Positions 1 through 53,147 of a DNA stretch of 53,147 bases are shown here, one piece after another (the first letter of the stretch is position 1; the number at the start of each line of letters is the position of its first letter). Where the stretch lies: positions 1-53,147 of IMG/VR virus record IMGVR_UViG_3300006793_000044. The stretch is one strand, 5' to 3'. The DNA comes from a virus (lineage: Duplodnaviria; Caudoviricetes). A model generated the notes under the pieces. It was not told the DNA's origin. It saw nothing but the letters and a program-made list of their open reading frames with translations, and did not search any database. A program made the translations under genes and the position numbers.

Positions 1-906
1 GATGGCAGTGACTCTATATTTAAAACATATGTAAATGGCACATTGTCTGCAACTTCTACATTTGCGATGACAACAATTTATTATGCCAGCCAATCAACTT
101 ACATTATGAATTACGGGCCTATTGCTGAGAGACCAACGGGTTACTTGTGTGATTTTAAATTGGTTAATGGTACTGCGACAGCCCCTAACAGTTCAAACCC
201 AACGGCCCCTGCAACAAATACAACCAACACCAAGCTATTGCTAAACATGGCAGATGGACAGGCGATTGACAGTGCTGCACAGAATAATCTGACGTTGGTT
301 GGTACTGCTAAAACTAGCACTGCTCAAAAACTATATGGTACTGCGTCACTACTGCTGGATGGTAATAGTGATTTAGTAACATTGCCAGCAGACGTAGGTA
401 GGTTTTCTGCGAGTAACGCACCACTAGATTTTACAATAGAGCTTGCATTTAGACTTGCCGCCAATGTTGGTGGCACACCCAATTCTATAATTGCTCGCTG
501 GGAAACTAGCGGTGATAATCGTAGTTGGATGGTGCGTATGGATAATGTTAGTTCAGAAAATAAAATGAAGTTTTTTGACAGTTCTACTGGAAGCAACTAT
601 GCTTCTACAACTTTTTCCACTGCATTTAGCAGCGAAACTTGGTATCAAATAGCTCTCGTTAGTACCTCTGGAGCCGTCAAACTTTACGTCAACGGCACTG
701 CCGACAGTACAACTCATACTTGGACAACAGGTGTTTTTAACGCTCCTTACGATTCTACTGCTTTATTAAGTATTGGGGCTAATGTGCCAAGCAACCCAGA
801 TAATTTTTTCAACGGTAATATTGATGAGGTAAGACTGAGCAAGTTTGCCCGTTACACCAGTAATTACACAGCACCGACAGAACCATTTGCAGACAAAGGA
901 CAATAG
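1..906 (+). CDS. Tail fibre/receptor-binding protein, C-terminal part with LamG/concanavalin-A-like domain (5' truncated)
   Basis: Frame open from base 1; LamG-like motifs DFTIE, WYQIALV, LYVNG, FNGNIDEVRLS. Confidence 0.8.
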   Translation, partial: DGSDSIFKTYVNGTLSATSTFAMTTIYYASQSTYIMNYGPIAERPTGYLCDFKLVNGTATAPNSSNPTAPATNTTNTKLLLNMADGQAIDSAAQNNLTLVGTAKTSTAQKLYGTASLLLDGNSDLVTLPADVGRFSASNAPLDFTIELAFRLAANVGGTPNSIIARWETSGDNRSWMVRMDNVSSENKMKFFDSSTGSNYASTTFSTAFSSETWYQIALVSTSGAVKLYVNGTADSTTHTWTTGVFNAPYDSTALLSIGANVPSNPDNFFNGNIDEVRLSKFARYTSNYTAPTEPFADKGQ

Positions 907-908
907 AC

Positions 909-1397
909 ATGAAGATAGCAAAACTAGAAGGCAGTAACATAGGTGAGATAGCAGACCACAAGTCTCTGTTTCCCAACACTAGCTTTCCCAAGTCTGGACC
1001 TGATGCTGATTGGCTTGCGGCTAATAGCTGTGCCGAAGTGGTGGTGTTCTTAGCTTATGACTCAGCCACACAGAAGAACGAGAGTGTAACACCATATCTG
1101 CAGGACGGTAAAGTATATACACGCCGTGTAACGGACATGACTACTGATGAACGTGCTGCTGTAGTCACTGCTGCTAATGTTGAAGTAGCTAGACTTAACA
1201 GAGCAGAAAGAGATAAACGTCTAGCTAGTTGTGATTGGGTTGTAACAAAAGCACTAGAAGCTGGTGGCTCTGTACCGTCTGCATGGGTAACTTACCGTAC
1301 AGCACTGCGTGATATTACTACACACTCTAACTGGCCTAATTTAGTGTATCCAGATATGGACGGTACGGGCGGCGATTGGCCTAATATTCCCAGTTAA
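909..1397 (+). CDS. Tail fibre assembly chaperone-like protein
   Basis: C-terminal RDKRLASCDW...WVTYRTALRDI...WP pattern; follows fibre gene. Confidence 0.7.
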   Translation: MKIAKLEGSNIGEIADHKSLFPNTSFPKSGPDADWLAANSCAEVVVFLAYDSATQKNESVTPYLQDGKVYTRRVTDMTTDERAAVVTAANVEVARLNRAERDKRLASCDWVVTKALEAGGSVPSAWVTYRTALRDITTHSNWPNLVYPDMDGTGGDWPNIPS

Positions 1398-1401
1398 CCC
1401 C

Positions 1402-1428
1402 TTGCTTTAATCATCTATGTGGTATAAT
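1402..1428 (+). promoter_or_regulatory. Sigma70-type promoter (extended -10)
   Basis: TTGCTT then TG-g-TATAAT at 1420-1428, upstream of ORF 1465. Confidence 0.55.
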
Positions 1429-1464
1429 ATTACCCCATAGCAACAATCAAAAATCCCCACACAT

Positions 1465-1908
1465 ATGAATAACTTATACCTGCTAAACCCGGCAGATGTT
1501 TTGGCTCAATGGCCCATAATAAAACCACATATAGATAGCGCCCTTGCCCACTCCGTGGGCGAAATAAACACCTTCCAATTGTTTCAGAAAGTGATGTCTG
1601 GGCATATCCATATATGGGTTTATCTGGATGAGAATACGCAGATTACAGCCGTTCTAAGCACCAGATTTCTGCAATACGAAAACCGCAAATCTTTGCAAAT
1701 AATGACTTGCGGCGGTGCAGTAGAAGATTGGGATATCTGGCTAGATCACAATTACGTTTTTGAGAATTTCTGCAAGAACAACGGCTGCTCATCCATACAA
1801 ATTTGGGGCCGCAAAGGATGGGGCCGCAAGCTGGCTAAAGTGACCAGCCAGACAGGCAAATCCTACAAATCCTTATATTATGTCTACGACATGGAGATCG
1901 ACAAATGA
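1465..1908 (+). CDS. Conserved phage protein, possible GNAT-like fold
   Basis: ORF with GC..I...GRKGW motif seen in podovirus morphogenesis regions. Confidence 0.5.
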   Translation: MNNLYLLNPADVLAQWPIIKPHIDSALAHSVGEINTFQLFQKVMSGHIHIWVYLDENTQITAVLSTRFLQYENRKSLQIMTCGGAVEDWDIWLDHNYVFENFCKNNGCSSIQIWGRKGWGRKLAKVTSQTGKSYKSLYYVYDMEIDK

Positions 1909-3251
1909 CACTAACTAATCCGTTTGGTATTGAGCGCTACCTACACCCACGGCAATCGGGTATAATCGTATATAAAGGTGGCGGGGGAGCTCCTGCGCCA
2001 GTAACGCCACCCGCCCCTGTTGTTAATGTGGATGGCGGTCTTACAGACGAGCAATACCAAAACCTTATGGGGGGCATAGGCTCTCCAACAATCGCAGGAG
2101 TTGATGGTGCTGACCCTACAGCCGCAACAGGGCTGTACAATGAAGCCGCAACAATCGGAACCAACATGGACACCGGGTTTGCTGGGGTAAATACAAATAT
2201 CACAGACAGTATAGCTGGTGTTAATACAGGCGTTAATACAGGCTTTGCTGATCTTACCACCTTACTTGATCAATACAAAACTGACCAAACTAACCAATTC
2301 GGCGCAGTAAATACTGCAATGGCTGACAATACAGCGAACATAAATACTGGCCTTGGAACGCTGCAGACAAGCCAAGATGCTGGGTTCAACAACATGGGCA
2401 CCCGTTTTGATACCGTAGATACTGCAGGAGCTAATTTGCAGACCGCTGTTGATACTGGTTTCCAAGACACCGCTGCAACTTTGTCCAATACAAACGCCAA
2501 TATTAATACCGGCTTTGCGGATGCTAATACCGCTATGGCCGGGGGCTTTGCAGACACACAGGCAGGGATTACTAGCGCTGCTGACGCAGCTAGCACCCAG
2601 CTGAGTGGTGTTTCTGATGATGTGATGGCTGGTCAGAGAGGTCTGGCCACGGATCTAGGTACAATGTCTGCTAATCAAGATATTTATGCTGGATCTGTAC
2701 TTGGTAACCAAGAAGCACTTGCTGGTACACAGGATACATTCCAGAGCAACTTCGATGATTATGTTGAGCGCTACAGCGATGACACCCGTTTAGCTCAAGA
2801 TACCCGCGCAGATATGCAAAGGGCTAATGCTAATGCTAATTTGGCCTTGCGTACTGACATAGGTCAGCAAGCCGACATGGCTAACGTACAGGCAGCGGAA
2901 ACAGCTCGCCGAGTACAGGCTGTACAGATCAATCAAGCTAAAGACTTGGCTATGCAGGTCGCTAATAATGGTGGAGTTGATGCTGGGACACGGCAGAACT
3001 TCGCTAATCTGACTACAAGCTTCGACAACTCAGGGAACTTAATTCCCTCATCTGTCGATGGGGCAGGGAATAGGGTAAATCGAGCGATAGACCAACAAGG
3101 TAATTTGGTCCTGACCTCATTCAACAATCTGGGTCAACCAATTGGTAACCAGAGTATCAATATCGCGCAGTCATTAAGCGTTCTCGAACAGTTAAATAAA
3201 AACAACACTGCGAGTACAGGCTTTGCTGCCCCTTACCTATCAACAGGATAA
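1905..3251 (+). CDS. Putative internal virion/ejection protein with low-complexity TGF repeats
   Basis: A/T/N/Q/G-rich 448 aa ORF with recurring xTGFAD units; YKGGG near N-terminus. Confidence 0.55.
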   Translation: MTLTNPFGIERYLHPRQSGIIVYKGGGGAPAPVTPPAPVVNVDGGLTDEQYQNLMGGIGSPTIAGVDGADPTAATGLYNEAATIGTNMDTGFAGVNTNITDSIAGVNTGVNTGFADLTTLLDQYKTDQTNQFGAVNTAMADNTANINTGLGTLQTSQDAGFNNMGTRFDTVDTAGANLQTAVDTGFQDTAATLSNTNANINTGFADANTAMAGGFADTQAGITSAADAASTQLSGVSDDVMAGQRGLATDLGTMSANQDIYAGSVLGNQEALAGTQDTFQSNFDDYVERYSDDTRLAQDTRADMQRANANANLALRTDIGQQADMANVQAAETARRVQAVQINQAKDLAMQVANNGGVDAGTRQNFANLTTSFDNSGNLIPSSVDGAGNRVNRAIDQQGNLVLTSFNNLGQPIGNQSINIAQSLSVLEQLNKNNTASTGFAAPYLSTG

Positions 3252-3253
3252 AC

Positions 3254-3985
3254 ATGCACCCACAATCGATATCAGCTCAAGGCATCAATTTAGTTAAAAA
3301 GTTTGAGGGTCTGCACCGAGTGCAGCCCGATGGCATGGTTTCGAGTTACCGCTGCCCTGCAGGAAAATACACATGCGGATTTGGGGCCACTAGAGGCGTC
3401 AGATCTGGAACTAAATGGACTAAAGAGTACTGCGAGCAGCGGCTTATAGAAGATCTTAATGAGCACGGCAAAGCTGTTAAACGCCTCGTTAATGTTCCCC
3501 TATCTCAATACCAATATGACGCTCTCACATCTTTCGTTTTTAACCTCGGAGCCGGGGCTTTCAAAAGCTCAACGCTCCTTAAAAAACTAAACAAGGGGCT
3601 ATACGACGAAGTACCAGAGCAGCTAATGCGATGGAACAAAGCTAGGGTAGATGGCAAGCTTACTCCGTTAAATGGGCTTACCCGTAGGCGTTCTGCAGAG
3701 GCTTCCTTGTTCTCCTCAGATGCTGCTTTGCCCTCCGATGAGGGCGGATCAGAAATGCCTCAGAAGGTATCTGCAGCTGCACCTAAATCTTTGGCTAAAT
3801 CTAAGACAATGGCTGGCGCAGGTATTGCTGGAGCTGCCACTGCGATGAACGAGATCTCAGGCCAGCTGCAGGGCTTATTGCCATATGCAGACAGCCTCAA
3901 AGTACTGTTCTTAGTCTGCGCCATAGGCGGCATAGGCCTCGCCGCATACGCACGATTTAAGGACCACTCAGACGGGGTTCACTGA
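3254..3985 (+). CDS. Endolysin (GH24 lysozyme) with C-terminal hydrophobic tail
   Basis: KKFEGL, YRCPAG, QYDALTSFVFNLG, RWNKA, GLTRRRSAE motifs. Confidence 0.9.
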   Translation: MHPQSISAQGINLVKKFEGLHRVQPDGMVSSYRCPAGKYTCGFGATRGVRSGTKWTKEYCEQRLIEDLNEHGKAVKRLVNVPLSQYQYDALTSFVFNLGAGAFKSSTLLKKLNKGLYDEVPEQLMRWNKARVDGKLTPLNGLTRRRSAEASLFSSDAALPSDEGGSEMPQKVSAAAPKSLAKSKTMAGAGIAGAATAMNEISGQLQGLLPYADSLKVLFLVCAIGGIGLAAYARFKDHSDGVH

Positions 3986-4224
3986 TGTTTATATTCGGTA
4001 AGATTAAGATGTACATAATTGCAGCTTTGGCCGCTGCTCTACCGATCATTTACGTGATGGGCCGTTTGGCTGGGGCGAACAAAGAAAAGCAGAAAGTCCT
4101 TAAGGACGATCTACAGGCCGCAAACAAAAAAACTGATTTTTATAAGGCGATGGCTGATCATGAAAAAGATCCTGCTCTTAGTACCCGTGATGGTATCATT
4201 AATCGGGTGCGGAACGGTCTATAG
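3985..4224 (+). CDS. Putative inner-membrane spanin (Rz-like)
   Basis: N-terminal TM helix then charged helical region; after endolysin; overlaps a lipoprotein gene. Confidence 0.55.
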   Translation: MFIFGKIKMYIIAALAAALPIIYVMGRLAGANKEKQKVLKDDLQAANKKTDFYKAMADHEKDPALSTRDGIINRVRNGL

Positions 4225-4405
4225 AACGCAGCTAGAGGCGTATTGCCCAGCTGTTGTTGTCTACTCCGATGAATTTAATACAGGGCTTTCAACTGAGCTC
4301 GATAGCCTACCGCGCCAGAGCACTTACGTGCTCACGGCGGTAGGGGATTATATAGCGCTGCGCGATGAGCTCGCTGTCTGTGCGAGCGAAAGGGAGAAGC
4401 TCTGA
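4160..4405 (+). CDS. Putative outer-membrane spanin lipoprotein (Rz1-like)
   Basis: Signal peptide MKKILLLVPVMVS with lipobox LIGC; overlaps preceding gene in another frame. Confidence 0.65.
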   Translation: MKKILLLVPVMVSLIGCGTVYRTQLEAYCPAVVVYSDEFNTGLSTELDSLPRQSTYVLTAVGDYIALRDELAVCASEREKL

Positions 4406-6387
4406 TGTCTAACGCTGACACGAATACAGAAAAACAAAGCATTGGGGATAGAGTTGGGGCTGCTGTAAGTAAAGCCAAGGAAGACTTTAGTAATTGGCAA
4501 AATAGTAATCTAGAAAAAGCTAAAGAACAGGGGGCTTCTGGGTGGGCGGATTACCACAGTGGTCGTTCAATGAACGAAAAGGGGGAGCTAGTATACGGCT
4601 TAAATACTGGTGGAGATGATGGTCCTGCAGCTGGGCTCGTAAGTGCCCCAGCCCCTGCAGCTCCTGTCTTAACCAGATCCCCCGGTAACGTCAGCGCTGC
4701 AGACATTCTCAAGATGGCTGAAACCGCTGGACTTGTGAAATCCCAAGAGGACATGGAAGCCATTGTCGCAGATCCAAATGGCTTTTTATCCACTCGGGGT
4801 ATGACCATTACCGATCTAATCCCGTCTATGGATCCGAATGCCACTGGCACAAATCTAAACCCATACGACACACGATATGACCTCGGCACCGATCCTACCC
4901 TGACCACAGCTACGGTTGATGATGTGAACGCTGTTTCTGGAGTTACGAATCCAGGGGCGCAAACTTACACAGGGTCAACAGTTACAGGGAAATTAGATGC
5001 AAGCACTAAGGTAAATGCTGAGACAGGAACCATCGATGACGATAATCTTGTTAATACTAGCGATATTGAGATTGATGTAGCGGCAGAGGCCGAAGGCACA
5101 GGCGTACTGGGTAACTCTCTGAATGATTTTGCCACCCAAAACATCTCCACAATTATCGATACATCCACGCCAGCTGGTAAGCTGCTAGCTGAAAAGCTTG
5201 GTGAGGGCGGTTACACCGACCACAAAGCAACTATTCTAGGGCAGATGGATATTATTTCTGCTGAGTTTAAGGACAGCAACGGTAATCCAAAAATACCGCC
5301 TTGGGCACAAGCAATGGTCAGAGAGACCGAGAAGACTATTGCTTTTAGTGGCATTACTGGGACAGCGGCAACCGCTGCCTATGCAAATGCTGTGATGGAA
5401 GCAACCTTGGGCGTGGCTGATAAAGAGGCTGCTTTTTTCCAAACAATAACTACTAAGAACCTCGACAATCGCCAAGAAGGCATCATTAACAAAGCAAAGA
5501 TCCTAGCTAATTTTGAGCTGGGAAATCTTAACGCTCGAGAGACAGCGGCGGTCACAAACGCTAAAGCTTTTTTGGAGATGGATTTAAAAAACCTGACCAA
5601 TGAGCAGCAAGCCGAGGTTGTTAATAAACAGGCAGTCGTACAAGCTCTTTTTGAAGATCAAAAGGTTATGAACAGCCAACGGTTATTTACGGCAGAAAGC
5701 CGAAACGAGATGGCCAAGTTCTATGATGAGCTAAACTCAGCAATCGCTCGGCACAACTCCACAGAAATGAATACTTTAGCTAAGTTTAACGCTGGGGAAA
5801 CTAATACTGTTGGTCAGTTTAATGCTGAAATGTCAGATAGCCGAGACCGTTTTTACAGCGAAATGCAGTACAACATCGATGTCGCAAATGCCAAATGGAG
5901 ACAAACAGTCGAGACTACTGACACAGCTATGATGTTCGAGGCTGTCGGGCAAGACGTTAAGAACGCTCTCGATATCTCTACAGAGGCGCAAAACAGGCTG
6001 TGGGACAGCGTAGATAATCTTTTGGACTACATCTTCAAAGGCGCTGACAATGAGGCAAACAGAGACGCTGAAATTTTAGCTGCTCAAATCAGAGCTCAAG
6101 CTGGCAGCGGAAGCAGCTCAGATGGTAAGTGGGGAGCCTTTGGGAAAATAACGGCTGCAATAATTGCTAGTGATATGCGTCTTAAAGAAAACATCGAGCA
6201 CTTAGAAACTGTGGACGGTATCAGGTACTATACTTGGGATTGGAACGCTGAAGCTAAGCGCGTGGGTTTAAACACCGGGCCCACCTTCGGCGTGATGGCC
6301 CAAGAGGTCCAGAAAACCCACCCAGATGCAGTAGTGCAAGGCCCACAGGGATACTTGCTGGTAAATTACAGAGCGCTGCCTAAGTGA
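4405..6387 (+). CDS. Virion protein with C-terminal peptidase S74/intramolecular chaperone domain
   Basis: SDMRLKENI...Y.W.W...GVMAQEV signature. Confidence 0.75.
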   Translation: MSNADTNTEKQSIGDRVGAAVSKAKEDFSNWQNSNLEKAKEQGASGWADYHSGRSMNEKGELVYGLNTGGDDGPAAGLVSAPAPAAPVLTRSPGNVSAADILKMAETAGLVKSQEDMEAIVADPNGFLSTRGMTITDLIPSMDPNATGTNLNPYDTRYDLGTDPTLTTATVDDVNAVSGVTNPGAQTYTGSTVTGKLDASTKVNAETGTIDDDNLVNTSDIEIDVAAEAEGTGVLGNSLNDFATQNISTIIDTSTPAGKLLAEKLGEGGYTDHKATILGQMDIISAEFKDSNGNPKIPPWAQAMVRETEKTIAFSGITGTAATAAYANAVMEATLGVADKEAAFFQTITTKNLDNRQEGIINKAKILANFELGNLNARETAAVTNAKAFLEMDLKNLTNEQQAEVVNKQAVVQALFEDQKVMNSQRLFTAESRNEMAKFYDELNSAIARHNSTEMNTLAKFNAGETNTVGQFNAEMSDSRDRFYSEMQYNIDVANAKWRQTVETTDTAMMFEAVGQDVKNALDISTEAQNRLWDSVDNLLDYIFKGADNEANRDAEILAAQIRAQAGSGSSSDGKWGAFGKITAAIIASDMRLKENIEHLETVDGIRYYTWDWNAEAKRVGLNTGPTFGVMAQEVQKTHPDAVVQGPQGYLLVNYRALPK

Positions 6388-6504
6388 GCTCAGACACAGT
6401 AATACCCTTTCCCCAGCAAAGTGCTGTTGACCGCCAGTTCAGAGAACTAGAGCGGCAACGCGAGATAATTAGACAGCAAGCGCAATTAATAGCGGAGCGT
6501 AAAA

Positions 6505-6702
6505 ATGAAGTTTGAAGACGCCATTAAAAAATCCATCAAAGGGTTTATAGAAGGCAAGGTGCCCCGCAACATTGCAGAGATGTCTGAAGAAGGGTTGATG
6601 TATACGCCCGAGTATATGGACAAGCTTGAAGAGGCGATGATGGCAGAGCCAGAGGCTGCTGATCCAACTGAACAGGAGATGCTTGATGCAGAAGCTCAGT
6701 AG
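6505..6702 (+). CDS. Hypothetical acidic protein
   Basis: ORF with GGAG RBS, coupled to next gene. Confidence 0.55.
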   Translation: MKFEDAIKKSIKGFIEGKVPRNIAEMSEEGLMYTPEYMDKLEEAMMAEPEAADPTEQEMLDAEAQ

Positions 6703-7252
6703 CCCAATCCCCGGAGCCAACTATACAACAGACACCCGCAATTACGGCTGGCATAGGCCCCCGGACATTGTGGAGTACGATGAAGGCGTTGAGTACTTTA
6801 TTACTAAGATGGATGAGCCCCGGGAGACTGACCTTATTATGTCTCTGATAGATCTAGAGACACCAATCACAGTTATAACTGCTAGCCTAATGCTGCAGGG
6901 CATCAGCCGGGGTAAGATTCCCATTGACCTCGCCATACTCATGGCGGGGCCTGTGGCTCGATATATTGAAATTATGGCTAAGTCTGAGGGAAAAACCTAC
7001 GAGATGGGTGCTAGTGATAAAGACCGTGTGTCGATCACTCCAACATCATTAAAAATGGCACTTGGCCTAGTGGACGCTGAAGACGCAACACCAGCGCCAG
7101 AAGCTGTTGAGCAGACGATTGAGGAACCGCCAGAAGGCGGTCTCATGGCAATGCCAGAAGAGCCCTTAGTAGCATCTGAAGACGAACAACAATCCATGCT
7201 CGGCATGGATGAGGAGCCTGTTGAAGAGGAGATGGCCGATGGGATGGCGTGA
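6683..7252 (+). CDS. Conserved phage structural-region protein
   Basis: PIPG..T...WHRPP motif; acidic C-terminal tail. Confidence 0.65.
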   Translation: MMQKLSSPIPGANYTTDTRNYGWHRPPDIVEYDEGVEYFITKMDEPRETDLIMSLIDLETPITVITASLMLQGISRGKIPIDLAILMAGPVARYIEIMAKSEGKTYEMGASDKDRVSITPTSLKMALGLVDAEDATPAPEAVEQTIEEPPEGGLMAMPEEPLVASEDEQQSMLGMDEEPVEEEMADGMA

Positions 7253-9764
7253 TGTACAGGCTGGAGTAGCCAGCGGTAGAATTAATTACGCTCAGAAGCC
7301 TGACAAATTTGGCAGCTTCATGGAGGGCTTTGCCTCTGTGTATGCGCCGATGATGAGTAAAAAACAGGACGCTAAGCTCAAGGCAGACGCAGCGGCGAAA
7401 AAAGACGAGAAAGAAGAAAAAACTCGTTTAAAACTGAAGCGCGAGGAGCAAGAAGAAGAGAACGCCCTTTACCTTAAACAGGCCCAACAGATTGCCCGGA
7501 ACGTAGGTTTTGAGGGGGATGCCGGTACGATCAACTATATGTTTAATCAGCTAGTGACGTTTAAAGGGGACGCCACAAAAGTTGAAACAAACTATCAGAC
7601 AGGGGTAGAACAAAACCGCATTTCTAGAAATGTTGAAGAGTTTGCTGGCCCAGTTATACCAAATATCCCGCGTTCCGACATGCCCGAAATGGATAGACTT
7701 GTCCAAGGTGAATCTGCCGGGGACATCGATGCAACCCTGATTGGTCAAAAAGACGGTAAGAAAACTTTCTTTAAGACAGACAAACCTGTGTCTGAGATGA
7801 CCATGCCAGAAATTCTAAAGCTTGTTGAAAGAAATGGAGATTATTTTAATTGGTCTAAGAATAATATGCCCCCGGATACGGAAGCTTTTGCAATGGGTTT
7901 GGCGAGTACTCCCGTTGGTAAATACCAATTTGTAGGCAGTACGCTGCGTAGTTTTCTTGGTACAGACAGTAATGGTAAGGATAAGCTTTTTAATAGATTA
8001 GGCTTTACTAAGAGTACCGTATTTGATGAAAAAACTCAGGATAAATTATTTATAGCCTACGCGCAAGACAGGCTTGCAGGGGTCCGGGGCACACCCGGGG
8101 CGACACCAAAAACAATTAAACGCCTCGAGCGTAGAATCCTGAGAAAAACTTGGGAGTTTTTAGACAGGCAAGATAATGAGGGCAATTACCTGACCTCAGA
8201 TGAAGATGTCGATAAGCTTATTGCAGAGATCGATACAGGAACAGCAGACAAAACCATTGATAATATTAGCAACAGCCAAGCGTTTAAAGAATGGGCTGCT
8301 GGGGATAAATCTCAGCCCTTCGAGGGCACTGAAGGCGGCTATCAAGAAAACGTGGTCACGCTGGAACCAATGAAACCAGCTGGGTTTCCTCTCAATTTTA
8401 AAGACATTAAAACTCCGGATGATGCAGACAGGCTGATTGCAACGATTGAGGCTGATAATACCATTGGGGAAGTAGAAAAGAATAAAGCTCTTGCCCAAGT
8501 GCAAGAGTTTGTGAAAACGCTGGACGTATTCGATTTTGCAGAGTTTACGGAAGAAAACCGTATTACAGATGCAAATAAAGCAGAGGCCGCTATACTTACT
8601 TTGCAGAATAATAAAAGCATTCCTGCAGACGATCTTGATGGTTATGTCGAGCAGCTCACTGAGATGGCATTTAAATTCAATAGAGCAGCTGTGAAAAAGG
8701 CTGAGGCTGCTAAAGATCCCATAGCTTACTTCCCTGTCGGAGATAATGGTTTAGTAGACTTGGGCTCTCAAATGCTCATCAGAAAAGGCACTCGACAGGT
8801 AGCCAAAGAAGGCGGCGATGAAGGTGAGATGGTTACCGAAGAAGTGTGGGTAAATCATTTAACTGGTGAAGTAGTTGAGGATGTAGATACGGGCCGTGTA
8901 TTTGCTGAAGGCGAAGCTGCCACAATGATTAAGTTGTACAACGAGCCTATTTCAAAAGCATCTGAGATAGTCCAAGAAGGCATTGGCGTTATAGATAATT
9001 TACTGGAATATCGTCGGTTAGTTACTGAAAACCCTACAGTGATGAACACTTACTTAACAGCTGTAGGTAACCTTAATACGCAATTTAACGAGTTCGGTAC
9101 GGCTCTGAAAACAGCGTTTGGCAATGCGGGTTCAAGTGGCGTTACCTATCAGGAGTACGAAAGCTTAGCTACTCCCATGTTTGAAGCGCTAGGTGCGCCC
9201 TTAAATAAAAAACTGTTTGCTCTGCAGTTACGTGCTGCATACGATCAGGCCCGTTTAATGGGATCTAGTGGCCAAGGACTATCAGATAGAGAATTAGGAC
9301 TTAACTTGATAAGTGTTGGGGAAGGACTGACTCCAAAGCAAGCTCTGATACAAATAAACAGTATGCTTAGCCGCACTCTTACTACTGTTGAAAATCAGCG
9401 TAACGGTAAGATTGGTTCTATTATCGCCCAGAGAAAACTGACTGAAGGGTTACAGGCATACCCTTATGGACAAAACTTCAAAACTGACTACGCAGTAAAA
9501 GCGTTTACTACAGAAGACGGTAGTAACTACACCCCAAAGAAAGCGCAGCAATTTACAGACGCACTTGAAGGCAAAACTGAGTTGAACGCAATAAGTGAAA
9601 CTGAAGAACCTCCAACGCAGACTTTAGAAGTAACAGAAGACACGTTAACATCTCTAAACGAACTTCCAGAAATGGTGGAAAAGCTAAGGCCCTTTCTAGG
9701 AAAAACCGTCGAAATCTTTAGGGACGAAGCTGGCCAAATTCAATACAGAGAGGTTACTGAGTAA
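7239..9764 (+). CDS. Internal virion protein with lysozyme-like (lambda/GH104-type) domain
   Basis: STPVGKYQFVGSTL...FDEKTQDKL motif; start moved to ATG 7239 after GAGGAG. Confidence 0.7.
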   Translation: MGWRDVQAGVASGRINYAQKPDKFGSFMEGFASVYAPMMSKKQDAKLKADAAAKKDEKEEKTRLKLKREEQEEENALYLKQAQQIARNVGFEGDAGTINYMFNQLVTFKGDATKVETNYQTGVEQNRISRNVEEFAGPVIPNIPRSDMPEMDRLVQGESAGDIDATLIGQKDGKKTFFKTDKPVSEMTMPEILKLVERNGDYFNWSKNNMPPDTEAFAMGLASTPVGKYQFVGSTLRSFLGTDSNGKDKLFNRLGFTKSTVFDEKTQDKLFIAYAQDRLAGVRGTPGATPKTIKRLERRILRKTWEFLDRQDNEGNYLTSDEDVDKLIAEIDTGTADKTIDNISNSQAFKEWAAGDKSQPFEGTEGGYQENVVTLEPMKPAGFPLNFKDIKTPDDADRLIATIEADNTIGEVEKNKALAQVQEFVKTLDVFDFAEFTEENRITDANKAEAAILTLQNNKSIPADDLDGYVEQLTEMAFKFNRAAVKKAEAAKDPIAYFPVGDNGLVDLGSQMLIRKGTRQVAKEGGDEGEMVTEEVWVNHLTGEVVEDVDTGRVFAEGEAATMIKLYNEPISKASEIVQEGIGVIDNLLEYRRLVTENPTVMNTYLTAVGNLNTQFNEFGTALKTAFGNAGSSGVTYQEYESLATPMFEALGAPLNKKLFALQLRAAYDQARLMGSSGQGLSDRELGLNLISVGEGLTPKQALIQINSMLSRTLTTVENQRNGKIGSIIAQRKLTEGLQAYPYGQNFKTDYAVKAFTTEDGSNYTPKKAQQFTDALEGKTELNAISETEEPPTQTLEVTEDTLTSLNELPEMVEKLRPFLGKTVEIFRDEAGQIQYREVTE

Positions 9765-12700
9765 TGTCTTCAGCAGAAGAAGAAGCCCTCAAAAAACTTG
9801 GTATTACCCTTTCCCCTGCAGACGCTGGGGAGGTAACCGAAGAAGATCTTTTAAAAAAACTCGGTATAGAATTACCTCCGCCTTCCTTTGAGGCTGCTTT
9901 CCCGACCAATATGTACGATGGCCTTAGCCTCGGAGAGGCGATGGACCGCTATAAGGACATCGTTTATCAGAAAGACGAGAACGGGGAACATACCAGAGAG
10001 CTGAACCCGAATATTGAGCTGGTTGGTAACTCCCACAGATTTGTAAGGGAGGATGGCAGTGACTCACTAATCCCGGAACCCCAAACCAGTTTGATGGGCG
10101 GGGCAAGGATGCTCTTTGGGGCAGACCCTTATGATGTTACGGCCAAGGTTGGTGGTCTACAAATTCTGCGTAAAGGTATTCAAGAAAGCGTGTCTGATTT
10201 GAGAGAAGCAGACGCCGCTGTTTTAGAGAAAACAGGTGGGGCTGATCTACTTAGATCCTCTCCAATTGGCGATCAATATCCAGATGACCTTGTTGAGAGC
10301 GCTCAAGAAAAGGCAGTGAATGTCGATACTGGTGGGACTTTTTTTGATGCGTTGATTGCTGACGCTGGCCCTGCCATCATTGCTGGTCTTCCCGCTGGGA
10401 TGGGCACAGTACGTGCTTTATCTGTAATCCCGCAAACAACATCTAAAGTAGCCAATGTTGTCCTTAATACCTTTAAAGGTCTTACTGCGACACTTACCGG
10501 GGAAACGGCTGCAACGCTGACCACAGGCACAGACGAGGGCACATTAGTAATGGGCCCAAACGCTACCTTTCCAGCCTTCCCTGACTTAGTTGATCTTGGG
10601 GACGAGGAAGCAGACAGGGTCATCGAACACAGATTAAACACGCTGACTGAAGGCATGGCCCTTGGTGGGCTTGTTCTATCAGCGATAGCGACAACAAAGG
10701 CCGCTACCACCACTGCAGCTCAGTTTCTTCTGAACGGATTTGTGACTGCAGCTAAGGGGCCAGAGAAAGCTGTTTATATGCAGTTATCTCTCGAGCTGGC
10801 TAACCTTCCACCTGATGCTAACGAAGCAATGCTGGCAGAGGCGCGTCAGCGCGTAGCTAAGATTGTGGAGGATAATAAGGAAGTCCTAGTACAATCTATT
10901 CGTGGCATGGATCAGAACCAACAGGTCACAATTGATACGGTGAGTGCGCTTCTTAAGGGCACTGATAATCAAGCTGATCGAAGCAATGCCTTGGGCGTCA
11001 GGGCTGGGGCCATGAACATCCCGGGATCACCTGTTGTGGACGCTGTGGATGCACCTATCGCAGCTGTGCAGCAAGACTTAAAGCTACAGGCCCAAGAGCT
11101 GGGTGGAGATACAGCTGCTAAGCAGACTGCCAAGCTGCAAGAGGGAGCTGAGCTTCTCACGGATACTGCTCGGGGATCTGTGGATGAGGTCAGTGGTGGT
11201 CTAGCCCAAGCGCAAACTAAGTATGATGCAGACTATGCAAAGATCATGGAAGGCTTTGATCAAGATTTAGAATTTACGAGTATGCTTGATAGGTTAACTG
11301 CTCAATATGGCACAGATTTAGAAGGCCCTGCGACAGCAACAAGGGACAGAATAAAAGCGTTGCTTGAAAATGCCTATGTCTCGCAGAAAACTGCTAAAGA
11401 TAGCAAATATGCCGCTGTAAGCGGCGGACCAATTGATGCAGAAGCAATTATTGATCAGTTTGAACAAATCAATCTAGGCAGCATCACCGAAGCAGAAATT
11501 CTGTTAAAAAATAATAACGGGGCGGTAGGAAGACTTCATAAGCTTGTGCAACCTAAACTGGTTCCGGATGAGGCTGGTGAAGAGGGCGCTACGCGGCGTG
11601 AAACGCCAGAGGAAGTAATAGATCGAGTGCAGGAGTTTATGGACAATGATCCAAAGCTTAACTTCGGGTTCTTCTATAAAGACGTTAGACAAGAAATGTC
11701 CCGGCTTGCCGCTGAATTATTCAACAGAGATCGTCTTTTAGCTGGTTCAGAAGTGCGAAACTTTATTAGGTTTATCGACAACGACATGCTGGACTTTGTT
11801 GAGCAAGAAGGCGGCGATGCGCTTGCTGCGAATGCGCGTGAAGCTAAACGATATTTTGCAGAAGACTACATGTTTAAATCTGGTGGCCCGGGAGCACCAA
11901 AGTCGAAGCTAGCTGAATATGCTGAGCTGTACGATAGTACTCTTGGTCGTACCAACAGGCAGGATCTCACCGCAACAATGACAGGTGGGGGATTTAACAG
12001 AGATGCTTACGACAGCTCCTTTGAGGATCTTTCCACCAGCTGGTTGGAGCAAGGCAACCGTTTTGATATTGCACATCTTAAGAAAGCTCTGAGCACCCTC
12101 AAAGGAACAGATGGCGGCGAGATTGCAGATTATATGGTGCTGAAGGTACTAGGTCGCTTTGCATTGGATGCTAGGGCGGGTGGTATTGACGGCATTGACT
12201 ATGGCAAGCTGACTAGCGAGCTCGGTAAATACTCAAGCGTATTATCTGCTAATTTCCCAGAAAAAGCTGACTTAATTAATGGCTTCCTAAAACGACTTGA
12301 GACTGCCCGAGGCAGTCAGGATGAGTTACTTAAAGTACTCGAGAGTACGAAGGCTAGCGCAGACAAAGGCATAGCGCAGCTGCAGGGCAGTATTCTTACA
12401 GAGTTCTTTGATAAGTCCCTTACCCCACAGCTGAAGCAGATTGCTAACAGCTCAGAGATCTTTGCGACATCTGACCCGTACAAAGCGTTCTCTGGGTTCT
12501 TTACCGGGGCAGAGACTGTTAGCCGAATGCGACAGCTTTTACAGGCGATTGAGGCCTCACCAGAGGCTAATCGTCCTGTGATTAAAGATGCGTTAAAGCT
12601 AGCTTACAATAAGTTTCTAGATGACAAGCTTATTGGCAGGAAGTTACAGACTAGCGGTGTAACACCCATGAACGTGGCTCCCGGGGAGAAAGCTGCTGAT

Positions 12701-13216
12701 GAGCTCACCCCTCTGTTTCAAGTGGGCAGGGAGATCTACGGAGATGAGGGAGAAGTGCTGTTTAGTGGTCTTGAAGCATCACTCGGTATGGCCCGGGAAA
12801 CAGAAGCATTAAAAGGGGCCAGCCCGATAGCAGGGCAATCTCGCACTGCATTTAATCAGCAAGCACGGACTAACACCAACCGCATGATTGCCATCTTTAT
12901 TGGGCCTCTGAGCCGTATTGGTACGAGGATCCGATCAGTTCTTGGAGGTGCAATCGAGAAGATGGACCCAGATTCACGCGCTATGCTGATCCGCCAAAAC
13001 ATTCTAGCTAATCCTGATGAGTACCTCGCTCTAGCCAGCAAATATAACAAAAATCCGAATGATCCTTTATTGGAAGAAACACTAATGTATTTCCTTGGAT
13101 CTGGCCTGATCAAAACGGACCTAGAGGCGGATGCTGAAGGTGTGCCGGGTATGTTCGAGGATGCACGGGGCGAAGTAAGCGAGGCAGCTGAAGCAATAAA
13201 TGCAGTAGTCCAATAA
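9764..13216 (+). CDS. Large internal virion (ejection) protein
   Basis: 1150 aa helical ORF ending the late operon. Confidence 0.65.
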   Translation: MSSAEEEALKKLGITLSPADAGEVTEEDLLKKLGIELPPPSFEAAFPTNMYDGLSLGEAMDRYKDIVYQKDENGEHTRELNPNIELVGNSHRFVREDGSDSLIPEPQTSLMGGARMLFGADPYDVTAKVGGLQILRKGIQESVSDLREADAAVLEKTGGADLLRSSPIGDQYPDDLVESAQEKAVNVDTGGTFFDALIADAGPAIIAGLPAGMGTVRALSVIPQTTSKVANVVLNTFKGLTATLTGETAATLTTGTDEGTLVMGPNATFPAFPDLVDLGDEEADRVIEHRLNTLTEGMALGGLVLSAIATTKAATTTAAQFLLNGFVTAAKGPEKAVYMQLSLELANLPPDANEAMLAEARQRVAKIVEDNKEVLVQSIRGMDQNQQVTIDTVSALLKGTDNQADRSNALGVRAGAMNIPGSPVVDAVDAPIAAVQQDLKLQAQELGGDTAAKQTAKLQEGAELLTDTARGSVDEVSGGLAQAQTKYDADYAKIMEGFDQDLEFTSMLDRLTAQYGTDLEGPATATRDRIKALLENAYVSQKTAKDSKYAAVSGGPIDAEAIIDQFEQINLGSITEAEILLKNNNGAVGRLHKLVQPKLVPDEAGEEGATRRETPEEVIDRVQEFMDNDPKLNFGFFYKDVRQEMSRLAAELFNRDRLLAGSEVRNFIRFIDNDMLDFVEQEGGDALAANAREAKRYFAEDYMFKSGGPGAPKSKLAEYAELYDSTLGRTNRQDLTATMTGGGFNRDAYDSSFEDLSTSWLEQGNRFDIAHLKKALSTLKGTDGGEIADYMVLKVLGRFALDARAGGIDGIDYGKLTSELGKYSSVLSANFPEKADLINGFLKRLETARGSQDELLKVLESTKASADKGIAQLQGSILTEFFDKSLTPQLKQIANSSEIFATSDPYKAFSGFFTGAETVSRMRQLLQAIEASPEANRPVIKDALKLAYNKFLDDKLIGRKLQTSGVTPMNVAPGEKAADELTPLFQVGREIYGDEGEVLFSGLEASLGMARETEALKGASPIAGQSRTAFNQQARTNTNRMIAIFIGPLSRIGTRIRSVLGGAIEKMDPDSRAMLIRQNILANPDEYLALASKYNKNPNDPLLEETLMYFLGSGLIKTDLEADAEGVPGMFEDARGEVSEAAEAINAVVQ

Positions 13217-13242
13217 AAAACCCGGGGGAGCAACCCCCGGGT
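13215..13242 (-). terminator. Rho-independent terminator (minus strand)
   Basis: Perfect stem ACCCGGGGG/CCCCCGGGT followed by a U run on the minus strand. Confidence 0.85.
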
Positions 13243-13284
13243 CTATATAGCAGCTCGGAGAACGACCAAGAACCCCTCGCTGCC
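13215..13284 (-). ncRNA. Putative trans-acting sRNA antisense to the GGAGAACGACCA RBS motif
   Basis: Promoter upstream, GGCAGC/GCUGCU stem enclosing UUGGUCGUUCUCCGA, terminator downstream, no ORF. Confidence 0.7.
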
Positions 13285-13287
13285 ACA

Positions 13288-13316
13288 ATCTTATCTTAGT
13301 AAGGCCCCCCGGTCAA
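13288..13316 (-). promoter_or_regulatory. Sigma70 promoter TTGACC-N17-TAAGAT
   Basis: Plus strand shows GGTCAA at 13311-13316 and ATCTTA at 13288-13293. Confidence 0.7.
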
Positions 13317-13340
13317 CTTATACCGGGAGGTCTTTTTTTT
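13302..13340 (+). terminator. Rho-independent terminator of the late operon
   Basis: AGGCCCCCCGGT/ACCGGGAGGTCT stem followed by a T run. Confidence 0.8.
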
Positions 13341-13450
13341 GTACCTTGTATCTATCAATACAATGTAAGGGCCTCAAACTAACGAACATCAAGGAGACCA
13401 ATCCTCGATACACTTAATAATTACCATACTAATTACCTTAGTGGAAGGGG

Positions 13451-13684
13451 CTAGCGTTCATTTATTTCCTCTACGCCCATTTTCCAAACGTAAATGGGTG
13501 TGTGTTCCCCGACATAAGCCCCAAGAGTATTGTGACTGAAAAACTCCTGCGCCTCATCTTGATCCATGCCACCTTCCATAAGTATATCCACGCATTTATC
13601 TGCGTCATAAACGATGATTTCGGGGGAGCCACAACGCTCCCCCACACCAATTATAGCTGCATCAAAACCGTCAGCGGTGAGCAT
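13451..13684 (-). CDS. Conserved phage hypothetical protein
   Basis: ADGFDAAIIG...EAQEFFSHNTLGAYVGEHTP; coupled to RNR gene. Confidence 0.75.
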   Translation of the reverse strand: MLTADGFDAAIIGVGERCGSPEIIVYDADKCVDILMEGGMDQDEAQEFFSHNTLGAYVGEHTPIYVWKMGVEEINER

Positions 13685-15426
13685 TATTCACACTTTCTGA
13701 GGCCTGTGGCGGGGTCATAATAACAAGCTCCGCCCTCTTCTATGAAATTGTCGGGTTCTTCGATATCAGGCTCTGCTACATCCTCAACAGCTGATGCATT
13801 TAAAATCCCAAAACGCTTCCCACTGGCACGGAATGTCGTACAACCGCTGGAACCGCCTTCATAGGCGGTCATGTAGACTTGTTTAAAGTCTTCCCAGCCC
13901 ACATCATCTCCGACATTGCATGTTTTACTACAAGCAGAATCGACATATTTACTGGCTGTGTTCAATACTTTTACATGATCAAATACGGACAGTTCATTAG
14001 TTGTTTTGCCCTTGATCCCAAAGTTCTGGTAGCCGTAATCCTTCACAGTTTCGATCCTTGCCCCATCAAACGTCTGGATCGTTCTATCGTAACTATGGGA
14101 GAATACAGGCTCAATGCCCGAGCTCACATTGTCCGCTGACAGGCTAATTGTGCCAGTAGGAGCTACGGACAATAGATGGCTATTTCTAATGCCGTGGGTC
14201 TGTATTAAATCGCGGATACTGAGCGGTAATGTTTGTGCAAATTCAGATTCAAGGTACTTATCATTATACAGTGGAAACTTACCTTTTTCGACGGCCAAAG
14301 AGATAGAAGTCATGTAGCAGCCATCCCTAATTACGCTCATGATTTTTTCAAGCCAGTAGATGAAATCATCTGACCCATATGTATAGCCCATAGATTCAAT
14401 AGCGTTAGCCACGCCAGTGACACCTAACCCCATCCTGCGCGTGTCTTTGGCTTGCTTTTCCTGCTGTGGCAGTGGGTAAGTTGCTTTGTCCACAACATTG
14501 TCCATTGCCCGAACAACATGCGGAATATCGTTCTTAAGCATTTGCATGTTAAAGGAGTATTTACCGTCAGGCGTCATTTGAACGTATTTAGCAAGATTGA
14601 AAGACCCCAACAAACAGGCCCCGTAGGGCGGCAGAGGCTGTTCTCCGCAGGGATTTGTTGCAGCGATACGCTCACAGTAATGTAGGTTATTTTTTCTATT
14701 AATACGATCAATAAATAGGATACCCGGCTCAGCCCAATCCCAAGTGCTGCGTAGGATATCGTCCCACAATGCCCGGGCGTTAATAGTGCTGTAGACTGTA
14801 CCCTCAAACACCAGATCAAAGTCACTGTCGGCTTTCACAGCCGCCATAAACTCGTCAGTAACGCCCACGCTCATGTTAAACTGTGTAAGCTCTGTATCGT
14901 TGTTTTTTGCGCGGATAAATTTTTCGATATCGGGGTGATCGACCCTCATAACGGCCATCTGCGCCCCGCGTCTGTGTCCTGCACTGGCAATAGTTTTACA
15001 GGTGGCATCAAAAATTCCCATAAAGCTCAGAGGACCGCTAGATCTACTATCTAAGCTTCTAATATGCGACCCATGAGGACGAAGCGTACTGAAATCATAA
15101 CCGATCCCACCGCCCAGCTGCATTGTCCGGGCAGCTTCACCATTTGCATCCATGATGCCTTCCATACTGTCTGGGATAGTTCCACTGACAAAGCAATTGT
15201 ATGGCGTCACCGTGCGCGGTGCGCCCATAGCAGATTGCACCCGCCCAGCTGGAAGAAATCTCTGGTTATATAGAATTGTTCTAAAATTGTTGAAATGTGC
15301 TTCATCGTCTTTAAGCGCTTCAGCAACCCGTGTCATTGCTTCGGTAAAAGTCTCGCCCTCTGAGCGATATTTCATAGCGTGTATTTCTTCAGAAATATTC
15401 AGCGTAGGCCCGTAGTGATTTTTCAT
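13684..15426 (-). CDS. nrdJ: Class II (B12-dependent) ribonucleotide reductase
   Basis: FLPAGR, NCFV, RRGAQM, TNPCGEQ, APTGT motifs; C-terminal Cys pair; no small subunit gene nearby. Confidence 0.9.
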   Translation of the reverse strand: MKNHYGPTLNISEEIHAMKYRSEGETFTEAMTRVAEALKDDEAHFNNFRTILYNQRFLPAGRVQSAMGAPRTVTPYNCFVSGTIPDSMEGIMDANGEAARTMQLGGGIGYDFSTLRPHGSHIRSLDSRSSGPLSFMGIFDATCKTIASAGHRRGAQMAVMRVDHPDIEKFIRAKNNDTELTQFNMSVGVTDEFMAAVKADSDFDLVFEGTVYSTINARALWDDILRSTWDWAEPGILFIDRINRKNNLHYCERIAATNPCGEQPLPPYGACLLGSFNLAKYVQMTPDGKYSFNMQMLKNDIPHVVRAMDNVVDKATYPLPQQEKQAKDTRRMGLGVTGVANAIESMGYTYGSDDFIYWLEKIMSVIRDGCYMTSISLAVEKGKFPLYNDKYLESEFAQTLPLSIRDLIQTHGIRNSHLLSVAPTGTISLSADNVSSGIEPVFSHSYDRTIQTFDGARIETVKDYGYQNFGIKGKTTNELSVFDHVKVLNTASKYVDSACSKTCNVGDDVGWEDFKQVYMTAYEGGSSGCTTFRASGKRFGILNASAVEDVAEPDIEEPDNFIEEGGACYYDPATGLRKCE

Positions 15427-15920
15427 TTTTGCTCCCTCAATACTAAATCTGTTAAGTCTGCTTTTTTGTAATTTGGTCCTTTAAGAACCTTCCCGTCAGG
15501 CCTGAGTAACGGCTTACCGTTTGGCCCTAACTTGCTCATGTTTGCTGCGTGAATACGCCTCACAGCCTCGTCTAAATCCCACCCAAAAGTTGCCGCATAT
15601 AAGTAATCTGTATATACTAGGTCAGCTAACTCAGAGAGCATGGCTGCAGGGCGATTACCTGCCTCTCTCTCATCAGAAACCTCACCAAACTCTTCTGCAA
15701 TCAATCGGTATCTGAGGTCTTCCAAATCACGGTTAAACTTCCAGTTCTCATCAAGTGGCTGGCCCATTGCAGTGGCAAATTCTTTGACCATATCCAGTGG
15801 GGTACAATCCAAATATTCGTCTGCAGGATCATCAGGCAGGTCTTTTACTTGCTCATAGGCCTTAAGTATCTCTGCCAGCCGATCTTCTTCACAATCATCA
15901 ATATCCTGTTGAGTGATCAT
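15423..15920 (-). CDS. MazG-like/PRA-PH NTP pyrophosphohydrolase
   Basis: LIAEEFGE, ELADLVY, IHAANMSK, DGKVLKG motifs. Confidence 0.8.
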   Translation of the reverse strand: MITQQDIDDCEEDRLAEILKAYEQVKDLPDDPADEYLDCTPLDMVKEFATAMGQPLDENWKFNRDLEDLRYRLIAEEFGEVSDEREAGNRPAAMLSELADLVYTDYLYAATFGWDLDEAVRRIHAANMSKLGPNGKPLLRPDGKVLKGPNYKKADLTDLVLREQK

Positions 15921-16192
15921 CGTTCTGCCTCTAGTTTTTTAATAAGTCGATCCAAATACCAGCGGCACTTTTTTAAGTCCTCAAGGCCGTTTTTGTAGGG
16001 CCAGCGCCAAAGGTATTTGAAAGAATTTTGCCAGCAATATGCCTGATGGCTGGGTATATCCGCGCCTTCGGACATTGCTTCCATAGCCTCGATGCATTCT
16101 ATATTTGCAGAGTTATAATGAGGCGGCTTGTCCACCATATTTGCGTGAATAGGGGGAGACGGGTGCCAATCAGTTTCAGCCCATTTCGCCAT
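15917..16192 (-). CDS. DUF3310-family protein (T7 gp1.7-like)
   Basis: VDKPPHY, ECIEAM, KYLWR, KNGLEDLKKCRWYL. Confidence 0.85.
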   Translation of the reverse strand: MAKWAETDWHPSPPIHANMVDKPPHYNSANIECIEAMEAMSEGADIPSHQAYCWQNSFKYLWRWPYKNGLEDLKKCRWYLDRLIKKLEAER

Positions 16193-16524
16193 CAGTGGAT
16201 CCGGGTCTTTTTAAAGGGCACTATCTTGCCCTCGGCAAGGACATCTAAGAGCTCTTCATCTGGCTCGAATACAATCTCTGGCCCACCATCCTCTTTCCCC
16301 TCAATCAGAAGTCGCTGCAGAAGCCCTTGCCTGATCAGCAGCTCGGGGGCCGCATCCAGCATCATTTGCAAACCGAGTAAAAGATCTACTTGTATCTGGT
16401 ATTCGACCTCACCCACCTCTTCTTTTTCGAGATTGTGCTGGGTCATAACGCTCAGCTCGCCCTCTTCCATATCGATTTGAAAGGCGATCATTAGCGTGTT
16501 TTTGGGCAGATCAATCGGATCCAT
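16192..16524 (-). CDS. Hypothetical acidic protein
   Basis: Translationally coupled ORF in replication operon. Confidence 0.6.
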   Translation of the reverse strand: MDPIDLPKNTLMIAFQIDMEEGELSVMTQHNLEKEEVGEVEYQIQVDLLLGLQMMLDAAPELLIRQGLLQRLLIEGKEDGGPEIVFEPDEELLDVLAEGKIVPFKKTRIH

Positions 16525-16876
16525 TACGGGCTCCTTGTTTTAATAAATTGAAAAAGTAGGTGGCATCGACCACCGCTAAAGGCTGCTTACGGTCTGCCTT
16601 AATGATCACCTCTGGTTCCATGCCCTTTGGGGCATTGGCGATGGCCTGATCAACATAGCTGTACACCGCAATGCTTTTCCGGGCTTTGCACTCTATGGTG
16701 ATCCCCAGCAACCGTCTGGCAGCTGGAGATAGCAGCACATCCTCGCCATGAGCTCCCATAGGATTGCTTTTGCAGTCATCGAGCTCTAGCTCTTTGAACT
16801 TGGAAAGTATTTTCTTAGCAGTCCATTGCTGCAGCTTGCGCCCCTTGGCTTTTGCGGACGAAGTTTTAATCGGCAT
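16511..16876 (-). CDS. PD-(D/E)XK endonuclease/Holliday junction resolvase
   Basis: SAKAKGRKLQ...GEDV...IECK; start reassigned to MPIKT at 16876. Confidence 0.8.
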   Translation of the reverse strand: MPIKTSSAKAKGRKLQQWTAKKILSKFKELELDDCKSNPMGAHGEDVLLSPAARRLLGITIECKARKSIAVYSYVDQAIANAPKGMEPEVIIKADRKQPLAVVDATYFFNLLKQGARNGSD

Positions 16877-17726
16877 CGACGTACCATTTGTGCGGTGGGA
16901 ACTTGGCTTTAGATTCCGCTTGGGGTTTGTACTTCGCGCTGGGCCAACACGTTTTTTTAAAGCTGCAGAAACTACAGCTTTTACAGAGGATTTTCTTGCC
17001 GGTTTCTTTGCGCTGGAAGAACTCGTCTTCCGATTCGAAGCCCCTTTGAAAGCTCGCATCACTTTCTAGCGACCCCACGTTATGCTTGCGGCGAGCCCTG
17101 ATAGCTTTGCACTGAGCAGCGGTAGCTGTGACAGGCACCACCATCAGCTCCCCGGAGGATTTATCTACAACAATCCAACCACCGGGCGGCTTCTTTTGGG
17201 CATCCGCATAACCAAATAGCTGGCCAACGTAGCCAAAATCATCTTCTGCAAGCAGGGCATCAAAGCCCTTGCTCCATTTGTTTTTGTAGGCCCAAGGTGC
17301 GGAGGATTTAATGTCTAGAACCTTGCCCTCAATATCGATATCGCTCGATCCTTTGATGGTTGTTTCTGAGACTTTCATTGTCACATCATCACCGTCACTG
17401 GTGACATCAACCTTGGCTATGGTAAGCAGCATACGAGTGATGACTTCGACACAATCGCCGATCATCATCCTCATAATGTGATTGTAGGGGAACGGTTCAC
17501 GTTCCGCCCCAGACTTCTCCATTTGCAAAGTGCATAAGGGACGGCCCACATTAGACATGCGGACCCTAAAATCTTTATCGTGTTTTTGCGTGAGCTGTTT
17601 TTTGAAGGCTGCGACGAGTTGTTCAGCAGCGGCTTCAAATACCTTGGGATCTACGTCTGCAGTCTCTCCGTTGGAGAGAGACTGCATCAGACCTCTGAGT
17701 TCTAGCTCAAGGGTATCTAGGGCCAA
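16866..17726 (-). CDS. PD-(D/E)XK exonuclease (Cas4/RecB-like)
   Basis: RMSNVGRPLC, GSSD, DIKS, GYVGQL..Y, CKSCSFC...C. Confidence 0.8.
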   Translation of the reverse strand: MALDTLELELRGLMQSLSNGETADVDPKVFEAAAEQLVAAFKKQLTQKHDKDFRVRMSNVGRPLCTLQMEKSGAEREPFPYNHIMRMMIGDCVEVITRMLLTIAKVDVTSDGDDVTMKVSETTIKGSSDIDIEGKVLDIKSSAPWAYKNKWSKGFDALLAEDDFGYVGQLFGYADAQKKPPGGWIVVDKSSGELMVVPVTATAAQCKAIRARRKHNVGSLESDASFQRGFESEDEFFQRKETGKKILCKSCSFCSFKKTCWPSAKYKPQAESKAKFPPHKWYVDAD

Positions 17727-17728
17727 CC

Positions 17729-18547
17729 CTAGCTGCTGTGCTCAAGCGCGGAAGAATAACTGTTGTGCCCATTGCTGGGCTCATGATCGACTGTACCGAG
17801 AGCTGCATAATGCTTTTTCTTAATGCTGTCGTTTTCTTGGCGAGCCTGATCGTTAAACACTTTCAGGGTGGCCACGACATCAGAGGTTAACAGAGCAGGA
17901 GTATCATAGTCGATACCAAAGTTAGTGATGAAGGTTTTACCCTCCTTATGGGTATTCATATCCAGCCACACATCTCTTAGCTGTCTGCCCGACCCTTTGA
18001 GATTTTCTATCACCTTACCTAGCCCCATAAAGTTCATGCCCTTCATGTGAAACTGCACAGGCTCATTTTCAATGCGCTTTTTATCGCCATTTCGATCAAC
18101 GCCATCATAGCTCACAATACCACGCATAACTCTGGTACAAACAACGTCCTTATACTGCTTTCTCTCCGAGTCAGAGAACCCCGACCAAATTTTTGACTCT
18201 GGGCGTCCACAACGCAAACCACCAAGCATATCAATAGGATCTTGGCCTCGTTTATCCATCAAAATTGATTTGTTAATCATTTTAAAGTCTTCTGTGGACT
18301 GCTGTCTCCACTGAGTGTGCTGTAGCAACACTCTCATTTTGATGTTTTCAGCATATGCTGGGCTGGGCCCATGAACATAATACATACCCATACGAAGATG
18401 GGGCACTTCCATCATAAGGTCTGGGTCATATTGGATCTTCAGAAACGGTAATTTTATTACCGCTGTTTCATCTTGGCCTTGCTCAGCAAAGATGGCTGCA
18501 GCTTCGGCAAGTTCTTCTGGGGTAGCGAGTGTTGTGAGGTCAGTCAT
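17729..18547 (-). CDS. Putative single-stranded DNA-binding protein
   Basis: Lies between polymerase and exonuclease; D..GG.RCGRP motif. Confidence 0.55.
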   Translation of the reverse strand: MTDLTTLATPEELAEAAAIFAEQGQDETAVIKLPFLKIQYDPDLMMEVPHLRMGMYYVHGPSPAYAENIKMRVLLQHTQWRQQSTEDFKMINKSILMDKRGQDPIDMLGGLRCGRPESKIWSGFSDSERKQYKDVVCTRVMRGIVSYDGVDRNGDKKRIENEPVQFHMKGMNFMGLGKVIENLKGSGRQLRDVWLDMNTHKEGKTFITNFGIDYDTPALLTSDVVATLKVFNDQARQENDSIKKKHYAALGTVDHEPSNGHNSYSSALEHSS

Positions 18548-18597
18548 AGATTTTCCTATGTTTGATTAAGAGTATATATCTTACCTCAATACCTACC

Positions 18598-20724
18598 TTA
18601 ATTCAAGCTCACTTCCGACATCTCCATCCAGTTTTTTCCAACTTCCATTTCAATATCCAGAGGGATAGGCAACTTGTAGCCGAACCGTTCTTCAATCTCA
18701 TTTCCAATGTCTCGCATGGCCCAGACAGCGCATTCTTTGACCTGTTCAAGTTCCCCGGGGTAGATATCAATCACAATGCTATCATGCACGGTCAGGATCA
18801 GCTTAGAACGCAGATTACGCATTTTAAACGCTCTTAGAGCCCTCACACAGGCCAAGGGGACGATAGTCCCGGTGGCATGGCTTTGGACAGGAAAGTTAAC
18901 GATCTGGGTAGCCCCAGATACACGGCCATTTCTAAATCGTACTGCGTTTGGGAAGCTAAACTCGCGTCCGCATGGAATGCGAACTAAGCCATCCTCGATA
19001 ACGCCATCCATTAGCTTCTTATGCCACTTTTTTAGGCCAGAATAGATGTCGAAGTATGTTTTGAAGTATTCCTGTACGTGGGGGGCTTCTCCAGCCCCCA
19101 TGCCACCGTAGAGTGGCGCAAACGTGTAAGCTTTGGCAGCTTGGCGCATGGATTTAGTAACCTTATCCGCCGCACATTTATTAATAATCATTGCAGTCTG
19201 TGAATGAATGTCTTTGCCACTTTTTACATCGTCTAAGATCTGCTTATCCCCTGACAGGATCCCGGCAACGCGAAATTCTAGCTGGGAGTAATCAATCTCG
19301 CCTAATAGTCCGCCTTCAAAGCGACTAACCACAGCCTTACGCACTGGGAATTTACCGCCCTTGGGCTGGTTTTGGAAGTTGGGCCTACTAGAGCTTAGCC
19401 GACCAGTAGCAGTGGTGGTCTGATTAAAGTTTGCGTGTAGCAGACCGCTTGGCCGAGTGTGATTAGCAATGCCTTTTACAAACGAATTGAGATAAGTATT
19501 CAGAGCGTTTAATCGAGAGTATTTAGTCAGGAAGTTAATCGCCCGAGTGTTACTCTTACGCTCGGCTTGTACCAGCAATCGCTGAATAGTCATTTTGTCA
19601 GCCCGGAACCCGTTAGCTGTAGCATCAGCTGGGCCCTCGGGGATCAGCCCAAGACCCGCCTTTTTGGTGGTTGGTCTGTAGACCGCCCCAGAGCCCTCGC
19701 ACATCTTACACGCTGGCTGTCGCTTGTATGGATCTCCCTTTTTAGTGACTTTGTGCTGCTTGCCTGATCCAGAGCATAGGTCACAACGCTCTGCTATAGT
19801 CCTGTACGCCAGCTGCATGTTGCTTTTAACATGGAAGACCCACTCGCTATCAGACATCCGGGGAGGATATGTGGGACGGCCATCTGGACCTAACCCAATG
19901 TTAAACGCCTTGATAAAAGCTTTCTTATGGTAGTCACTTCTAAACTCGTACCCATAGATCAGGCGGGTCATATCCTGCCCCGAGGAGAGATTGGTGACTG
20001 TATCACCCATCACCTCGATGGTCTCTTTTTCAAGCTCTGTTTGTATTTCTTCTCGCTCATTCTCAAATAAAACACGCACTTGCGAAAGCGAATCCAGGTC
20101 GATGCAAATACCGTTTCTTTCGATCTCAATGAGAAACCAAGTCATTTCGTTCATCAGCTCAAAGGTGGGCCACAGCCCACTATTGTGCTCTTCTTTAAGG
20201 TCTGCAATTTGGGCTAGATATATTTCAGCGCAACTGATTACATCCGCCGCTGCATACTCCAAAACTATTTCTAAGGGCATCCGCTCAAAACCTACGCCCT
20301 GCGCGAACATCTCATCGATGAGTTCAGATTTTTTGCGTGTAACATTACGCCGCTCAGCTGTAGCTTTAAGACTTTTGCTTTGCTGTATGCCTCGGGCAAA
20401 AATGTACTCGCCTATCATTGTGCAATGCAGTTTCGCTGGCAGCACAAAGTCCATCTCAACCAGCCAAGTTACATCAAATTTTGTATTGTGGCACACAACT
20501 AAATCAGCCCTCAGTAAATCGTTTTGAAAAGGCTCTCGGCTATCTGGATGAGGCTGATCATTATGATACCATACGCTGTTTTTAACAGGCCCGAGGGTTT
20601 TACCATCCTCAATCATAAGCCATAACGCCATCACACAAGCATTCTCCTCATGCATGGCAGAAGGGTCCATGATGTCACCTAGAGGCGATACAGTCGTTTC
20701 TAAATCAAGGACACATACAATCAT
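18598..20724 (-). CDS. polA: Family A DNA polymerase with 3'-5' exonuclease and inserted DnaJ-like zinc finger
   Basis: DLET, HNTKFD, TATGRLSS, DYSQLEFR, R..AK...F..LYG, TVHDS; two CXXCXGXG motifs. Confidence 0.95.
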   Translation of the reverse strand: MIVCVLDLETTVSPLGDIMDPSAMHEENACVMALWLMIEDGKTLGPVKNSVWYHNDQPHPDSREPFQNDLLRADLVVCHNTKFDVTWLVEMDFVLPAKLHCTMIGEYIFARGIQQSKSLKATAERRNVTRKKSELIDEMFAQGVGFERMPLEIVLEYAAADVISCAEIYLAQIADLKEEHNSGLWPTFELMNEMTWFLIEIERNGICIDLDSLSQVRVLFENEREEIQTELEKETIEVMGDTVTNLSSGQDMTRLIYGYEFRSDYHKKAFIKAFNIGLGPDGRPTYPPRMSDSEWVFHVKSNMQLAYRTIAERCDLCSGSGKQHKVTKKGDPYKRQPACKMCEGSGAVYRPTTKKAGLGLIPEGPADATANGFRADKMTIQRLLVQAERKSNTRAINFLTKYSRLNALNTYLNSFVKGIANHTRPSGLLHANFNQTTTATGRLSSSRPNFQNQPKGGKFPVRKAVVSRFEGGLLGEIDYSQLEFRVAGILSGDKQILDDVKSGKDIHSQTAMIINKCAADKVTKSMRQAAKAYTFAPLYGGMGAGEAPHVQEYFKTYFDIYSGLKKWHKKLMDGVIEDGLVRIPCGREFSFPNAVRFRNGRVSGATQIVNFPVQSHATGTIVPLACVRALRAFKMRNLRSKLILTVHDSIVIDIYPGELEQVKECAVWAMRDIGNEIEERFGYKLPIPLDIEMEVGKNWMEMSEVSLN

Positions 20725-21929
20725 GCCTCATACCTCGCTATGTCGGCATCGAGGCTACAGACAACTTGCCCATGCCACCCGGTCAGTTTGTTCTTGGAAA
20801 CAGTGAGTGTCCGCATAGGATCGAGCGGAGTGCCTGATTTAGAGATACCGATGATGAAGTCGGCTTCAGCAGCCTTACCAATCTTGGAACCTTCCATGTG
20901 GGTGTAGTCAAGATAGCTTACATTTGTGGCTGAATTTGATGCTTGCGAAACGCCTATTAAGGCACAATCGTAGCGCTTTGCTGTCTCTCGAAGACGCCTA
21001 TAAAGCTCTCGTAATCTCTCATGCGTGGCAGCGAAGTTACCAGAGATATGAACCTTGTCAGCCTGATCCACCCAAACCACTGCAGGTTTCTCTTTTTTAA
21101 TGTAACGCTCGATCATGGTAAGATCCCAATCTTGCGCTCCTCGGGCCTCAAAGAGGCCTTGTGTTTGCTCTAAGAATGCGGCTTGAGCTTCTGTCTGATA
21201 CTGCTCTATGCGTTTATCGTCCCAGCCTGTGACTGATTGATAGGCGCGTTGCAAAGTACGATCTATTGCTTCCTCATTGCCTAGCACCAACGTCTTATAC
21301 CCGTTTTCAGTAAAACCCCCCGGGCCTACAGACAAACTGACTACAAAGCTTGTTTTCCCGGCATTTGGTACGGCAAAGACAACACCAAATTCTTTTCGGC
21401 CCACACCCGGAAGGTGCCGCGCTAACGTGGAGATATTAAAGGGTATGACAGCATTATTAAACTTTGAGGCAAATACGTCTTCAACAAGTAAACTAGCCTT
21501 CGGGCCAAACTCGTCCTCGTAATAGCCCTCAAGGCCAAGCTCAGCTAAATCCAATACCTCAGACAATGCGCTGGAATTGCCTTCGGCAATCTCAAGCCCT
21601 TTGTTTGCAATCTTCTTACCGAGATCTCGCATGTGCAACAGCTTAATAGTGTCAGCTACCATTGCTGGATTGAGCTCATCAGCGTAGCTGATTGAGCGGA
21701 TCAAGTTCTCAGCTTCTTCAGTAAAAGCCCGAGTGGCTACCGGGTGCTGCACTTTCCACAACATGATCAGTTCAGCTGTGGTAATGTCCGTTTCGTATTT
21801 CTCATGGGCTTTTTTTAGTATGCGATAAAGCGTTTTCAGTTCATCTCCAAAAAGAGATTCGTTGAGCTTACTTGCGTTCTCCATGTAAAATTCATGGTTA
21901 CACAAACTCCGTATAATTGATAAATCCAA
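20721..21929 (-). CDS. DnaB-like (SF4) replicative helicase
   Basis: Walker A AVPNAGKT, GNEE, VDQADK, GVSQ, KNKLTG; TTG start. Confidence 0.9.
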   Translation of the reverse strand: MDLSIIRSLCNHEFYMENASKLNESLFGDELKTLYRILKKAHEKYETDITTAELIMLWKVQHPVATRAFTEEAENLIRSISYADELNPAMVADTIKLLHMRDLGKKIANKGLEIAEGNSSALSEVLDLAELGLEGYYEDEFGPKASLLVEDVFASKFNNAVIPFNISTLARHLPGVGRKEFGVVFAVPNAGKTSFVVSLSVGPGGFTENGYKTLVLGNEEAIDRTLQRAYQSVTGWDDKRIEQYQTEAQAAFLEQTQGLFEARGAQDWDLTMIERYIKKEKPAVVWVDQADKVHISGNFAATHERLRELYRRLRETAKRYDCALIGVSQASNSATNVSYLDYTHMEGSKIGKAAEADFIIGISKSGTPLDPMRTLTVSKNKLTGWHGQVVCSLDADIARYEA

Positions 21930-21990
21930 GCTTTGACCCCTACAGTGTGAGCTACTAAGGTAGCTTTCATAACACAGTGAGGCCGAATCA

Positions 21991-22020
21991 AAAAGCCCCC
22001 GCTGAGTGGCGAGGGCTATT
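21991..22020 (-). terminator. Probable terminator
   Basis: AGCCCTCGC/GCGGGGGCT stem followed by U run on the minus strand. Confidence 0.6.
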
Positions 22021-22039
22021 TATTTTAATCTTAGATAAT

Positions 22040-22243
22040 TTAAGAGGTACGGATTTTAAGCTTACGCAAGTCTGGTTTTTGATCCCCCCGGCGCTCTTTG
22101 ATGTCACACTGGAAATAGGTAACCCTGTTGTTACCCCTTACGAGCTCTTCCATTGCAGTTTGTAAGCGCTTTTGCTCTTCGGCGGCGTCCATAAATCCAT
22201 TAGGTAGATCATAGTCTACCAAGATTAATCCTCTAGCTTTCAC
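22040..22243 (-). CDS. Hypothetical protein
   Basis: GTG start with purine-rich RBS; followed by terminator. Confidence 0.65.
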   Translation of the reverse strand: MKARGLILVDYDLPNGFMDAAEEQKRLQTAMEELVRGNNRVTYFQCDIKERRGDQKPDLRKLKIRTS

Positions 22244-22556
22244 GTTTTTGTCTCTTTCCTAATTAATTTTATCAGCCAGCGACCCAACGTGCATTGTTTC
22301 CATGTCTAGGCATCCAATCGTCTTGGTCGCATTATTTCGAAGTTGTTTCAAAATTGATACGCTTAACGGTGGGGCTATTGGTCCGTTCGCCCAAACGGTG
22401 GTTGCGCCACATGCTGCAACAGAGGGCGTAGTAATCGCCGATAACGCCAACATACGTTGCATAGCTTGTTTTGCTGGAGTTGATTGCCGACCACAACTAA
22501 CGTAGGCTGTGTGTCGCTGATCTAACAAAGGAGGCGATATTTTACGTGTTCGCATA

Positions 22557-23351
22557 CTAACGTGTCTCCCACACTGCCAATGTTGTCTTAATTTGATCTT
22601 CATTAAGATACTTTAGATCTTCCGTTAAGTAACGCACTCTAGTCTTTACTCTTGATTCTAGCTGACTTGCCAAATCTACACTCTTTCTTGATGCGTCCTG
22701 ATCTAATGCCACAACTACTTCCTCATAGCACGTTAACTGATGTATCATTACTGGTGATAATCTAGTTCCAAGTAAAGCGCAACCAGAACAAAATGGCAAC
22801 CTGCTCACGGAGCAAGCTGACGCTATGTCTTCTACAACCACAAGGATACTTCCATTACCAACAATCGAGGGCCTATCCATAATGCCATACTCTAGCCATT
22901 TTGGCTTGTCAGGGCCCAAGGCCCTGCCTACAGCGGAGTACTTATCATTAGGTAAAGAGAATAAAACCCGGTCAACTGCCGGGGCATATCTAATATGTAT
23001 CAGGCCACTTTCATGGGCCTCATAGCAATGGTTATCTTTCAAGTATTGGATCACTGCCGGGTGGGCACCCGGCGCAGATAACACCCTCGGTAAATCTCTA
23101 CTATTTTGTGATATTGAAACCATCCTATCTCCCCCCAGCTTCGCTTTTATGGCATTTGTTGAATACCCTACAGACTTGCTACCTTTGACGCCACAGCTGG
23201 CCCTAAAACAGCCCCACAAGCGCTTACCGTCTTTCCTAGTAATAGAGAAGGTCTTGCTGCCCCCACAAAAGGGGCAGTCAATGCGTTTAGTTTCGTTTTC
23301 CCGGAGCTCAATTGGCTCTAAAAGGCTAAGTTGATCACGGTAGCTGTACAT
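22557..23351 (-). CDS. DNA primase (zinc finger + TOPRIM)
   Basis: CPFC...CFRASC zinc finger; VVEDIASA and ALDQDA TOPRIM motifs. Confidence 0.9.
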   Translation of the reverse strand: MYSYRDQLSLLEPIELRENETKRIDCPFCGGSKTFSITRKDGKRLWGCFRASCGVKGSKSVGYSTNAIKAKLGGDRMVSISQNSRDLPRVLSAPGAHPAVIQYLKDNHCYEAHESGLIHIRYAPAVDRVLFSLPNDKYSAVGRALGPDKPKWLEYGIMDRPSIVGNGSILVVVEDIASACSVSRLPFCSGCALLGTRLSPVMIHQLTCYEEVVVALDQDASRKSVDLASQLESRVKTRVRYLTEDLKYLNEDQIKTTLAVWETR

Positions 23352-23451
23352 GTAGTTATTTTACCTCTTTACCTACCTCTACAATGGTAATAGTACCATA
23401 ACATGCCCTATTTTAGAGGCTAAGTCATTGATGACAAACGATAAATCAATT

Positions 23452-23490
23452 ACCTGAAGGTCGTAGGTTCAAATCCTACTCCCGCAACCA
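23452..23490 (+). other. attP core: 3' part of a tRNA-fMet(CAT) gene
   Basis: ACCTGAAGGTCGTAGGTTCAAATCCTACTCCCGCAACCA gives variable loop, T-arm, 3' acceptor strand and CCA; no 5' half. Confidence 0.85.
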
Positions 23491-23620
23491 ACGTAATAAT
23501 ATCAATGGGTTACGGCCCGGTACATGAGAATAAGCTGCCGTTTCATGTACCAGTACTTTGTACATTTCTGTACATGCTTACTACTTTAGGTGAGTTTTTA
23601 GCTATAAGCATAGTGTTACC

Positions 23621-23803
23621 TTAAGGCTGCTTTGATTCGTTTTGCAGTGTTTCTTGTGCCCACGCCATAGCGGTGCAGATATCGTTCCACTGTTCATCAT
23701 GCATTTCATCACCCTCGGGTATGCAATCTTCACGATATCCTTGCAGCGCATCCCAGATAGTATTAAGCCAACTTTCTGTGTTAGATTTTGTAAGCTCAGT
23801 CAT
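23621..23803 (-). CDS. Conserved phage hypothetical protein
   Basis: WDALQGYREDCIPE...QWNDICTAMAW; ATG at 23803 after GGAG. Confidence 0.7.
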   Translation of the reverse strand: MTELTKSNTESWLNTIWDALQGYREDCIPEGDEMHDEQWNDICTAMAWAQETLQNESKQP

Positions 23804-24011
23804 CAGCTTGCTCCTCAAAAACTAGCCCCGTTGTATGCTCGTATAATATACCCGCTACGATTTCGGTGGCATCTGCACTTGATGTAACGTCAAACGCTTC
23901 AAAGAAATCTATATTCAAGGCATAGGTCGCTGCAGCTATCATCTCGACGTTAGTCGTGCTGGTTTTACGTGCTTCCGTAAGGGCTGCAATGATGGTTTCT
24001 TTATTAGTCAT
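23796..24011 (-). CDS. Hypothetical protein
   Basis: Coupled ORF flanked by 17 bp direct repeats. Confidence 0.6.
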   Translation of the reverse strand: MTNKETIIAALTEARKTSTTNVEMIAAATYALNIDFFEAFDVTSSADATEIVAGILYEHTTGLVFEEQADD

Positions 24012-24238
24012 CAGCTTGCTCCCCAAGTTAGAACCACACCCACATTTGATAGGCTACCGCCTTGTGGGCGATAAGCTGCACCAATCCAATCAGCATCCCC
24101 ACCAGTGCGTACAACCCTCCAACCTGTGCTACATTTATACCCATAAGTCCGTAGGGTCTTTAGTTCTGAGCTGGTCAGATTTCGCCCCTTGCCGCCCATA
24201 GGTATCGAGCTGTTTAAAATATCTAGTCGTTCTGCCAT
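24011..24238 (-). CDS. Hypothetical protein
   Basis: GGAG RBS; coupled ORF. Confidence 0.55.
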   Translation of the reverse strand: MAERLDILNSSIPMGGKGRNLTSSELKTLRTYGYKCSTGWRVVRTGGDADWIGAAYRPQGGSLSNVGVVLTWGAS

Positions 24239-24353
24239 TTCTTACTCCTTTTCCCTCTTTTATCCGTTTCATTGCACACACACCACATGTGTATGTACCG
24301 TCAGGCTCACGTATCACAGCTGCAGCTGGGCATGTACCGCACTTAATCGTCAC
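24135..24353 (-). CDS. Small zinc-ribbon protein
   Basis: CGTC...CGVC motif; likely GTG start at 24353. Confidence 0.45.
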   Translation of the reverse strand: MTIKCGTCPAAAVIREPDGTYTCGVCAMKRIKEGKGVRNGRTTRYFKQLDTYGRQGAKSDQLRTKDPTDLWV

Positions 24354-24547
24354 ACCCCTGTACCCATCCACAATTTAAGCTCAGCTTGTGCTTTGCTAAG
24401 TTTAATATCAAGAGCTTTGGCTTTCCTTTCCCAATGCTCTTCGCTTGCCCTTAAAGATCTGATCTCTTTAGTGAGCTTATCGATCTCCAGCTGATAGAAT
24501 TGATCTTTATGAGTCATTAGCAAACTTTCTTTGCTCGAGTGCGTCAA
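24350..24547 (-). CDS. Small coiled-coil protein
   Basis: Heptad-rich ORF in the same operon; start uncertain. Confidence 0.55.
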   Translation of the reverse strand: MTHSSKESLLMTHKDQFYQLEIDKLTKEIRSLRASEEHWERKAKALDIKLSKAQAELKLWMGTGV

Positions 24548-24746
24548 AGGCTAATGAGAGGCAGCGCAGCTGCTCTCCCATGCCCTTCTGCACAGACCCG
24601 GTAAATAGGGCCTTGCGGGTTCCTACAGGGGCTTCACCAGCTATAAGCGCAAAGGTAGCGTTACCTCGATGAGGATCCTCTGACAGTTCGAATGTAACAT
24701 GGCCCACAGACCATTGCTCACGCTTGATTGCTCTGCTTGTACTCAT
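24507..24746 (-). CDS. Hypothetical protein
   Basis: ATGA overlap with upstream gene. Confidence 0.6.
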   Translation of the reverse strand: MSTSRAIKREQWSVGHVTFELSEDPHRGNATFALIAGEAPVGTRKALFTGSVQKGMGEQLRCLSLAFDALEQRKFANDS

Positions 24747-25099
24747 GCTGCTAATGCTTCCTTTCCAATTTGTGTTATTGCGTACCCAGTGGATGGTCTT
24801 TCACCAACTTTGAAAGCCAACGATTTGTTCGTTAGAGCAGACAGCATTGATGAAGCTGCGCGGTGGTGGCAATTAAGCTCCCCGGCAATCTCTTTTGCGT
24901 TGCGAGGCGCAACATTGAGTATCTCAAGAATATTCCTTGCAAAGTTACCCAATGGTGCCTTGGGGCGGTGTTGAATATCACATGGCAGAGGCCCTCTGAG
25001 GGGCTTGCCATCGATGCCTTTAGTGTTGTGCTGAAGCCTCTCAAAGGCCAACATATCTTGTGACAACTGCTCGTCACGTTTAGCAATTAAATCTTTCAT
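24743..25099 (-). CDS. Winged-helix (MarR-like) DNA-binding protein
   Basis: AKEIAGELNCHHRAASSMLSAL...GYAITQIGKEAL pattern. Confidence 0.65.
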   Translation of the reverse strand: MKDLIAKRDEQLSQDMLAFERLQHNTKGIDGKPLRGPLPCDIQHRPKAPLGNFARNILEILNVAPRNAKEIAGELNCHHRAASSMLSALTNKSLAFKVGERPSTGYAITQIGKEALAA

Positions 25100-25255
25100 T
25101 CAGTGATCCACCTCATATTCTTCGCCCACAGACATGGCTGCACGAATGTGATTTAGCCGCTCTATCGTTTCGATACCGTGGTATGTCTCGCCAAACTGTT
25201 TGGCATCAGCTTGAGTACCAGCCCATTTGCCTAGCCCGTTTGAATATAGTTTCAT
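25100..25255 (-). CDS. 51 aa hypothetical protein (not in ORF track)
   Basis: MKLYSNGLGKWAGTQADAK...; preceded by AAGGAGAACGACCA. Confidence 0.7.
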   Translation of the reverse strand: MKLYSNGLGKWAGTQADAKQFGETYHGIETIERLNHIRAAMSVGEEYEVDH

Positions 25256-25276
25256 TGGTCGTTCTCCTTTGGGGTA

Positions 25277-26413
25277 TTAATCGCCATACACTTTGTTAAT
25301 TATTTGATTGGCTCGTTTTTTAGAGCGGTGAAGATACGGGGAAAGGCCCTCACGGGTCATGTGGCCAGTGACCGCCATCATCTGATCTTCAGTGGCGTCT
25401 CGATCAGCTATGTAACTGATGCCACTGCGTCTAAAATCCCCAAAGCGAATGGATTGCGGGAGCCCTACCTCGTCCATCACCTTGCGAGCGTCATGGTAGT
25501 AATAACGATCATAAGGCTGCAGAAATTTGTCGCTAAGAAAGATAAAATTAGTCACGCTAGGTGGACGTATCCTTTTAGCGATCTCATGCACCTCACGGTG
25601 CCATTTAATGCGCTCTCGAAGCTCTCTTGGCAGCTCGAACCAGCATTCTGCCCCAGTTTTCTCTTGAGTAAAATCAAGATTAATCAGGCCCTCGGTATCT
25701 ACCCGTAAATGGTTATCATTTATGTTGTCCCATTTAAGCTGTCGTATATCTCCGGGACGCTGGCATAGGCGGAAGCAGAACAAAGCCATAGACCCCAAAG
25801 TGTAGTTGTAGGTATTATCTGCGTGTTTCACAAAATCTAACAACTGGCGATCTGTCCACGCAGCCTTACGTGGTTTTGGTTTCGCCACCCGTTGGTTCTG
25901 CCAAGGGTTGAGTTCCACACCACAAGTGTCATCCTCATCCTGCAGAGCTACGTTCCAAATCAAGCGCAATATTTTACATAATGTGTAGGCACTATTACCA
26001 TCCTCAGTCGCAGCAAAATGATTAATAAATAACCTAGCAGACTTACGTGTTACATTAGTTATGGCCATATCACCGAATTTACTACCGTCCGGGAGATGTC
26101 TGCTTTCAGATGACTTTTTCATCTGCCCTAAATAACTGGTCTTACTGTTTTCCTTGATTGTCCTAAATTCTTGAGTAGTGATATACCACTTGAACAGATC
26201 ATCTACAGTTTCTGCTGAAACGGTACTAAACGATTGTTTATAAACAGATGTTTTTCGTCTTTCAACCTCTTCGGCAAAGGCCAAAGCATCCGTTTCAGTA
26301 TTAAATGTCGATGTGCTTAAACCCGTAGATTTTTTTACATCTGCTGGTAATTGAACAATGTACGCAAACGTACCATCACGCCGTTCACGTACTTTTGGCC
26401 TAATTTTTGACAT
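25277..26413 (-). CDS. int: Tyrosine recombinase/integrase
   Basis: QRPGDI, QEKT, DFRRSG, TGH, catalytic Tyr in SPYLH. Confidence 0.9.
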   Translation of the reverse strand: MSKIRPKVRERRDGTFAYIVQLPADVKKSTGLSTSTFNTETDALAFAEEVERRKTSVYKQSFSTVSAETVDDLFKWYITTQEFRTIKENSKTSYLGQMKKSSESRHLPDGSKFGDMAITNVTRKSARLFINHFAATEDGNSAYTLCKILRLIWNVALQDEDDTCGVELNPWQNQRVAKPKPRKAAWTDRQLLDFVKHADNTYNYTLGSMALFCFRLCQRPGDIRQLKWDNINDNHLRVDTEGLINLDFTQEKTGAECWFELPRELRERIKWHREVHEIAKRIRPPSVTNFIFLSDKFLQPYDRYYYHDARKVMDEVGLPQSIRFGDFRRSGISYIADRDATEDQMMAVTGHMTREGLSPYLHRSKKRANQIINKVYGD

Positions 26414-26625
26414 ATTTTCATCTCCTCTTGGTCGCAGACTCTTACATTAGTAGCTACCTGAGTCAGATGTCAAATGAAAAATAAAATTCACTAAGGTATT
26501 TACAAATGTACCTAAGAGCAGTACCCTGCGAGGGTCTTAGCCCGAGCTATACCTATATAGACTTGCTTTTTAGGCCCACCGCCCCTGAAGGGCGGTTGGC
26601 CCCCAATAAAATACATACAAAGCAA

Positions 26626-26650
26626 TAAAAAAGGGCCCCAAAGGGCCCCT
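26626..26650 (-). terminator. Terminator (minus strand)
   Basis: GGGCCC/GGGCCC stem with A run on plus strand, i.e. U run on minus. Confidence 0.65.
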
Positions 26651-26661
26651 AATTTGATATA

Positions 26662-26835
26662 TTAATGATCTTTATCAGGAGGATCATTTTCATCAGCTAA
26701 TCTATCAATATAAAGTGTCGGATTAGGCTCATCCTTCATTTCATATATAGCGTTGGCCGCTTGGGAGGTTTGAAATGGATCTTCTAGAAAGTTTATGGCG
26801 TCAGCCCGTGATTTAAACAGCACAGTCGTAGTCAA
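26662..26835 (-). CDS. 57 aa acidic hypothetical protein (not in ORF track)
   Basis: TTG start after GAGGGG; MTTTVLFKSRADAINF...; followed by terminator. Confidence 0.45.
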   Translation of the reverse strand: MTTTVLFKSRADAINFLEDPFQTSQAANAIYEMKDEPNPTLYIDRLADENDPPDKDH

Positions 26836-26949
26836 CGATATTACCCCTCAGTACCTAGTAAGACTTCGGCATACAATGTTACCGCAATCAAAACAAGCGT
26901 CGAGTCATAATTATTTTCACGCGCGTCTTGTATAGTAGTAGGAATTAAT

Positions 26950-27030
26950 GTAGTAGTTGTGTACCCGAAAGGGCATTGCACTACTCCTCCCCTACTTGCC
27001 CTCCCAGTTCCCAGCTGGGGGGGTTTTTTT
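26950..27030 (+). ncRNA. Putative sRNA with anti-SD CUCCUCCCC motif
   Basis: CCC-GAAA-GGG GNRA hairpin, single-stranded CUCCUCCCCU, strong terminator with T run, no ORF. Confidence 0.5.
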
Positions 27031-27241
27031 GTTCACGCACGTCTTTTCCACATAAATCAAAGATAAAACAGGTACTTAATATTAATGTGATATTAGTATG
27101 CAAACAAACACAAATCAGAAAATAACTGATTAAATTACTTTTTGATGTCGTTATTAATCCTTTGACTCTGCTTATCTAATGTATTTTAAAGAGCTTAGGG
27201 TCTCGCAAGCCCGATTAAAACTAATACGGAGAACGACCATA

Positions 27242-27943
27242 ATGCAGCTATTAAATACCAATGAGTCCAACACCAAAATAAGAAAAAGCGCGAGCGGTAC
27301 TATCTACCGAATCGCTAGCCTATCCCTATATCCTGACATTCTGACTTGCCCGGGATCAGCTCTGGCTAATTGTATGGATGCTTGTTTAAAATCAGCTGGC
27401 CGGGGGCAAATGCAAAGCGTTGTTACCGCCAGACAATCTAAAACTGATCTTTATCATAACGACCCGGAGCGCTTTTTTGAGCTTCTAAACGATCAGTTAT
27501 TTGCTTTCGAGCGCTCTTGCGCTCGCCAAGGCAAAACACCGCTAGCCCGGTTAAACACAATTTCAGATATACCTTACGAAAAGCACGGGATCCCACAAAA
27601 CCACCCTAATATCGGTTTGTACGACTACACCAAACTAGCCTCGAGACTCGGCAGGACACCACCAAATTACAAATTGATGTTTAGCTATTCAGCTGAACCA
27701 AAATATCAAAACAGTGTGGCAATGGCATTAAAAACTAATTGCCCGGTGGCCGTAGTATTCCGGGGTGGATTGCCAAAGGTCTTTTTAAATCGCCCGGTAA
27801 TTGATGGTGATAAATCCGACATTGTGAACTTCAATTCTGGCGCTGTTGTCTTGGGTCTCAAGCTTAAAGGCCCCCGGCGGATCCAGACCATGAAAACAAA
27901 TTTCATAGTGGATAATCCAGAGCTCGAGAGGATAGCAGCATGA
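27242..27943 (+). CDS. gp88-like protein
   Basis: CP......C...CL...GRG, RLNTISD, YDYTK motifs; start reassigned to ATG after GGAGAACGACCA. Confidence 0.75.
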   Translation: MQLLNTNESNTKIRKSASGTIYRIASLSLYPDILTCPGSALANCMDACLKSAGRGQMQSVVTARQSKTDLYHNDPERFFELLNDQLFAFERSCARQGKTPLARLNTISDIPYEKHGIPQNHPNIGLYDYTKLASRLGRTPPNYKLMFSYSAEPKYQNSVAMALKTNCPVAVVFRGGLPKVFLNRPVIDGDKSDIVNFNSGAVVLGLKLKGPRRIQTMKTNFIVDNPELERIAA

Positions 27944-28209
27944 TGTATGACGGCGGATACGATTGGTTTAATGGAATGTCGAATAGAGCTGTGCGAGCAT
28001 ATAGCGAGGGAAAGCTTCCGGTTTCAAAGATCACACTGGCCGCGCTTCGCGCTGCCGGGTGGCACGGGACAAAAAAGGCAGCGCTGGCATATATTAATTC
28101 TGGCGAGTGGAAATCTTGCGAATGGCATCACACTTCAAAGCATTATAATCGAACCTATTTCTTTGACCTTTCTGATGTTGTGGAAATTCAAGAGAGGATA
28201 GCAGCATGA
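27940..28209 (+). CDS. Conserved phage hypothetical protein
   Basis: GMSNRAV.AY.EG..P...EWHHTSK.YN.T.F motif; ATGA coupling. Confidence 0.7.
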   Translation: MMYDGGYDWFNGMSNRAVRAYSEGKLPVSKITLAALRAAGWHGTKKAALAYINSGEWKSCEWHHTSKHYNRTYFFDLSDVVEIQERIAA

Positions 28210-28388
28210 AAAGAAGGATTGATTTAACCCCGACTTGGTCAGCTATAACCCCGGCGCTGCTCGATGCATTCCTGCACACAACAGACAGTGGCAACCGGGC
28301 AGACATGAAAAAAGAGCTCGAGCGCATGGCAGGGTTGGCGGATCTTTGGGTTGAGCACGTAAAGAGCGGAGCAGCTGATGAAAACTAG
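28206..28388 (+). CDS. Hypothetical protein
   Basis: IDLTPTW...ELERMA.LAD; coupled ORF. Confidence 0.65.
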   Translation: MKRRIDLTPTWSAITPALLDAFLHTTDSGNRADMKKELERMAGLADLWVEHVKSGAADEN

Positions 28389-28623
28389 AATCCATGTTAA
28401 CCAGCATATCATCCGGGCAAATAAACATAAGCTCGAGCCAGCGCATGACGCGCCGTTAACTGTAAAAGACTACAAACAAAATCGGAAGGCTTACGAGGCT
28501 CACGTATCCGGGCCTTGCAAGGTAGTTTATAGGCCCCGGGATCCGCTGCCATGTGGCGCTAAGGTCTGGATTGAAACCGAAAGCGAAGTGATCACGCTCG
28601 AAAATATCGAGTATTCCGGGTGA
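28378..28623 (+). CDS. Conserved phage hypothetical protein
   Basis: IHVNQH.IR.N...PL.CGAKVWIET motif. Confidence 0.75.
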   Translation: MKTRIHVNQHIIRANKHKLEPAHDAPLTVKDYKQNRKAYEAHVSGPCKVVYRPRDPLPCGAKVWIETESEVITLENIEYSG

Positions 28624-28788
28624 GCTATTTTTATATGCTAGTTGGTTTCTTTGCGTTCTGGTATTTCATAGCGCAATCAATACCATTTTAAAATTACGCT
28701 TGTAACGCTCGCAATGTTACACTAATAAAAACATTAAGAGCGGAATCTCTGCTCTTAATTAAACCTTAACAAGTACGGAGAACGACCA

Positions 28789-29700
28789 ATGCCAGATCTT
28801 ATCTATTCGCGGAGTGCATCCGCTAGCGAGCTGCCTTTAAGCGCTATTCATAGCAAGGCGAGCGCTGCTTTCACTGAACTACCAATCGAAGGCGTATCAA
28901 AAAACTATGGTCATTTACGCACCATAGATCTGCTCCCGGTATTAAAAGACTATGGATATCTCCCGGTGCAAGCAGCGCAAACCAGCGCACGGAAAAAAGA
29001 CAAAATCGGCCACCAGAATCACATGTTAGCGTTTGCTCATGAAAATGATCTAATGCAGCCAAGCGATGGCCGCCCGGAGATAATAATCTATAATTCAAGC
29101 GACAGATCGAGCGCTTTAAAATGTTTTGCCGGGTATTTCCGGGGAATATGCAGCAATGGGCTAGTTGCTGGTGATGGGTTCCAGAGTAAAGTGTACCACA
29201 ATATCAAAAATATCATGAGCTTTGAGGATCAATTACGCGATATGATAGCGAGATTGCCCGAAATGTTGGGCTTAGTTGATAAAATGAAAGGCACGTTAAT
29301 CGACGGCCAGACCGGGCTCGAGATAGCAGAATCTGGGGCAAGCTTGCGCTGGGCCAATTGGGAAAAAGAGCAGTTTCGGGCTTGGAATACGGCCAGAAAA
29401 GCAGAAAAGAACTTTAACGATATCGAGCTTGCCCGGGGGTCATACTACACGGATCAAACTATTTCGGATTTGCTCGACAGCAAACGCCCGGGCGAGCGTT
29501 CCTTAGAAAAACAAACTGCGAGCTTATGGCACGTATTTAACCGGGTTCAGGAAGGATTGATTCGCGGCAAAACGGAAATCCAGAGCGTCAGCAATTTGCG
29601 CCCGTCAGGCACCACTCGCAAAGCAACCGGGCTGACCAGCGTCCCGAAAAGCGTGAAAGTAAACCGGGAATTTTGGGATTGTGCGGCAGCCTATGCTTAA
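28789..29700 (+). CDS. DUF932-family protein
   Basis: PEIIIYNSSD.SS....AG.FR.ICSNGL and SLW..FNRVQE motifs. Confidence 0.8.
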   Translation: MPDLIYSRSASASELPLSAIHSKASAAFTELPIEGVSKNYGHLRTIDLLPVLKDYGYLPVQAAQTSARKKDKIGHQNHMLAFAHENDLMQPSDGRPEIIIYNSSDRSSALKCFAGYFRGICSNGLVAGDGFQSKVYHNIKNIMSFEDQLRDMIARLPEMLGLVDKMKGTLIDGQTGLEIAESGASLRWANWEKEQFRAWNTARKAEKNFNDIELARGSYYTDQTISDLLDSKRPGERSLEKQTASLWHVFNRVQEGLIRGKTEIQSVSNLRPSGTTRKATGLTSVPKSVKVNREFWDCAAAYA

Positions 29701-29793
29701 GATCCTCGAGGATGTTCTGGCAGTAATTGCTATTTGTCTTTTGCTTTATCTGGCTATGCTTTACGGCCATGCACTAGGTCTTGAATAAGAAAT

Positions 29794-29827
29794 AAAAGAG
29801 CGCTCAATAAAGAGCGCTCTTTTTTTA
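29794..29827 (+). terminator. Rho-independent terminator (possibly bidirectional)
   Basis: AAAAGAGCGCTC/GAGCGCTCTTTT plus T run. Confidence 0.8.
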
Positions 29828-29901
29828 TTTGATTAACTGCAATTAATACCCTAACAATTAACTTACTGGGAACGGATCCCGGCAATATCGGAGAACGACC
29901 A

Positions 29902-30261
29902 ATGCAATTAATCACTAATGAAATCAGAATACAGCTCGAGCTTAACTATATCGAGAATCAAAAAGCAGAAATGAGCGATTACGACTTTGACCCCCGGCCA
30001 GTGGTAAAGCTCTTTAATCCGTGCGGATCTCAGACTTGGTTACTTACTGAGATCGAGCCTAAAACTAACAACGCTTTCGGGCTTTGTGATATGGGCATGG
30101 GATCGCCAGAGCTTGGCTATGTATCGATTACGCAACTTGCAGAGATCGAGATTCCGGGTTGGCGCAATATGGGAATAGAGCGCGATATTCACTTTAACCC
30201 GGTCATGACCATCTCAGAATATGCGGATCAAGCCCGTGAAACCGGGAGTATTGCAGCATGA
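29902..30261 (+). CDS. DUF2958-family protein
   Basis: PVVKLFNP.G..TWLLTE, FGLCD.G.G.PELGYVS, IERD.HF. Confidence 0.85.
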   Translation: MQLITNEIRIQLELNYIENQKAEMSDYDFDPRPVVKLFNPCGSQTWLLTEIEPKTNNAFGLCDMGMGSPELGYVSITQLAEIEIPGWRNMGIERDIHFNPVMTISEYADQARETGSIAA

Positions 30262-30434
30262 ATATTGATCCAGAAACAAAACGCGAAGCGCTCATATTTT
30301 TGCAGACTATGCTGGACAACCCAGATGTTCACATGTTTGAGACTCCGCCCTATTTAACAGAGCTTTACGGAATAAACCGACATGACGCTAAAGAGCTCAT
30401 GTTTGAATTTCTTGAAACGTGTAAGGGGTCTTAA
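30258..30434 (+). CDS. 58 aa hypothetical protein (not in ORF track)
   Basis: ATGA overlap; MNIDPETKREALIFL...; fills gap to next gene. Confidence 0.6.
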   Translation: MNIDPETKREALIFLQTMLDNPDVHMFETPPYLTELYGINRHDAKELMFEFLETCKGS

Positions 30435-30435
30435 T

Positions 30436-30819
30436 ATGACCAATATACAAATCACTGCAGACCATGCAGCAGCTGGCGGATTTAAGATCTTAACAGCTGA
30501 GCAAGAAAAGCAATTTCGCGCTGGCGCTTGGAAAGACTACAAGCCCCAAACGAAAATCAATCCGTTATGGCACCCGGTCTATCAATCTGAGTGCAGGGCA
30601 ATTAACACAGCCGCCGGGATCCATAAAATTTATCTGGCGATTGATAATGCCCGGGCGCTGCTCGAGGAATTAAGCGCGGATCTAATGCAGGATGACGAAA
30701 ACCCGGATCTGGACTTGGACACTATAGCGACGCTCGAGGATGTATCGGCAGCTGCAGAGCAGCTAGCAGACCAATTGAACGAGCTGCCAAACGTGAGCCA
30801 AGTGGGAGATTTAATATGA
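30436..30819 (+). CDS. Hypothetical protein with acidic helical C-terminus
   Basis: Start reassigned to ATG 30436 after AAGGGG. Confidence 0.6.
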   Translation: MTNIQITADHAAAGGFKILTAEQEKQFRAGAWKDYKPQTKINPLWHPVYQSECRAINTAAGIHKIYLAIDNARALLEELSADLMQDDENPDLDLDTIATLEDVSAAAEQLADQLNELPNVSQVGDLI

Positions 30820-31121
30820 CTCTGGATCTGGAAAGCTTCAAGCTCCCGGCGCACTGGGCTAGCCCCTTAATCAATGGTGATATCTCTGGTCTATCAATTA
30901 AAGAGTGTCGCCAGCTCGACTCTTTCGAGACTAAAATGCTAAAAAAATATGGCAGCTGCCATGCAATAGATTGCAGCAGCGAACCGCATTTTATGAAGTA
31001 TCATGATGCCCATATGTTTGGTGTTCTGGCGTGTGACGTTTTGGAATTTACTTTTGATGTCACTGGTCAAGAGGAACAAGGAATGTATTGCACGCATTAC
31101 GACCCGGAGTCAGACCAATGA
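30816..31121 (+). CDS. Conserved phage hypothetical protein
   Basis: LPAHWAS.LINGD.SGL motif; coupled ORF. Confidence 0.7.
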   Translation: MTLDLESFKLPAHWASPLINGDISGLSIKECRQLDSFETKMLKKYGSCHAIDCSSEPHFMKYHDAHMFGVLACDVLEFTFDVTGQEEQGMYCTHYDPESDQ

Positions 31122-31336
31122 GCAGCTGCACAAACAAAGTAAGTTATTGGATCCCTCGAGGATACTCTTACAAAGAATATTTTGTGCAGTGTGGCCGCAC
31201 GGATCCACACGGCGACCGGGCAATATGTGACACATGCAGCAGCAGCCCGGTGGTTATGCGCGAGATAGAGCAGCTCGAGGATAATATCAGAGCGGATAAT
31301 GCAGCGCTCGCTAGCGCTGGCTGGGGTGAAATCTAG
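31118..31336 (+). CDS. Small Cys-rich (zinc-binding) protein
   Basis: C...CG.T.PHG...ICD.C; ATG 31118 after GGAGTCAGACCA. Confidence 0.6.
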   Translation: MSSCTNKVSYWIPRGYSYKEYFVQCGRTDPHGDRAICDTCSSSPVVMREIEQLEDNIRADNAALASAGWGEI

Positions 31337-31340
31337 CCAG

Positions 31341-31770
31341 CAGCTGCATAACAATTGATTTTAAAAGAGCGCCCGGGGTTAACATTCCGGGCGTTTTTGT
31401 GTGGATCCAAGCCCGGTAATAGGCGCTCTCGAGCAGCTGGCCAGCGGATCCCGGGAGATATCGAGCGCTATAGATGCACCAGCTGGCCACCAGCTCCCGG
31501 GCTTTTGATTCCGTCATTATGCTCCCGGCAGCTGCCCGGATCTGTATTTTTTAATTATCTCGAGCAGCTGGCCGACCTATTACTACAAGGTAATTAGCCA
31601 GCTGCTCGCAATCTATTGTTTTGCTTAGGTTTACTGGCCAGCTGCCCGGGAAATGTATAGAATATCGAGCTTTTAACTGTAAAATCTGGCTATTTGGGGC
31701 CTAAATCGAGCAGTTTCGGCAGATCCCGGGAAAAAATTGACCCGGGCGAGCGCCACCCCCCCTAGTGCCG
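31341..31770. repeat. Palindrome-rich non-coding block (CAGCTG, CCGG; 16 bp direct repeat)
   Basis: 7 CAGCTG and 10 CCGG counted by eye; TCTCGAGCAGCTGGCC at 31427 and 31558. Confidence 0.7.
31367..31398 (+). terminator. Terminator of early island
   Basis: GAGCGCCCGG/CCGGGCGTTT stem plus T run. Confidence 0.7.
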
Positions 31771-31966
31771 TTAGCGTATACAACTCTTACCCAATTTTAG
31801 AAAAACTCACCTGTAAACCTCGTCCACAAATCTCCTTCTGTCACTATTATTTTTATTCAGCCCGAATATTCGGCGGTATTGCTGTAAATATAGGCCCCAA
31901 AGCATTGACTTAATGTATATACTAATGTATATGCTAAGGTAGTTTGGCTATAAAAAGAGTATACCT

Positions 31967-32305
31967 ATGGAATCTCGGAAGATTGAGATAGCTAATCAGG
32001 TTGATGTGTCCAATTCCCTCAGTTTTGATGCCGATACGGGCTTAGTGGTTGATTGTTTGATCCATCCATTGGGTGATGATGATCCGATACATGAGCAGTA
32101 CCGTTTTGAGAGCATGGTTGATGAGACTATTGAGCTCGGGAAGTACTCTGAGGACTATCAGAACTTGTATTGTGTGGCTCATGAGCTCAATCGGCATTCT
32201 GAGCGTGTAAGGGATTGCGCGAACCGTCTTGAGGATGCGAATTTAGTGGATGATATGTTTAATGTCGATGTGAATGACTTGCTCGATGTGGACATGGATG
32301 ATTGA
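31967..32305 (+). CDS. Acidic hypothetical protein
   Basis: ORF after AT-rich promoter-like region. Confidence 0.65.
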   Translation: MESRKIEIANQVDVSNSLSFDADTGLVVDCLIHPLGDDDPIHEQYRFESMVDETIELGKYSEDYQNLYCVAHELNRHSERVRDCANRLEDANLVDDMFNVDVNDLLDVDMDD

Positions 32306-32721
32306 TAGCTTTCCCGGATCACTTGGCAGAGGCCTCTGGCCCCGCTACGAACCGCTCAAGAGGTCGGGCGGGGGAGATACTGGCGAGCTACTACCTAGAA
32401 AGATGCGGCATACCGTGTTCTATTGTAGACCGATTTGGTACGGACATCTGGGCCCGGTCCCCGGGCGGACAGTATTTCTCTGTAGAGGTTAAATCGGCCC
32501 GTATTCAACCAGCCCCTTATAATTCTCTTTATTTTAAGATTGAAACTAAAAAAGCAGACCAGTTTGTGCTGATCTGCTTTGATAATTCATTAATTCGTAT
32601 TCTATCGAGGGACGCCCTTACGCGCCTATGCCCCGGAGGGGCGTTTAGGCGCAAGGGCTCCTACTTTACCGAAGAGCTTATGTGGGAAGATTTAAGCCGT
32701 CTTAAGGCGGCATACTCTTAA
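32302..32721 (+). CDS. PD-(D/E)XK nuclease-like protein
   Basis: GRAGE, TD, VEVKS motif order. Confidence 0.65.
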   Translation: MIAFPDHLAEASGPATNRSRGRAGEILASYYLERCGIPCSIVDRFGTDIWARSPGGQYFSVEVKSARIQPAPYNSLYFKIETKKADQFVLICFDNSLIRILSRDALTRLCPGGAFRRKGSYFTEELMWEDLSRLKAAYS

Positions 32722-32816
32722 GCGTAAGCTTTAAAGTAGGGCTCTATATATATTACCGCCCGGGAGTGTACTTCCCACTATATCATGAATAGCTCACTTT
32801 GTAAATACCCTTACTG

Positions 32817-32844
32817 TTGACTTCAGCCTTAAATATGATATAAT
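32817..32844 (+). promoter_or_regulatory. Sigma70 promoter TTGACT-N16-TATAAT with extended TG
   Basis: Near-consensus boxes directly upstream of ORF 32854. Confidence 0.7.
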
Positions 32845-32853
32845 GGATATTAG

Positions 32854-33084
32854 ATGATCAATTTGATCTACATCCGTGCGGCCATCGAGCAAGCCACGGG
32901 ACAACATCTAACTTTAGAGCGTGTAAGGGAGCTCCTCGTAGAGGAGGGCCTGATCACTGCAAAGCAAGCTAGAGAGAAAGCTACCATCTTCAGCGGCTAC
33001 CGGGATTTCTATAATTTTGATTCCGCATCCAAGGATACCAAGGATAAGAGCGTTGATGAGGGTTTACCAGATAACTGTATTTAG
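32854..33084 (+). CDS. Conserved small phage protein
   Basis: YIRAAIE..TG..L motif; follows promoter. Confidence 0.65.
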   Translation: MINLIYIRAAIEQATGQHLTLERVRELLVEEGLITAKQAREKATIFSGYRDFYNFDSASKDTKDKSVDEGLPDNCI

Positions 33085-33095
33085 GAGCACTTGAG

Positions 33096-33254
33096 ATGCC
33101 ACAAGGCAAGGGAACTTACGGAAGCAAGGTTGGTCGGCCACCGAAGGACAAGAAGAAGTCTGCTAAGATGAATTATGGCGGTATGGCTAAGAAGACCACG
33201 CCGAAGATGATGCATGGTGGCATGGCTAAGAAGAAGACTGCTAAGAAGGCATAA
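33096..33254 (+). CDS. 52 aa Lys-rich protein (not in ORF track)
   Basis: MPQGKGTYGSKVGRPP... with two MxxGGMAKK repeats; AGGAG RBS. Confidence 0.7.
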   Translation: MPQGKGTYGSKVGRPPKDKKKSAKMNYGGMAKKTTPKMMHGGMAKKKTAKKA

Positions 33255-33293
33255 CGGGTATTAAATACTACCATAAGTAAGACGTTTATTAAG

Positions 33294-33346
33294 ATGATTT
33301 GTACGCCACACCGTAAATTTATGATTTGTACGCCACACCGTAAATT
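33294..33346 (+). repeat. 26 bp exact tandem duplication
   Basis: ATGATTTGTACGCCACACCGTAAATT at 33294 and 33321. Confidence 0.95.
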
Positions 33347-33354
33347 AGGTTATT

Positions 33355-33531
33355 ATGCGTAAATTCTTACAAGCTATCTTGAAATCAATTGTCGCTCACC
33401 AACGTAGGAGAGCGGCGTATTGGCAGATTAAACATCTAAAAACACTAGAGCATATGACACAGAAAGATTTTGAGGACATAGGTCTAAGTCGTGGCGAAAT
33501 CTACTACGCTTTATATCACAACAAAAGGTAG
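33355..33531 (+). CDS. DUF1127 (YjiS-like) small protein, 58 aa (not in ORF track)
   Basis: ...QRRRAAYWQ...LEHMTQKDFEDIGLSRGEI matches the L..M....L.DIGL.R..I signature. Confidence 0.75.
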   Translation: MRKFLQAILKSIVAHQRRRAAYWQIKHLKTLEHMTQKDFEDIGLSRGEIYYALYHNKR

Positions 33532-33540
33532 GAATATGAG

Positions 33541-33744
33541 ATGTGGATCGGGGTAATACTGATTTGTACGAATTTGCATTCGATACACAGCTGCCAAGCA
33601 ATGGTCCGCAATACAAACCTTTTTGAGAGTGAGAAAGAGTGCCGTGAAACGGTGCCCGGTGAATTAGATCAAATGCTAGCTAAGTTTGGTGGCTGGGGCC
33701 ATTCGAATTGTCTACCTCTCCCGACTTACGGAGTGGCTCTTTAA
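33541..33744 (+). CDS. Small secreted/Cys-containing protein
   Basis: Hydrophobic N-terminus; F.S..EC...C pattern. Confidence 0.6.
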   Translation: MWIGVILICTNLHSIHSCQAMVRNTNLFESEKECRETVPGELDQMLAKFGGWGHSNCLPLPTYGVAL

Positions 33745-33768
33745 TTATAGCTCTGGGGAGGGCTGATA

Positions 33769-34245
33769 GTGATTGACCCTCTTTCTGCTATGACTGCCGC
33801 TGGTCTGGCATTTTCCACTTTTAAGAAAGTTATCGGCACTGCCAAGGATGTCGAATCCATCTCGAAAACTTTGGGGGATTGGTATGGTGCCTGTGCAGAT
33901 GTAAATGCAGCTGAGCGCCAAAGAAAACAGCCTACGTTTCTCGAAAAAATGTCTGCAGGTACGGATAATATAGACGCTGAGTCTATAAAAATCCTTATGC
34001 ATAAGAAAACGCTGCTAGATCGCGAAAAGCAGATTCGCTTCATGTTGGACATGAAATGGGGTCATGGCACATACGACGAGCTCTCTGATATGCGTAAGAA
34101 GATGCGTGAGGAGCGGCGGCAACAAGAACACGCTCGAATTGAGACTAAAAGGCAGATTGCTAACAACGCCGTTATAGGCGGATTATCTTTAGCAATTCTA
34201 AGTGTGCTGGGGGGAGGTATATACCTCCTGACGTTAGCACTATGA
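33769..34245 (+). CDS. Conserved phage membrane protein
   Basis: MIDP.S N-terminus, coiled coil, C-terminal TM helix. Confidence 0.7.
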   Translation: MIDPLSAMTAAGLAFSTFKKVIGTAKDVESISKTLGDWYGACADVNAAERQRKQPTFLEKMSAGTDNIDAESIKILMHKKTLLDREKQIRFMLDMKWGHGTYDELSDMRKKMREERRQQEHARIETKRQIANNAVIGGLSLAILSVLGGGIYLLTLAL

Positions 34246-34499
34246 ACGTAGTTCTTCCGCTTATCCTAATAGGCTCTTTGGTGAACCCCGAATACGTTAC
34301 CTGCAGCTTATGGAAGCGTACAGAGGGCGTAGATGGCAAGGTATGTGTCTATCGAGGACCAAACCAGACAATAGCTTACCACTACGTTCAGAGATCGTTC
34401 ACCGAGTGTCCTCGTCAGTTTCAATGTCGTTACGCACCAAATGCTAAAGCTAAGATTTCAATCAAGGATATCATGAAAGGTATATCGGATGGCTTCTGA
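34242..34499 (+). CDS. Small Cys-rich exported protein
   Basis: TC.L...C.Y.G...ECP..FQC motif. Confidence 0.65.
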   Translation: MNVVLPLILIGSLVNPEYVTCSLWKRTEGVDGKVCVYRGPNQTIAYHYVQRSFTECPRQFQCRYAPNAKAKISIKDIMKGISDGF

Positions 34500-34698
34500 C
34501 ATAACAGGCATATCTTCTATGTATCGCCCACCAGCATTTCGTGACACTCAGCCAGCGAATATCCCTATAGCACTTTGTTACAATAAGAACCTTATCCCGG
34601 CGGTTGCACCGCCGACAGCGCACGACCTTACATATGACCGATTTTCTCGCCTAGTTCCGAAGGTTTCTCTCGGTAATGTGATCAATGTAGTGGTGTAG
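34489..34698 (+). CDS. Hypothetical protein
   Basis: Coupled ORF. Confidence 0.5.
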   Translation: MASDITGISSMYRPPAFRDTQPANIPIALCYNKNLIPAVAPPTAHDLTYDRFSRLVPKVSLGNVINVVV

Positions 34699-34700
34699 CC

Positions 34701-34943
34701 GTGTCCACAAAGAAGAAGTATTCCAAGACAGTTAAGAACCCCAAGACGGGCCGTAAGAAAACGGTGAAATACGGGGCAAAGGGTTACAGCATTGCTCCCG
34801 GAACAAAGCGGGGAGACAGCTACTGCGCCCGTTCTCACGGGCAGATGAAGAAGCATCCCAAAGCAGCTAAAAACCCAAATAGTCCGCTACGGCTATCTAG
34901 GGCTAAATGGAAATGTAGCGGTAAGAAGTCGAGGCGCAAGTAA
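34701..34943 (+). CDS. Basic conserved phage protein
   Basis: SYCARS.GQ...PNS.L..SR..WKC motif. Confidence 0.75.
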   Translation: MSTKKKYSKTVKNPKTGRKKTVKYGAKGYSIAPGTKRGDSYCARSHGQMKKHPKAAKNPNSPLRLSRAKWKCSGKKSRRK

Positions 34944-35086
34944 TGTCACTAGTCAAAAATATGAATGCCCGTAAAAAAGCTGGGACATCGAGGACAAAAA
35001 AGAAAAGCACCGTGTCCCCTAAAGCTTACAAAAACATGCAAGCTGGATGGCCAAATTCTAAAAAGAATAAGGCTAAAAAGAAATGA
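34943..35086 (+). CDS. 47 aa Lys-rich protein (not in ORF track)
   Basis: MSLVKNMNARKKAGTSR...; TAATG and ATGA coupling on both sides. Confidence 0.65.
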   Translation: MSLVKNMNARKKAGTSRTKKKSTVSPKAYKNMQAGWPNSKKNKAKKK

Positions 35087-35349
35087 CTGATGCGCGATTG
35101 AAGCGCATGGAGGACAAGTTGGATACCTTATCCGAAGCAATTGTCCAAATGGCCAGAATGGAAGAGCGCATGATATCGCTTTTCAAGCGTCTTGATCGTG
35201 TCGATGAGACTTTCAATAAATTAGACCAACGCATGGATCAGATAGAGCAGACCAGTATTAAGCGCGGTCAAACCATAGCCTTTGCTGAACGATTGTTTTG
35301 GATCGTTATGACCGGGGCTGTGGGTTTAATATTTGTATATTTAAGGTAA
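35083..35349 (+). CDS. Coiled-coil protein with C-terminal TM (XhlA/holin-like)
   Basis: RL.R.E.KLD.L...ARMEER then hydrophobic C-terminus. Confidence 0.65.
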   Translation: MTDARLKRMEDKLDTLSEAIVQMARMEERMISLFKRLDRVDETFNKLDQRMDQIEQTSIKRGQTIAFAERLFWIVMTGAVGLIFVYLR

Positions 35350-35352
35350 CCT

Positions 35353-35727
35353 ATGGAAAAGAAGAAAAAGCCGCTCACAGAGCGACAGGAGCTATTCCTC
35401 GATAAGCTTACTGGTGAGGCCAATGGAGATCTCCGCACAGCAATGACTATGGCCGGGTACTCTGAGGCCACTGGTATTAGAGAAGCTATCCGCCCCATAC
35501 AAGACGATGTGATTGCTGCAGCCTCTATGATGATGGCGGTAAACGCTCCCAAAGCAGCTGCCAGCATGGTTGGTTTATTACAGGATCCTAATGTGCTTGG
35601 GGCGCGTAACCTTGTGGCCGCATCTAAAGAGATCTTAGATCGAGCTGGCGTTGTGAAGAAAGAGACGCTGGAGATTAAAGGAGCTGAAGGCGGTTTGTTT
35701 ATCTTACCTCCGAAACAAGATGAGTGA
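35353..35727 (+). CDS. terS: Terminase small subunit
   Basis: LTERQELF, A..AGYS, ILDRAG motifs; directly upstream of terL. Confidence 0.8.
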   Translation: MEKKKKPLTERQELFLDKLTGEANGDLRTAMTMAGYSEATGIREAIRPIQDDVIAAASMMMAVNAPKAAASMVGLLQDPNVLGARNLVAASKEILDRAGVVKKETLEIKGAEGGLFILPPKQDE

Positions 35728-37639
35728 TCCCGACTTCCCGCCAAAACGGCGAGCAAATAAAAGCGCTAGGATAGCGTTTGGCTACATGCCCTCAGAGGAT
35801 GACCCGTGCGTACTCGTACCCAATCCTGAGTTTGTGCCGTACATAAAAGAAGCATTGGATTTCATAGACGCTAAGGGCTCTCTGCGAGAGACCGCTGCCT
35901 ACCTTTCAGAGAAAACTGGTCAGAAGATTAGTCACCAAGGCATTAACCTAATCTGGAAAGACCGCCGGGGAACTGACCCTAAAAACGCTCGCGAAAAGTC
36001 CCAGCGCAAACAGCGCAAAAAGTATGCTCCTAAAACTGGTCCTGAGAAGGCCAAAGCTAAAGTTAAACGTAAGGCTGCAGATGCAAAGCGCGTTCTGGCC
36101 ATGCAAGAGAAGAAGCTCGCTAACTGGGTAGACTACAAAAAAAAAGAGTCCCCAGAGGATGTCGCTCAGCCGATACACAGCGAGCTCCCCGCGCCTCCAC
36201 CGCTTTCGGACACATTAGATTTCGAGGCGGCTCCAAGTGAGCGTGAGGTGGTTTTTACACCTAATGCGGGTCCACAAACAGAGTTCCTCGCAGCTATGGA
36301 ACGCGAGGTTCTCTATGGAGGAAGCGCCGGGGGAGGTAAGAGCTACGGGCTGCTTGCAGACCCCTTAAGGTACTTCGGAAACAAAAACTTTAGTGGCCTT
36401 ATTCTTCGCCGCACCAATGACGAGCTAAGAGAACTTATATACAAATCTCAAGAGCTTTATCCCCTTGCATACCCCGGGGCTAAATGGATGGAGAAAAAGT
36501 CCCAATGGGTATTTCCTAGTGGGGCTAAACTGTGGATGACCTACCTCGAGCGGGACGATGATGTTCTGCGTTACCAAGGTCAGGCTTTTAGCTACATAGC
36601 TTTCGATGAGCTCACGCAGCATCCTAGTCCATATGTATTTAATTATATGCGCTCTCGATTACGGACTACGGATCCTGATTTACCCATATTCATACGCGCC
36701 ACAACTAACCCGGGTGGCCCCGGACATGGGTGGGTTAAGCGGATGTTTATTGATCCTGCTCCCGCAAATAAACCTTTTATTGCGACTGACATAGAAACTG
36801 GCAAGGATCTAATTTATCCGCCCAATCATGAGAAGGCAGGACAGCCGCTTTTCTACCGACGATTTATCCCGGCAAGTTTGCAAGACAATCCGTATTTAGT
36901 TGAAGGCGGACAATATGAAGCCAACCTATTATCTCTGCCAGAGAACCAGCGCAGACAACTTCTTGAAGGAGATTGGGGAGTTGCTGATGGAGCTGCTTTC
37001 CCAGAGTTTAGGCAGAATATTCACGTTGTGGAGCCGTTTGATATCCCCCACGATTGGCGCAGATTTAGGTCATGTGATTACGGCTACTCTAGTTTCAGCG
37101 CAGTTCATTGGTTTGCGATAGATCCATCCTTTGAGACGCTGATAGTTTACCGAGAGTTATACCTCTCCAAGCACACTGGCAAAGACTTAGCTATAGCTGT
37201 GATGGACGCCGAGTATGGCGAGAAGATGGCCTACGGTATTCTGGATAGTTCTTGTTGGCACAATCGCGGACAGATTGGCCCATCAATAGCTGAAGAAATG
37301 ATTTCTATAGGCTGCAGATGGAGACCCAGTGACCGCACCGCTGGCGCTCGGGTCGCTGGCAAGAACCGCTTTCACGAAGTGCTAAAAGTAGACCCCGACA
37401 CAGAAATGCCCGGTATCGTGTTCTTTGATAATTGCAGACAGATTATTGCAGACTTACCCGTAATTCCTTCTTGCCCAAAGGGCAGTGATGACATCGATGC
37501 AAGGTACAGATCAGACCACACCTACGACAGTGTTCGCTACGGCATTATGAGCCGACCTAGATCTCTAAGTCCTTTCGATATGGGCCGAGGAGTACCGAAG
37601 CCTGTCTACAGACCTTCAGACGCAGTATTTGGATATTAA
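35720..37639 (+). CDS. terL: Terminase large subunit with N-terminal HTH-like extension
   Basis: YGGSAGGGKS, FDEL, TTNPGG.GH, DYG, DHTYDSVRY. Confidence 0.95.
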   Translation: MSDPDFPPKRRANKSARIAFGYMPSEDDPCVLVPNPEFVPYIKEALDFIDAKGSLRETAAYLSEKTGQKISHQGINLIWKDRRGTDPKNAREKSQRKQRKKYAPKTGPEKAKAKVKRKAADAKRVLAMQEKKLANWVDYKKKESPEDVAQPIHSELPAPPPLSDTLDFEAAPSEREVVFTPNAGPQTEFLAAMEREVLYGGSAGGGKSYGLLADPLRYFGNKNFSGLILRRTNDELRELIYKSQELYPLAYPGAKWMEKKSQWVFPSGAKLWMTYLERDDDVLRYQGQAFSYIAFDELTQHPSPYVFNYMRSRLRTTDPDLPIFIRATTNPGGPGHGWVKRMFIDPAPANKPFIATDIETGKDLIYPPNHEKAGQPLFYRRFIPASLQDNPYLVEGGQYEANLLSLPENQRRQLLEGDWGVADGAAFPEFRQNIHVVEPFDIPHDWRRFRSCDYGYSSFSAVHWFAIDPSFETLIVYRELYLSKHTGKDLAIAVMDAEYGEKMAYGILDSSCWHNRGQIGPSIAEEMISIGCRWRPSDRTAGARVAGKNRFHEVLKVDPDTEMPGIVFFDNCRQIIADLPVIPSCPKGSDDIDARYRSDHTYDSVRYGIMSRPRSLSPFDMGRGVPKPVYRPSDAVFGY

Positions 37640-37640
37640 T

Positions 37641-39791
37641 ATGGCCCTTATGGACAAACCCACAGCTACCCCAAGCGATGATCAGGTCGATACAGATCAG
37701 GTGGTATCCTTGGATGAAGACGGTAATCCTGAGATAGAAAACCAAGAATACCGTGGGTTAATATCCTATATAGGTTCTGCTTACAAAGACGCTAAAGATC
37801 ACCGTAGAATGGATGAAGAGCGTTGGACGCTTGGCTACCAAAACTATCGTGGGATCTATAGCTCAGATGTGCAGTTCACCGACACTGAGAAATCTAAAGC
37901 GTTTGTTAAGATTACAAAGACTAAAGTACTTGCTGCGTATGCCCAAGTTGTAGATGTTTTGTTTGCTGGAGCTCGCTTTCCTATTGGAGTGCAAGCTCGC
38001 AAAAACCCAAACAACGTAGCAGATGCTGTTTCTATAAATCCTGGGAGGGTGACTGAGGAACAGATCAAAGACACAGTCGGCGTAGATTACAAAATACCCG
38101 GCACAATTGCTCGCCCAGATATAGCTAAAGATCTTGGCGTCTACAAAGATGCGCTGGGCCCACATGAGGAAGAGCTAGAAGCTGGCCCCGGGACAGCTCC
38201 CGGTTCCATTACTTATGAGCCAGCTAAGAGAGCTGCACAGCTTTTAGAAAAGAAGATGCACGATCAGCTTGAGGAAAGCGAAGCATCTAAACACCTACGC
38301 TCAGTAGCCTTCGAGGCTTGCTTGTTTGGTACAGGCGTTCTTAAGGGTCCGTTTTTAACAGACAAAGAGTTTCCACGCTGGGATGAGACAGGTAAGTATG
38401 ACCCACTGTTCGAAACAGTTCCTCGGGTAGAATACGTTTCTATCTGGGATTTTTATCCAGATCCCGCCAGCCGAAACATGAGCGAAGCGGAGTATGTTAT
38501 CCAGCGGCACAGGCTTAGCCGCACCCAGCTTAGAGCGCTAAAGAAACGGCCACATTTCCGCGAAGAAAGCATTGAGCTTTGCGTAGACATGGGCCCAGAT
38601 TATGTGCGCGAATATTGGGAGGATACGCTGGACGAAAGCGATTTGGATAGCCACATAGATCGTTACGAAGTTCTAGAATACTGGGGCGTCATTGATGCTG
38701 AGCTGGCAGAGCAAGCTGATATTGATATCCCTAAATCTCTTAAAGATTTAGATGAGCTGCAAGTAAACGCATGGGTCTGCAATGGGCAGATCCTACGGCT
38801 AGTTCTTAATCCGTTCACTCCTGCTCGCATCCCCTTTATGGCAGTACCCTACGAACTCAACCCGTATAGTTTCTTCGGTATCGGCGTAGCCGAAAACATG
38901 TCCGACACGCAGCTGCTTATGAATGGTTTCTATCGTATGGCGGTGGACAATGGAGCGCTTTCAGGAAACCTACTTATTGAGATTGATGAGACCAATCTAG
39001 TCCCCGGGCAAGACCTAAGCGTGTACCCCGGAAAAGTGTTTCGCAGACAGGCCGGGGCCCCGGGCCAAGCCATATTTGGCACCAAGTTTCCAAATGTATC
39101 TCAAGAGCTTATGATGATGTTTGATAAGTCTCGCCAGCTGGCTGATGAAGCTACGGGCATCCCTAGCTACAGCCACGGGGCTACAGGCATTATGGGCGTG
39201 GGTAGAACTGCCTCTGGTATGTCTATGCTTATGGGCGCTGCACAAAGCGCTATTAAGGCCGTTGTGCGTAATGTGGACGATTACCTGCTAGCACCTTTGG
39301 GCAAAAGCTTATTTGCGTTCAACATGCAATTTAACTTTGATGAAGAGTATGTGAAGGGTGATCTAGAAGTAATTGCACAGGGTACTGAAAGCCTGATGCG
39401 AAATGAGATCCGAAGCCAGAGATTGCTTCAGTTTCTACAGATGTCTGCCAATCAACAGATGGCTCCATTTGTTAACTACTCATACATTCTTAGAGAACTG
39501 GCAGCTTCAATGGATATCGATGAGGATAAGATCCTCTACGACCAACGTGAGGCGGTCATGCAAGCTAAGATGATGGCTGAGATACAAGCGCTCATGCCAG
39601 AGCAGCCCCCGGCCCCTCAAGGGCCCGAAGGCGGTCCCCCAAATCCTTCTGACCCCACAGGCACAGGCGGCGGTAATATAGCCCCCGGAGCAGCCCCAGA
39701 GCCAGAAGCAGACGGGTTCACTGGTTCTGGTGGAGGGGACAATGGGGGGCAACCTGCAGCTACCCAAGCAGCGCCCCAACAAATGATGTAA
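37641..39791 (+). CDS. Portal protein
   Basis: Follows terL; DFYPDP, FFGIGVAE, RTASGMSML motifs; Pro/Gly tail. Confidence 0.9.
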   Translation: MALMDKPTATPSDDQVDTDQVVSLDEDGNPEIENQEYRGLISYIGSAYKDAKDHRRMDEERWTLGYQNYRGIYSSDVQFTDTEKSKAFVKITKTKVLAAYAQVVDVLFAGARFPIGVQARKNPNNVADAVSINPGRVTEEQIKDTVGVDYKIPGTIARPDIAKDLGVYKDALGPHEEELEAGPGTAPGSITYEPAKRAAQLLEKKMHDQLEESEASKHLRSVAFEACLFGTGVLKGPFLTDKEFPRWDETGKYDPLFETVPRVEYVSIWDFYPDPASRNMSEAEYVIQRHRLSRTQLRALKKRPHFREESIELCVDMGPDYVREYWEDTLDESDLDSHIDRYEVLEYWGVIDAELAEQADIDIPKSLKDLDELQVNAWVCNGQILRLVLNPFTPARIPFMAVPYELNPYSFFGIGVAENMSDTQLLMNGFYRMAVDNGALSGNLLIEIDETNLVPGQDLSVYPGKVFRRQAGAPGQAIFGTKFPNVSQELMMMFDKSRQLADEATGIPSYSHGATGIMGVGRTASGMSMLMGAAQSAIKAVVRNVDDYLLAPLGKSLFAFNMQFNFDEEYVKGDLEVIAQGTESLMRNEIRSQRLLQFLQMSANQQMAPFVNYSYILRELAASMDIDEDKILYDQREAVMQAKMMAEIQALMPEQPPAPQGPEGGPPNPSDPTGTGGGNIAPGAAPEPEADGFTGSGGGDNGGQPAATQAAPQQMM

Positions 39792-39982
39792 TGTATACGT
39801 TTGTCCTAATGGTTTATCTTGGCACCTCCCGAGAGTTAATCGAGGACACAATGATTTTTACCAATATTGATCACTGCAATTATTACGCAAAAGAGATCAC
39901 TAAACGGTTTTCAACACACGCGCTGGCCCCAGAAGACAAGGTCGTTGCGTACTGTCTGCCAAAGTACAAAGAGCTCAAGTAA
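39791..39982 (+). CDS. Small hypothetical protein
   Basis: Coupled ORF; F.NID.C...AYCLP. Confidence 0.6.
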   Translation: MYTFVLMVYLGTSRELIEDTMIFTNIDHCNYYAKEITKRFSTHALAPEDKVVAYCLPKYKELK

Positions 39983-39985
39983 TCT

Positions 39986-40201
39986 ATGGATAAATCCTTC
40001 TACCGTTCCCTGCTTTTAATGGTGAACGACAAAGAGATGATGAGGATGCTGCAGGAGTACGCAGCTGCGCGTATCTCCCAATACCAGCTGCTTTTAGAAG
40101 TTGAGAAAGACCACTTTAGGGTGCTGGAGATGCAGGGCGCTATAAAAGAGCTTCGCCGAATAAAGACGCTTAGAGATGAATGTATAGCAGGGGCTAAATA
40201 A
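39986..40201 (+). CDS. Conserved post-portal protein
   Basis: QGAI..LR...LRD motif. Confidence 0.7.
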   Translation: MDKSFYRSLLLMVNDKEMMRMLQEYAAARISQYQLLLEVEKDHFRVLEMQGAIKELRRIKTLRDECIAGAK

Positions 40202-43200
40202 TGTCTGCATTAGACAGCGTATTAGGGTTTTTTCGCCAAAACGAGGATGACCTTGAGGCTACCGATCAGCCTGAGTCTCCCTCTGAATTGCAGTCAGATG
40301 GAAGCCTACGTTTTGGTGGTATGGGTGCGCCTTTTGGTTTCCTTACTTCTGAATATGATCCTGTAGCAAGCGCTAATAGTTTAGCTGGCCCTGTCTATAG
40401 CGACAGCATGACGGGTAAAAGTTATGTAGCAGAACCTGATACGGATCAGCGCACAGATAGAGAAATACTTACAGACACTGCTAAGGCAGTGTCGGGCGCA
40501 GTTATAAAAAAAGCTAACGAGCCGTGGGAGCAGCCCCAACTCCCTTCTGCAAAACAAACTTATGAGTTCGCTAAAAAAGCTGCAACAGAAACTGTAGATC
40601 TATTTGATCGATTGGCTTCTGGAGACGGTAGTCTCCTTGAAATTCTTGAGGCAGCTACGGGCGTAGGCTTGGGCGCAAAAGTAGCCCAAAAAGCATTTCC
40701 TGATCCAGAGCTAGATGGCTCTGCTTTTACCACAGGGATGTTTCTTAATGAAAACTCTAAAAACGCCGATACCGCAGCATTAGACAAAGCTAAGGCAGCT
40801 GAATCTAACGGAGTTGATCGGGAAGCAATCTACAAAGATACGGGCTGGTTTAGATTTGCTGATGAGTGGCTGTACGAAATTAGCGACAAAGACACCAACA
40901 TTAAGCTTCTACAAGAGTTTAAAAAACCGCTGGCTACGTTGGAAGAAGTTGAGGTTCCAATTGGTCTGAGTAAAGATGGCCTTGAGCTAATTCGTCTTTC
41001 AGCGCTTGCAGATATCAACGACTTAAATTTAGAGTTTATAAACGGAAATATTACCCAAGACGAATTTCAAGCTGCAGCCAAGCAAGTCAACGCTAAATAT
41101 GCAGCGGAAGCAAACGCTCCTGTAGGCACTGAGACGGTTCTTAAAGAGGTCAACTCAGAGGCCCCGGCCAAAGATAGGGGTATTTTATCTGAGGTACTTG
41201 TTAATACAGACGATCTAGCCGCTGCTTTACCGCCCGGGACAATGGATCAGACCGCCCAAATTAAAGGCAAGAGAACAGGGTATTACGGCGTAAAATACGG
41301 TGGGACACCGCCCAAAGGACTAAGCAAAGTAAATACGTTCCCGGGGGCAATAAGAGAAAAAGGCGAAAAATCTGGCCCAGAGGCGTTGGTAAAGGATCTC
41401 GGTTTTTTCAAAATTGGAAACGCCGATAAAGAACTTTTAGAGCAGCTTAACGCAGGAAAGATAAGTAAGGACCAGTTCTACGCTGATTTAACTTGGGGAA
41501 TTATGCTGCACGAAACCCAGCATTTGGTGCAGGAAGCGCTTAGCTTTAAATCTGGTCGCGGGGGAACAAAAGACGCAGCTAAAGAGGCGAGCAAAGAGCC
41601 AGCAAATAAAGCAGTAAGAGATGCTATGAAAGAGCTGGCCATGCAAGATGGCTGGAAAAAAACTAAAGCTCTACTTAAACAGTACAAGCAAAAAGGTGAC
41701 CAGAGAAATACAGGAAGCGCTTTCGTTTCCATACTCAATTTAAGAAGAAAATTAGACGCGCTTGGGCAAGACCCAAATTTAGACAAGGATCAACTTTTAG
41801 AGGAAGCAAAGAAGGCAAGAACGTCATACATTGAAAAGATCCAAGCTTCTTTCCCTTCTTTATCTGATGTGGATGCTGATGCACTTGCAACGGAGCTGGT
41901 AAATGATTCAGACGTTTTAGACAGCACTGAAGTCTTTGATCGAATAATGGTCTCTAAAGCAGGGCGCTTGTCCGACTCAACAGTAACCCCAGCAGTAGAT
42001 CGAGACAGATACCGTCTTTTTCCAAAATCGGAAAGTAAAAACCCTACAAAAGAAAATATTAGATACGCGGCATACTCTCACATAGCTGGGGAAGCTCTAG
42101 CTCGCTTGGTCACCGCTAGGCGCAATTTAAGTACAGAGCAACTTAGAGACAATTTTCCTTTAAACGACCTCGATGTAGAAGAAGGTATGATGTTCCGCGT
42201 AGGAACAGACGCATACCCCGAAGATTATTCTATCGATACCACCCCGCCCCCACGCCTTGTCGAGACACCAGAGCCCCCTGCCATCAAGCCTTCCTTAGAC
42301 GCAGAACCTGATCCACAGACAATTATAAGTGTCATGGATAAAAATTACTTTGCTACAGAAAATCTAAACGATGCAGATCTACGACTAAAGGATCCTGTTG
42401 GGTATGTTGCAGGGGACATTTTAAGGTTTATTGAATATTTTCCAAATGGAGCAACTCTTAAGGCTATCCAAGGCGAACTGATAGATGGATCTCCAGATCC
42501 CAACAGCAAAGACTTTCTTAATAAAACTCAAAAAAAGGCAAATGAAGCGTTCTATACCGACGAGCGTTTGCAAGAAGCTCTAGTTTATATAGATAATAAT
42601 GGTCTGGCCGCTATTCTCCACAACGGAAATCTTCTTGCCAATAGCACTCAAATTTTACCTACTTGGCAACGTAAAAAACCAGATGGAACAGTGCTTACAA
42701 GAGAAGATTTAAACTATCCCCCGTGGCCACCAGTGGACCCAGAAACACCTCCCACTCCAGTACCGCCAACCGTTAAACCTAACTCGGATTTCTCCTTAGA
42801 GGGTTTAGACAACCAAATTGTTGCCGCTAACTTTATACTTACCGACTTTATAGGGGAATCTACACTAGGAATCTCAACTGAACAGATGGCGCGTAGTTAT
42901 CCTGTAGCGTTCCGTGCAGCTGAAATTATGGATCACATACGCGAATACGACAATCTAGGGGTAAATGATCGGGTAGATCTAAATCAAACACTTAGTGATA
43001 TCGGTTTTGGTTACTGGAAAGATGATAACATATTAGATGAGCTTAACATTGACCCAGTTGAGCTTGATGATAACGCCATCGAGGCCCTTGTTCAGAACGG
43101 TTACATATTTGAGAATCAGATTTCTGGATACACGATAAATAAAATGATAGAGGCCCCGGATGCTGGTTCCGTTGATGATCAGATGGAAGCTGGTGCGATG

Positions 43201-44544
43201 GGCTCTGGCGTCAAAGCACCTACACAGGGCTTTAAGGGCAAGTTAAATTTAGTTCACGGGTTCATACCAGAAAACTACGATATGTTTGAAGGTCAGCAAG
43301 GCGAAGTAGCCCCGCCTAATTTTGTACCAAACGAAAGTTTTACTGGTGAAAGATACGATGCATATGGCGGTGCTTATGGTAGCGAAGGTGTGTACTTAGA
43401 AAACCCTAGTGAGCCTCTTTTCTTTAACACAAATAATATGGACGCTTCTTTCTTTGCTCCTGCTACTGCACAGGTAAGTGCTAACTTTGAAAACGCTTTT
43501 ATACTGGAGCCGCGTACTGTTTCCAGAATGGCTGAAATTACGGGTCTTGACCCAACTGACTCGCTGGCAGGGCCTGATATTGCAAAAATTCTTAAGGCTA
43601 AGGGTTATGACGGGCTTATAGTGCGTGGCTTTGAGCAAAAAAATTATTACGACCCAAATAACGAAACTACAGACGGGTTGCATGATGACCTTACTCAACC
43701 GCAAATAATTCATTTCAAGCCAGAAACTTTAAAAACCACAAAGGTTTTTTCGCAAAGCCTACAGAAAGACCCAAGCCAAGCAGACCAAATTCCTCGTAAC
43801 CCCGAAATCACGCCTTTCTCGGATTCCGTTGATGATCAAATGGAAGCTGGTGCGATGGGCTCTGGTTCCTCTGGTGGAGGGGACAGAATATATCCCCAAG
43901 GGTCTGTTTTTACGTCTAAGACATTTGACGCTATGAATTTCTCTGATGAGCAAGTGGCTGAAATGGCCCGGGTTCATAAAGGAATAAAATCGGATTTTAC
44001 AGATGCTAACCGAAACGCTGAACAAAAAAGAATAGACGAAAAAAGAGACAGGCTTATTGAGCAATACATCACGGCATTTACAAATACATTAGCCAGTAAA
44101 GGCGATAAAGTAGTAAATCTAAAATCTCTTAAATACGCCATGAAAAAAGATAACGCGCTAGGCGGTATTGAGGCTGCAGCAAGGCAAGCAGCCGACACTA
44201 ACGTAATATTAGAACGTATGGCGGGTGATATTATGGCTGAAGAAGCAATGGCTGAAAGATTTGTATCTATGCTCGACGGCCCTCTTTTTGTTGGACCAAA
44301 AATGACTGAGCGGTACAGCAGTTACCTTACTAGTGCCGATATAGACAAAGCTGATCCGTACAACCGCGAAACTGTACGGCGGCAGGTAGAAGGGGATTTT
44401 TCCCTTAATGCAGATCAAGAAGAGTTTTTTGATCGTGTATATGATGAAGGCTACAATAATGAATTACTCGAATGGGCTGCAACAGAACACGCCATTCGTA
44501 GCACGTTAAAGAAAATGCAAATCCCTACTACTGGAGACAATTGA
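40201..44544 (+). CDS. Large polyvalent protein (LPD23-like, zincin metallopeptidase, possible ART-like module)
   Basis: I..DTGWF...W.YEISD; HETQH..Q and Y....GEA.AR; late KGYDGLIV motif. Confidence 0.75.
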   Translation: MSALDSVLGFFRQNEDDLEATDQPESPSELQSDGSLRFGGMGAPFGFLTSEYDPVASANSLAGPVYSDSMTGKSYVAEPDTDQRTDREILTDTAKAVSGAVIKKANEPWEQPQLPSAKQTYEFAKKAATETVDLFDRLASGDGSLLEILEAATGVGLGAKVAQKAFPDPELDGSAFTTGMFLNENSKNADTAALDKAKAAESNGVDREAIYKDTGWFRFADEWLYEISDKDTNIKLLQEFKKPLATLEEVEVPIGLSKDGLELIRLSALADINDLNLEFINGNITQDEFQAAAKQVNAKYAAEANAPVGTETVLKEVNSEAPAKDRGILSEVLVNTDDLAAALPPGTMDQTAQIKGKRTGYYGVKYGGTPPKGLSKVNTFPGAIREKGEKSGPEALVKDLGFFKIGNADKELLEQLNAGKISKDQFYADLTWGIMLHETQHLVQEALSFKSGRGGTKDAAKEASKEPANKAVRDAMKELAMQDGWKKTKALLKQYKQKGDQRNTGSAFVSILNLRRKLDALGQDPNLDKDQLLEEAKKARTSYIEKIQASFPSLSDVDADALATELVNDSDVLDSTEVFDRIMVSKAGRLSDSTVTPAVDRDRYRLFPKSESKNPTKENIRYAAYSHIAGEALARLVTARRNLSTEQLRDNFPLNDLDVEEGMMFRVGTDAYPEDYSIDTTPPPRLVETPEPPAIKPSLDAEPDPQTIISVMDKNYFATENLNDADLRLKDPVGYVAGDILRFIEYFPNGATLKAIQGELIDGSPDPNSKDFLNKTQKKANEAFYTDERLQEALVYIDNNGLAAILHNGNLLANSTQILPTWQRKKPDGTVLTREDLNYPPWPPVDPETPPTPVPPTVKPNSDFSLEGLDNQIVAANFILTDFIGESTLGISTEQMARSYPVAFRAAEIMDHIREYDNLGVNDRVDLNQTLSDIGFGYWKDDNILDELNIDPVELDDNAIEALVQNGYIFENQISGYTINKMIEAPDAGSVDDQMEAGAMGSGVKAPTQGFKGKLNLVHGFIPENYDMFEGQQGEVAPPNFVPNESFTGERYDAYGGAYGSEGVYLENPSEPLFFNTNNMDASFFAPATAQVSANFENAFILEPRTVSRMAEITGLDPTDSLAGPDIAKILKAKGYDGLIVRGFEQKNYYDPNNETTDGLHDDLTQPQIIHFKPETLKTTKVFSQSLQKDPSQADQIPRNPEITPFSDSVDDQMEAGAMGSGSSGGGDRIYPQGSVFTSKTFDAMNFSDEQVAEMARVHKGIKSDFTDANRNAEQKRIDEKRDRLIEQYITAFTNTLASKGDKVVNLKSLKYAMKKDNALGGIEAAARQAADTNVILERMAGDIMAEEAMAERFVSMLDGPLFVGPKMTERYSSYLTSADIDKADPYNRETVRRQVEGDFSLNADQEEFFDRVYDEGYNNELLEWAATEHAIRSTLKKMQIPTTGDN
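43167..43865 (+). repeat. 42 bp in-frame direct repeats (1 mismatch) flanking a 219-codon module
   Basis: Copies at 43167-43208 and 43824-43865 both encode SVDDQMEAGAMGSG. Confidence 0.9.
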
Positions 44545-45272
44545 TGGTCAGGATGGCGCTGGGCGGTCTTGCAACCGCCCGTAGAGGCATAACAACAAAA
44601 GAGGGCGAAGATATGGCCAACAATAAAACACAATTAGATCGTAATAAAGCCGACAAGAATAAAGACGGTAAGCTAAGCAAGTACGAAGAAACTGTAGGCA
44701 TGGCTGTGCAAGACGCAATGGCTGATGACCCAGAGCAAGATGAAAAAGTGAAGATGTATCACGGTGGCATGGCCATGATGGGTGACTATGGCGAAGGCCT
44801 GATGTCCAATTATGATCCTGTATCTGGTAATCCTATCCCGCTTGGCTCAAGTGCAGAAAACGTCCGAGATGATATCGATGCCAAAATCAGCACTGACGAG
44901 TATGTGCTCCCGGCGCATGTCGTAAAATGGCACGGCCTTAAGCACATCCAAATGATGCAATCCGAGGCAGAAATGGGCCTGATGTCTATGGAGATGTCAG
45001 GGCTAATCCAAGAGGTTGAAAGTGACACGCAAGAGGAACCCGATAGCGAAGGCGTTGAGGACGCCGAAGTTTCGGATGCGGGTGGTTCAGAGCAAGAAGA
45101 AAAAGAAACGCTCGAAACACCAGAAGGAAACCAAATTGAGGTGGCAGGAGTAGAAACTACCTTAATAGAACCCGAAGTAGATGAAACCGAAGACTATAAA
45201 GAAAATAAATACGGTAAGTCTACTGGATCGTTCGGCATTAAGAAGAACCCATCAGTGGCCTTCATAATGTAA
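44541..45272 (+). CDS. Conserved head-region protein
   Basis: DPVSGN.IP.GS...VRDDIDAK.S..EYV.PA motif; acidic tail. Confidence 0.7.
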   Translation: MMVRMALGGLATARRGITTKEGEDMANNKTQLDRNKADKNKDGKLSKYEETVGMAVQDAMADDPEQDEKVKMYHGGMAMMGDYGEGLMSNYDPVSGNPIPLGSSAENVRDDIDAKISTDEYVLPAHVVKWHGLKHIQMMQSEAEMGLMSMEMSGLIQEVESDTQEEPDSEGVEDAEVSDAGGSEQEEKETLETPEGNQIEVAGVETTLIEPEVDETEDYKENKYGKSTGSFGIKKNPSVAFIM

Positions 45273-45313
45273 GCAAACGGGCTACCCGCATATGCGGCCC
45301 CCAAAGGAAAATC

Positions 45314-46090
45314 ATGGTTAAATATAGAAGAAATGACATCCAAGAGGATGATGAATTAACGTATGCTGAAGAGATGCAGAAACAGCAAGCGGTAGCGGAA
45401 ACAGGCCCGGAGCCTGTGGACGCAGAAGATGCAGCGTTTAAAAAACGCTATGGAGATTTGCGGCGGCATAGTCACCAATTGCTACAGCAAAAGGACCAAG
45501 AGCTAGCTCAGATGAAAGAGCAGCTGGACACAGCAGCCCGGGGACAAATTAAGTTTCCAAAGACTGATGAAGAGATAGACAACTGGTCAAAGCGCTATCC
45601 AGACGTTGCAAAGATTGTGGACTCAATCGCCCAGAAAAGAGCCAATGAGGCTTTAGAACTAGGCGTAAAACGCATGGAGGGTCTGCGTAAATTCGAAACA
45701 AAACTTGTCGTTAAAGAAGCTGAACAGGTTTTAATGCAAGATCACCCAGACTTTGCTGAGATCCGCCAAGACCCAGCCTTTCATGATTGGGTAGCGCTGC
45801 AGCCTCAAAACATTATCGACAGCCTGTATAAAAACAACACAGATGCTCGAGCGGCATCCCGCGCAATTGATTTGTACAAAGCCGACACTGGCGGACGTAA
45901 GAAAAATAACTCCGCTGCTCGGGCTGTAGGCAAGAGCGTTAATGTCTCGCCCTCGAGTGGAAAAGCACAGTGGAGCGAAAGCCAAATTGATAAGATGTCT
46001 AATGCTGAATTTAATAAGCATGAAGAAGACATCCTTAAAGCAATGCAAACCGGGAATTTTGTCTATGACATGTCCGGGGGCGCTCGATAG
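45314..46090 (+). CDS. Capsid scaffolding protein
   Basis: FKKRYGDLRRH, HPDF...F..W motifs; helical; upstream of capsid gene. Confidence 0.8.
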   Translation: MVKYRRNDIQEDDELTYAEEMQKQQAVAETGPEPVDAEDAAFKKRYGDLRRHSHQLLQQKDQELAQMKEQLDTAARGQIKFPKTDEEIDNWSKRYPDVAKIVDSIAQKRANEALELGVKRMEGLRKFETKLVVKEAEQVLMQDHPDFAEIRQDPAFHDWVALQPQNIIDSLYKNNTDARAASRAIDLYKADTGGRKKNNSAARAVGKSVNVSPSSGKAQWSESQIDKMSNAEFNKHEEDILKAMQTGNFVYDMSGGAR

Positions 46091-46093
46091 GTA

Positions 46094-46122
46094 TTGCTAT
46101 TAATACCAACTTATGGTATAGT
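46094..46122 (+). promoter_or_regulatory. Sigma70 promoter TTGCTA-N17-TATAGT (extended TG)
   Basis: Boxes at 46094-46099 and 46117-46122, ~220 nt upstream of capsid ATG. Confidence 0.65.
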
Positions 46123-46159
46123 AATTCTATCTTATGAGGTAATTATATTACCTTAGTTA

Positions 46160-46280
46160 TAAAACCAGAGCCGCTATTAGCCTACCTCTCGTTTTATCCA
46201 TTCCAAAGAATCAGACACTTAGTCCACCAGTACAACTCTGGCCCGTGTTCTCACGCAACCCAGCCGTAAGTACTGCCACT
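46160..46280 (+). ncRNA. Structured capsid mRNA leader with three CHAC/CC internal loops
   Basis: Stems AGAG/CTCT, AGT..CAGTAC/GTACTG..ACT and CTGG..CGTG/CACG..CCAG, each interrupted by the same loop. Confidence 0.6.
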
Positions 46281-46343
46281 CGATTGTCCTCTTCGGAAAT
46301 TGTTTGGGCGCTTAGCGCCCTGCCATTTCAAAGGAGAATCCAA

Positions 46344-47417
46344 ATGGCATTTAGTTCAGCAACAGGGCACGGTAACCTGCCCAACGGCGCGTTCAGTAGC
46401 GTAATCTACTCGAAAAAAGTCCAGTCTGCCTTCAGAAAAAGTACCGTTGTCGGTGATATCACCAACAGTGATTATTTTGGCGACATCAATGGTCAAGGGG
46501 ACACAGTTCGCATAATAAAAGAGCCTGAAATTTCGGTCTCTGAGTATAAGCGTGGAACCACAGTAAACGCACAAGACCTTGATGACACAGACTTTTCTTT
46601 AGTTATCGACAAAGCAAACTACTATGCTTTCAAGATGGATGACATTGAAGAAAATATGTCACATGTGAATTTTATTCAGCTCGCAACGGATCGTGCTGCT
46701 TATCGTCTGGCCGATAATTATGACCAAGAAGTTCTTGGTTATTTGGCTGGTTATAAGCAAGCAGCTTTGCATGAAGTAGCAAGCGCACTAAATACCACTG
46801 TGAACGGTGATAAAGCTGTCACAACAGCTGGCTCGAATGAGTTGCTTTCAAGTATGCAGCTCAAGAAAAGTGACTTCGGCAACATCACAACAAGCTCCGC
46901 TGGCGATCATTCGATCCCACTGGCAGCTCGGTTGCCCGGTGCTACCGCACTGCCCACAGCTACAGCCTCACCAGCAATGCTTGTCGCTCGCATGAAGCGT
47001 CTTATGGATCAACAGCAAGTCGATACCCAAGGGCGCTGGCTTTGTGTGGACCCGGTGTTTTTAGAAATCCTCGCAGACGAGGACTCACGATTCATGAATG
47101 GGGACTTCGGCGAGAGCGGCGGTCTACGCAATGGTTTGACTATTAAGAATTTCCACGGTTTCCGGGTTTATTCTTCTAGCAACCTTCCAGCAGTAGGTAC
47201 TGGCGCAGGAACATCTGGATCTGCAAACCAAAATACAAACTTCGGAGTGATAGTTGCAGGGCACGATAGTGCTGTAGCAACAGCCGAGCAGCTGTCCAAA
47301 ACGGAAACATACCGTGATCCAGACAGCTTTGCAGATATCGTTAGAGGTATGCATCTCTACGGTAGAAAGATTCTTCGTCCAGAAGCAATCGTAACCGCCA
47401 AATACAACGCAGCATAA
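46344..47417 (+). CDS. Major capsid protein
   Basis: NLPNG.F...IYSKKV, GDTVRIIKEP, FADIVRGMHLYG motifs; ATG 46344 after AAGGAG. Confidence 0.92.
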   Translation: MAFSSATGHGNLPNGAFSSVIYSKKVQSAFRKSTVVGDITNSDYFGDINGQGDTVRIIKEPEISVSEYKRGTTVNAQDLDDTDFSLVIDKANYYAFKMDDIEENMSHVNFIQLATDRAAYRLADNYDQEVLGYLAGYKQAALHEVASALNTTVNGDKAVTTAGSNELLSSMQLKKSDFGNITTSSAGDHSIPLAARLPGATALPTATASPAMLVARMKRLMDQQQVDTQGRWLCVDPVFLEILADEDSRFMNGDFGESGGLRNGLTIKNFHGFRVYSSSNLPAVGTGAGTSGSANQNTNFGVIVAGHDSAVATAEQLSKTETYRDPDSFADIVRGMHLYGRKILRPEAIVTAKYNAA

Positions 47418-47429
47418 GGGAGATTTACA

Positions 47430-47933
47430 ATGGCTAACTTAGCAACTGCAGATCACGCTGCACAAGGCAACAGCGCACGGGGACGTTCTCCGTACATGGT
47501 GCAAAACACTATCGACATTGCAGCTGCAATTGTTCTCAAAGGCAGCGACTTCGCTGCTAATGACACAATGGAAGTTTTGAATGTTCCAGCGGGAACAGTC
47601 ATTCTTTCGGCGGGTATTGAGATCATGACACAGCTCGATGGTACTTGTACCCTAGACATGGGCTTTACTGGAGGATCTCCAGCTGCTGTCGATGTCTTTG
47701 TCGATGGTTTGGATGTCGTGGGAGGTGCCGTAGGCGCTTATGGTACTACACCAGCCACCGAAGCTGCCCAAGTGCAGGTAATATCTTCAGATGACACTAT
47801 CGATGTGAAATTTGCCACAGAGACAGATGTTACAAGTGGCAAGCTCCGTTTTTGGGCCATCCTAATGGATGTCTCAGACATGGGTGCCCACGACATGATA
47901 GCTGCTACAGCTGATCGTGATTACCTCGCATAA
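47430..47933 (+). CDS. Minor capsid/decoration protein
   Basis: Beta-rich ORF directly after capsid, before terminator. Confidence 0.65.
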   Translation: MANLATADHAAQGNSARGRSPYMVQNTIDIAAAIVLKGSDFAANDTMEVLNVPAGTVILSAGIEIMTQLDGTCTLDMGFTGGSPAAVDVFVDGLDVVGGAVGAYGTTPATEAAQVQVISSDDTIDVKFATETDVTSGKLRFWAILMDVSDMGAHDMIAATADRDYLA

Positions 47934-47939
47934 AAACTT

Positions 47940-47976
47940 TGGGGCTGGTTTAATCGCTGGCCCCATTCACTTTTTT
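47940..47976 (+). terminator. Terminator after capsid operon
   Basis: TGGGGCTGG/CTGGCCCCA stem followed shortly by T run. Confidence 0.6.
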
Positions 47977-47987
47977 GAAAGTTTGTT

Positions 47988-48677
47988 ATGGCTAGCACAT
48001 ACCTCAGTTTATGTAATCAGGTTCTTCGCCGCCTCAATGAGGTGGAGATTGTGGCTTCTGAGTTTGTGGATGTTGTTGGCGTACAAGCCCTAGTTAAAGA
48101 CGCAGTCAAAGCTTCTGTTGCGCGACTATCGCAACAAGAATATGAATGGCCATTTAATGCGGCCAGCCATACGCAAGCATTAACTGCCGGGACTTCAGAG
48201 TATTCTTGGCCTACATCATTTAAAGCTGTGGATTGGAACTCGTTCCAGATACAGGAAGACACCACCCTCGGTTCAGCCTACAAATCTCTAAAATTTATGG
48301 AGCGAGATGAATGGTACAGGAACCACAGAGACGATGATTACCGCGCAGGAAGCGCGGGTAGAGGAATACCTGATAATGTATTTCCAAGTCATGGTAGTGG
48401 CTGGGGCGTAACGATTTCCCCAAATGCTGCCTACTCAGTCATTTTTAAATATTACTTAGATTTTTCTACTATTTCAGCCTTTGATGACGTTACCCGTATT
48501 CCAACCTCATTTGATCCTGTGTTGGTGGATGGTGCGCTGTACCACATGTATTTGTTCAAAGATAATACTGAGAACGCCCAAGCGGCGTTTTTAACTTTTG
48601 AGCAGGGCATTAAGAACCTGCAGAGCATCTATATAAACAATTATGCTAGTATTTCAGACACTCGGATAAGGTTCTAA
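47988..48677 (+). CDS. Head-tail adaptor (tail tubular protein A-like)
   Basis: TYLSLCNQVLRRLNE N-terminus, EWPF; position. Confidence 0.8.
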   Translation: MASTYLSLCNQVLRRLNEVEIVASEFVDVVGVQALVKDAVKASVARLSQQEYEWPFNAASHTQALTAGTSEYSWPTSFKAVDWNSFQIQEDTTLGSAYKSLKFMERDEWYRNHRDDDYRAGSAGRGIPDNVFPSHGSGWGVTISPNAAYSVIFKYYLDFSTISAFDDVTRIPTSFDPVLVDGALYHMYLFKDNTENAQAAFLTFEQGIKNLQSIYINNYASISDTRIRF

Positions 48678-50347
48678 TGCCTGACCAAATCCAATCATTC
48701 AGATTAAATTGTTCCGGGGGGCTCAACAGTAACGAGAACCACCTAGATCTATCTGAGAATAAGCCGGGGTCTGCTACCCGGCTCATCAATTATGAGCCCA
48801 GCCTATTTGGCGGTTATCGCAGGATCGATGGCTACTCAAAATATGACGCAGATTACGGTGAAGTTACTGTTGCAGGATCTACTACTGGCCAAGGCGAAGT
48901 TCTTGGTATTTGCATATTTAAAAATGACGTTACGGGCGCAACCGATATAATCGCCGCTAGACAGGACGCCGGGGCAACTAACTACAGTTTCTATTATTAC
49001 ACAGCAGATATTGGCTGGCGCAAATTCACACTCGATCACAGTGTGACTCGACCAATGACCGCCAACAGCCTGACGGTAAAAAAACTAAGACACGCTCAGT
49101 TCAACTTCGGCAGTGGCAACACCGTTATTTTTGTTGACGGGGTAAACCCGGCAATCGTCTATAATGGGACTAATTGGAAAGAAATAAAATCAAGCCACTC
49201 TGGTGGGTATGACGCGAGTAACAATACCGCTGGAGGTAATCAAGCGTTAAACGCCCCAGCCTTAGTGGATGTTTTTGAGAACCATGTTTTTTTAGCTGGT
49301 CATGCGGCCACGGGTGCGGCGGTAGCTTATAGCAAACCGAATGACGCCTATACATGGACCGCTGCAGCTGGGGCTGGACAGCTAACCGCTGGCTTCGATT
49401 GCGTACAGATAAAGCCTTTTAGAGATAACCTATTTCTGTTTGGTAGTAACAATATCAAAAAGGTTGTCGTAAGCTCAGCTGGGGCGTTTTCCTTAGAAAA
49501 CGTAACAGCGAATGTAGGGTGTGTTGCCCCAGATAGTGTGCAAGAAATTGGTGGGGATTTACTATTTTTAGCGCCTGATGGTTTTCGGCCCGTGGCGGGT
49601 ACGTCACGAATTGGTGATATTGAAATTCAAACAGTTAGTAAGGCCATCCAGAGTAAGCTTGTTGATACAATTGCTAACTTCGATATGAGCGAGCTGAACG
49701 GCGTTGTGATTAGATCTAAAAGCCAAGTACGTTATTTTATTGGTGACGATAGCGACTTTGCATCTTCATCAGATGGAGTGGGCTTCATAGGCGGTCTAAC
49801 GGATAGCTCTGGGGCTATTTCATGGGAGTTTGGGGAGCTTCTCGGGATAAGGGCCAGTTGTTGTACCAGTGATTACGTGGGCACATCAGAGCTGATTTTA
49901 CACGGTGATTACGATGGTAAAGTCTACGCTCAAGAAAGCGGTACATCTTTCGATGGGGACGATATAATTGCAGTTTATTCTACTCCATACTTAGATTTTG
50001 GGGAAACAGAGCAACGTAAGATAATCCGCAAAATTAACACATTTATCCGGGCTGAAGGGCCTTTGGAAATGTTGTTATCCGTTACTTACGATTGGGGCGA
50101 TAGCAATACAGCTGCTCCGAATACTTACACTCAAAGCTCTTCTGGGGCTCCAACTATTTTTTCGGGTAGGGGCATTAACTACGGGGCTACTAACGTCATT
50201 TATGGCGGCTCAACAAAACCAATAATTACATCAAGTGTGCAGGGCTCTGGCTTCGCCACCCAAGCGACATTTGTGACGGTAGGGACAAACAGCGGATACA
50301 CAATCCAAGGCATTGTGTTTGAATTTAGCGCTGCAGGGAGAAGATAA
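48677..50347 (+). CDS. Tail nozzle/stabilisation protein (tail tubular protein B-like)
   Basis: GGLN, NYEP...GGYRRI, GC.A.DS.QE.GGD..FLAPDG.R motifs. Confidence 0.8.
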   Translation: MPDQIQSFRLNCSGGLNSNENHLDLSENKPGSATRLINYEPSLFGGYRRIDGYSKYDADYGEVTVAGSTTGQGEVLGICIFKNDVTGATDIIAARQDAGATNYSFYYYTADIGWRKFTLDHSVTRPMTANSLTVKKLRHAQFNFGSGNTVIFVDGVNPAIVYNGTNWKEIKSSHSGGYDASNNTAGGNQALNAPALVDVFENHVFLAGHAATGAAVAYSKPNDAYTWTAAAGAGQLTAGFDCVQIKPFRDNLFLFGSNNIKKVVVSSAGAFSLENVTANVGCVAPDSVQEIGGDLLFLAPDGFRPVAGTSRIGDIEIQTVSKAIQSKLVDTIANFDMSELNGVVIRSKSQVRYFIGDDSDFASSSDGVGFIGGLTDSSGAISWEFGELLGIRASCCTSDYVGTSELILHGDYDGKVYAQESGTSFDGDDIIAVYSTPYLDFGETEQRKIIRKINTFIRAEGPLEMLLSVTYDWGDSNTAAPNTYTQSSSGAPTIFSGRGINYGATNVIYGGSTKPIITSSVQGSGFATQATFVTVGTNSGYTIQGIVFEFSAAGRR

Positions 50348-53147
50348 TGGCAGGATATACTCGGCAATCGTCGGCATCAATTACATCAGGCGCTAATATT
50401 ACAGCAGCGCCTATAAACGCTGAGTTCAATCAGGTTTTGGCTGGGTTTAACAATAGCACAGGCCACAAACACGATGGCACAGAAGCCGAAGGGCCGGTCA
50501 TTGGACTAATCGGTGATCCCGGCGTTACAACCCCACTGAATAAAGTTGTAGTTGATAACACTAATAATAGAGTTGGCGTCTTTGTAGACGCTGGCGGTGC
50601 AGGATCGACTGTCGAGCAAGTCCGATTCCAGGACGGTGCTATTGTTCCTGTTACAGATAGCGACATCGATCTGGGAACCTCATCAGTCGAATTTAAAGAC
50701 TTGTTCTTAGACGGCACAGCGCATGTAGATACTCTGGATGTGGATGTTAACGCTGGTATTATCGGCAACCTCACAGTCGGTGGTAACACCACGCTCGGTG
50801 ATGCCGCATCCGATACAGTTACTGTAACGGCTGATGTAGCTTCCCCTCTGATCCCCTCTGCTGATGATACATATGACCTAGGAGCAACTGGCTCAGAATG
50901 GCGTAATTTGTACATCGATGGCACTGCAAATATCGATGCTCTTGTAGCTGATACTGCCGACATAAATGGTGGCTCAATTGATGGAGTCACTATCGGTGCC
51001 GCAAGTGCCGGGGCTATAACAGGTACTGCTATCACGGGTACAAGTTTCGTTATCGGCTCTGCTGACATCAACGAAGCTGAATTAGAAACTATTGACGGCG
51101 TAACAGCAGGAACTGTTGCAGCATCTAAGGCTGTAGTTGTCGATAGCAACAAAGATTTTACTGGCGCAAGAAACGTAACAATCACTGGGGAACTTGATGC
51201 TGGTTCTTTAGATGTGTCAGGCGATGTCGATGTAGATGGTACGCTGGAAACTGATGCACTTAGCATAAATGGTACGGCAATTTCTGCGACAGCGGCTGAA
51301 CTAAATATCATGGATGGTGATACATCTGCTACATCAACCACTCTCGTAGATGCAGACAGATTCATTGTGAACGATAACGGCACCATGAAACAGGTAGCAC
51401 TGCCTAATCTGACTACTTATTTGGGTGGTAATTTAAATATTCTGTCTAGTGTGACTGCCGTTGGTGCATTAGACAGCGGAAGCATAACTAGTGGTTTCGG
51501 GACAATAAATACTGGTTCTAGCACTATTACCACTACAGGTAATATTACAGGCGGTAATGTAATTATTAGTGACGGTGGTAACATTGGCTCTTCCAGCGAT
51601 ACTGATGCTATTGCTATTGCCTCTGGCGGTAATGTTACTGTCTCGCAGGACTTGATAATCACAGGAAATCTGACAGTCGGCGGCACCCAAACAGTCGTTG
51701 ATACGGTGACTATGAACGCTGCTAATGCGGTGGTATTCGAAGGTGCTACTGCAGATGACCATGAGACTACGCTTACAATAGTTGATCCAACCGCTGACCG
51801 CACAATCAATTTACCAAATCAATCTGGTACACTCCCCGTTTTAGCGGCGGCAAGCAACGATCAGGTCACGGCAACTCCTGCAGAGTTGTCGATACTGGAT
51901 GGCGATACATCAGCAACTTCTACGACTGTAGCTGACGCTGATCGTGTTGTACTCAACGATAACGGCACTATGAAACAGGTTGCCGTAACAGACCTATCTG
52001 CATATTTTGATGATGAAATTACGGCTATGCCTAATTTGGTCACTACAGCCGCTACCACAGTAGGTGCCTTGAACAGCGGTTCAATTACGTCCGGGTTTGG
52101 TGCCATTGATAATGGCTCATCTGCCATTACTACAACTGGAACGATAACCTACGGCACATTGTCTGATGGCTCTATAAATATTACCGCTTTCGTTGATGAA
52201 GACAACATGGCAAGTAATTCTGCCACACTTATTCCTACTCAACAGTCAGTAAAAGCATATGTAGACTCAGTTAATGGTACATCTAATAACGTCACTGGCC
52301 TCAACGCTACAGGCGCAGAGATTAATACTGTAGCTGATCCAGATACGGCAATTGGTACAACAGCCGTAGCTGGTGGCGATGGGATCGTCACGCAAGATAC
52401 CTCTGGCAATGTGATGCTGCAGACAACGGTTGATACGTTTGATACCTACCTTGCCCAAACCACAAAAACGCTAACGAATAAAACTCTGACCAGCCCAGTA
52501 GTCACGGGAATGCATCTGAATGACTCAGGCTTTACCGTTGAAGGTTCGGCTGCAGATGGCAATGAGACTACGGTAGCATTCACTAACCCGACTGCAGATC
52601 GTACTATTACCTTCCCAAATGCTACTGGCACTGTTGCTATGGCAGGGGATGTCTTGCCACTATCGGGCGGCACGATGACGGGCAACTTGTCTCTGGGCGA
52701 TAACGTCAAGGCGACTTTTGGTGCTGGTGATTTAGAGATTTACCATTCTGGTGCATCATCTTATATTAAAGACGAAGGAACAGGTCAGCTAAACATCTCA
52801 ACAAACGGTACAGATGTAAGATTAACGTCCGCTATAGGTGAGCGTATGTTATTAGCAAGGCCAGATGCTGAGGTTGAGTTATATTACGATGGTTCGCAGA
52901 AGTTAGAAACAACAGCCACAGGCATAGACGTAACAGGCACAGTCCAAGCAGACCAGTTTAACAACGACGAGGCACTGCCAGATGTACGCCCTAGCTTGCT
53001 CTTGGACTTTGCGAACAGCAAAACGCTAGACCCACGGATTACGTTTACCAGAGGCAGCACTGCGACATTCTACGATGGTAAGACCACTGCTAAGGCAGAG
53101 GAGAATTTGCATGAACAATCGCAGGCGTTTCACACATCACCGTGGGA
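50347..53147 (+). CDS. Long tail fibre protein (3' truncated; absent from ORF track because it has no stop)
   Basis: MAGYTRQS...GHKHDGT N-terminal anchor; G/T/S/A-rich with internal repeats; same frame at 52981 reads DVRPSLLLDF. Confidence 0.85.
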   Translation, partial: MAGYTRQSSASITSGANITAAPINAEFNQVLAGFNNSTGHKHDGTEAEGPVIGLIGDPGVTTPLNKVVVDNTNNRVGVFVDAGGAGSTVEQVRFQDGAIVPVTDSDIDLGTSSVEFKDLFLDGTAHVDTLDVDVNAGIIGNLTVGGNTTLGDAASDTVTVTADVASPLIPSADDTYDLGATGSEWRNLYIDGTANIDALVADTADINGGSIDGVTIGAASAGAITGTAITGTSFVIGSADINEAELETIDGVTAGTVAASKAVVVDSNKDFTGARNVTITGELDAGSLDVSGDVDVDGTLETDALSINGTAISATAAELNIMDGDTSATSTTLVDADRFIVNDNGTMKQVALPNLTTYLGGNLNILSSVTAVGALDSGSITSGFGTINTGSSTITTTGNITGGNVIISDGGNIGSSSDTDAIAIASGGNVTVSQDLIITGNLTVGGTQTVVDTVTMNAANAVVFEGATADDHETTLTIVDPTADRTINLPNQSGTLPVLAAASNDQVTATPAELSILDGDTSATSTTVADADRVVLNDNGTMKQVAVTDLSAYFDDEITAMPNLVTTAATTVGALNSGSITSGFGAIDNGSSAITTTGTITYGTLSDGSINITAFVDEDNMASNSATLIPTQQSVKAYVDSVNGTSNNVTGLNATGAEINTVADPDTAIGTTAVAGGDGIVTQDTSGNVMLQTTVDTFDTYLAQTTKTLTNKTLTSPVVTGMHLNDSGFTVEGSAADGNETTVAFTNPTADRTITFPNATGTVAMAGDVLPLSGGTMTGNLSLGDNVKATFGAGDLEIYHSGASSYIKDEGTGQLNISTNGTDVRLTSAIGERMLLARPDAEVELYYDGSQKLETTATGIDVTGTVQADQFNNDEALPDVRPSLLLDFANSKTLDPRITFTRGSTATFYDGKTTAKAEENLHEQSQAFHTSPW

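What the first reader, a model, noticed from the sequence alone, without database searches (positions are those of the whole stretch)
13215..13316. Phage-encoded trans-acting sRNA complementary to a ribosome-binding motif shared by several early genes
Seen: between the convergent late and replication operons the minus strand has TTGACC-N17-TAAGAT, then a ~70 nt ORF-free unit. The unit is a GGCAGC/GCUGCU stem enclosing UUCUUGGUCGUUCUCCGA, followed by a perfect terminator. Its loop is the exact reverse complement of the SD-to-start region of four distant genes: DUF2958 (TCGGAGAACGACCAA, 29888-29902, 15 nt), DUF932 (CGGAGAACGACCAA, 28776-28789, 14 nt), gp88-like (CGGAGAACGACCA, 27227-27239, 13 nt) and the 51 aa gene after the integrase (GGAGAACGACCAA, 25255-25267, minus). 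Each target heads a translationally coupled gene run. The copy at 13255-13269 is the only one not followed by a start codon. Inference: one host-polymerase-transcribed sRNA shuts off translation of the early/accessory regulon, acting as an RNA repressor for lysogeny, superinfection immunity or the early-to-late switch. No CI-like repressor is recognisable in the window.
Basis: partly seen in the sequence, partly recalled or inferred. Interest (0 to 1): 0.92.

Follow-up and report, generated by a model that had tools for sequence, protein, structure and literature searches.

The report
Phage small RNA masking early-gene starts
A group of abundant marine phages carries an undescribed ~70-base RNA gene whose exposed loop mirrors a private ribosome-binding tag in front of several early genes; RNA and tags change together between lineages, so the RNA most likely blocks translation of those genes, though no transcript has been seen.

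Summary
The 12-mer GGAGAACGACCA occurs 5 times (0.15 expected). Four copies are the SD-to-start region of real genes. The fifth lies in an ORF-free unit with a sigma-70-like promoter, a hairpin and a strong terminator on the minus strand.

The unit belongs to a conserved family at the convergent junction of HMO-2011-type roseophages. Of 60 related junctions, 38 have promoter, UGGUC-loop hairpin and terminator, 9 have the same layout with another loop, and 13 have none. The hairpin stem co-varies around an invariant UUGGUC loop (89.5% of cells paired against 49.8% shuffled, 0/500).

In five sequence-distinct lineages, including isolate CRP-738, the cognate sRNA is perfectly complementary (10-15 nt) to the translation starts of 3-4 early genes. 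Orthologous GP88-like and DUF932 leaders change in step with it.

No discrete transcript was shown, and repression and biological role are inferred. Rfam and the searched literature hold nothing like it. The closest known analogue is the P1/P7 c4 RNA. This scan has noted analogous anti-RBS phage sRNAs on other DNA, but not this family.

The parts
13311..13316 (-). -35 box TTGACC of the sRNA promoter. It lies in the loop and 3' arm of the late-operon terminator hairpin.
   Evidence: TTGA[CT] is kept at the same place in 31 of 31 junction variants listed (30 TTGAC, 1 TTGAT), although the hairpin stems around it differ.
13288..13293 (-). -10 box TAAGAT, 17 nt after the -35 box.
   Evidence: Relatives have TAnnnT-type hexamers at 17-18 nt (spacer 17 in 30 loci and 18 in 15 loci).
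13213..13284 (-). Predicted sRNA of about 69-72 nt. The start is predicted at 13284-13280 and the 3' end in the U run near 13215-13212.
   Evidence: Fold. The body is 71-73 of 73 nt identical in 4 relatives whose flanks are 34/55 and 58-68/73 identical. No Rfam family reaches threshold.
13246..13287 (-). Stem-loop 1, with an inner GGGG/CUCC helix and a 12-nt apical loop holding UUGGUC.
   Evidence: Covariation of the family hairpin is shown.
13255..13269 (-). Seed UUGGUCGUUCUCCGA, the reverse complement of the shared SD-to-start cassette.
13218..13244 (-). Intrinsic terminator of the sRNA: 11-bp stem followed by a U run. It is probably also the terminator of the RNR operon.
   Evidence: Every family member has one.
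13301..13342 (+). Terminator of the late (structural) operon. It lies beyond the sRNA gene, so a late mRNA ending here carries the full complement of the sRNA.
   Evidence: In nearly all rows an A run and hairpin precede the -35 box.
13386..13411 (-). Second hairpin with a UUGGUC hexaloop, about 100 nt upstream. It is present only in this phage.
   Evidence: It is absent from L002-L006. No exact target in the window.
27227..27239 (+). Target site: 13 nt complementary, 2 nt before the ATG of the GP88-like gene 27242-27943.
28776..28789 (+). Target site: 14 nt complementary, overlapping the A of the ATG of DUF932 gene 28789-29700.
29888..29902 (+). Target site: 15 nt complementary, overlapping the A of the ATG of DUF2958 gene 29902-30261.
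25255..25267 (-). Target site: 13 nt complementary, at the start of the 51-aa gene 25100-25255 just downstream of the integrase.
31106..31117 (+). Weaker candidate site, GGAG-TCA-GACCA, before the ATG of a 72-aa gene (31118-31336).
26426..26434 (-). Weaker candidate site: 9-nt perfect complement abutting the SD of the integrase gene (25277-26413).

Best explanation
The interval holds a real, separately transcribed phage small RNA gene of about 70 nt. It is one member of a family conserved at the junction where the replication/RNR operon and the structural operon of integrase-bearing HMO-2011-type roseophages converge.

How it most likely works:
- Host RNA polymerase starts at a sigma-70-type promoter nested in the late-operon terminator hairpin and stops at the RNA's own intrinsic terminator.
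- The RNA presents a UUGGUC core in the loop of a co-varying hairpin. In this phage the loop is enlarged to UUCUUGGUCGUUCUCC.
- Loop and 3' arm pair in trans with a private SD-spacer cassette, GGAGAACGACCA(A), directly in front of the start codons of four early genes beside the integrase: GP88-like, DUF932, DUF2958 and a 51-aa gene. Two further starts pair more weakly.
- Pairing covers the Shine-Dalgarno sequence up to the AUG. This should exclude the 30S subunit and switch off each translationally coupled gene run.

Shown: the sequence anatomy, its conservation, the hairpin covariation and the sRNA-target co-variation.

Inferred: transcription, repression rather than activation, and timing. 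On the role I split the odds about evenly between shutting off early genes during lytic growth and lysogeny/superinfection immunity.
For: 1. Anatomy. Promoter, hairpin and terminator are all on the minus strand.

2. Selection. The sRNA body is 71-73 of 73 nt identical in 4 relatives. The non-coding DNA upstream is 34/55 identical and the neighbouring coding DNA 58-68/73. The two variable stem positions keep pairing as G.U or A-U on this strand only.

3. Family. Of 60 related junctions, a script found 35 with promoter, TGGTC hairpin and terminator, 10 with another loop and 15 without. Three loci (L036, L041, L042) were misfiled by the script and reassigned from their rows. The corrected split is 38 / 9 / 13.

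4. Structure (12 sequences, 11 distinct).
- All 7 stem pairs change on both sides.
- 89.5% of cells are paired against 49.8% in shuffles (0/500).
- Covariation score is 1.068 against 0.299 (0/500). Slid controls give 34-49% paired.
- 75/84 cells pair on the transcribed strand against 67/84 on the opposite strand.

5. Targets. I counted perfect complements of at least 10 nt ending no more than 25 nt before an ATG that opens at least 40 codons, against 1000 shuffles of the sRNA.
- window: 4 sites (1/1000 shuffles reach it)
- G006: 4 (1/1000)
- G003: 4 (1/1000)
- G007: 4 (3/1000)
- CRP-738: 3 (8/1000)
With the 9-nt, 10-nt-gap criterion CRP-738 has 8 against 0.88 expected (0/1000).

6. Specificity. 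Non-cognate sRNAs give 0-2 such sites per genome (matrix).

7. Orthologous targets co-vary.
- GP88-like leader duplex energies are -27.1 to -30.5 kcal/mol for the 4 cognate pairs and -10.9 to -22.0 for the other pairs in the table (16 cells, including the CRP-738 sRNA row).
- DUF932 leaders give -33.1, -27.5 and -25.6 for cognate pairs.

8. Absence where expected. CRP-9, which has no sRNA, has 0 SD-GACCA-ATG starts. sRNA-bearing genomes have 2-5.
Against: - No discrete transcript was shown. The only RNA-library cover is one 188-nt contig (13179-13366, depth 2.8, unstranded) in 1 of 4 runs of a single study. It is longer than the predicted RNA on both sides and could be read-through RNA or DNA.
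- Any antisense match is also a sense copy on the other strand. Co-variation alone therefore does not fix the acting strand. That rests on the promoter, the terminator and a modest pairing excess (75 against 67 of 84 cells).
- One non-cognate DUF932 pair is nearly as stable as the cognate one (-27.0 against -27.5).
- Two contigs give weak statistics: G002 2 sites (56/1000) and G001 1 site (257/1000). Both are cut in the early region.
- A naive duplex-energy scan of the whole window does not rank the four targets among its 16 best places.
- The lineages are related, so the number of independent events is about five, not dozens.
- The direction of regulation and the role were not tested.
Confidence: 0.75

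Rival explanations
1. The acting molecule is the other strand. The late-operon mRNA ends beyond this unit, so its 3' UTR carries a sense mimic of the early-gene start cassette. The mimic would titrate a protein (or ribosomes) that binds the cassette; a translational operator protein would be the real regulator.
For: The late terminator lies at 13301-13342, so the + transcript contains the cassette copy. Sequence co-variation fits a sense mimic as well as an antisense RNA. Translational repressor proteins that bind start regions are known in phage T4 (title and abstract of PMC3014915 in the listing).
Against: TTGAC-N17/18-TAnnnT is kept in front of the unit in 45 of 60 junctions by script, and a strong terminator follows it on the same strand. 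G.U pairs fit only the minus strand (9 G.U pairs; 75 against 67 of 84 cells). No RNA-binding regulator was recognised among 38 ORFs scanned.
Confidence: 0.08
2. The RNA exists but its main job is local. It would act as a cis-antisense partner of the late mRNA 3' end, or as a processing and termination element of the two converging operons. The matches to early-gene starts would be secondary.
For: The RNA is fully complementary to the late 3' UTR in nearly every family member. The position at the convergent junction is conserved.
Against: This does not explain why 3-4 distant early-gene starts per genome match the cognate RNA in five lineages. It also does not explain why orthologous leaders change in step with it.
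Confidence: 0.07
3. The RNA pairs with the tagged starts but activates or stabilises them, for example by opening the leader hairpins that precede each cassette.
For: In G006 and G007 a 13-nt site lies upstream of the SD.
Against: In the window and in G003 the pairing covers the SD and runs to the start codon. That is the usual geometry of repression. In G006 the loop also covers the GGA of the SD.
Confidence: 0.07
4. There is no function. The fifth copy would be an orphaned start cassette left by gene loss or recombination, lying between two terminators.
For: Repeated start cassettes could serve as recombination points. The window also holds a second, target-less UUGGUC hairpin.
Against: The unit is more conserved than the adjacent coding DNA. 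Its stem co-varies. It recurs with different matching sequences in five lineages.
Confidence: 0.03

Closest known systems
c4 antisense RNA of phages P1 and P7 (immI region)
   Same: A phage-encoded small structured RNA whose loop sequences pair around a ribosome-binding site and block translation. Specificity is set by matching RNA and target bases that differ between related phages (passage on c4 in review PMC12197685).
   Different: No Rfam family, c4 included, reaches threshold here. From recall: c4 is made from the same operon as its target and acts on one downstream message. Here the gene has its own promoter 12-17 kb from its targets. It addresses four to six separate early-gene starts that share a private tag.
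sar RNA of phage P22 and OOP RNA of lambda
   Same: Small phage antisense RNAs that lower translation or stability of a regulatory gene's mRNA (passages in PMC12197685).
   Different: Those RNAs are cis-encoded opposite their single target. This RNA is trans-encoded with short seeds and several targets.
Start-associated sequences (SAS) of Cluster K mycobacteriophages
   Same: An asymmetric 13-bp motif sits immediately upstream of the start codons of many phage genes of different families. The authors leave open whether an RNA or a protein binds it. [quoted passage not shown]
   Different: The motif sequence, host and phage type all differ. No partner RNA has been described for SAS. Here the single reverse copy sits in a promoter-to-terminator unit that co-varies with the tags.
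Trans-acting phage sRNAs such as VpdS (VP882) and PreS (lambda)
   Same: Independently transcribed phage sRNAs that act by base pairing (Table 1 and text of PMC12197685).
   Different: As described there, they act largely on host mRNAs or host sRNAs. No repeated private start tag in the phage's own genes is mentioned. None of them comes from marine roseophages: the review has 0 occurrences of 'Roseobacter'.

Membership tests
Rfam C4 antisense RNA family (P1/P7 c4) | Match to the family covariance model | tested here: not met
   No Rfam family reaches its gathering score in the window. At E up to 10 on 13150-13470, c4 is not among the 9 weak hits; the best is 23.4 bits against a threshold of 49.
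Rfam C4 antisense RNA family (P1/P7 c4) | Loop sequences complementary to the target ribosome-binding region | tested here: met
   13-15 nt complements at four starts. This shows it works like c4, not that it is a member.
Rfam C4 antisense RNA family (P1/P7 c4) | Encoded in the same operon, upstream of its target (feature recalled, not taken from a call) | tested here: not met
   The gene is at 13.2 kb and the targets at 25.2-31.1 kb. It has its own promoter-like site.
Trans-acting base-pairing sRNA (general class) | Own promoter and intrinsic terminator bounding an ORF-free unit | tested here: met
   for the window. The layout is conserved in 45 of 60 junctions by script. This is a prediction from sequence only.
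Trans-acting base-pairing sRNA (general class) | Seed-target complementarity that co-varies between relatives | tested here: met
Trans-acting base-pairing sRNA (general class) | A discrete transcript of the predicted size and strand | tested here: inconclusive
   One unstranded 188-nt contig from an RNA library spans the unit but is longer than it.
Trans-acting base-pairing sRNA (general class) | Effect on target translation; dependence on a chaperone such as Hfq | not testable with these tools
   Needs reporter assays and genetics.
Start-associated sequences of Cluster K mycobacteriophages | The 13-bp consensus given in PMC3203893 | tested here: not met
   The window's tag is GGAGAACGACCA, a different sequence from the consensus quoted.
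HMO-2011-type phage (for the window as a whole) | Family A DNA polymerase with a DnaJ-type CXXCXGXG insert, and near relatives among named HMO-2011-type isolates | tested here: met
   Pfam finds DNA_pol_A plus DnaJ_CXXCXGXG in one protein. The RNR is 80.7% identical to that of CRP-738, which is listed among the HMO-2011-type isolates in PMC9038755. That the insert is a hallmark of the group is recalled.

The most novel reading that the evidence does not exclude
In the integrase-bearing HMO-2011-type phages, which show no recognisable CI-like protein, this sRNA is the primary immunity determinant. A prophage would keep its own early genes, and those of incoming relatives, silent purely by RNA masking of privately tagged start sites. 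The five or more sRNA/tag specificities would be heteroimmunity classes produced by an arms race between co-infecting marine phages. The late mRNA, whose 3' UTR is the perfect complement of the sRNA, would act as the built-in sponge that removes the repressor once lytic growth is committed.
Probability: 0.22. Interest if true: 0.85.

Novelty: new variant of a known kind. Interest (0 to 1): 0.7.

Why it matters
HMO-2011-type phages are described as a dominant, broadly distributed marine viral group (abstract of PMC9038755). The passages I searched in that paper contain no mention of promoters, terminators or RNA regulators.

If the reading holds:
- It would be the first regulatory RNA family for this group.
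- It would define an early-gene regulon (GP88-like, DUF932, DUF2958, DUF2786 and small ORFs) made of proteins that PHROGs or Pfam list as of unknown function or do not match at all.
- It would support a general design: a phage marks a set of its own genes with a private ribosome-binding tag and controls them together with one small RNA.
- That design may also explain the unexplained start-associated sequences of Cluster K mycobacteriophages.

It is directly testable because isolate CRP-738 and its host FZCC0089 carry the system.

Tried and rejected
- Exact-pattern scan of viral contigs with a 14-mer of the tag. Only 3 (L116, L178, L188) were sRNA copies of near relatives already known. The rest looked like chance matches, so the scan was of no use for finding targets.
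- MAFFT alignments of whole sRNAs (A2-A5) put the conserved hexaloop in different columns. No covariance model was built and no model-based search of the family was made. Covariation was instead counted on 20-nt windows anchored on the loop (A6) and in a script.
- A sliding duplex-energy scan of the whole window with the full sRNA body gave a heavy background (mean -19.7, sd 4.9). The four targets were not among its 16 best places, because it ignores intramolecular structure. I rely on exact complements instead.
- RNA evidence. Four marine metatranscriptome runs of one study hold parts of 12200-14700 as contigs. One 188-nt contig spans the unit. This gives no strand, no ends and no discrete RNA. 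Stretches without cover are not evidence.
- Search for prophages in species genomes. Of 80 loci only two had an RNR above 70% identity: L316, a 48.9-kb contig binned with a Dependentiae MAG, and L371, a 3.5-kb fragment. No lysogen was identified, so lysogeny of sRNA-bearing phages is not shown here.
- A DUF2958 search in five related contigs found nothing.
- RNR searches showed that G008-G011, G013 and G014, which carry GP88, lack a match to the window's RNR. The junction was not looked for in G013-G015.
Pfam gives only a sub-threshold SAM-like hit.
- The second hairpin's seed (13391-13402) has no exact second copy in the window. At up to 2 mismatches there are 10 matches against 4.9 expected, none at an obvious start.
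- Type-B sRNAs (L007-L009, no UGGUC loop). The L008 and L009 RNAs match the GP88-like leader of L228 in two blocks of 7 and 8-9 nt. Energies are -28.5 and -25.0 against -15.5 to -22.9 for four controls. L008 and L228 are different contigs of one sample, so this is only suggestive.
- Supplementary files of papers were not opened. The subgroup and integrase tables of PMC9038755 could bear on the link between sRNA and integrase.
Full report
**What the window is.** The window is a 53,147-base IMG/VR virus record estimated 99% complete. It encodes:
- a class II-type ribonucleotide reductase;
- a family A DNA polymerase with a DnaJ-type zinc-finger insert;
- a DnaB-like helicase;
- a tyrosine integrase.

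Its nearest named relative is Roseobacter phage CRP-738, with an RNR 80.7% identical. CRP-738 is listed among the HMO-2011-type isolates in PMC9038755 (passages).

**The observation.** The structural operon on the + strand ends with a 1150-aa gene whose stop is at 13216. The replication/RNR operon on the minus strand ends with a 77-aa gene whose stop is at 13451. Between them, on the minus strand, lie these features:
- TTGACC, 17 nt, TAAGAT;
- a hairpin at 13287-13246;
- an 11-bp GC-rich terminator at 13244-13218 with a U run.

The 81-nt RNA folds at -43.1 kcal/mol (z = -5.6; 0 of 200 shuffles as good).

The 12-mer GGAGAACGACCA occurs five times in the window against 0.15 expected; 0 of 100 shuffles reach five. 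Four copies end 0-2 nt before the ATG of a gene. The genes are GP88-like, DUF932, DUF2958 and a 51-aa ORF next to the integrase. The fifth copy is the reverse complement of the hairpin loop and has no start codon behind it.

The only adjustment is that the transcript probably starts near 13281, so the outer stem pairs may not be in the RNA.

**Close relatives.** I used the RNR protein to fetch 80 related loci from viral contigs. In the five closest (RNR 93-95% identical, four distinct sequences) the sRNA body is 71-73 of 73 nt identical. The non-coding DNA just upstream is 34 of 55 identical and the adjacent coding DNA 58-68 of 73. Two of the three variable positions lie in the stem. They turn G-C into G.U, or G.U into A-U, which keeps pairing only on the minus strand.

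**More distant relatives.** Of the 80 loci, 60 reach a long opposite-strand ORF downstream of the RNR. The other 20 end first or show none. The 60 give 44 distinct junction sequences. Most have the same layout:
- an A run and a hairpin, which form the late-operon terminator read on the other strand;
- TTGAC in the loop and 3' arm of that hairpin;
- 17-18 nt, then a TAnnnT-type hexamer;
- a small hairpin, a U-rich linker and a strong terminator.

A script classed 35 loci as promoter + TGGTC hairpin + terminator, 10 as the same layout with another loop, and 15 as lacking it. Three loci (L036, L041, L042) were misfiled by the script. Their rows show TTGACC-N17-TATAAA or TATAAC followed by CUUGGUCGG. 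The corrected split is 38 / 9 / 13.

**Covariation of the hairpin.** The loop UUGGUC is invariant in 12 anchored sequences while the stems differ completely.
- All 7 stem pairs show changes on both sides.
- 89.5% of cells pair against 49.8% in shuffles (0 of 500).
- The covariation score is 1.068 against 0.299 (0 of 500). Sliding the partner by 1-3 columns gives 34-49% paired.
- On the transcribed strand 75 of 84 cells pair, 9 of them G.U. On the opposite strand 67 of 84 pair.

From recall: UUGG fits the YUNR U-turn motif typical of antisense-RNA recognition loops.

**Co-variation with targets.** I fetched whole contigs of five relatives, two complete genomes found through the GP88-like protein, and CRP-738. 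Each lineage has its own sRNA sequence and its own start-region tag, and the two match.

| Lineage | sRNA segment | Matching tag at starts |
|---|---|---|
| window | UUGGUCGUUCUCC | GGAGAACGACCA-ATG at four starts |
| G003 | CUUGGUCGGUUCC | GGAACCGACCAA-(A)A-ATG at three starts |
| CRP-738, G002 | loop GAUUGGUCC; linker UGUUCGUUGGUU | GGACCAAUC-N1-2-ATG at three starts; AACCAACGAACA just before the SD of two more |
| G006 | linker GUUUAGCUAGUAA plus loop UUGGUCC | CUAGCUAAAC-AAA(A)-GGACCA at four leaders (TTA-extended and GGACCAA in two) |
| G007 | linker UGUUUUGUGUUUA plus loop | UAAACACAAAAC(A) at three leaders; GGAACUGACCAA at two of them |

Sources.

I counted perfect complements of at least 10 nt that end no more than 25 nt before an ATG opening at least 40 codons, against 1000 shuffles of the sRNA:

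| Genome | Sites at starts / all sites | Shuffles reaching it |
|---|---|---|
| window | 4 of 7 | 1/1000 |
| G006 | 4 of 6 | 1/1000 |
| G003 | 4 of 6 | 1/1000 |
| G007 | 4 of 8 | 3/1000 |
| CRP-738 | 3 of 7 | 8/1000 |
| G002 | 2 of 4 | 56/1000 |
| G001 | 1 of 2 | 257/1000 |

G002 and G001 are contigs cut in the early region. One of the four G007 sites and one of the three CRP-738 sites look like chance.

With the 9-nt, 10-nt-gap criterion CRP-738 has 8 sites against 0.88 expected (0/1000). Non-cognate sRNA-genome pairs give 0-2.

**Orthologous genes.**
- The GP88-like leader pairs with its cognate sRNA at -28.6, -28.2, -27.1 and -30.5 kcal/mol. The other pairs in the table (16 cells, including the CRP-738 sRNA row) give -10.9 to -22.0.
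- The DUF932 leader gives -33.1, -27.5 and -25.6 for cognate pairs. One non-cognate pair is close, at -27.0.
- The DUF932-like gene carries the lineage's tag in the window, G003, G006 and CRP-738. CRP-738 gp63 matches DUF932 only below threshold.
- The one sRNA-less HMO-2011-type relative examined is CRP-9, which has only a 34-nt junction gap. It has no SD-GACCA-ATG start in its first 50 of 56 kb. sRNA-bearing genomes have 2-5.

**Context.**
- The targets cluster around the integrase. The GP88-like gene heads the operon that diverges from the integrase gene, and the 51-aa target follows the integrase.
- Eight of nine sRNA-bearing records that I hold encode an integrase. The ninth is a 49%-complete fragment. 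CRP-9's first 50 kb has none. These phages are related, so this is not an independent association.
- Pfam finds no CI-type HTH protein among 38 window ORFs. One 118-aa ORF (24743-25099, minus) has sub-threshold winged-helix-like hits.
- The late-operon terminator lies beyond the sRNA gene. Late mRNA ending there contains the full complement of the sRNA.
- In relatives where the RNR gene abuts the unit, the sRNA terminator is the only terminator for the RNR operon. The RNA may therefore also arise as a 3' end of that mRNA.

**Expression.** Four marine metatranscriptome runs from one study hold parts of the region as contigs. One 188-nt contig covers 13179-13366 with 6 differences at depth 2.8. 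It spans the unit but extends beyond it on both sides, is unstranded and could be DNA. This is inconclusive.

**Comparison with what is known.**
- No Rfam family reaches threshold. The best weak hit is 23.4 bits against 49, driven by the terminator.
- Full-text searches found nothing on this RNA: 'HMO-2011' with 'sRNA' gave 0 papers, and 'roseophage' with 'non-coding RNA' gave 2 unrelated papers.
- PMC9038755 has 0 occurrences of promoter, terminator or RNA polymerase.
- A 2025 review of phage sRNAs (PMC12197685; passages) lists c4, sar, OOP, VpdS, PreS and others, none from roseophages.

The closest analogue in mechanism is the P1/P7 c4 RNA. This RNA is not a member of that family. It differs in having its own promoter far from its targets and in addressing several separately tagged genes.

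The repeated start tags recall the start-associated sequences of Cluster K mycobacteriophages.

**Verdict.** I put 0.75 on a real trans-acting sRNA that masks the tagged early-gene starts. The main uncertainty is experimental: transcript, direction and role. I class it as a new variant of a known kind, namely phage antisense control of translation. Here it takes the form of a dispersed, privately tagged regulon with a conserved kissing core and lineage-specific flanks.

Noticed in passing
window 13386-13411 (minus): A second hairpin with the same UUGGUC hexaloop and a 9-bp stem, followed by a GUUCGUUAGUUUGAG linker resembling the CRP-738-type sRNA. It lies in a stretch that the close relatives L002-L006 lack. 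No exact target was found in the window. It may be a decayed or host-directed paralogue.
   Followed up: partly
window 24743-25099 (minus): A 118-aa ORF two genes after the integrase with sub-threshold winged-helix-like Pfam hits (Dimerisation 19.0 bits, HVO_A0261_N 17.5 bits). It is the only hint of a DNA-binding regulator near the switch region.
   Followed up: no
MZ892992 (L213) 4407-4417: In CRP-738 and G002 the helicase gene start (aATGGACCAATC) carries a 10-nt complement to the sRNA loop at the start codon itself. gp09 (start 4091) has GGACCA directly before its ATG. The regulon may therefore reach into the replication module.
   Followed up: partly
L230-L240 (GP88-like loci), about 30 nt before the ATG: Another group of phages keeps a nearly invariant leader, CACACCAATAA..ACGAGTGTATAA, before the GP88-like gene. 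Its partner, if any, was not found in the 42-kb contig G008.
   Followed up: partly
G010 (L308-L310) around 30.4-33.6 kb; also L266, L280: A GP88-bearing phage of another type has at least four copies of a 17-20-bp AT-rich palindrome (CTTATAATTAATTATAAG type) around the GP88-like gene. They look like protein operator sites rather than RNA targets.
   Followed up: no
L008 6250-6300 and L228 about 2430-2500: The sRNA variants without the UGGUC loop (L007-L009) are complementary in two blocks (7 and 8-9 nt, one bulge) to the GP88-like leader on another contig of the same sample (-28.5 against -15.5 to -22.9 kcal/mol for controls). This suggests the principle also holds in this sub-family.
   Followed up: partly
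L316 (RXKB01000026.1, 48.9 kb): A contig binned with a 'Candidatus Dependentiae' MAG carries an RNR 72% identical to the phage's. It is probably a mis-binned phage contig. No sRNA-like unit is evident in the 500 nt after its RNR.
   Followed up: partly
window 18598-20724 (minus): The family A DNA polymerase carries a DnaJ-type CXXCXGXG zinc-finger segment (residues 311-350).
   Followed up: no

Follow-up and report, generated by a model that had tools for sequence, protein, structure and literature searches.

Genome organization and features of the locus

The DNA analysed here (hereafter the window) is a full genome record of 53,147 bp with a G+C content of 46%. Its sequence identifies it as a complete temperate marine podovirus (53 kb) of the HMO-2011 type, within the CRP-3 subgroup. 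Its DNA polymerase shares 54% identity with that of Roseobacter phage CRP-3, other HMO-2011-type podoviruses being weaker matches, and the two phages have the same gene order; their integrases are 28% identical. HMO-2011-type phages are described as a dominant and widespread marine viral group (PMC9038755).

The leftward unit comprises the integrase gene int, small ORFs, primase, helicase, PolA, a Cas4-like nuclease, RusA, a kinase, MazG, and ribonucleotide reductase, in this order. It stops at ~13.4 kb and faces a convergent late (+) operon with its end at 13216. A Pfam scan of 40 ORFs revealed no repressor-like protein, which leaves room for an RNA-based immunity. The features of interest are compiled in Table 1.

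Table 1. Coordinates of the features discussed in the text (position 1 is the first letter of the window)
Feature	Position	Strand	Remarks
Tyrosine integrase gene, 378 aa	25277..26413	-	Start ATG 26413-26411; from ORF list; PHROG 1 integrase, E 1.7e-37
Candidate int promoter, TTGACA-N18-TAATGT	26444..26473	-	TTGACA invariant; -10 is TAATGT in 7/10, TAAGGT in 3/10
int leader site GCGACCAAGAG, complementary to sRNA loop	26425..26435	-	-22 to -12 from AUG
Shine-Dalgarno sequence GAGGAG of int	26422..26427	-	First 3 nt within predicted duplex; invariant in 10/10
Predicted sRNA, ~70 nt	13213..13283	-	HP2 and loop, then terminator hairpin and U run; both ends predicted
sRNA promoter, TTGACC-17-TAAGAT	13288..13316	-	Called by scan; -35 in loop and 3' arm of HP1
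Hairpin HP1	13305..13330	-	Complement plus T run terminates the convergent late (+) operon (+ strand terminator 13308-13327)
Hairpin HP2, 12-nt loop UUCUUGGUCGUU (13272-13261)	about 13286-13247	-	Predicted transcription start at foot of HP2
sRNA terminator hairpin	13244-13218, U run 13220-13215	-	Called by scan
Box GGAGAACGACCAATG, 51-aa gene just downstream of int	25253..25267	-	Exact box found 3' of int in each of the 10 matching related loci
Exact box, start of DUF932 gene	28777..28791	+	Box scan
Exact box, start of DUF2958 gene	29890..29904	+	Box scan
Box variant GGAGAACGACCATAATG, first gene of rightward early operon (GP88 family)	27228..27244	+	Likely true start ATG 27242
Box variant GGAGTCAGACCAATG, 72-aa ORF	31106..31120	+	ATG 31118

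A tRNA 3' fragment consisting of variable loop, T arm, acceptor strand, and CCA lies at 23452-23491 (+), between the small ORFs that follow int and the primase gene. It occupies the same map position in three CRP phages; 38 nt (23454-23491) are identical in CRP-3 and CRP-235, and the fragment of CRP-212 carries a compensated change in the T stem. Four metatranscriptomes showed a depth spike of 167-389 at this fragment, with contigs diverging on both sides. Integration of CRP-3 into a host tRNA-Met gene has been reported (PMC6918029). The fragment of the window very likely represents attP, 1.8 kb downstream of int; if so, integration separates the replication genes from the int promoter. The conserved region upstream of int was considered as attP and rejected in view of the position of the tRNA-Met fragment. 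The word CGACCAAGA of the leader was similarly rejected as an integrase arm-type site, as it has a single copy near int and none near attP.

A predicted small RNA gene and the boxes on early genes

At the 3' end of the leftward int-replication operon, a small gene with its own sigma-70-like promoter would encode an RNA of one hairpin with an exposed loop, followed by a terminator. Folding of the minus strand of 13345-13205 gives three hairpins (z = -4.9), and none of 200 shuffled sequences was equally stable. Opening of the 11-nt loop costs 1.6 kcal/mol. The same architecture was found in 10 IMG/VR contigs with a common 20-nt hairpin core, which were retrieved via the exact 20-mer (a search in which the loop was left free gave eight of those same contigs). 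Furthermore, it occurs in CRP-3, CRP-212, CRP-235, and CRP-738, at the same convergent junction, and in three more contigs reached via other genes.

All 15 related sequences tested carry a promoter of the consensus-based form TTGAC[CT]-17/18-TAnnnN, located immediately 5' of the hairpin and 13-21 nt from the loop core. This core, UUGGUC, is kept across lineages on stems without common sequence (GAAAAG/CUUUUC, GGAAUGG/CCAUUC, AACGGGG/CCCCGUU, and others), and the HP2 stems covary among the relatives. Owing to G-U pairs, the RNA of the int strand is the more stable one in seven of eight hairpins. A terminator hairpin was seen by eye or by folding in all 15 relatives, including the CRP phages and three IMG/VR contigs; a strict U-run pattern matched 12 of 15 sequences and missed L007, L008, and CRP-3, which have weaker tails. 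RNAalifold predicted 17 pairs, six of them with compensatory changes, all in the terminator helix; as the underlying MAFFT alignment of the 10 sRNA genes misaligned the middle hairpin, hairpins were then compared singly.

No Rfam family matched the window at gathering score, and a search with 13150-13480 gave only sub-threshold matches at or overlapping the terminator hairpins. Contig sets from four marine metatranscriptomes covered 12500-27200 sparsely, with a depth of 0 to 1.4 in the bin 12991-13481; such contigs give neither strand nor RNA ends and decide neither way. Taking promoter, hairpins, and their conservation together, the sRNA gene is probably real.

Several further structures were observed around this gene and elsewhere. 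Late (+) transcripts through 13213-13335 would end beyond HP2 and thus include the exact antisense of the entire sRNA; this antisense could serve as a sponge or be a substrate for RNase III. A second hairpin at 13386-13411 (-), located in an insertion unique to the window among 11 aligned genomes, has a loop with AUUGGUCU that fully matches the variant box AGACCAAU at 31112-31119. In CRP-738, the hairpin together with its 3' flank is similar to this second hairpin, for which neither a separate promoter nor a separate terminator was observed. At 26940-27030 (+), a strong plus-strand terminator (26998-27024) follows the C/U-rich stretch CUCCUCCCC, which is complementary to Shine-Dalgarno sequences. 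This segment could encode another small RNA; the relatives are unaligned over it, the chosen coordinates being shifted by indels.

The exact hairpin 20-mer also matched one Photobacterium scaffold (L040). The region concerned (8600-8830) belongs to a lambdoid prophage, in the interval from CI/Cro-like genes to RecT/YqaJ, and contains five TGGTCGT repeats; two of these lie in hairpins, one with 20 nt identical to the hairpin of the window, and a terminator follows. As that genome has no int relative, box, or matching tRNA fragment, the scaffold was rejected as a relative and is probably unrelated. One exact match is about what chance would give in 596 Gb, yet the hairpin extends there by three more pairs, and it may be a chance match or a distant analogue.

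The loop and the 3' half of the HP2 stem are complementary to a box, GGAGAACGACCAAUG, at the ribosome binding sites of four or five early genes, 13 nt of the box being the perfect complement of UUGGUCGUUCUCC. The exact box GGAGAACGACCAATG is found at the starts of three genes, namely the 51-aa gene after int and the genes for DUF932 and DUF2958. The core CGACCAA occurs 12 times against 4.1 expected, a number reached by none of 100 shuffles, and the 15-mer box with up to three mismatches occurs seven times against 1.0 expected. The variant upstream of the gene at 31118, to which the sequence-only reading had pointed, was found as described (Table 1).

At the GP88 box, GGAGAACGACCAAAAATG is read in four aligned relatives (L001, L015, L017, and L018) and again in L053, a second record of the L001 contig. 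Both the conserved box and the relatives suggest that ATG 27242 is likely the real start of the GP88-family gene. The first ATG of its ORF, at 27179, falls inside a conserved promoter-like word, CTAATGTA. In more distant loci from IMG/VR (L067-L132, with the GP88-like gene; 47-57% identical), other words recur before the GP88 start, e.g., CACACCAATAACGACGAGTGTATAAATG and TATAAGGAATCGAGACAATG, and these subgroups may have start-associated boxes of their own.

The box on early genes differs from one related phage to the next, and the sRNA of each phage carries the complement that fits its box, extending to a second block 5' of the Shine-Dalgarno sequence: AUCUAACUU stands opposite AAGUUAGAU in CRP-3, CUAAACUU opposite AAGUUUAG in CRP-235, and UUACUAGCUAAAC opposite GUUUAGCUAGUAA in the G005 type. 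In a matrix of five sRNAs against five box sets, the latter chosen by their GACCAA core, the energies on the diagonal ranged from -26 to -31 kcal/mol and those off the diagonal from -12 to -23 kcal/mol, with the diagonal best in each row and column. The sRNA thus pairs best with the boxes of its own phage in five of five phages, and three further contigs agree by eye. This co-variation alone does not prove pairing between RNAs, since any DNA motif is necessarily complementary to an inverted copy of itself.

The integrase leader and its predicted pairing with the loop

The int leader reads AGUCUGCGACCAAGAGGAGAUGAAAAUAUG on the minus strand of 26440-26411, and in its wider context TTGACA-N18-TAATGT-AAGAGUCUGCGACCAAGAGGAGAUGAAAAUAUG. 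Inspection of the sequence alone had led to the claim that this leader can pair with the loop of the sRNA, and that the pairing reaches into the Shine-Dalgarno sequence. Both statements hold: GCGACCAAGAG (26435-26425, minus) and UUCUUGGUCGU (13272-13262, minus) form an unbroken duplex of nine Watson-Crick and two G-U pairs, which overlaps the first three nucleotides of GAGGAG (26427-26422). The int site also uses the 5' part of the loop (UUC) left unused by the other start-site targets, as had been proposed. Its core CGACCAA is a rearranged copy of the box core and lies upstream of the Shine-Dalgarno sequence. The AUG at the end of the leader string quoted earlier (26421-26419) does not begin int, whose ATG at 26413 lies 8 nt downstream in a different frame; the upstream AUG is present in only four of 10 relatives.

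The promoter candidate noted earlier just upstream is present, with TTGACA at 26473-26468, a spacer of 18 nt, and TAATGT at 26449-26444. It was left uncalled by a consensus promoter scan, because its -10 element fits the consensus at only three of six positions. The transcription start predicted from it would place the pairing site a few nucleotides from the 5' end of the int mRNA. Further upstream, at 26475-26660 (-), the 150 nt that separate the preceding terminator (26650-26631) from the int promoter hardly vary, even among relatives whose int is 68% identical. A strong hairpin (26573-26601) lies in this stretch along with several AGGTA/TACCT words, of which one pair is inverted around CATTTGTAAAT; the stretch may be an operator region for a DNA-binding regulator.

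In the initial comparison, the part and length of the loop were freely choosable; with the 12-nt loop alone, the int leader gave the best duplex of 63 start regions, at -17.1 kcal/mol, followed by -13.4 kcal/mol for the next. Among 2000 shuffled loops, -17.1 kcal/mol was matched on any start region in 0.7% and on int in 0.05%. A match by chance is unlikely. When both strands of the genome were scanned, only the complement of the sRNA gene itself also reached -17 kcal/mol. By simple counting, 12 other genome sites pair unbroken across 11 nt, two of them with 10 Watson-Crick pairs (46720-46730 within the capsid gene, and 11940-11950 antisense to a tail gene), so that the int match is unusual mainly by its location. 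After correction for accessibility, the energy was -12.9 kcal/mol for int versus -13.6 to -14.4 kcal/mol for the three exact start-site boxes. The int value comes near to those of the boxes because the int site requires no opening of the stem. An 11-bp helix in a 12-nt loop would be strained and workable only with a free 5' end of the target, and hence would depend on the predicted transcription start.

A second copy of GCGACCAAGA had been noted at 22321-22330 (minus), and it is indeed there, within an ORF. The one relative contig that spans this region has no second exact same-strand copy of the 9-mer CGACCAAGA; this unconserved copy within an ORF indicates that stray copies exist.

The int leader was compared among the window and nine relatives with integrases 68-94% identical. 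Across these 10 clade sequences, one of the 11 columns of GCGACCAAGAG varies: CGACCAAGAGGAGAU is invariant, and the preceding base is G in three and A in seven, either of which pairs with U. Outside the Shine-Dalgarno sequence, one of eight columns of the site is variable compared to eight of 16 other leader columns (five of eight just upstream of the site and three of eight in the spacer; Fisher one-sided P = 0.087). The invariance is weak evidence, because clade members share ~94% identity over the entire 171 nt upstream of int, even those whose int is only 68% identical. The loop is the same in all 10 sRNA contigs, which leaves no compensatory changes to score. Only the window holds leader and sRNA on one contig.

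Outside the clade, in each of the four cultured relatives, pairing between the sRNA and the int leader of the same phage was not stronger than with shuffled leader sequences (CRP-3, P = 0.52; CRP-212, 0.59; CRP-235, 0.40; CRP-738, 0.09). The conservation of the leader that the sequence-only reading had put forward as a check was found in part: the site is kept in 10/10 clade members save for the G/A exchange, but the four cultured relatives are without complementarity between int and sRNA. Additionally, no box was found at the int leader or start in 11 of 12 further int-bearing loci. With none of four CRP phages and only one of these loci positive, the link to int is not ancestral. In the one exception (contig L059, int 27% identical), the int start directly follows the full ~27-nt box of that phage. 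GACCAA occurs five times in this locus, each time in a start-associated box; four of these boxes belong to early genes and the fifth to int. An integrase has thus joined the box-bearing set at least once elsewhere. In a DNA search of a phage collection, neither the int region nor the sRNA region was matched, an int profile search of bacterial genomes had zero matches, and a wider int profile in IMG/VR gave no loci beyond the two already known.

Interpretation and comparison with known systems

In the mechanism that we propose, the loop would bind the int leader by a contact between loop and 5' end, with an 11-bp duplex running into the Shine-Dalgarno sequence. Binding would lower int translation or destabilize the int message, together with the other box-bearing early genes, and integration and excision would be tied to the same post-transcriptional control as the early genes. 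We infer both transcription starts, the RNAs as drawn, the direction of repression, and any effect on Int. Sequence and predicted pairing make int a plausible clade-specific target, and we hold the reading in which the sRNA binds its leader and reduces Int synthesis along with that of the early genes tentatively, at a little less than even confidence. The earlier suggestion that integration and excision are coupled to one RNA switch is partly supported: the conserved sRNA-like gene, the complementarity of its loop to the int leader, and the int box of L059 are in its favor, but none of the four CRP phages shows the pairing with int.

It is possible, although our judgement leans against it, that the int match is functionless, that the sRNA regulates only the exact start-site boxes, and that CGACCAAGAG in the int leader arose by chance or is a leftover of leader-cassette recombination. 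The box is missing from the int leaders of four cultured relatives and from 11/12 other int-bearing loci; moreover, conservation extends over the whole upstream region, so that the site could stay unchanged without selection of its own, and the contrast in conservation reached only P = 0.087. The copy at 22321-22330, within an ORF and with its exact 9-mer lacking a same-strand match in the one spanning relative contig, and the 12 other unbroken 11-nt sites in the genome fit the same view. A functionless match is at odds with the rarity of equally good shuffled loops (0.7% on any start region, 0.05% on int) and with the placement of the site exactly where pairing could block the ribosome. Further points against it are that the sole variable base still pairs, that the unrelated int of L059 bears a full box, and that the net energy at int is close to that of the exact boxes.

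The two remaining explanations dispense with a base-pairing regulator. The box, including CGACCAA of int, may be read by a RegA-like RNA-binding protein of phage or host or by the ribosome, with the 13.2-kb hairpin being a late-strand decoy or irrelevant and int being co-regulated without RNA-RNA pairing. The register of the box to the start codon is fixed in every phage, as in the start-associated sequences of Cluster K, the late (+) strand crosses the hairpin before its terminator and so would present a mimic of the box in the late 3' UTR, and inverted DNA copies account for the co-variation without pairing. We consider such a reader improbable, as a conserved promoter points into the hairpin on the int strand in 15/15 sequences, G-U pairs stabilize the hairpin on this strand and leave it weaker on the other in 7/8, and a terminator hairpin follows on the int strand. 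Besides, the int core lies upstream of the Shine-Dalgarno sequence, unlike the boxes, which suits a short antisense loop but not obviously a protein that recognizes a fixed box. Very unlikely, in our opinion, is the absence of any sRNA, with 13213-13345 being back-to-back terminators between convergent operons and the hairpins purely structural. The region does lie between convergent operons, two of its three hairpins were called as terminators, one per strand, and no Rfam family was matched at gathering score. The middle hairpin, however, is not a terminator and yet keeps its UUGGUC loop across unlike stems, has a conserved promoter at constant spacing in front of it, and has flanks that co-vary with the start-site boxes.

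A broader and unlikely version of the proposed control is that one ~70-nt RNA runs the control of early genes and integrase alike. Its loop would read the box where each of the two early operons begins, at the first gene, and on int in some lineages, and convergent late transcription would yield an antisense RNA that removes the sRNA, giving an RNA toggle between lysis and lysogeny. A box-reading phage sRNA, if true, would provide a testable circuit of lysogeny control in phages of ocean bacteria that are hard to culture. We found no published account of int or early-gene control in HMO-2011-type phages and, in the literature searched, no paper linking HMO-2011 with small RNAs or sRNAs, and a trans-acting sRNA controlling a phage integrase was not among the matches listed in the literature. 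Neither an sRNA nor a promoter is mentioned in the two genome papers (PMC9038755 and PMC6918029).

The start-associated sequences (SAS) and extended SAS (ESAS) of Cluster K mycobacteriophages are similar to the boxes in several respects (PMC3203893). There as here, a short asymmetric motif includes the Shine-Dalgarno sequence and lies a few nucleotides from the start codon of some non-structural genes, and the extended part of the motif differs between subgroups (PMC3203893). Four of these phages have a single inverted copy, and the authors left open whether the reader is RNA or protein (PMC3203893); the window likewise has one inverted copy, in the sRNA gene, in addition to four or five boxes at early-gene starts. 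Host phylum and phage type differ, and the 13-bp consensus GGGATAGGAGCCC is unlike the box GGAGAACGACCAATG, which makes the boxes an analogue by feature rather than a member of the family. An integrase leader with an SAS is not described in the accessible part of that work (PMC3203893). Furthermore, unlike in Cluster K as described there, the inverted copy of the window is located in a hairpin loop within a promoter-terminator unit, which suggests an antisense reader. If true, a box-reading sRNA would offer one possible solution to the question of which factor recognizes the start-associated sequences of other phages, and the logic of the toggle, if that were true, would explain these sequences, each with a lone inverted copy.

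Phage-encoded RNAs with a comparable logic are the c4 RNA of P1 and P7 and the CI RNA of satellite P4. Both are small RNAs whose exposed loops pair with several short sites on early transcripts, including a ribosome binding site, and shut down early functions; they are processed from the transcript that they control and have a fold similar to a tRNA precursor. To our knowledge, they do not target an integrase. The RNA predicted here would similarly direct an exposed loop against several early-gene sites and shut early functions, but it would be one simple hairpin with its own promoter, targets in both early operons, and no Rfam match.

For int, the predicted geometry is the one of IS10 RNA-OUT and RNA-IN, in which the very 5' terminus of the recombinase message is bound by a hairpin loop that covers its ribosome binding site, and the free 5' end lets the helix between loop and linear RNA extend. 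RNA-OUT comes from the strand opposite its target, in cis, and matches it completely across tens of nucleotides, whereas the candidate regulator in the window is encoded 13 kb away, would pair over 11 nt, and would have other targets too. The sib site of lambda, a cis-acting RNase III site downstream of int that involves no base-pairing regulator and is linked to the position of attP, is likewise a case of post-transcriptional integrase control via RNA structure, located at the far end of the int transcript. In the window, by contrast, the candidate regulator would be a separate transcript, and the probable attP lies 1.8 kb downstream of int. With no curated family matched, the putative regulator resembles the c4 and P4 CI RNAs in its logic and IS10 RNA-OUT in its geometry, by analogy in either case.

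Follow-up and report, generated by a model that had tools for sequence, protein, structure and literature searches.

How phages match the production of scaffold and coat protein has been a question since the autoregulation of P22, and a compact, mutable RNA module present at both genes makes it testable. Such a module is present in the window, by which we mean the whole stretch of 53,147 nucleotides analysed here, which belongs to an HMO-2011-type podophage; the records closest to it are those of Roseobacter CRP phages and of Puniceispirillum phage HMO-2011. One small asymmetric internal loop, CHAC opposite CC, stands four times in the leaders of its scaffold-like and major capsid genes, and we asked whether these copies form a selected RNA structure or resemble one another by chance and, if selected, what might read them.

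Four copies of the loop in the window

The four copies had been listed in a sequence-only reading of this DNA, and every letter is as it was given there; all lie on the + strand, sense to the flanking genes (Table 1). Hairpin A precedes the scaffold-like gene. The ORF upstream of it ends with the TAA at 45270-45272 and the hairpin begins 7 nt later, with its 3' end 2 nt before the AGGA of the scaffold RBS (1-9 nt before the SD in relatives). We call the 258-residue product a scaffold on account of its position before the capsid gene and its helical, charged sequence, a label that is therefore probable; no RNA-binding domain is recognisable in this protein or in its neighbour proteins. Since a sigma-70-like promoter is found just after the scaffold-like gene, the other copies, in P1 and in P2 with the enclosed P3, sit in a capsid leader of about 215 nt. 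A TTGACA-17-TATAAC promoter is conserved at the same place in relatives, as seen in a MAFFT alignment of the scaffold-capsid gaps. An RNA element at or overlapping the RBS, as is typical of operators, is found for the scaffold gene only, the capsid copies being 50-170 nt upstream of the SD.

Table 1. Positions in the window of the genes, signals, helices and RNA-library contigs around the scaffold-like and capsid leaders.
Feature	Position	Strand	Sequence or description	Basis
Hairpin A	45279..45302	+	GGG[CUAC]CCGC-AUAU-GCGG[CC]CCC	direct reading
RBS and start of scaffold-like gene	45303..45316	+	AAAGGAAAA; ATG 45314
Scaffold-like gene	45314-46090	+	258 aa	phrog_13678 match (function unknown)
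Sigma-70-like promoter	46094..46122	+	TTGCTA-17-TATAGT, TG before -10 box; predicted start near 46129
P1, long hairpin	46159..46197	+	[CC] 46171-46172 opposite [CUAC] 46182-46185	folding and relatives
P1 core (second copy)	46167-46189	+	AGAG[CC]GCU-AUU-AGC[CUAC]CUCU	direct reading
P2a basal helix, 5' strand	46206..46217	+	AAGA and GACA, pairs with 46285-46293	MFE and centroid
P2 (fourth copy)	46221..46280	+	AGU[CCAC]CAGUAC...GUACUG[CC]ACU, encloses P3	direct reading and folding
P3 (third copy)	46238..46263	+	CUGG[CC]CGUG-UUCU-CACG[CAAC]CCAG	direct reading and folding
P2a, 3' strand	46285..46293	+	UGUC-C-UCUU; its UCCU can alternatively pair with the capsid SD	predicted folds
P4 hairpin	46306..46320	+	GGGCGC-UUA-GCGCCC; a different hairpin there in relatives	folding
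Local hairpin	46321..46349	+	UGCCAUUU/AAAUGGCA and GGA/UCC; buries capsid SD (46331-46336) and ATG (46344-46346)	MFE and centroid, prediction
Major capsid gene	46344..47417	+		phrog_267 (E 2.4e-61), PF25209
Leader contig X1	46127-46422			RNA library
Leader contig X2	46058-46380			RNA library
Leader contig X3	46147-46359			RNA library
Leader contig X4	46173-46437			RNA library

By itself, the sequence of the window gives only moderate evidence that the copies are more than chance. A loose scan of the 53 kb for the pattern alone (CC opposite CHAC, both stems of at least 3 pairs, span of at most 70) returned 12 matches on the + and 8 on the - strand, and with 9.3 ± 2.9 matches expected per strand from dinucleotide-preserving shuffles the pattern is not rare. 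The clustering is less easily obtained, as the 5 matches within 1002 nt, one of which (45255-45289) is an overlapping alternative, were equalled by 1 of 200 such shuffles, and at least 4 matches by 4 of 200. A match at 19351-19392 lies antisense inside a minus-strand ORF and was discarded. The 256-nt intergenic region folds with a z-score of -5.4 and the leader from its predicted start with one of -4.0, and the folding energy of hairpin A by itself is not unusual (z = +0.9). A search of Rfam, proposed in the sequence-only reading, gave no family: at the gathering score Rfam 15 has no match in the whole window, and the seven matches at E ≤ 10 (snoRNA, S10 leader, RAGATH-7-assoc, mcrA) are at chance level and far below gathering.

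Conservation and compensatory changes in relatives

Searching IMG/VR with the capsid protein gave 254 confirmed relatives, and the 80 best of them were analysed. The scaffold-capsid gap measures 212-421 nt in 75 of these 80 loci and the remaining 5 are without upstream DNA. Including the window, 42 distinct gaps were obtained and divided into the groups G1 (the window and 5 others), G2 (n = 3), G3 (n = 4), G4 (n = 5) and G5 (n = 24). In a plain MAFFT alignment of the gaps the words ..AG-CC-..-CUAC-CU.. line up alongside the promoter.

Upstream of the scaffold-like gene each of the 42 distinct regions keeps hairpin A, in 27 distinct forms. In the alignment of these 27 sequences 92.6% of the cells are paired, compared with 16-54% when the partner strand is slid, and the inner helix is paired throughout (100%), with changes on both sides in 3 of its 4 pairs (C-G/U-A, A-U/G-C and G-C/C-G/A-U). 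The alignment has a covariation score of 0.370, which none of 500 shuffles (0.140 ± 0.021) equalled; the outer G-C pairs do not vary in relatives. P1 was located by an automatic rule in 40 of the 42 gaps. In one of them (L079) the rule chose P3, so P1 was set separately there, and in L042 and L076 P1 was placed by hand, these being variants with a mismatched closing pair and with [CCC] opposite [ACUAC]. The 31 distinct P1 sequences have 88.4% of cells paired (31-46% when slid), although MAFFT shifted two rows (L059, L070) by one column and both were retained and counted as unpaired; both-side changes occur in 10 of 11 pairs and the covariation score reaches 0.771 against 0.228 in shuffles, again with 0 of 500 as high.

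For P2 and P3 the counts are limited to the 23 distinct G5 sequences, because the all-group MAFFT alignment put the groups in different registers; the seven rows of G1 and G2 were read by eye and nine G3/G4 sequences were left out of the counts. Within G5, 87.9% of cells are paired compared with 29-51% when slid, both-side changes are found in 6 of 17 pairs, and the score of 0.179 (0.086 in shuffles) was reached by none of 500. The inner helix of P2 co-varies in relatives (CUG../..CAG vs CUA../..UAG) and differs between groups. The outer stem of P3 reads CUGG/CCAG in the window, GAAG/CUUC in G2, UAGG/CCUA in G5, UAAGA/UCUUA and UGAGA/UCUUA in G4 and UUUGGA/UCUAAA in G3, and with their loops the P3 copies of relatives read UAGG[CC]..[CAC]CCUA, GAAG[CC]..[CAC]CUUC, UAAGA[CC]..[CCAC]UCUUA and UUUGGA[CC]..[AUAC]UCUAAA. 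Like P2a, these outer stems are invariant within groups and are thus uninformative. The P2a helix itself appears to be kept in the window's group, in G2 and in CRP-235, without compensatory changes. In G3 the short strand of P2 reads UU by eye.

The module can be written in general form as CC (AC in one clade) opposite C/A-N-A-C, with CAC in some P3 copies. The earlier proposal was of a selected RNA structural motif whose stems vary while the loop is kept in both orientations, with covariation in relatives as a check; in relatives the stems do co-vary at the four sites, by compensatory changes in hairpin A, P1 and the nested P2/P3, and the loop is kept at all four sites and in both orientations. 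Conservation together with these compensatory changes is the decisive support for the structure and, as judged by comparison of sequences, shows that the scaffold and capsid leaders carry a conserved, modular RNA structure that has been selected. A chance resemblance of unrelated hairpins, which the commonness of the loose pattern would allow, is already difficult to reconcile with the clustering, and is refuted by the comparative data, since dozens of relatives, and distant phages too, keep all four sites while the stems change in a compensatory way; we give it next to no probability.

Covariance models of hairpin A (R1) and of P1 (R2) were scanned against nine sequenced phages and against the window. 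R1 has a match directly before the scaffold-like gene in 8 of the nine (E 2e-8 to 0.09), among them HMO-2011 and the Rhizobium phage, and R2 matches the capsid leader in 6 of the nine. The loop is absent from the P1 position in HMO-2011, MW202701 and CRP-207, where the first hairpin is different. P2 and P3 are readable in 8 of the nine. Two copies are stacked in opposite orientation within one hairpin in HMO-2011, where the double reads GG[CUAC]UCACU[CC]CCAUAC..GUGUGG[CUAC]GGUGG[CC]CC, and also in CRP-1, CRP-3, MW202701 (freshwater) and Rhizobium phage RHph_I3_11 (soil). Two records have peculiarities of their own: CRP-1 is missed by R1 with its hairpin visible by eye, and RHph_I3_11, whose leader is short, has its strands differently ordered. 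In the 53-kb window R1 and R2 find no further copies, only their own sites (next E ≥ 0.56), so the module appears to be confined to the scaffold and capsid leaders; the two models are site-specific, R2 having no match to P3, and a degenerate extra copy could thus be missed.

The capsid leader is found in four marine metatranscriptome runs as near-identical contigs (0-1 differences; X1 to X4 in Table 1), which indicate presence only and may include DNA. A fifth contig spans the promoter (45983-46139), and the end of X1 at 46127, beside the predicted start, is a weak hint that transcription begins there. Across most of the scaffold gene (about 45082-45927) the only contig from the four runs is a diverged piece in X3, a gap that proves nothing. 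These contigs also bear on the idea that a host nuclease cuts the asymmetric-loop hairpins, thereby separating the scaffold and capsid messages and leaving stable ends. The intergenic hairpins with their asymmetric internal loop do recall the RNase III sites between T7 genes, and the P2a/P2/P3 stack has about 24 pairs. A T7 RNase III site, however, comprises about two helical turns of stacked duplex around its internal loop, and with its 7 pairs hairpin A is too short for RNase III, as is P1 with at most 14 (inner stems of 2-5 pairs). The capsid leader moreover has its own conserved promoter, so that a cut is unnecessary for the capsid message, and X1 and X2 span the whole leader, with which partial cleavage would still be compatible; among the contigs of the four runs no processing ends or joints were seen in the leader. 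We consider processing of this kind improbable. The arrangement is also that of T7 gene 10, where a dedicated promoter and a structured leader precede the major capsid gene, but the promoter here is host-type, the helices are shorter than in T7 and cleavage is purely hypothetical.

Predicted folds around the capsid ribosome-binding site

Folded from the predicted start, the leader of the window is predicted (MFE and centroid) to form a hairpin at 46135-46155, P1, a continuous P2a/P2/P3 stack, P4 and a hairpin that buries the SD. When the first capsid codons are left out of the fold, the SD pairs with the UCCU of 46287-46290 instead. The relation between the SD and the base of P2 was analysed in the 32 of 42 leaders in which the promoter was found by rule. 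In 23 of these 32 the MFE structure pairs the SD with CCYCUU, which comprises the loop and the 3' strand of the P2 base; when this base is made to form, the median cost is 3.2 kcal/mol (range 0-7.5) and the unpaired SD letters rise from 0.6 to 2.3 of 4, the constraint having a wrong 5' strand in one leader (L053). In the window's group the P2a base is already present in the MFE structure (6 of 6) and the SD and AUG are buried in the local hairpin, so that the switch logic of the other group does not transfer cleanly. Compensatory changes were found for neither of the alternative SD pairings. A competition between the loop-bearing helix and masking of the RBS is plausible from these models, although it would not be uniform across groups. 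Any non-canonical structure that the loop may have is ignored by the folding energies.

Alternative pairings around the SD, in a leader that is promoter-proximal, structured and conserved, might also be expected of a small-molecule riboswitch, or of a put-like RNA, by which RNA polymerase would be modified so as to read through the late operon. Only a few letters are conserved, though, and these are repeated as a small module instead of building one elaborate pocket; hairpin A lies away from the promoter and is much smaller than an aptamer would have to be, and no Rfam family matches. Both possibilities thus seem to us quite doubtful.

The joint letter switch and the candidate reader

Inspection of the loop letters revealed that positions 3 and 4 of the long strand (A and C) and the second C of the short strand do not vary in any of the 27 hairpin A or 31 P1 sequences. 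Hairpin A has C as its first long-strand letter in 20 of 27 sequences and P1 in 25 of 31; the remainder have A. The first letter of the short strand is always the same as that of the long strand, the two being C,C in 20 and A,A in 7 hairpin A sequences, and C,C in 23 and A,A in 6 P1 sequences, to which two rows misaligned by MAFFT are to be added. Among the 23 loci with both sites aligned, 17 have C..C at both sites, 6 have A..A at both and none is mixed. The A..A loci (G3 and G4) form one capsid clade (100/98), and the switch of letters thus amounts to a single evolutionary event, which makes it suggestive rather than statistical evidence. It touched two sites separated by about 900 nt, and four equivalent letters in all, and this joint change at hairpin A and P1 favours a shared trans-acting reader.

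Because identical letters recur in two orientations at four or more sites, because they switched jointly and because hairpin A lies at the RBS, we propose that a single trans-acting factor, probably a phage protein, recognises the copies and couples the translation of scaffold and capsid, a reading that we judge to have an even chance of being right. A reader bound to hairpin A would stand 2 nt from the scaffold SD and keep ribosomes from entering. On the capsid leader, its binding would fix the fold of P1 and P2a/P2/P3, which competes with the pairings that bury the SD and start codon, and the fixed fold may then lead to more capsid translation. The net outcome would be a coupled output of scaffold and capsid, with a stabilised ratio if the reader is free scaffold protein.

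The same module could instead act as RNA only, a C-loop-like twist or bend that builds a compact leader for protection from RNases or as a ribosome standby site with no dedicated protein; the protected parts would be the 5' end of the abundant capsid mRNA and, at hairpin A, the 3' end or junction of the upstream message. Indeed, P1 is close to the predicted transcript 5' end in most relatives, the leader is unusually stable, as given by its z-scores above, and the copies stack coaxially in the manner of building blocks, in P2a/P2/P3 and in the stacked doubles. The primary description of the C-loop is reportedly that of Lescoute et al. in 2005. In the part of PMC9516175 consulted, the C-loop is described as an asymmetric internal loop, usually in a hairpin stem, whose longer strand usually starts with C and contributes two bases that pair non-Watson-Crick with the flanking pairs to give two base triples; loop 26 of PSTVd, with 3 nt opposite 1 nt, is one example. 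Passages of PMC9516175 and PMC2952876 present C-loops in rRNA helices, the thrS operator and viroid loop 26 as protein-recognition sites and helix-twisting elements, and the sequence features of the phage module fit the descriptions in these passages. The term C-loop-like, used in the sequence-only reading, is apt as regards sequence, the module being an asymmetric loop in a hairpin whose longer strand starts with C and has two C and an A; in size the module differs from the example described, with 4 nucleotides opposite 2 (3 opposite 2 in P3 of most relatives), and its short strand is conserved (CC or AC), so that the likeness is one at the level of sequence. A building block, however, need not keep identical letters at four sites, nor switch them jointly at such a distance, and hairpin A, with only 7 pairs, is thermodynamically unremarkable, yet conserved beside the SD. 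We regard an RNA-only role as less likely than a common reader.

If a common reader exists, free scaffold protein is probably the most logical candidate; capsid protein is less so, as it would give runaway feedback. A host factor common to Alphaproteobacteria is also possible, since the isolate hosts named in the phage records examined are all, we take it, members of that class. In a more specific form of the common-reader proposal, which we hold to be rather unlikely, unassembled scaffold would read the loop, repress its own gene at hairpin A, clamp the loops of the capsid leader and so open the capsid RBS. Coat would then be made only when scaffold is available, an assembly checkpoint encoded in RNA; if true, this would be the first time that an RNA operator for the autoregulation of scaffold has been defined in a tailed phage. 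The scaffolding gene of phage P22 is said to be autoregulated post-transcriptionally (Wyckoff and Casjens, 1985), and we know of no RNA target for this regulation. The likeness, to which the earlier reading had pointed, lies in the same gene pair in the same order and in the same regulatory problem, and the HMO-2011 record annotates a P22-like coat protein (PF11651). In P22, however, gene 8 overlaps gene 5 and is itself preceded by only 13 nt, and R1 finds nothing there; as P22 has no such leader or hairpin, the analogy is one of logic and does not hold as homology.

Among the translational operators of phages (the MS2 coat/replicase hairpin, the targets of T4 RegA and gp32, and Mu Com/mom), hairpin A would have its counterpart in a small hairpin with an unpaired feature beside the RBS, and Mu Com sets a precedent for the opening of an RBS-burying structure by a protein, the role that is proposed here at the capsid leader. 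There is no likeness of sequence or structure to these operators, and the phage module differs from them in being repeated four to six times, in two leaders and in both orientations, with binding that is putative. The leaders of ribosomal-protein genes are similar in that a cis-acting mRNA structure could be bound by an excess assembly protein, but the module mimics no known rRNA site and matches no such leader in Rfam.

Judged by title and abstract, none of the papers found that mention HMO-2011 and promoters is about leaders, and the module is apparently undescribed. HMO-2011-type phages are widespread in the sea, so the leader is likely to be a very common phage RNA structure, and it is absent from the Rfam database despite this likely abundance. 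Cultured systems suited to its study are CRP-235 with its Roseobacter host and RHph_I3_11 with Rhizobium. Each of the switching letters faces a C across the loop, which may thus be seen as two C.C (or A.C) oppositions flanking a bulge of two bases. Its small size, its two-strand build, its use in either orientation and its capacity to stack also make the module interesting for RNA structural biology and design.

Capsid start site and promoter region

The local hairpin at the capsid start in the window combines UGCCAUUU/AAAUGGCA with GGA/UCC pairing, and in this predicted fold the Shine-Dalgarno sequence and the start codon of the capsid gene would both be buried. The GCCAUU word of this hairpin is found as well in relatives of three other groups of scaffold-capsid gaps (G2-G4).

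Further upstream, the -35 box of the capsid promoter shares bases with an inverted repeat or hairpin, GUAUUG-CUAU-UAAUAC, and around the TTGACA of relatives an inverted repeat is also present. The window repeat could be a DNA operator or, alternatively, the 3' hairpin of a read-through scaffold mRNA. The sequenced phage CRP-235 differs from the window in having a terminator-like hairpin, GGCCAACAGUA...UACUGUUGGCU, with U-rich letters after it, in the interval that separates its scaffold-like gene from the capsid promoter.

Features located in the window and in related phages
Feature	Genome	Positions	Strand	Remark
Capsid start-site hairpin	window	46321-46349	+	structure prediction
Inverted repeat at -35 box	window	46092-46107
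1447-aa ORF and very acidic 243-aa ORF	window	40201-45272		directly upstream of scaffold-like gene
Terminator-like hairpin	CRP-235	2983-3030
Interrupted capsid leader	MW202701	2090-2890		freshwater relative
HNH endonuclease gene	MW202701	2202-2771 (locus coordinates)
Region of stacked double module and short capsid leader	RHph_I3_11	1703-2716		soil Rhizobium phage, 68 kb
P3 apical extension (example)	L073, IMG/VR relative	2400-2425

ORFs preceding the scaffold-like gene

Neither of the two ORFs showed a PHROG match, and a Pfam search with the acidic one returned no match above the cut-off.

Leader variants in relatives

The capsid leader of MW202701 is interrupted by an HNH endonuclease gene, which is placed between the promoter-proximal hairpin and the domain formed by hairpin P2 and the P3 hairpin nested within it, and the end of which overlaps the 5' strand of that domain. 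In Rhizobium phage RHph_I3_11, two stacked copies of the internal-loop module (CC opposite CHAC) precede the gene in the scaffold position, annotated as 'topoisomerase II domain-containing', and the capsid leader is short (153 nt), with a different order of the module strands.

Relatives of groups G2 and G5 display a P3 with an apical extension, which the window P3 lacks. The terminal loop of this extension contains a recurring word, ..G(C/G)(C/G)CAA.. or ..UGCAA.., and may act as a tertiary-contact loop in these relatives.
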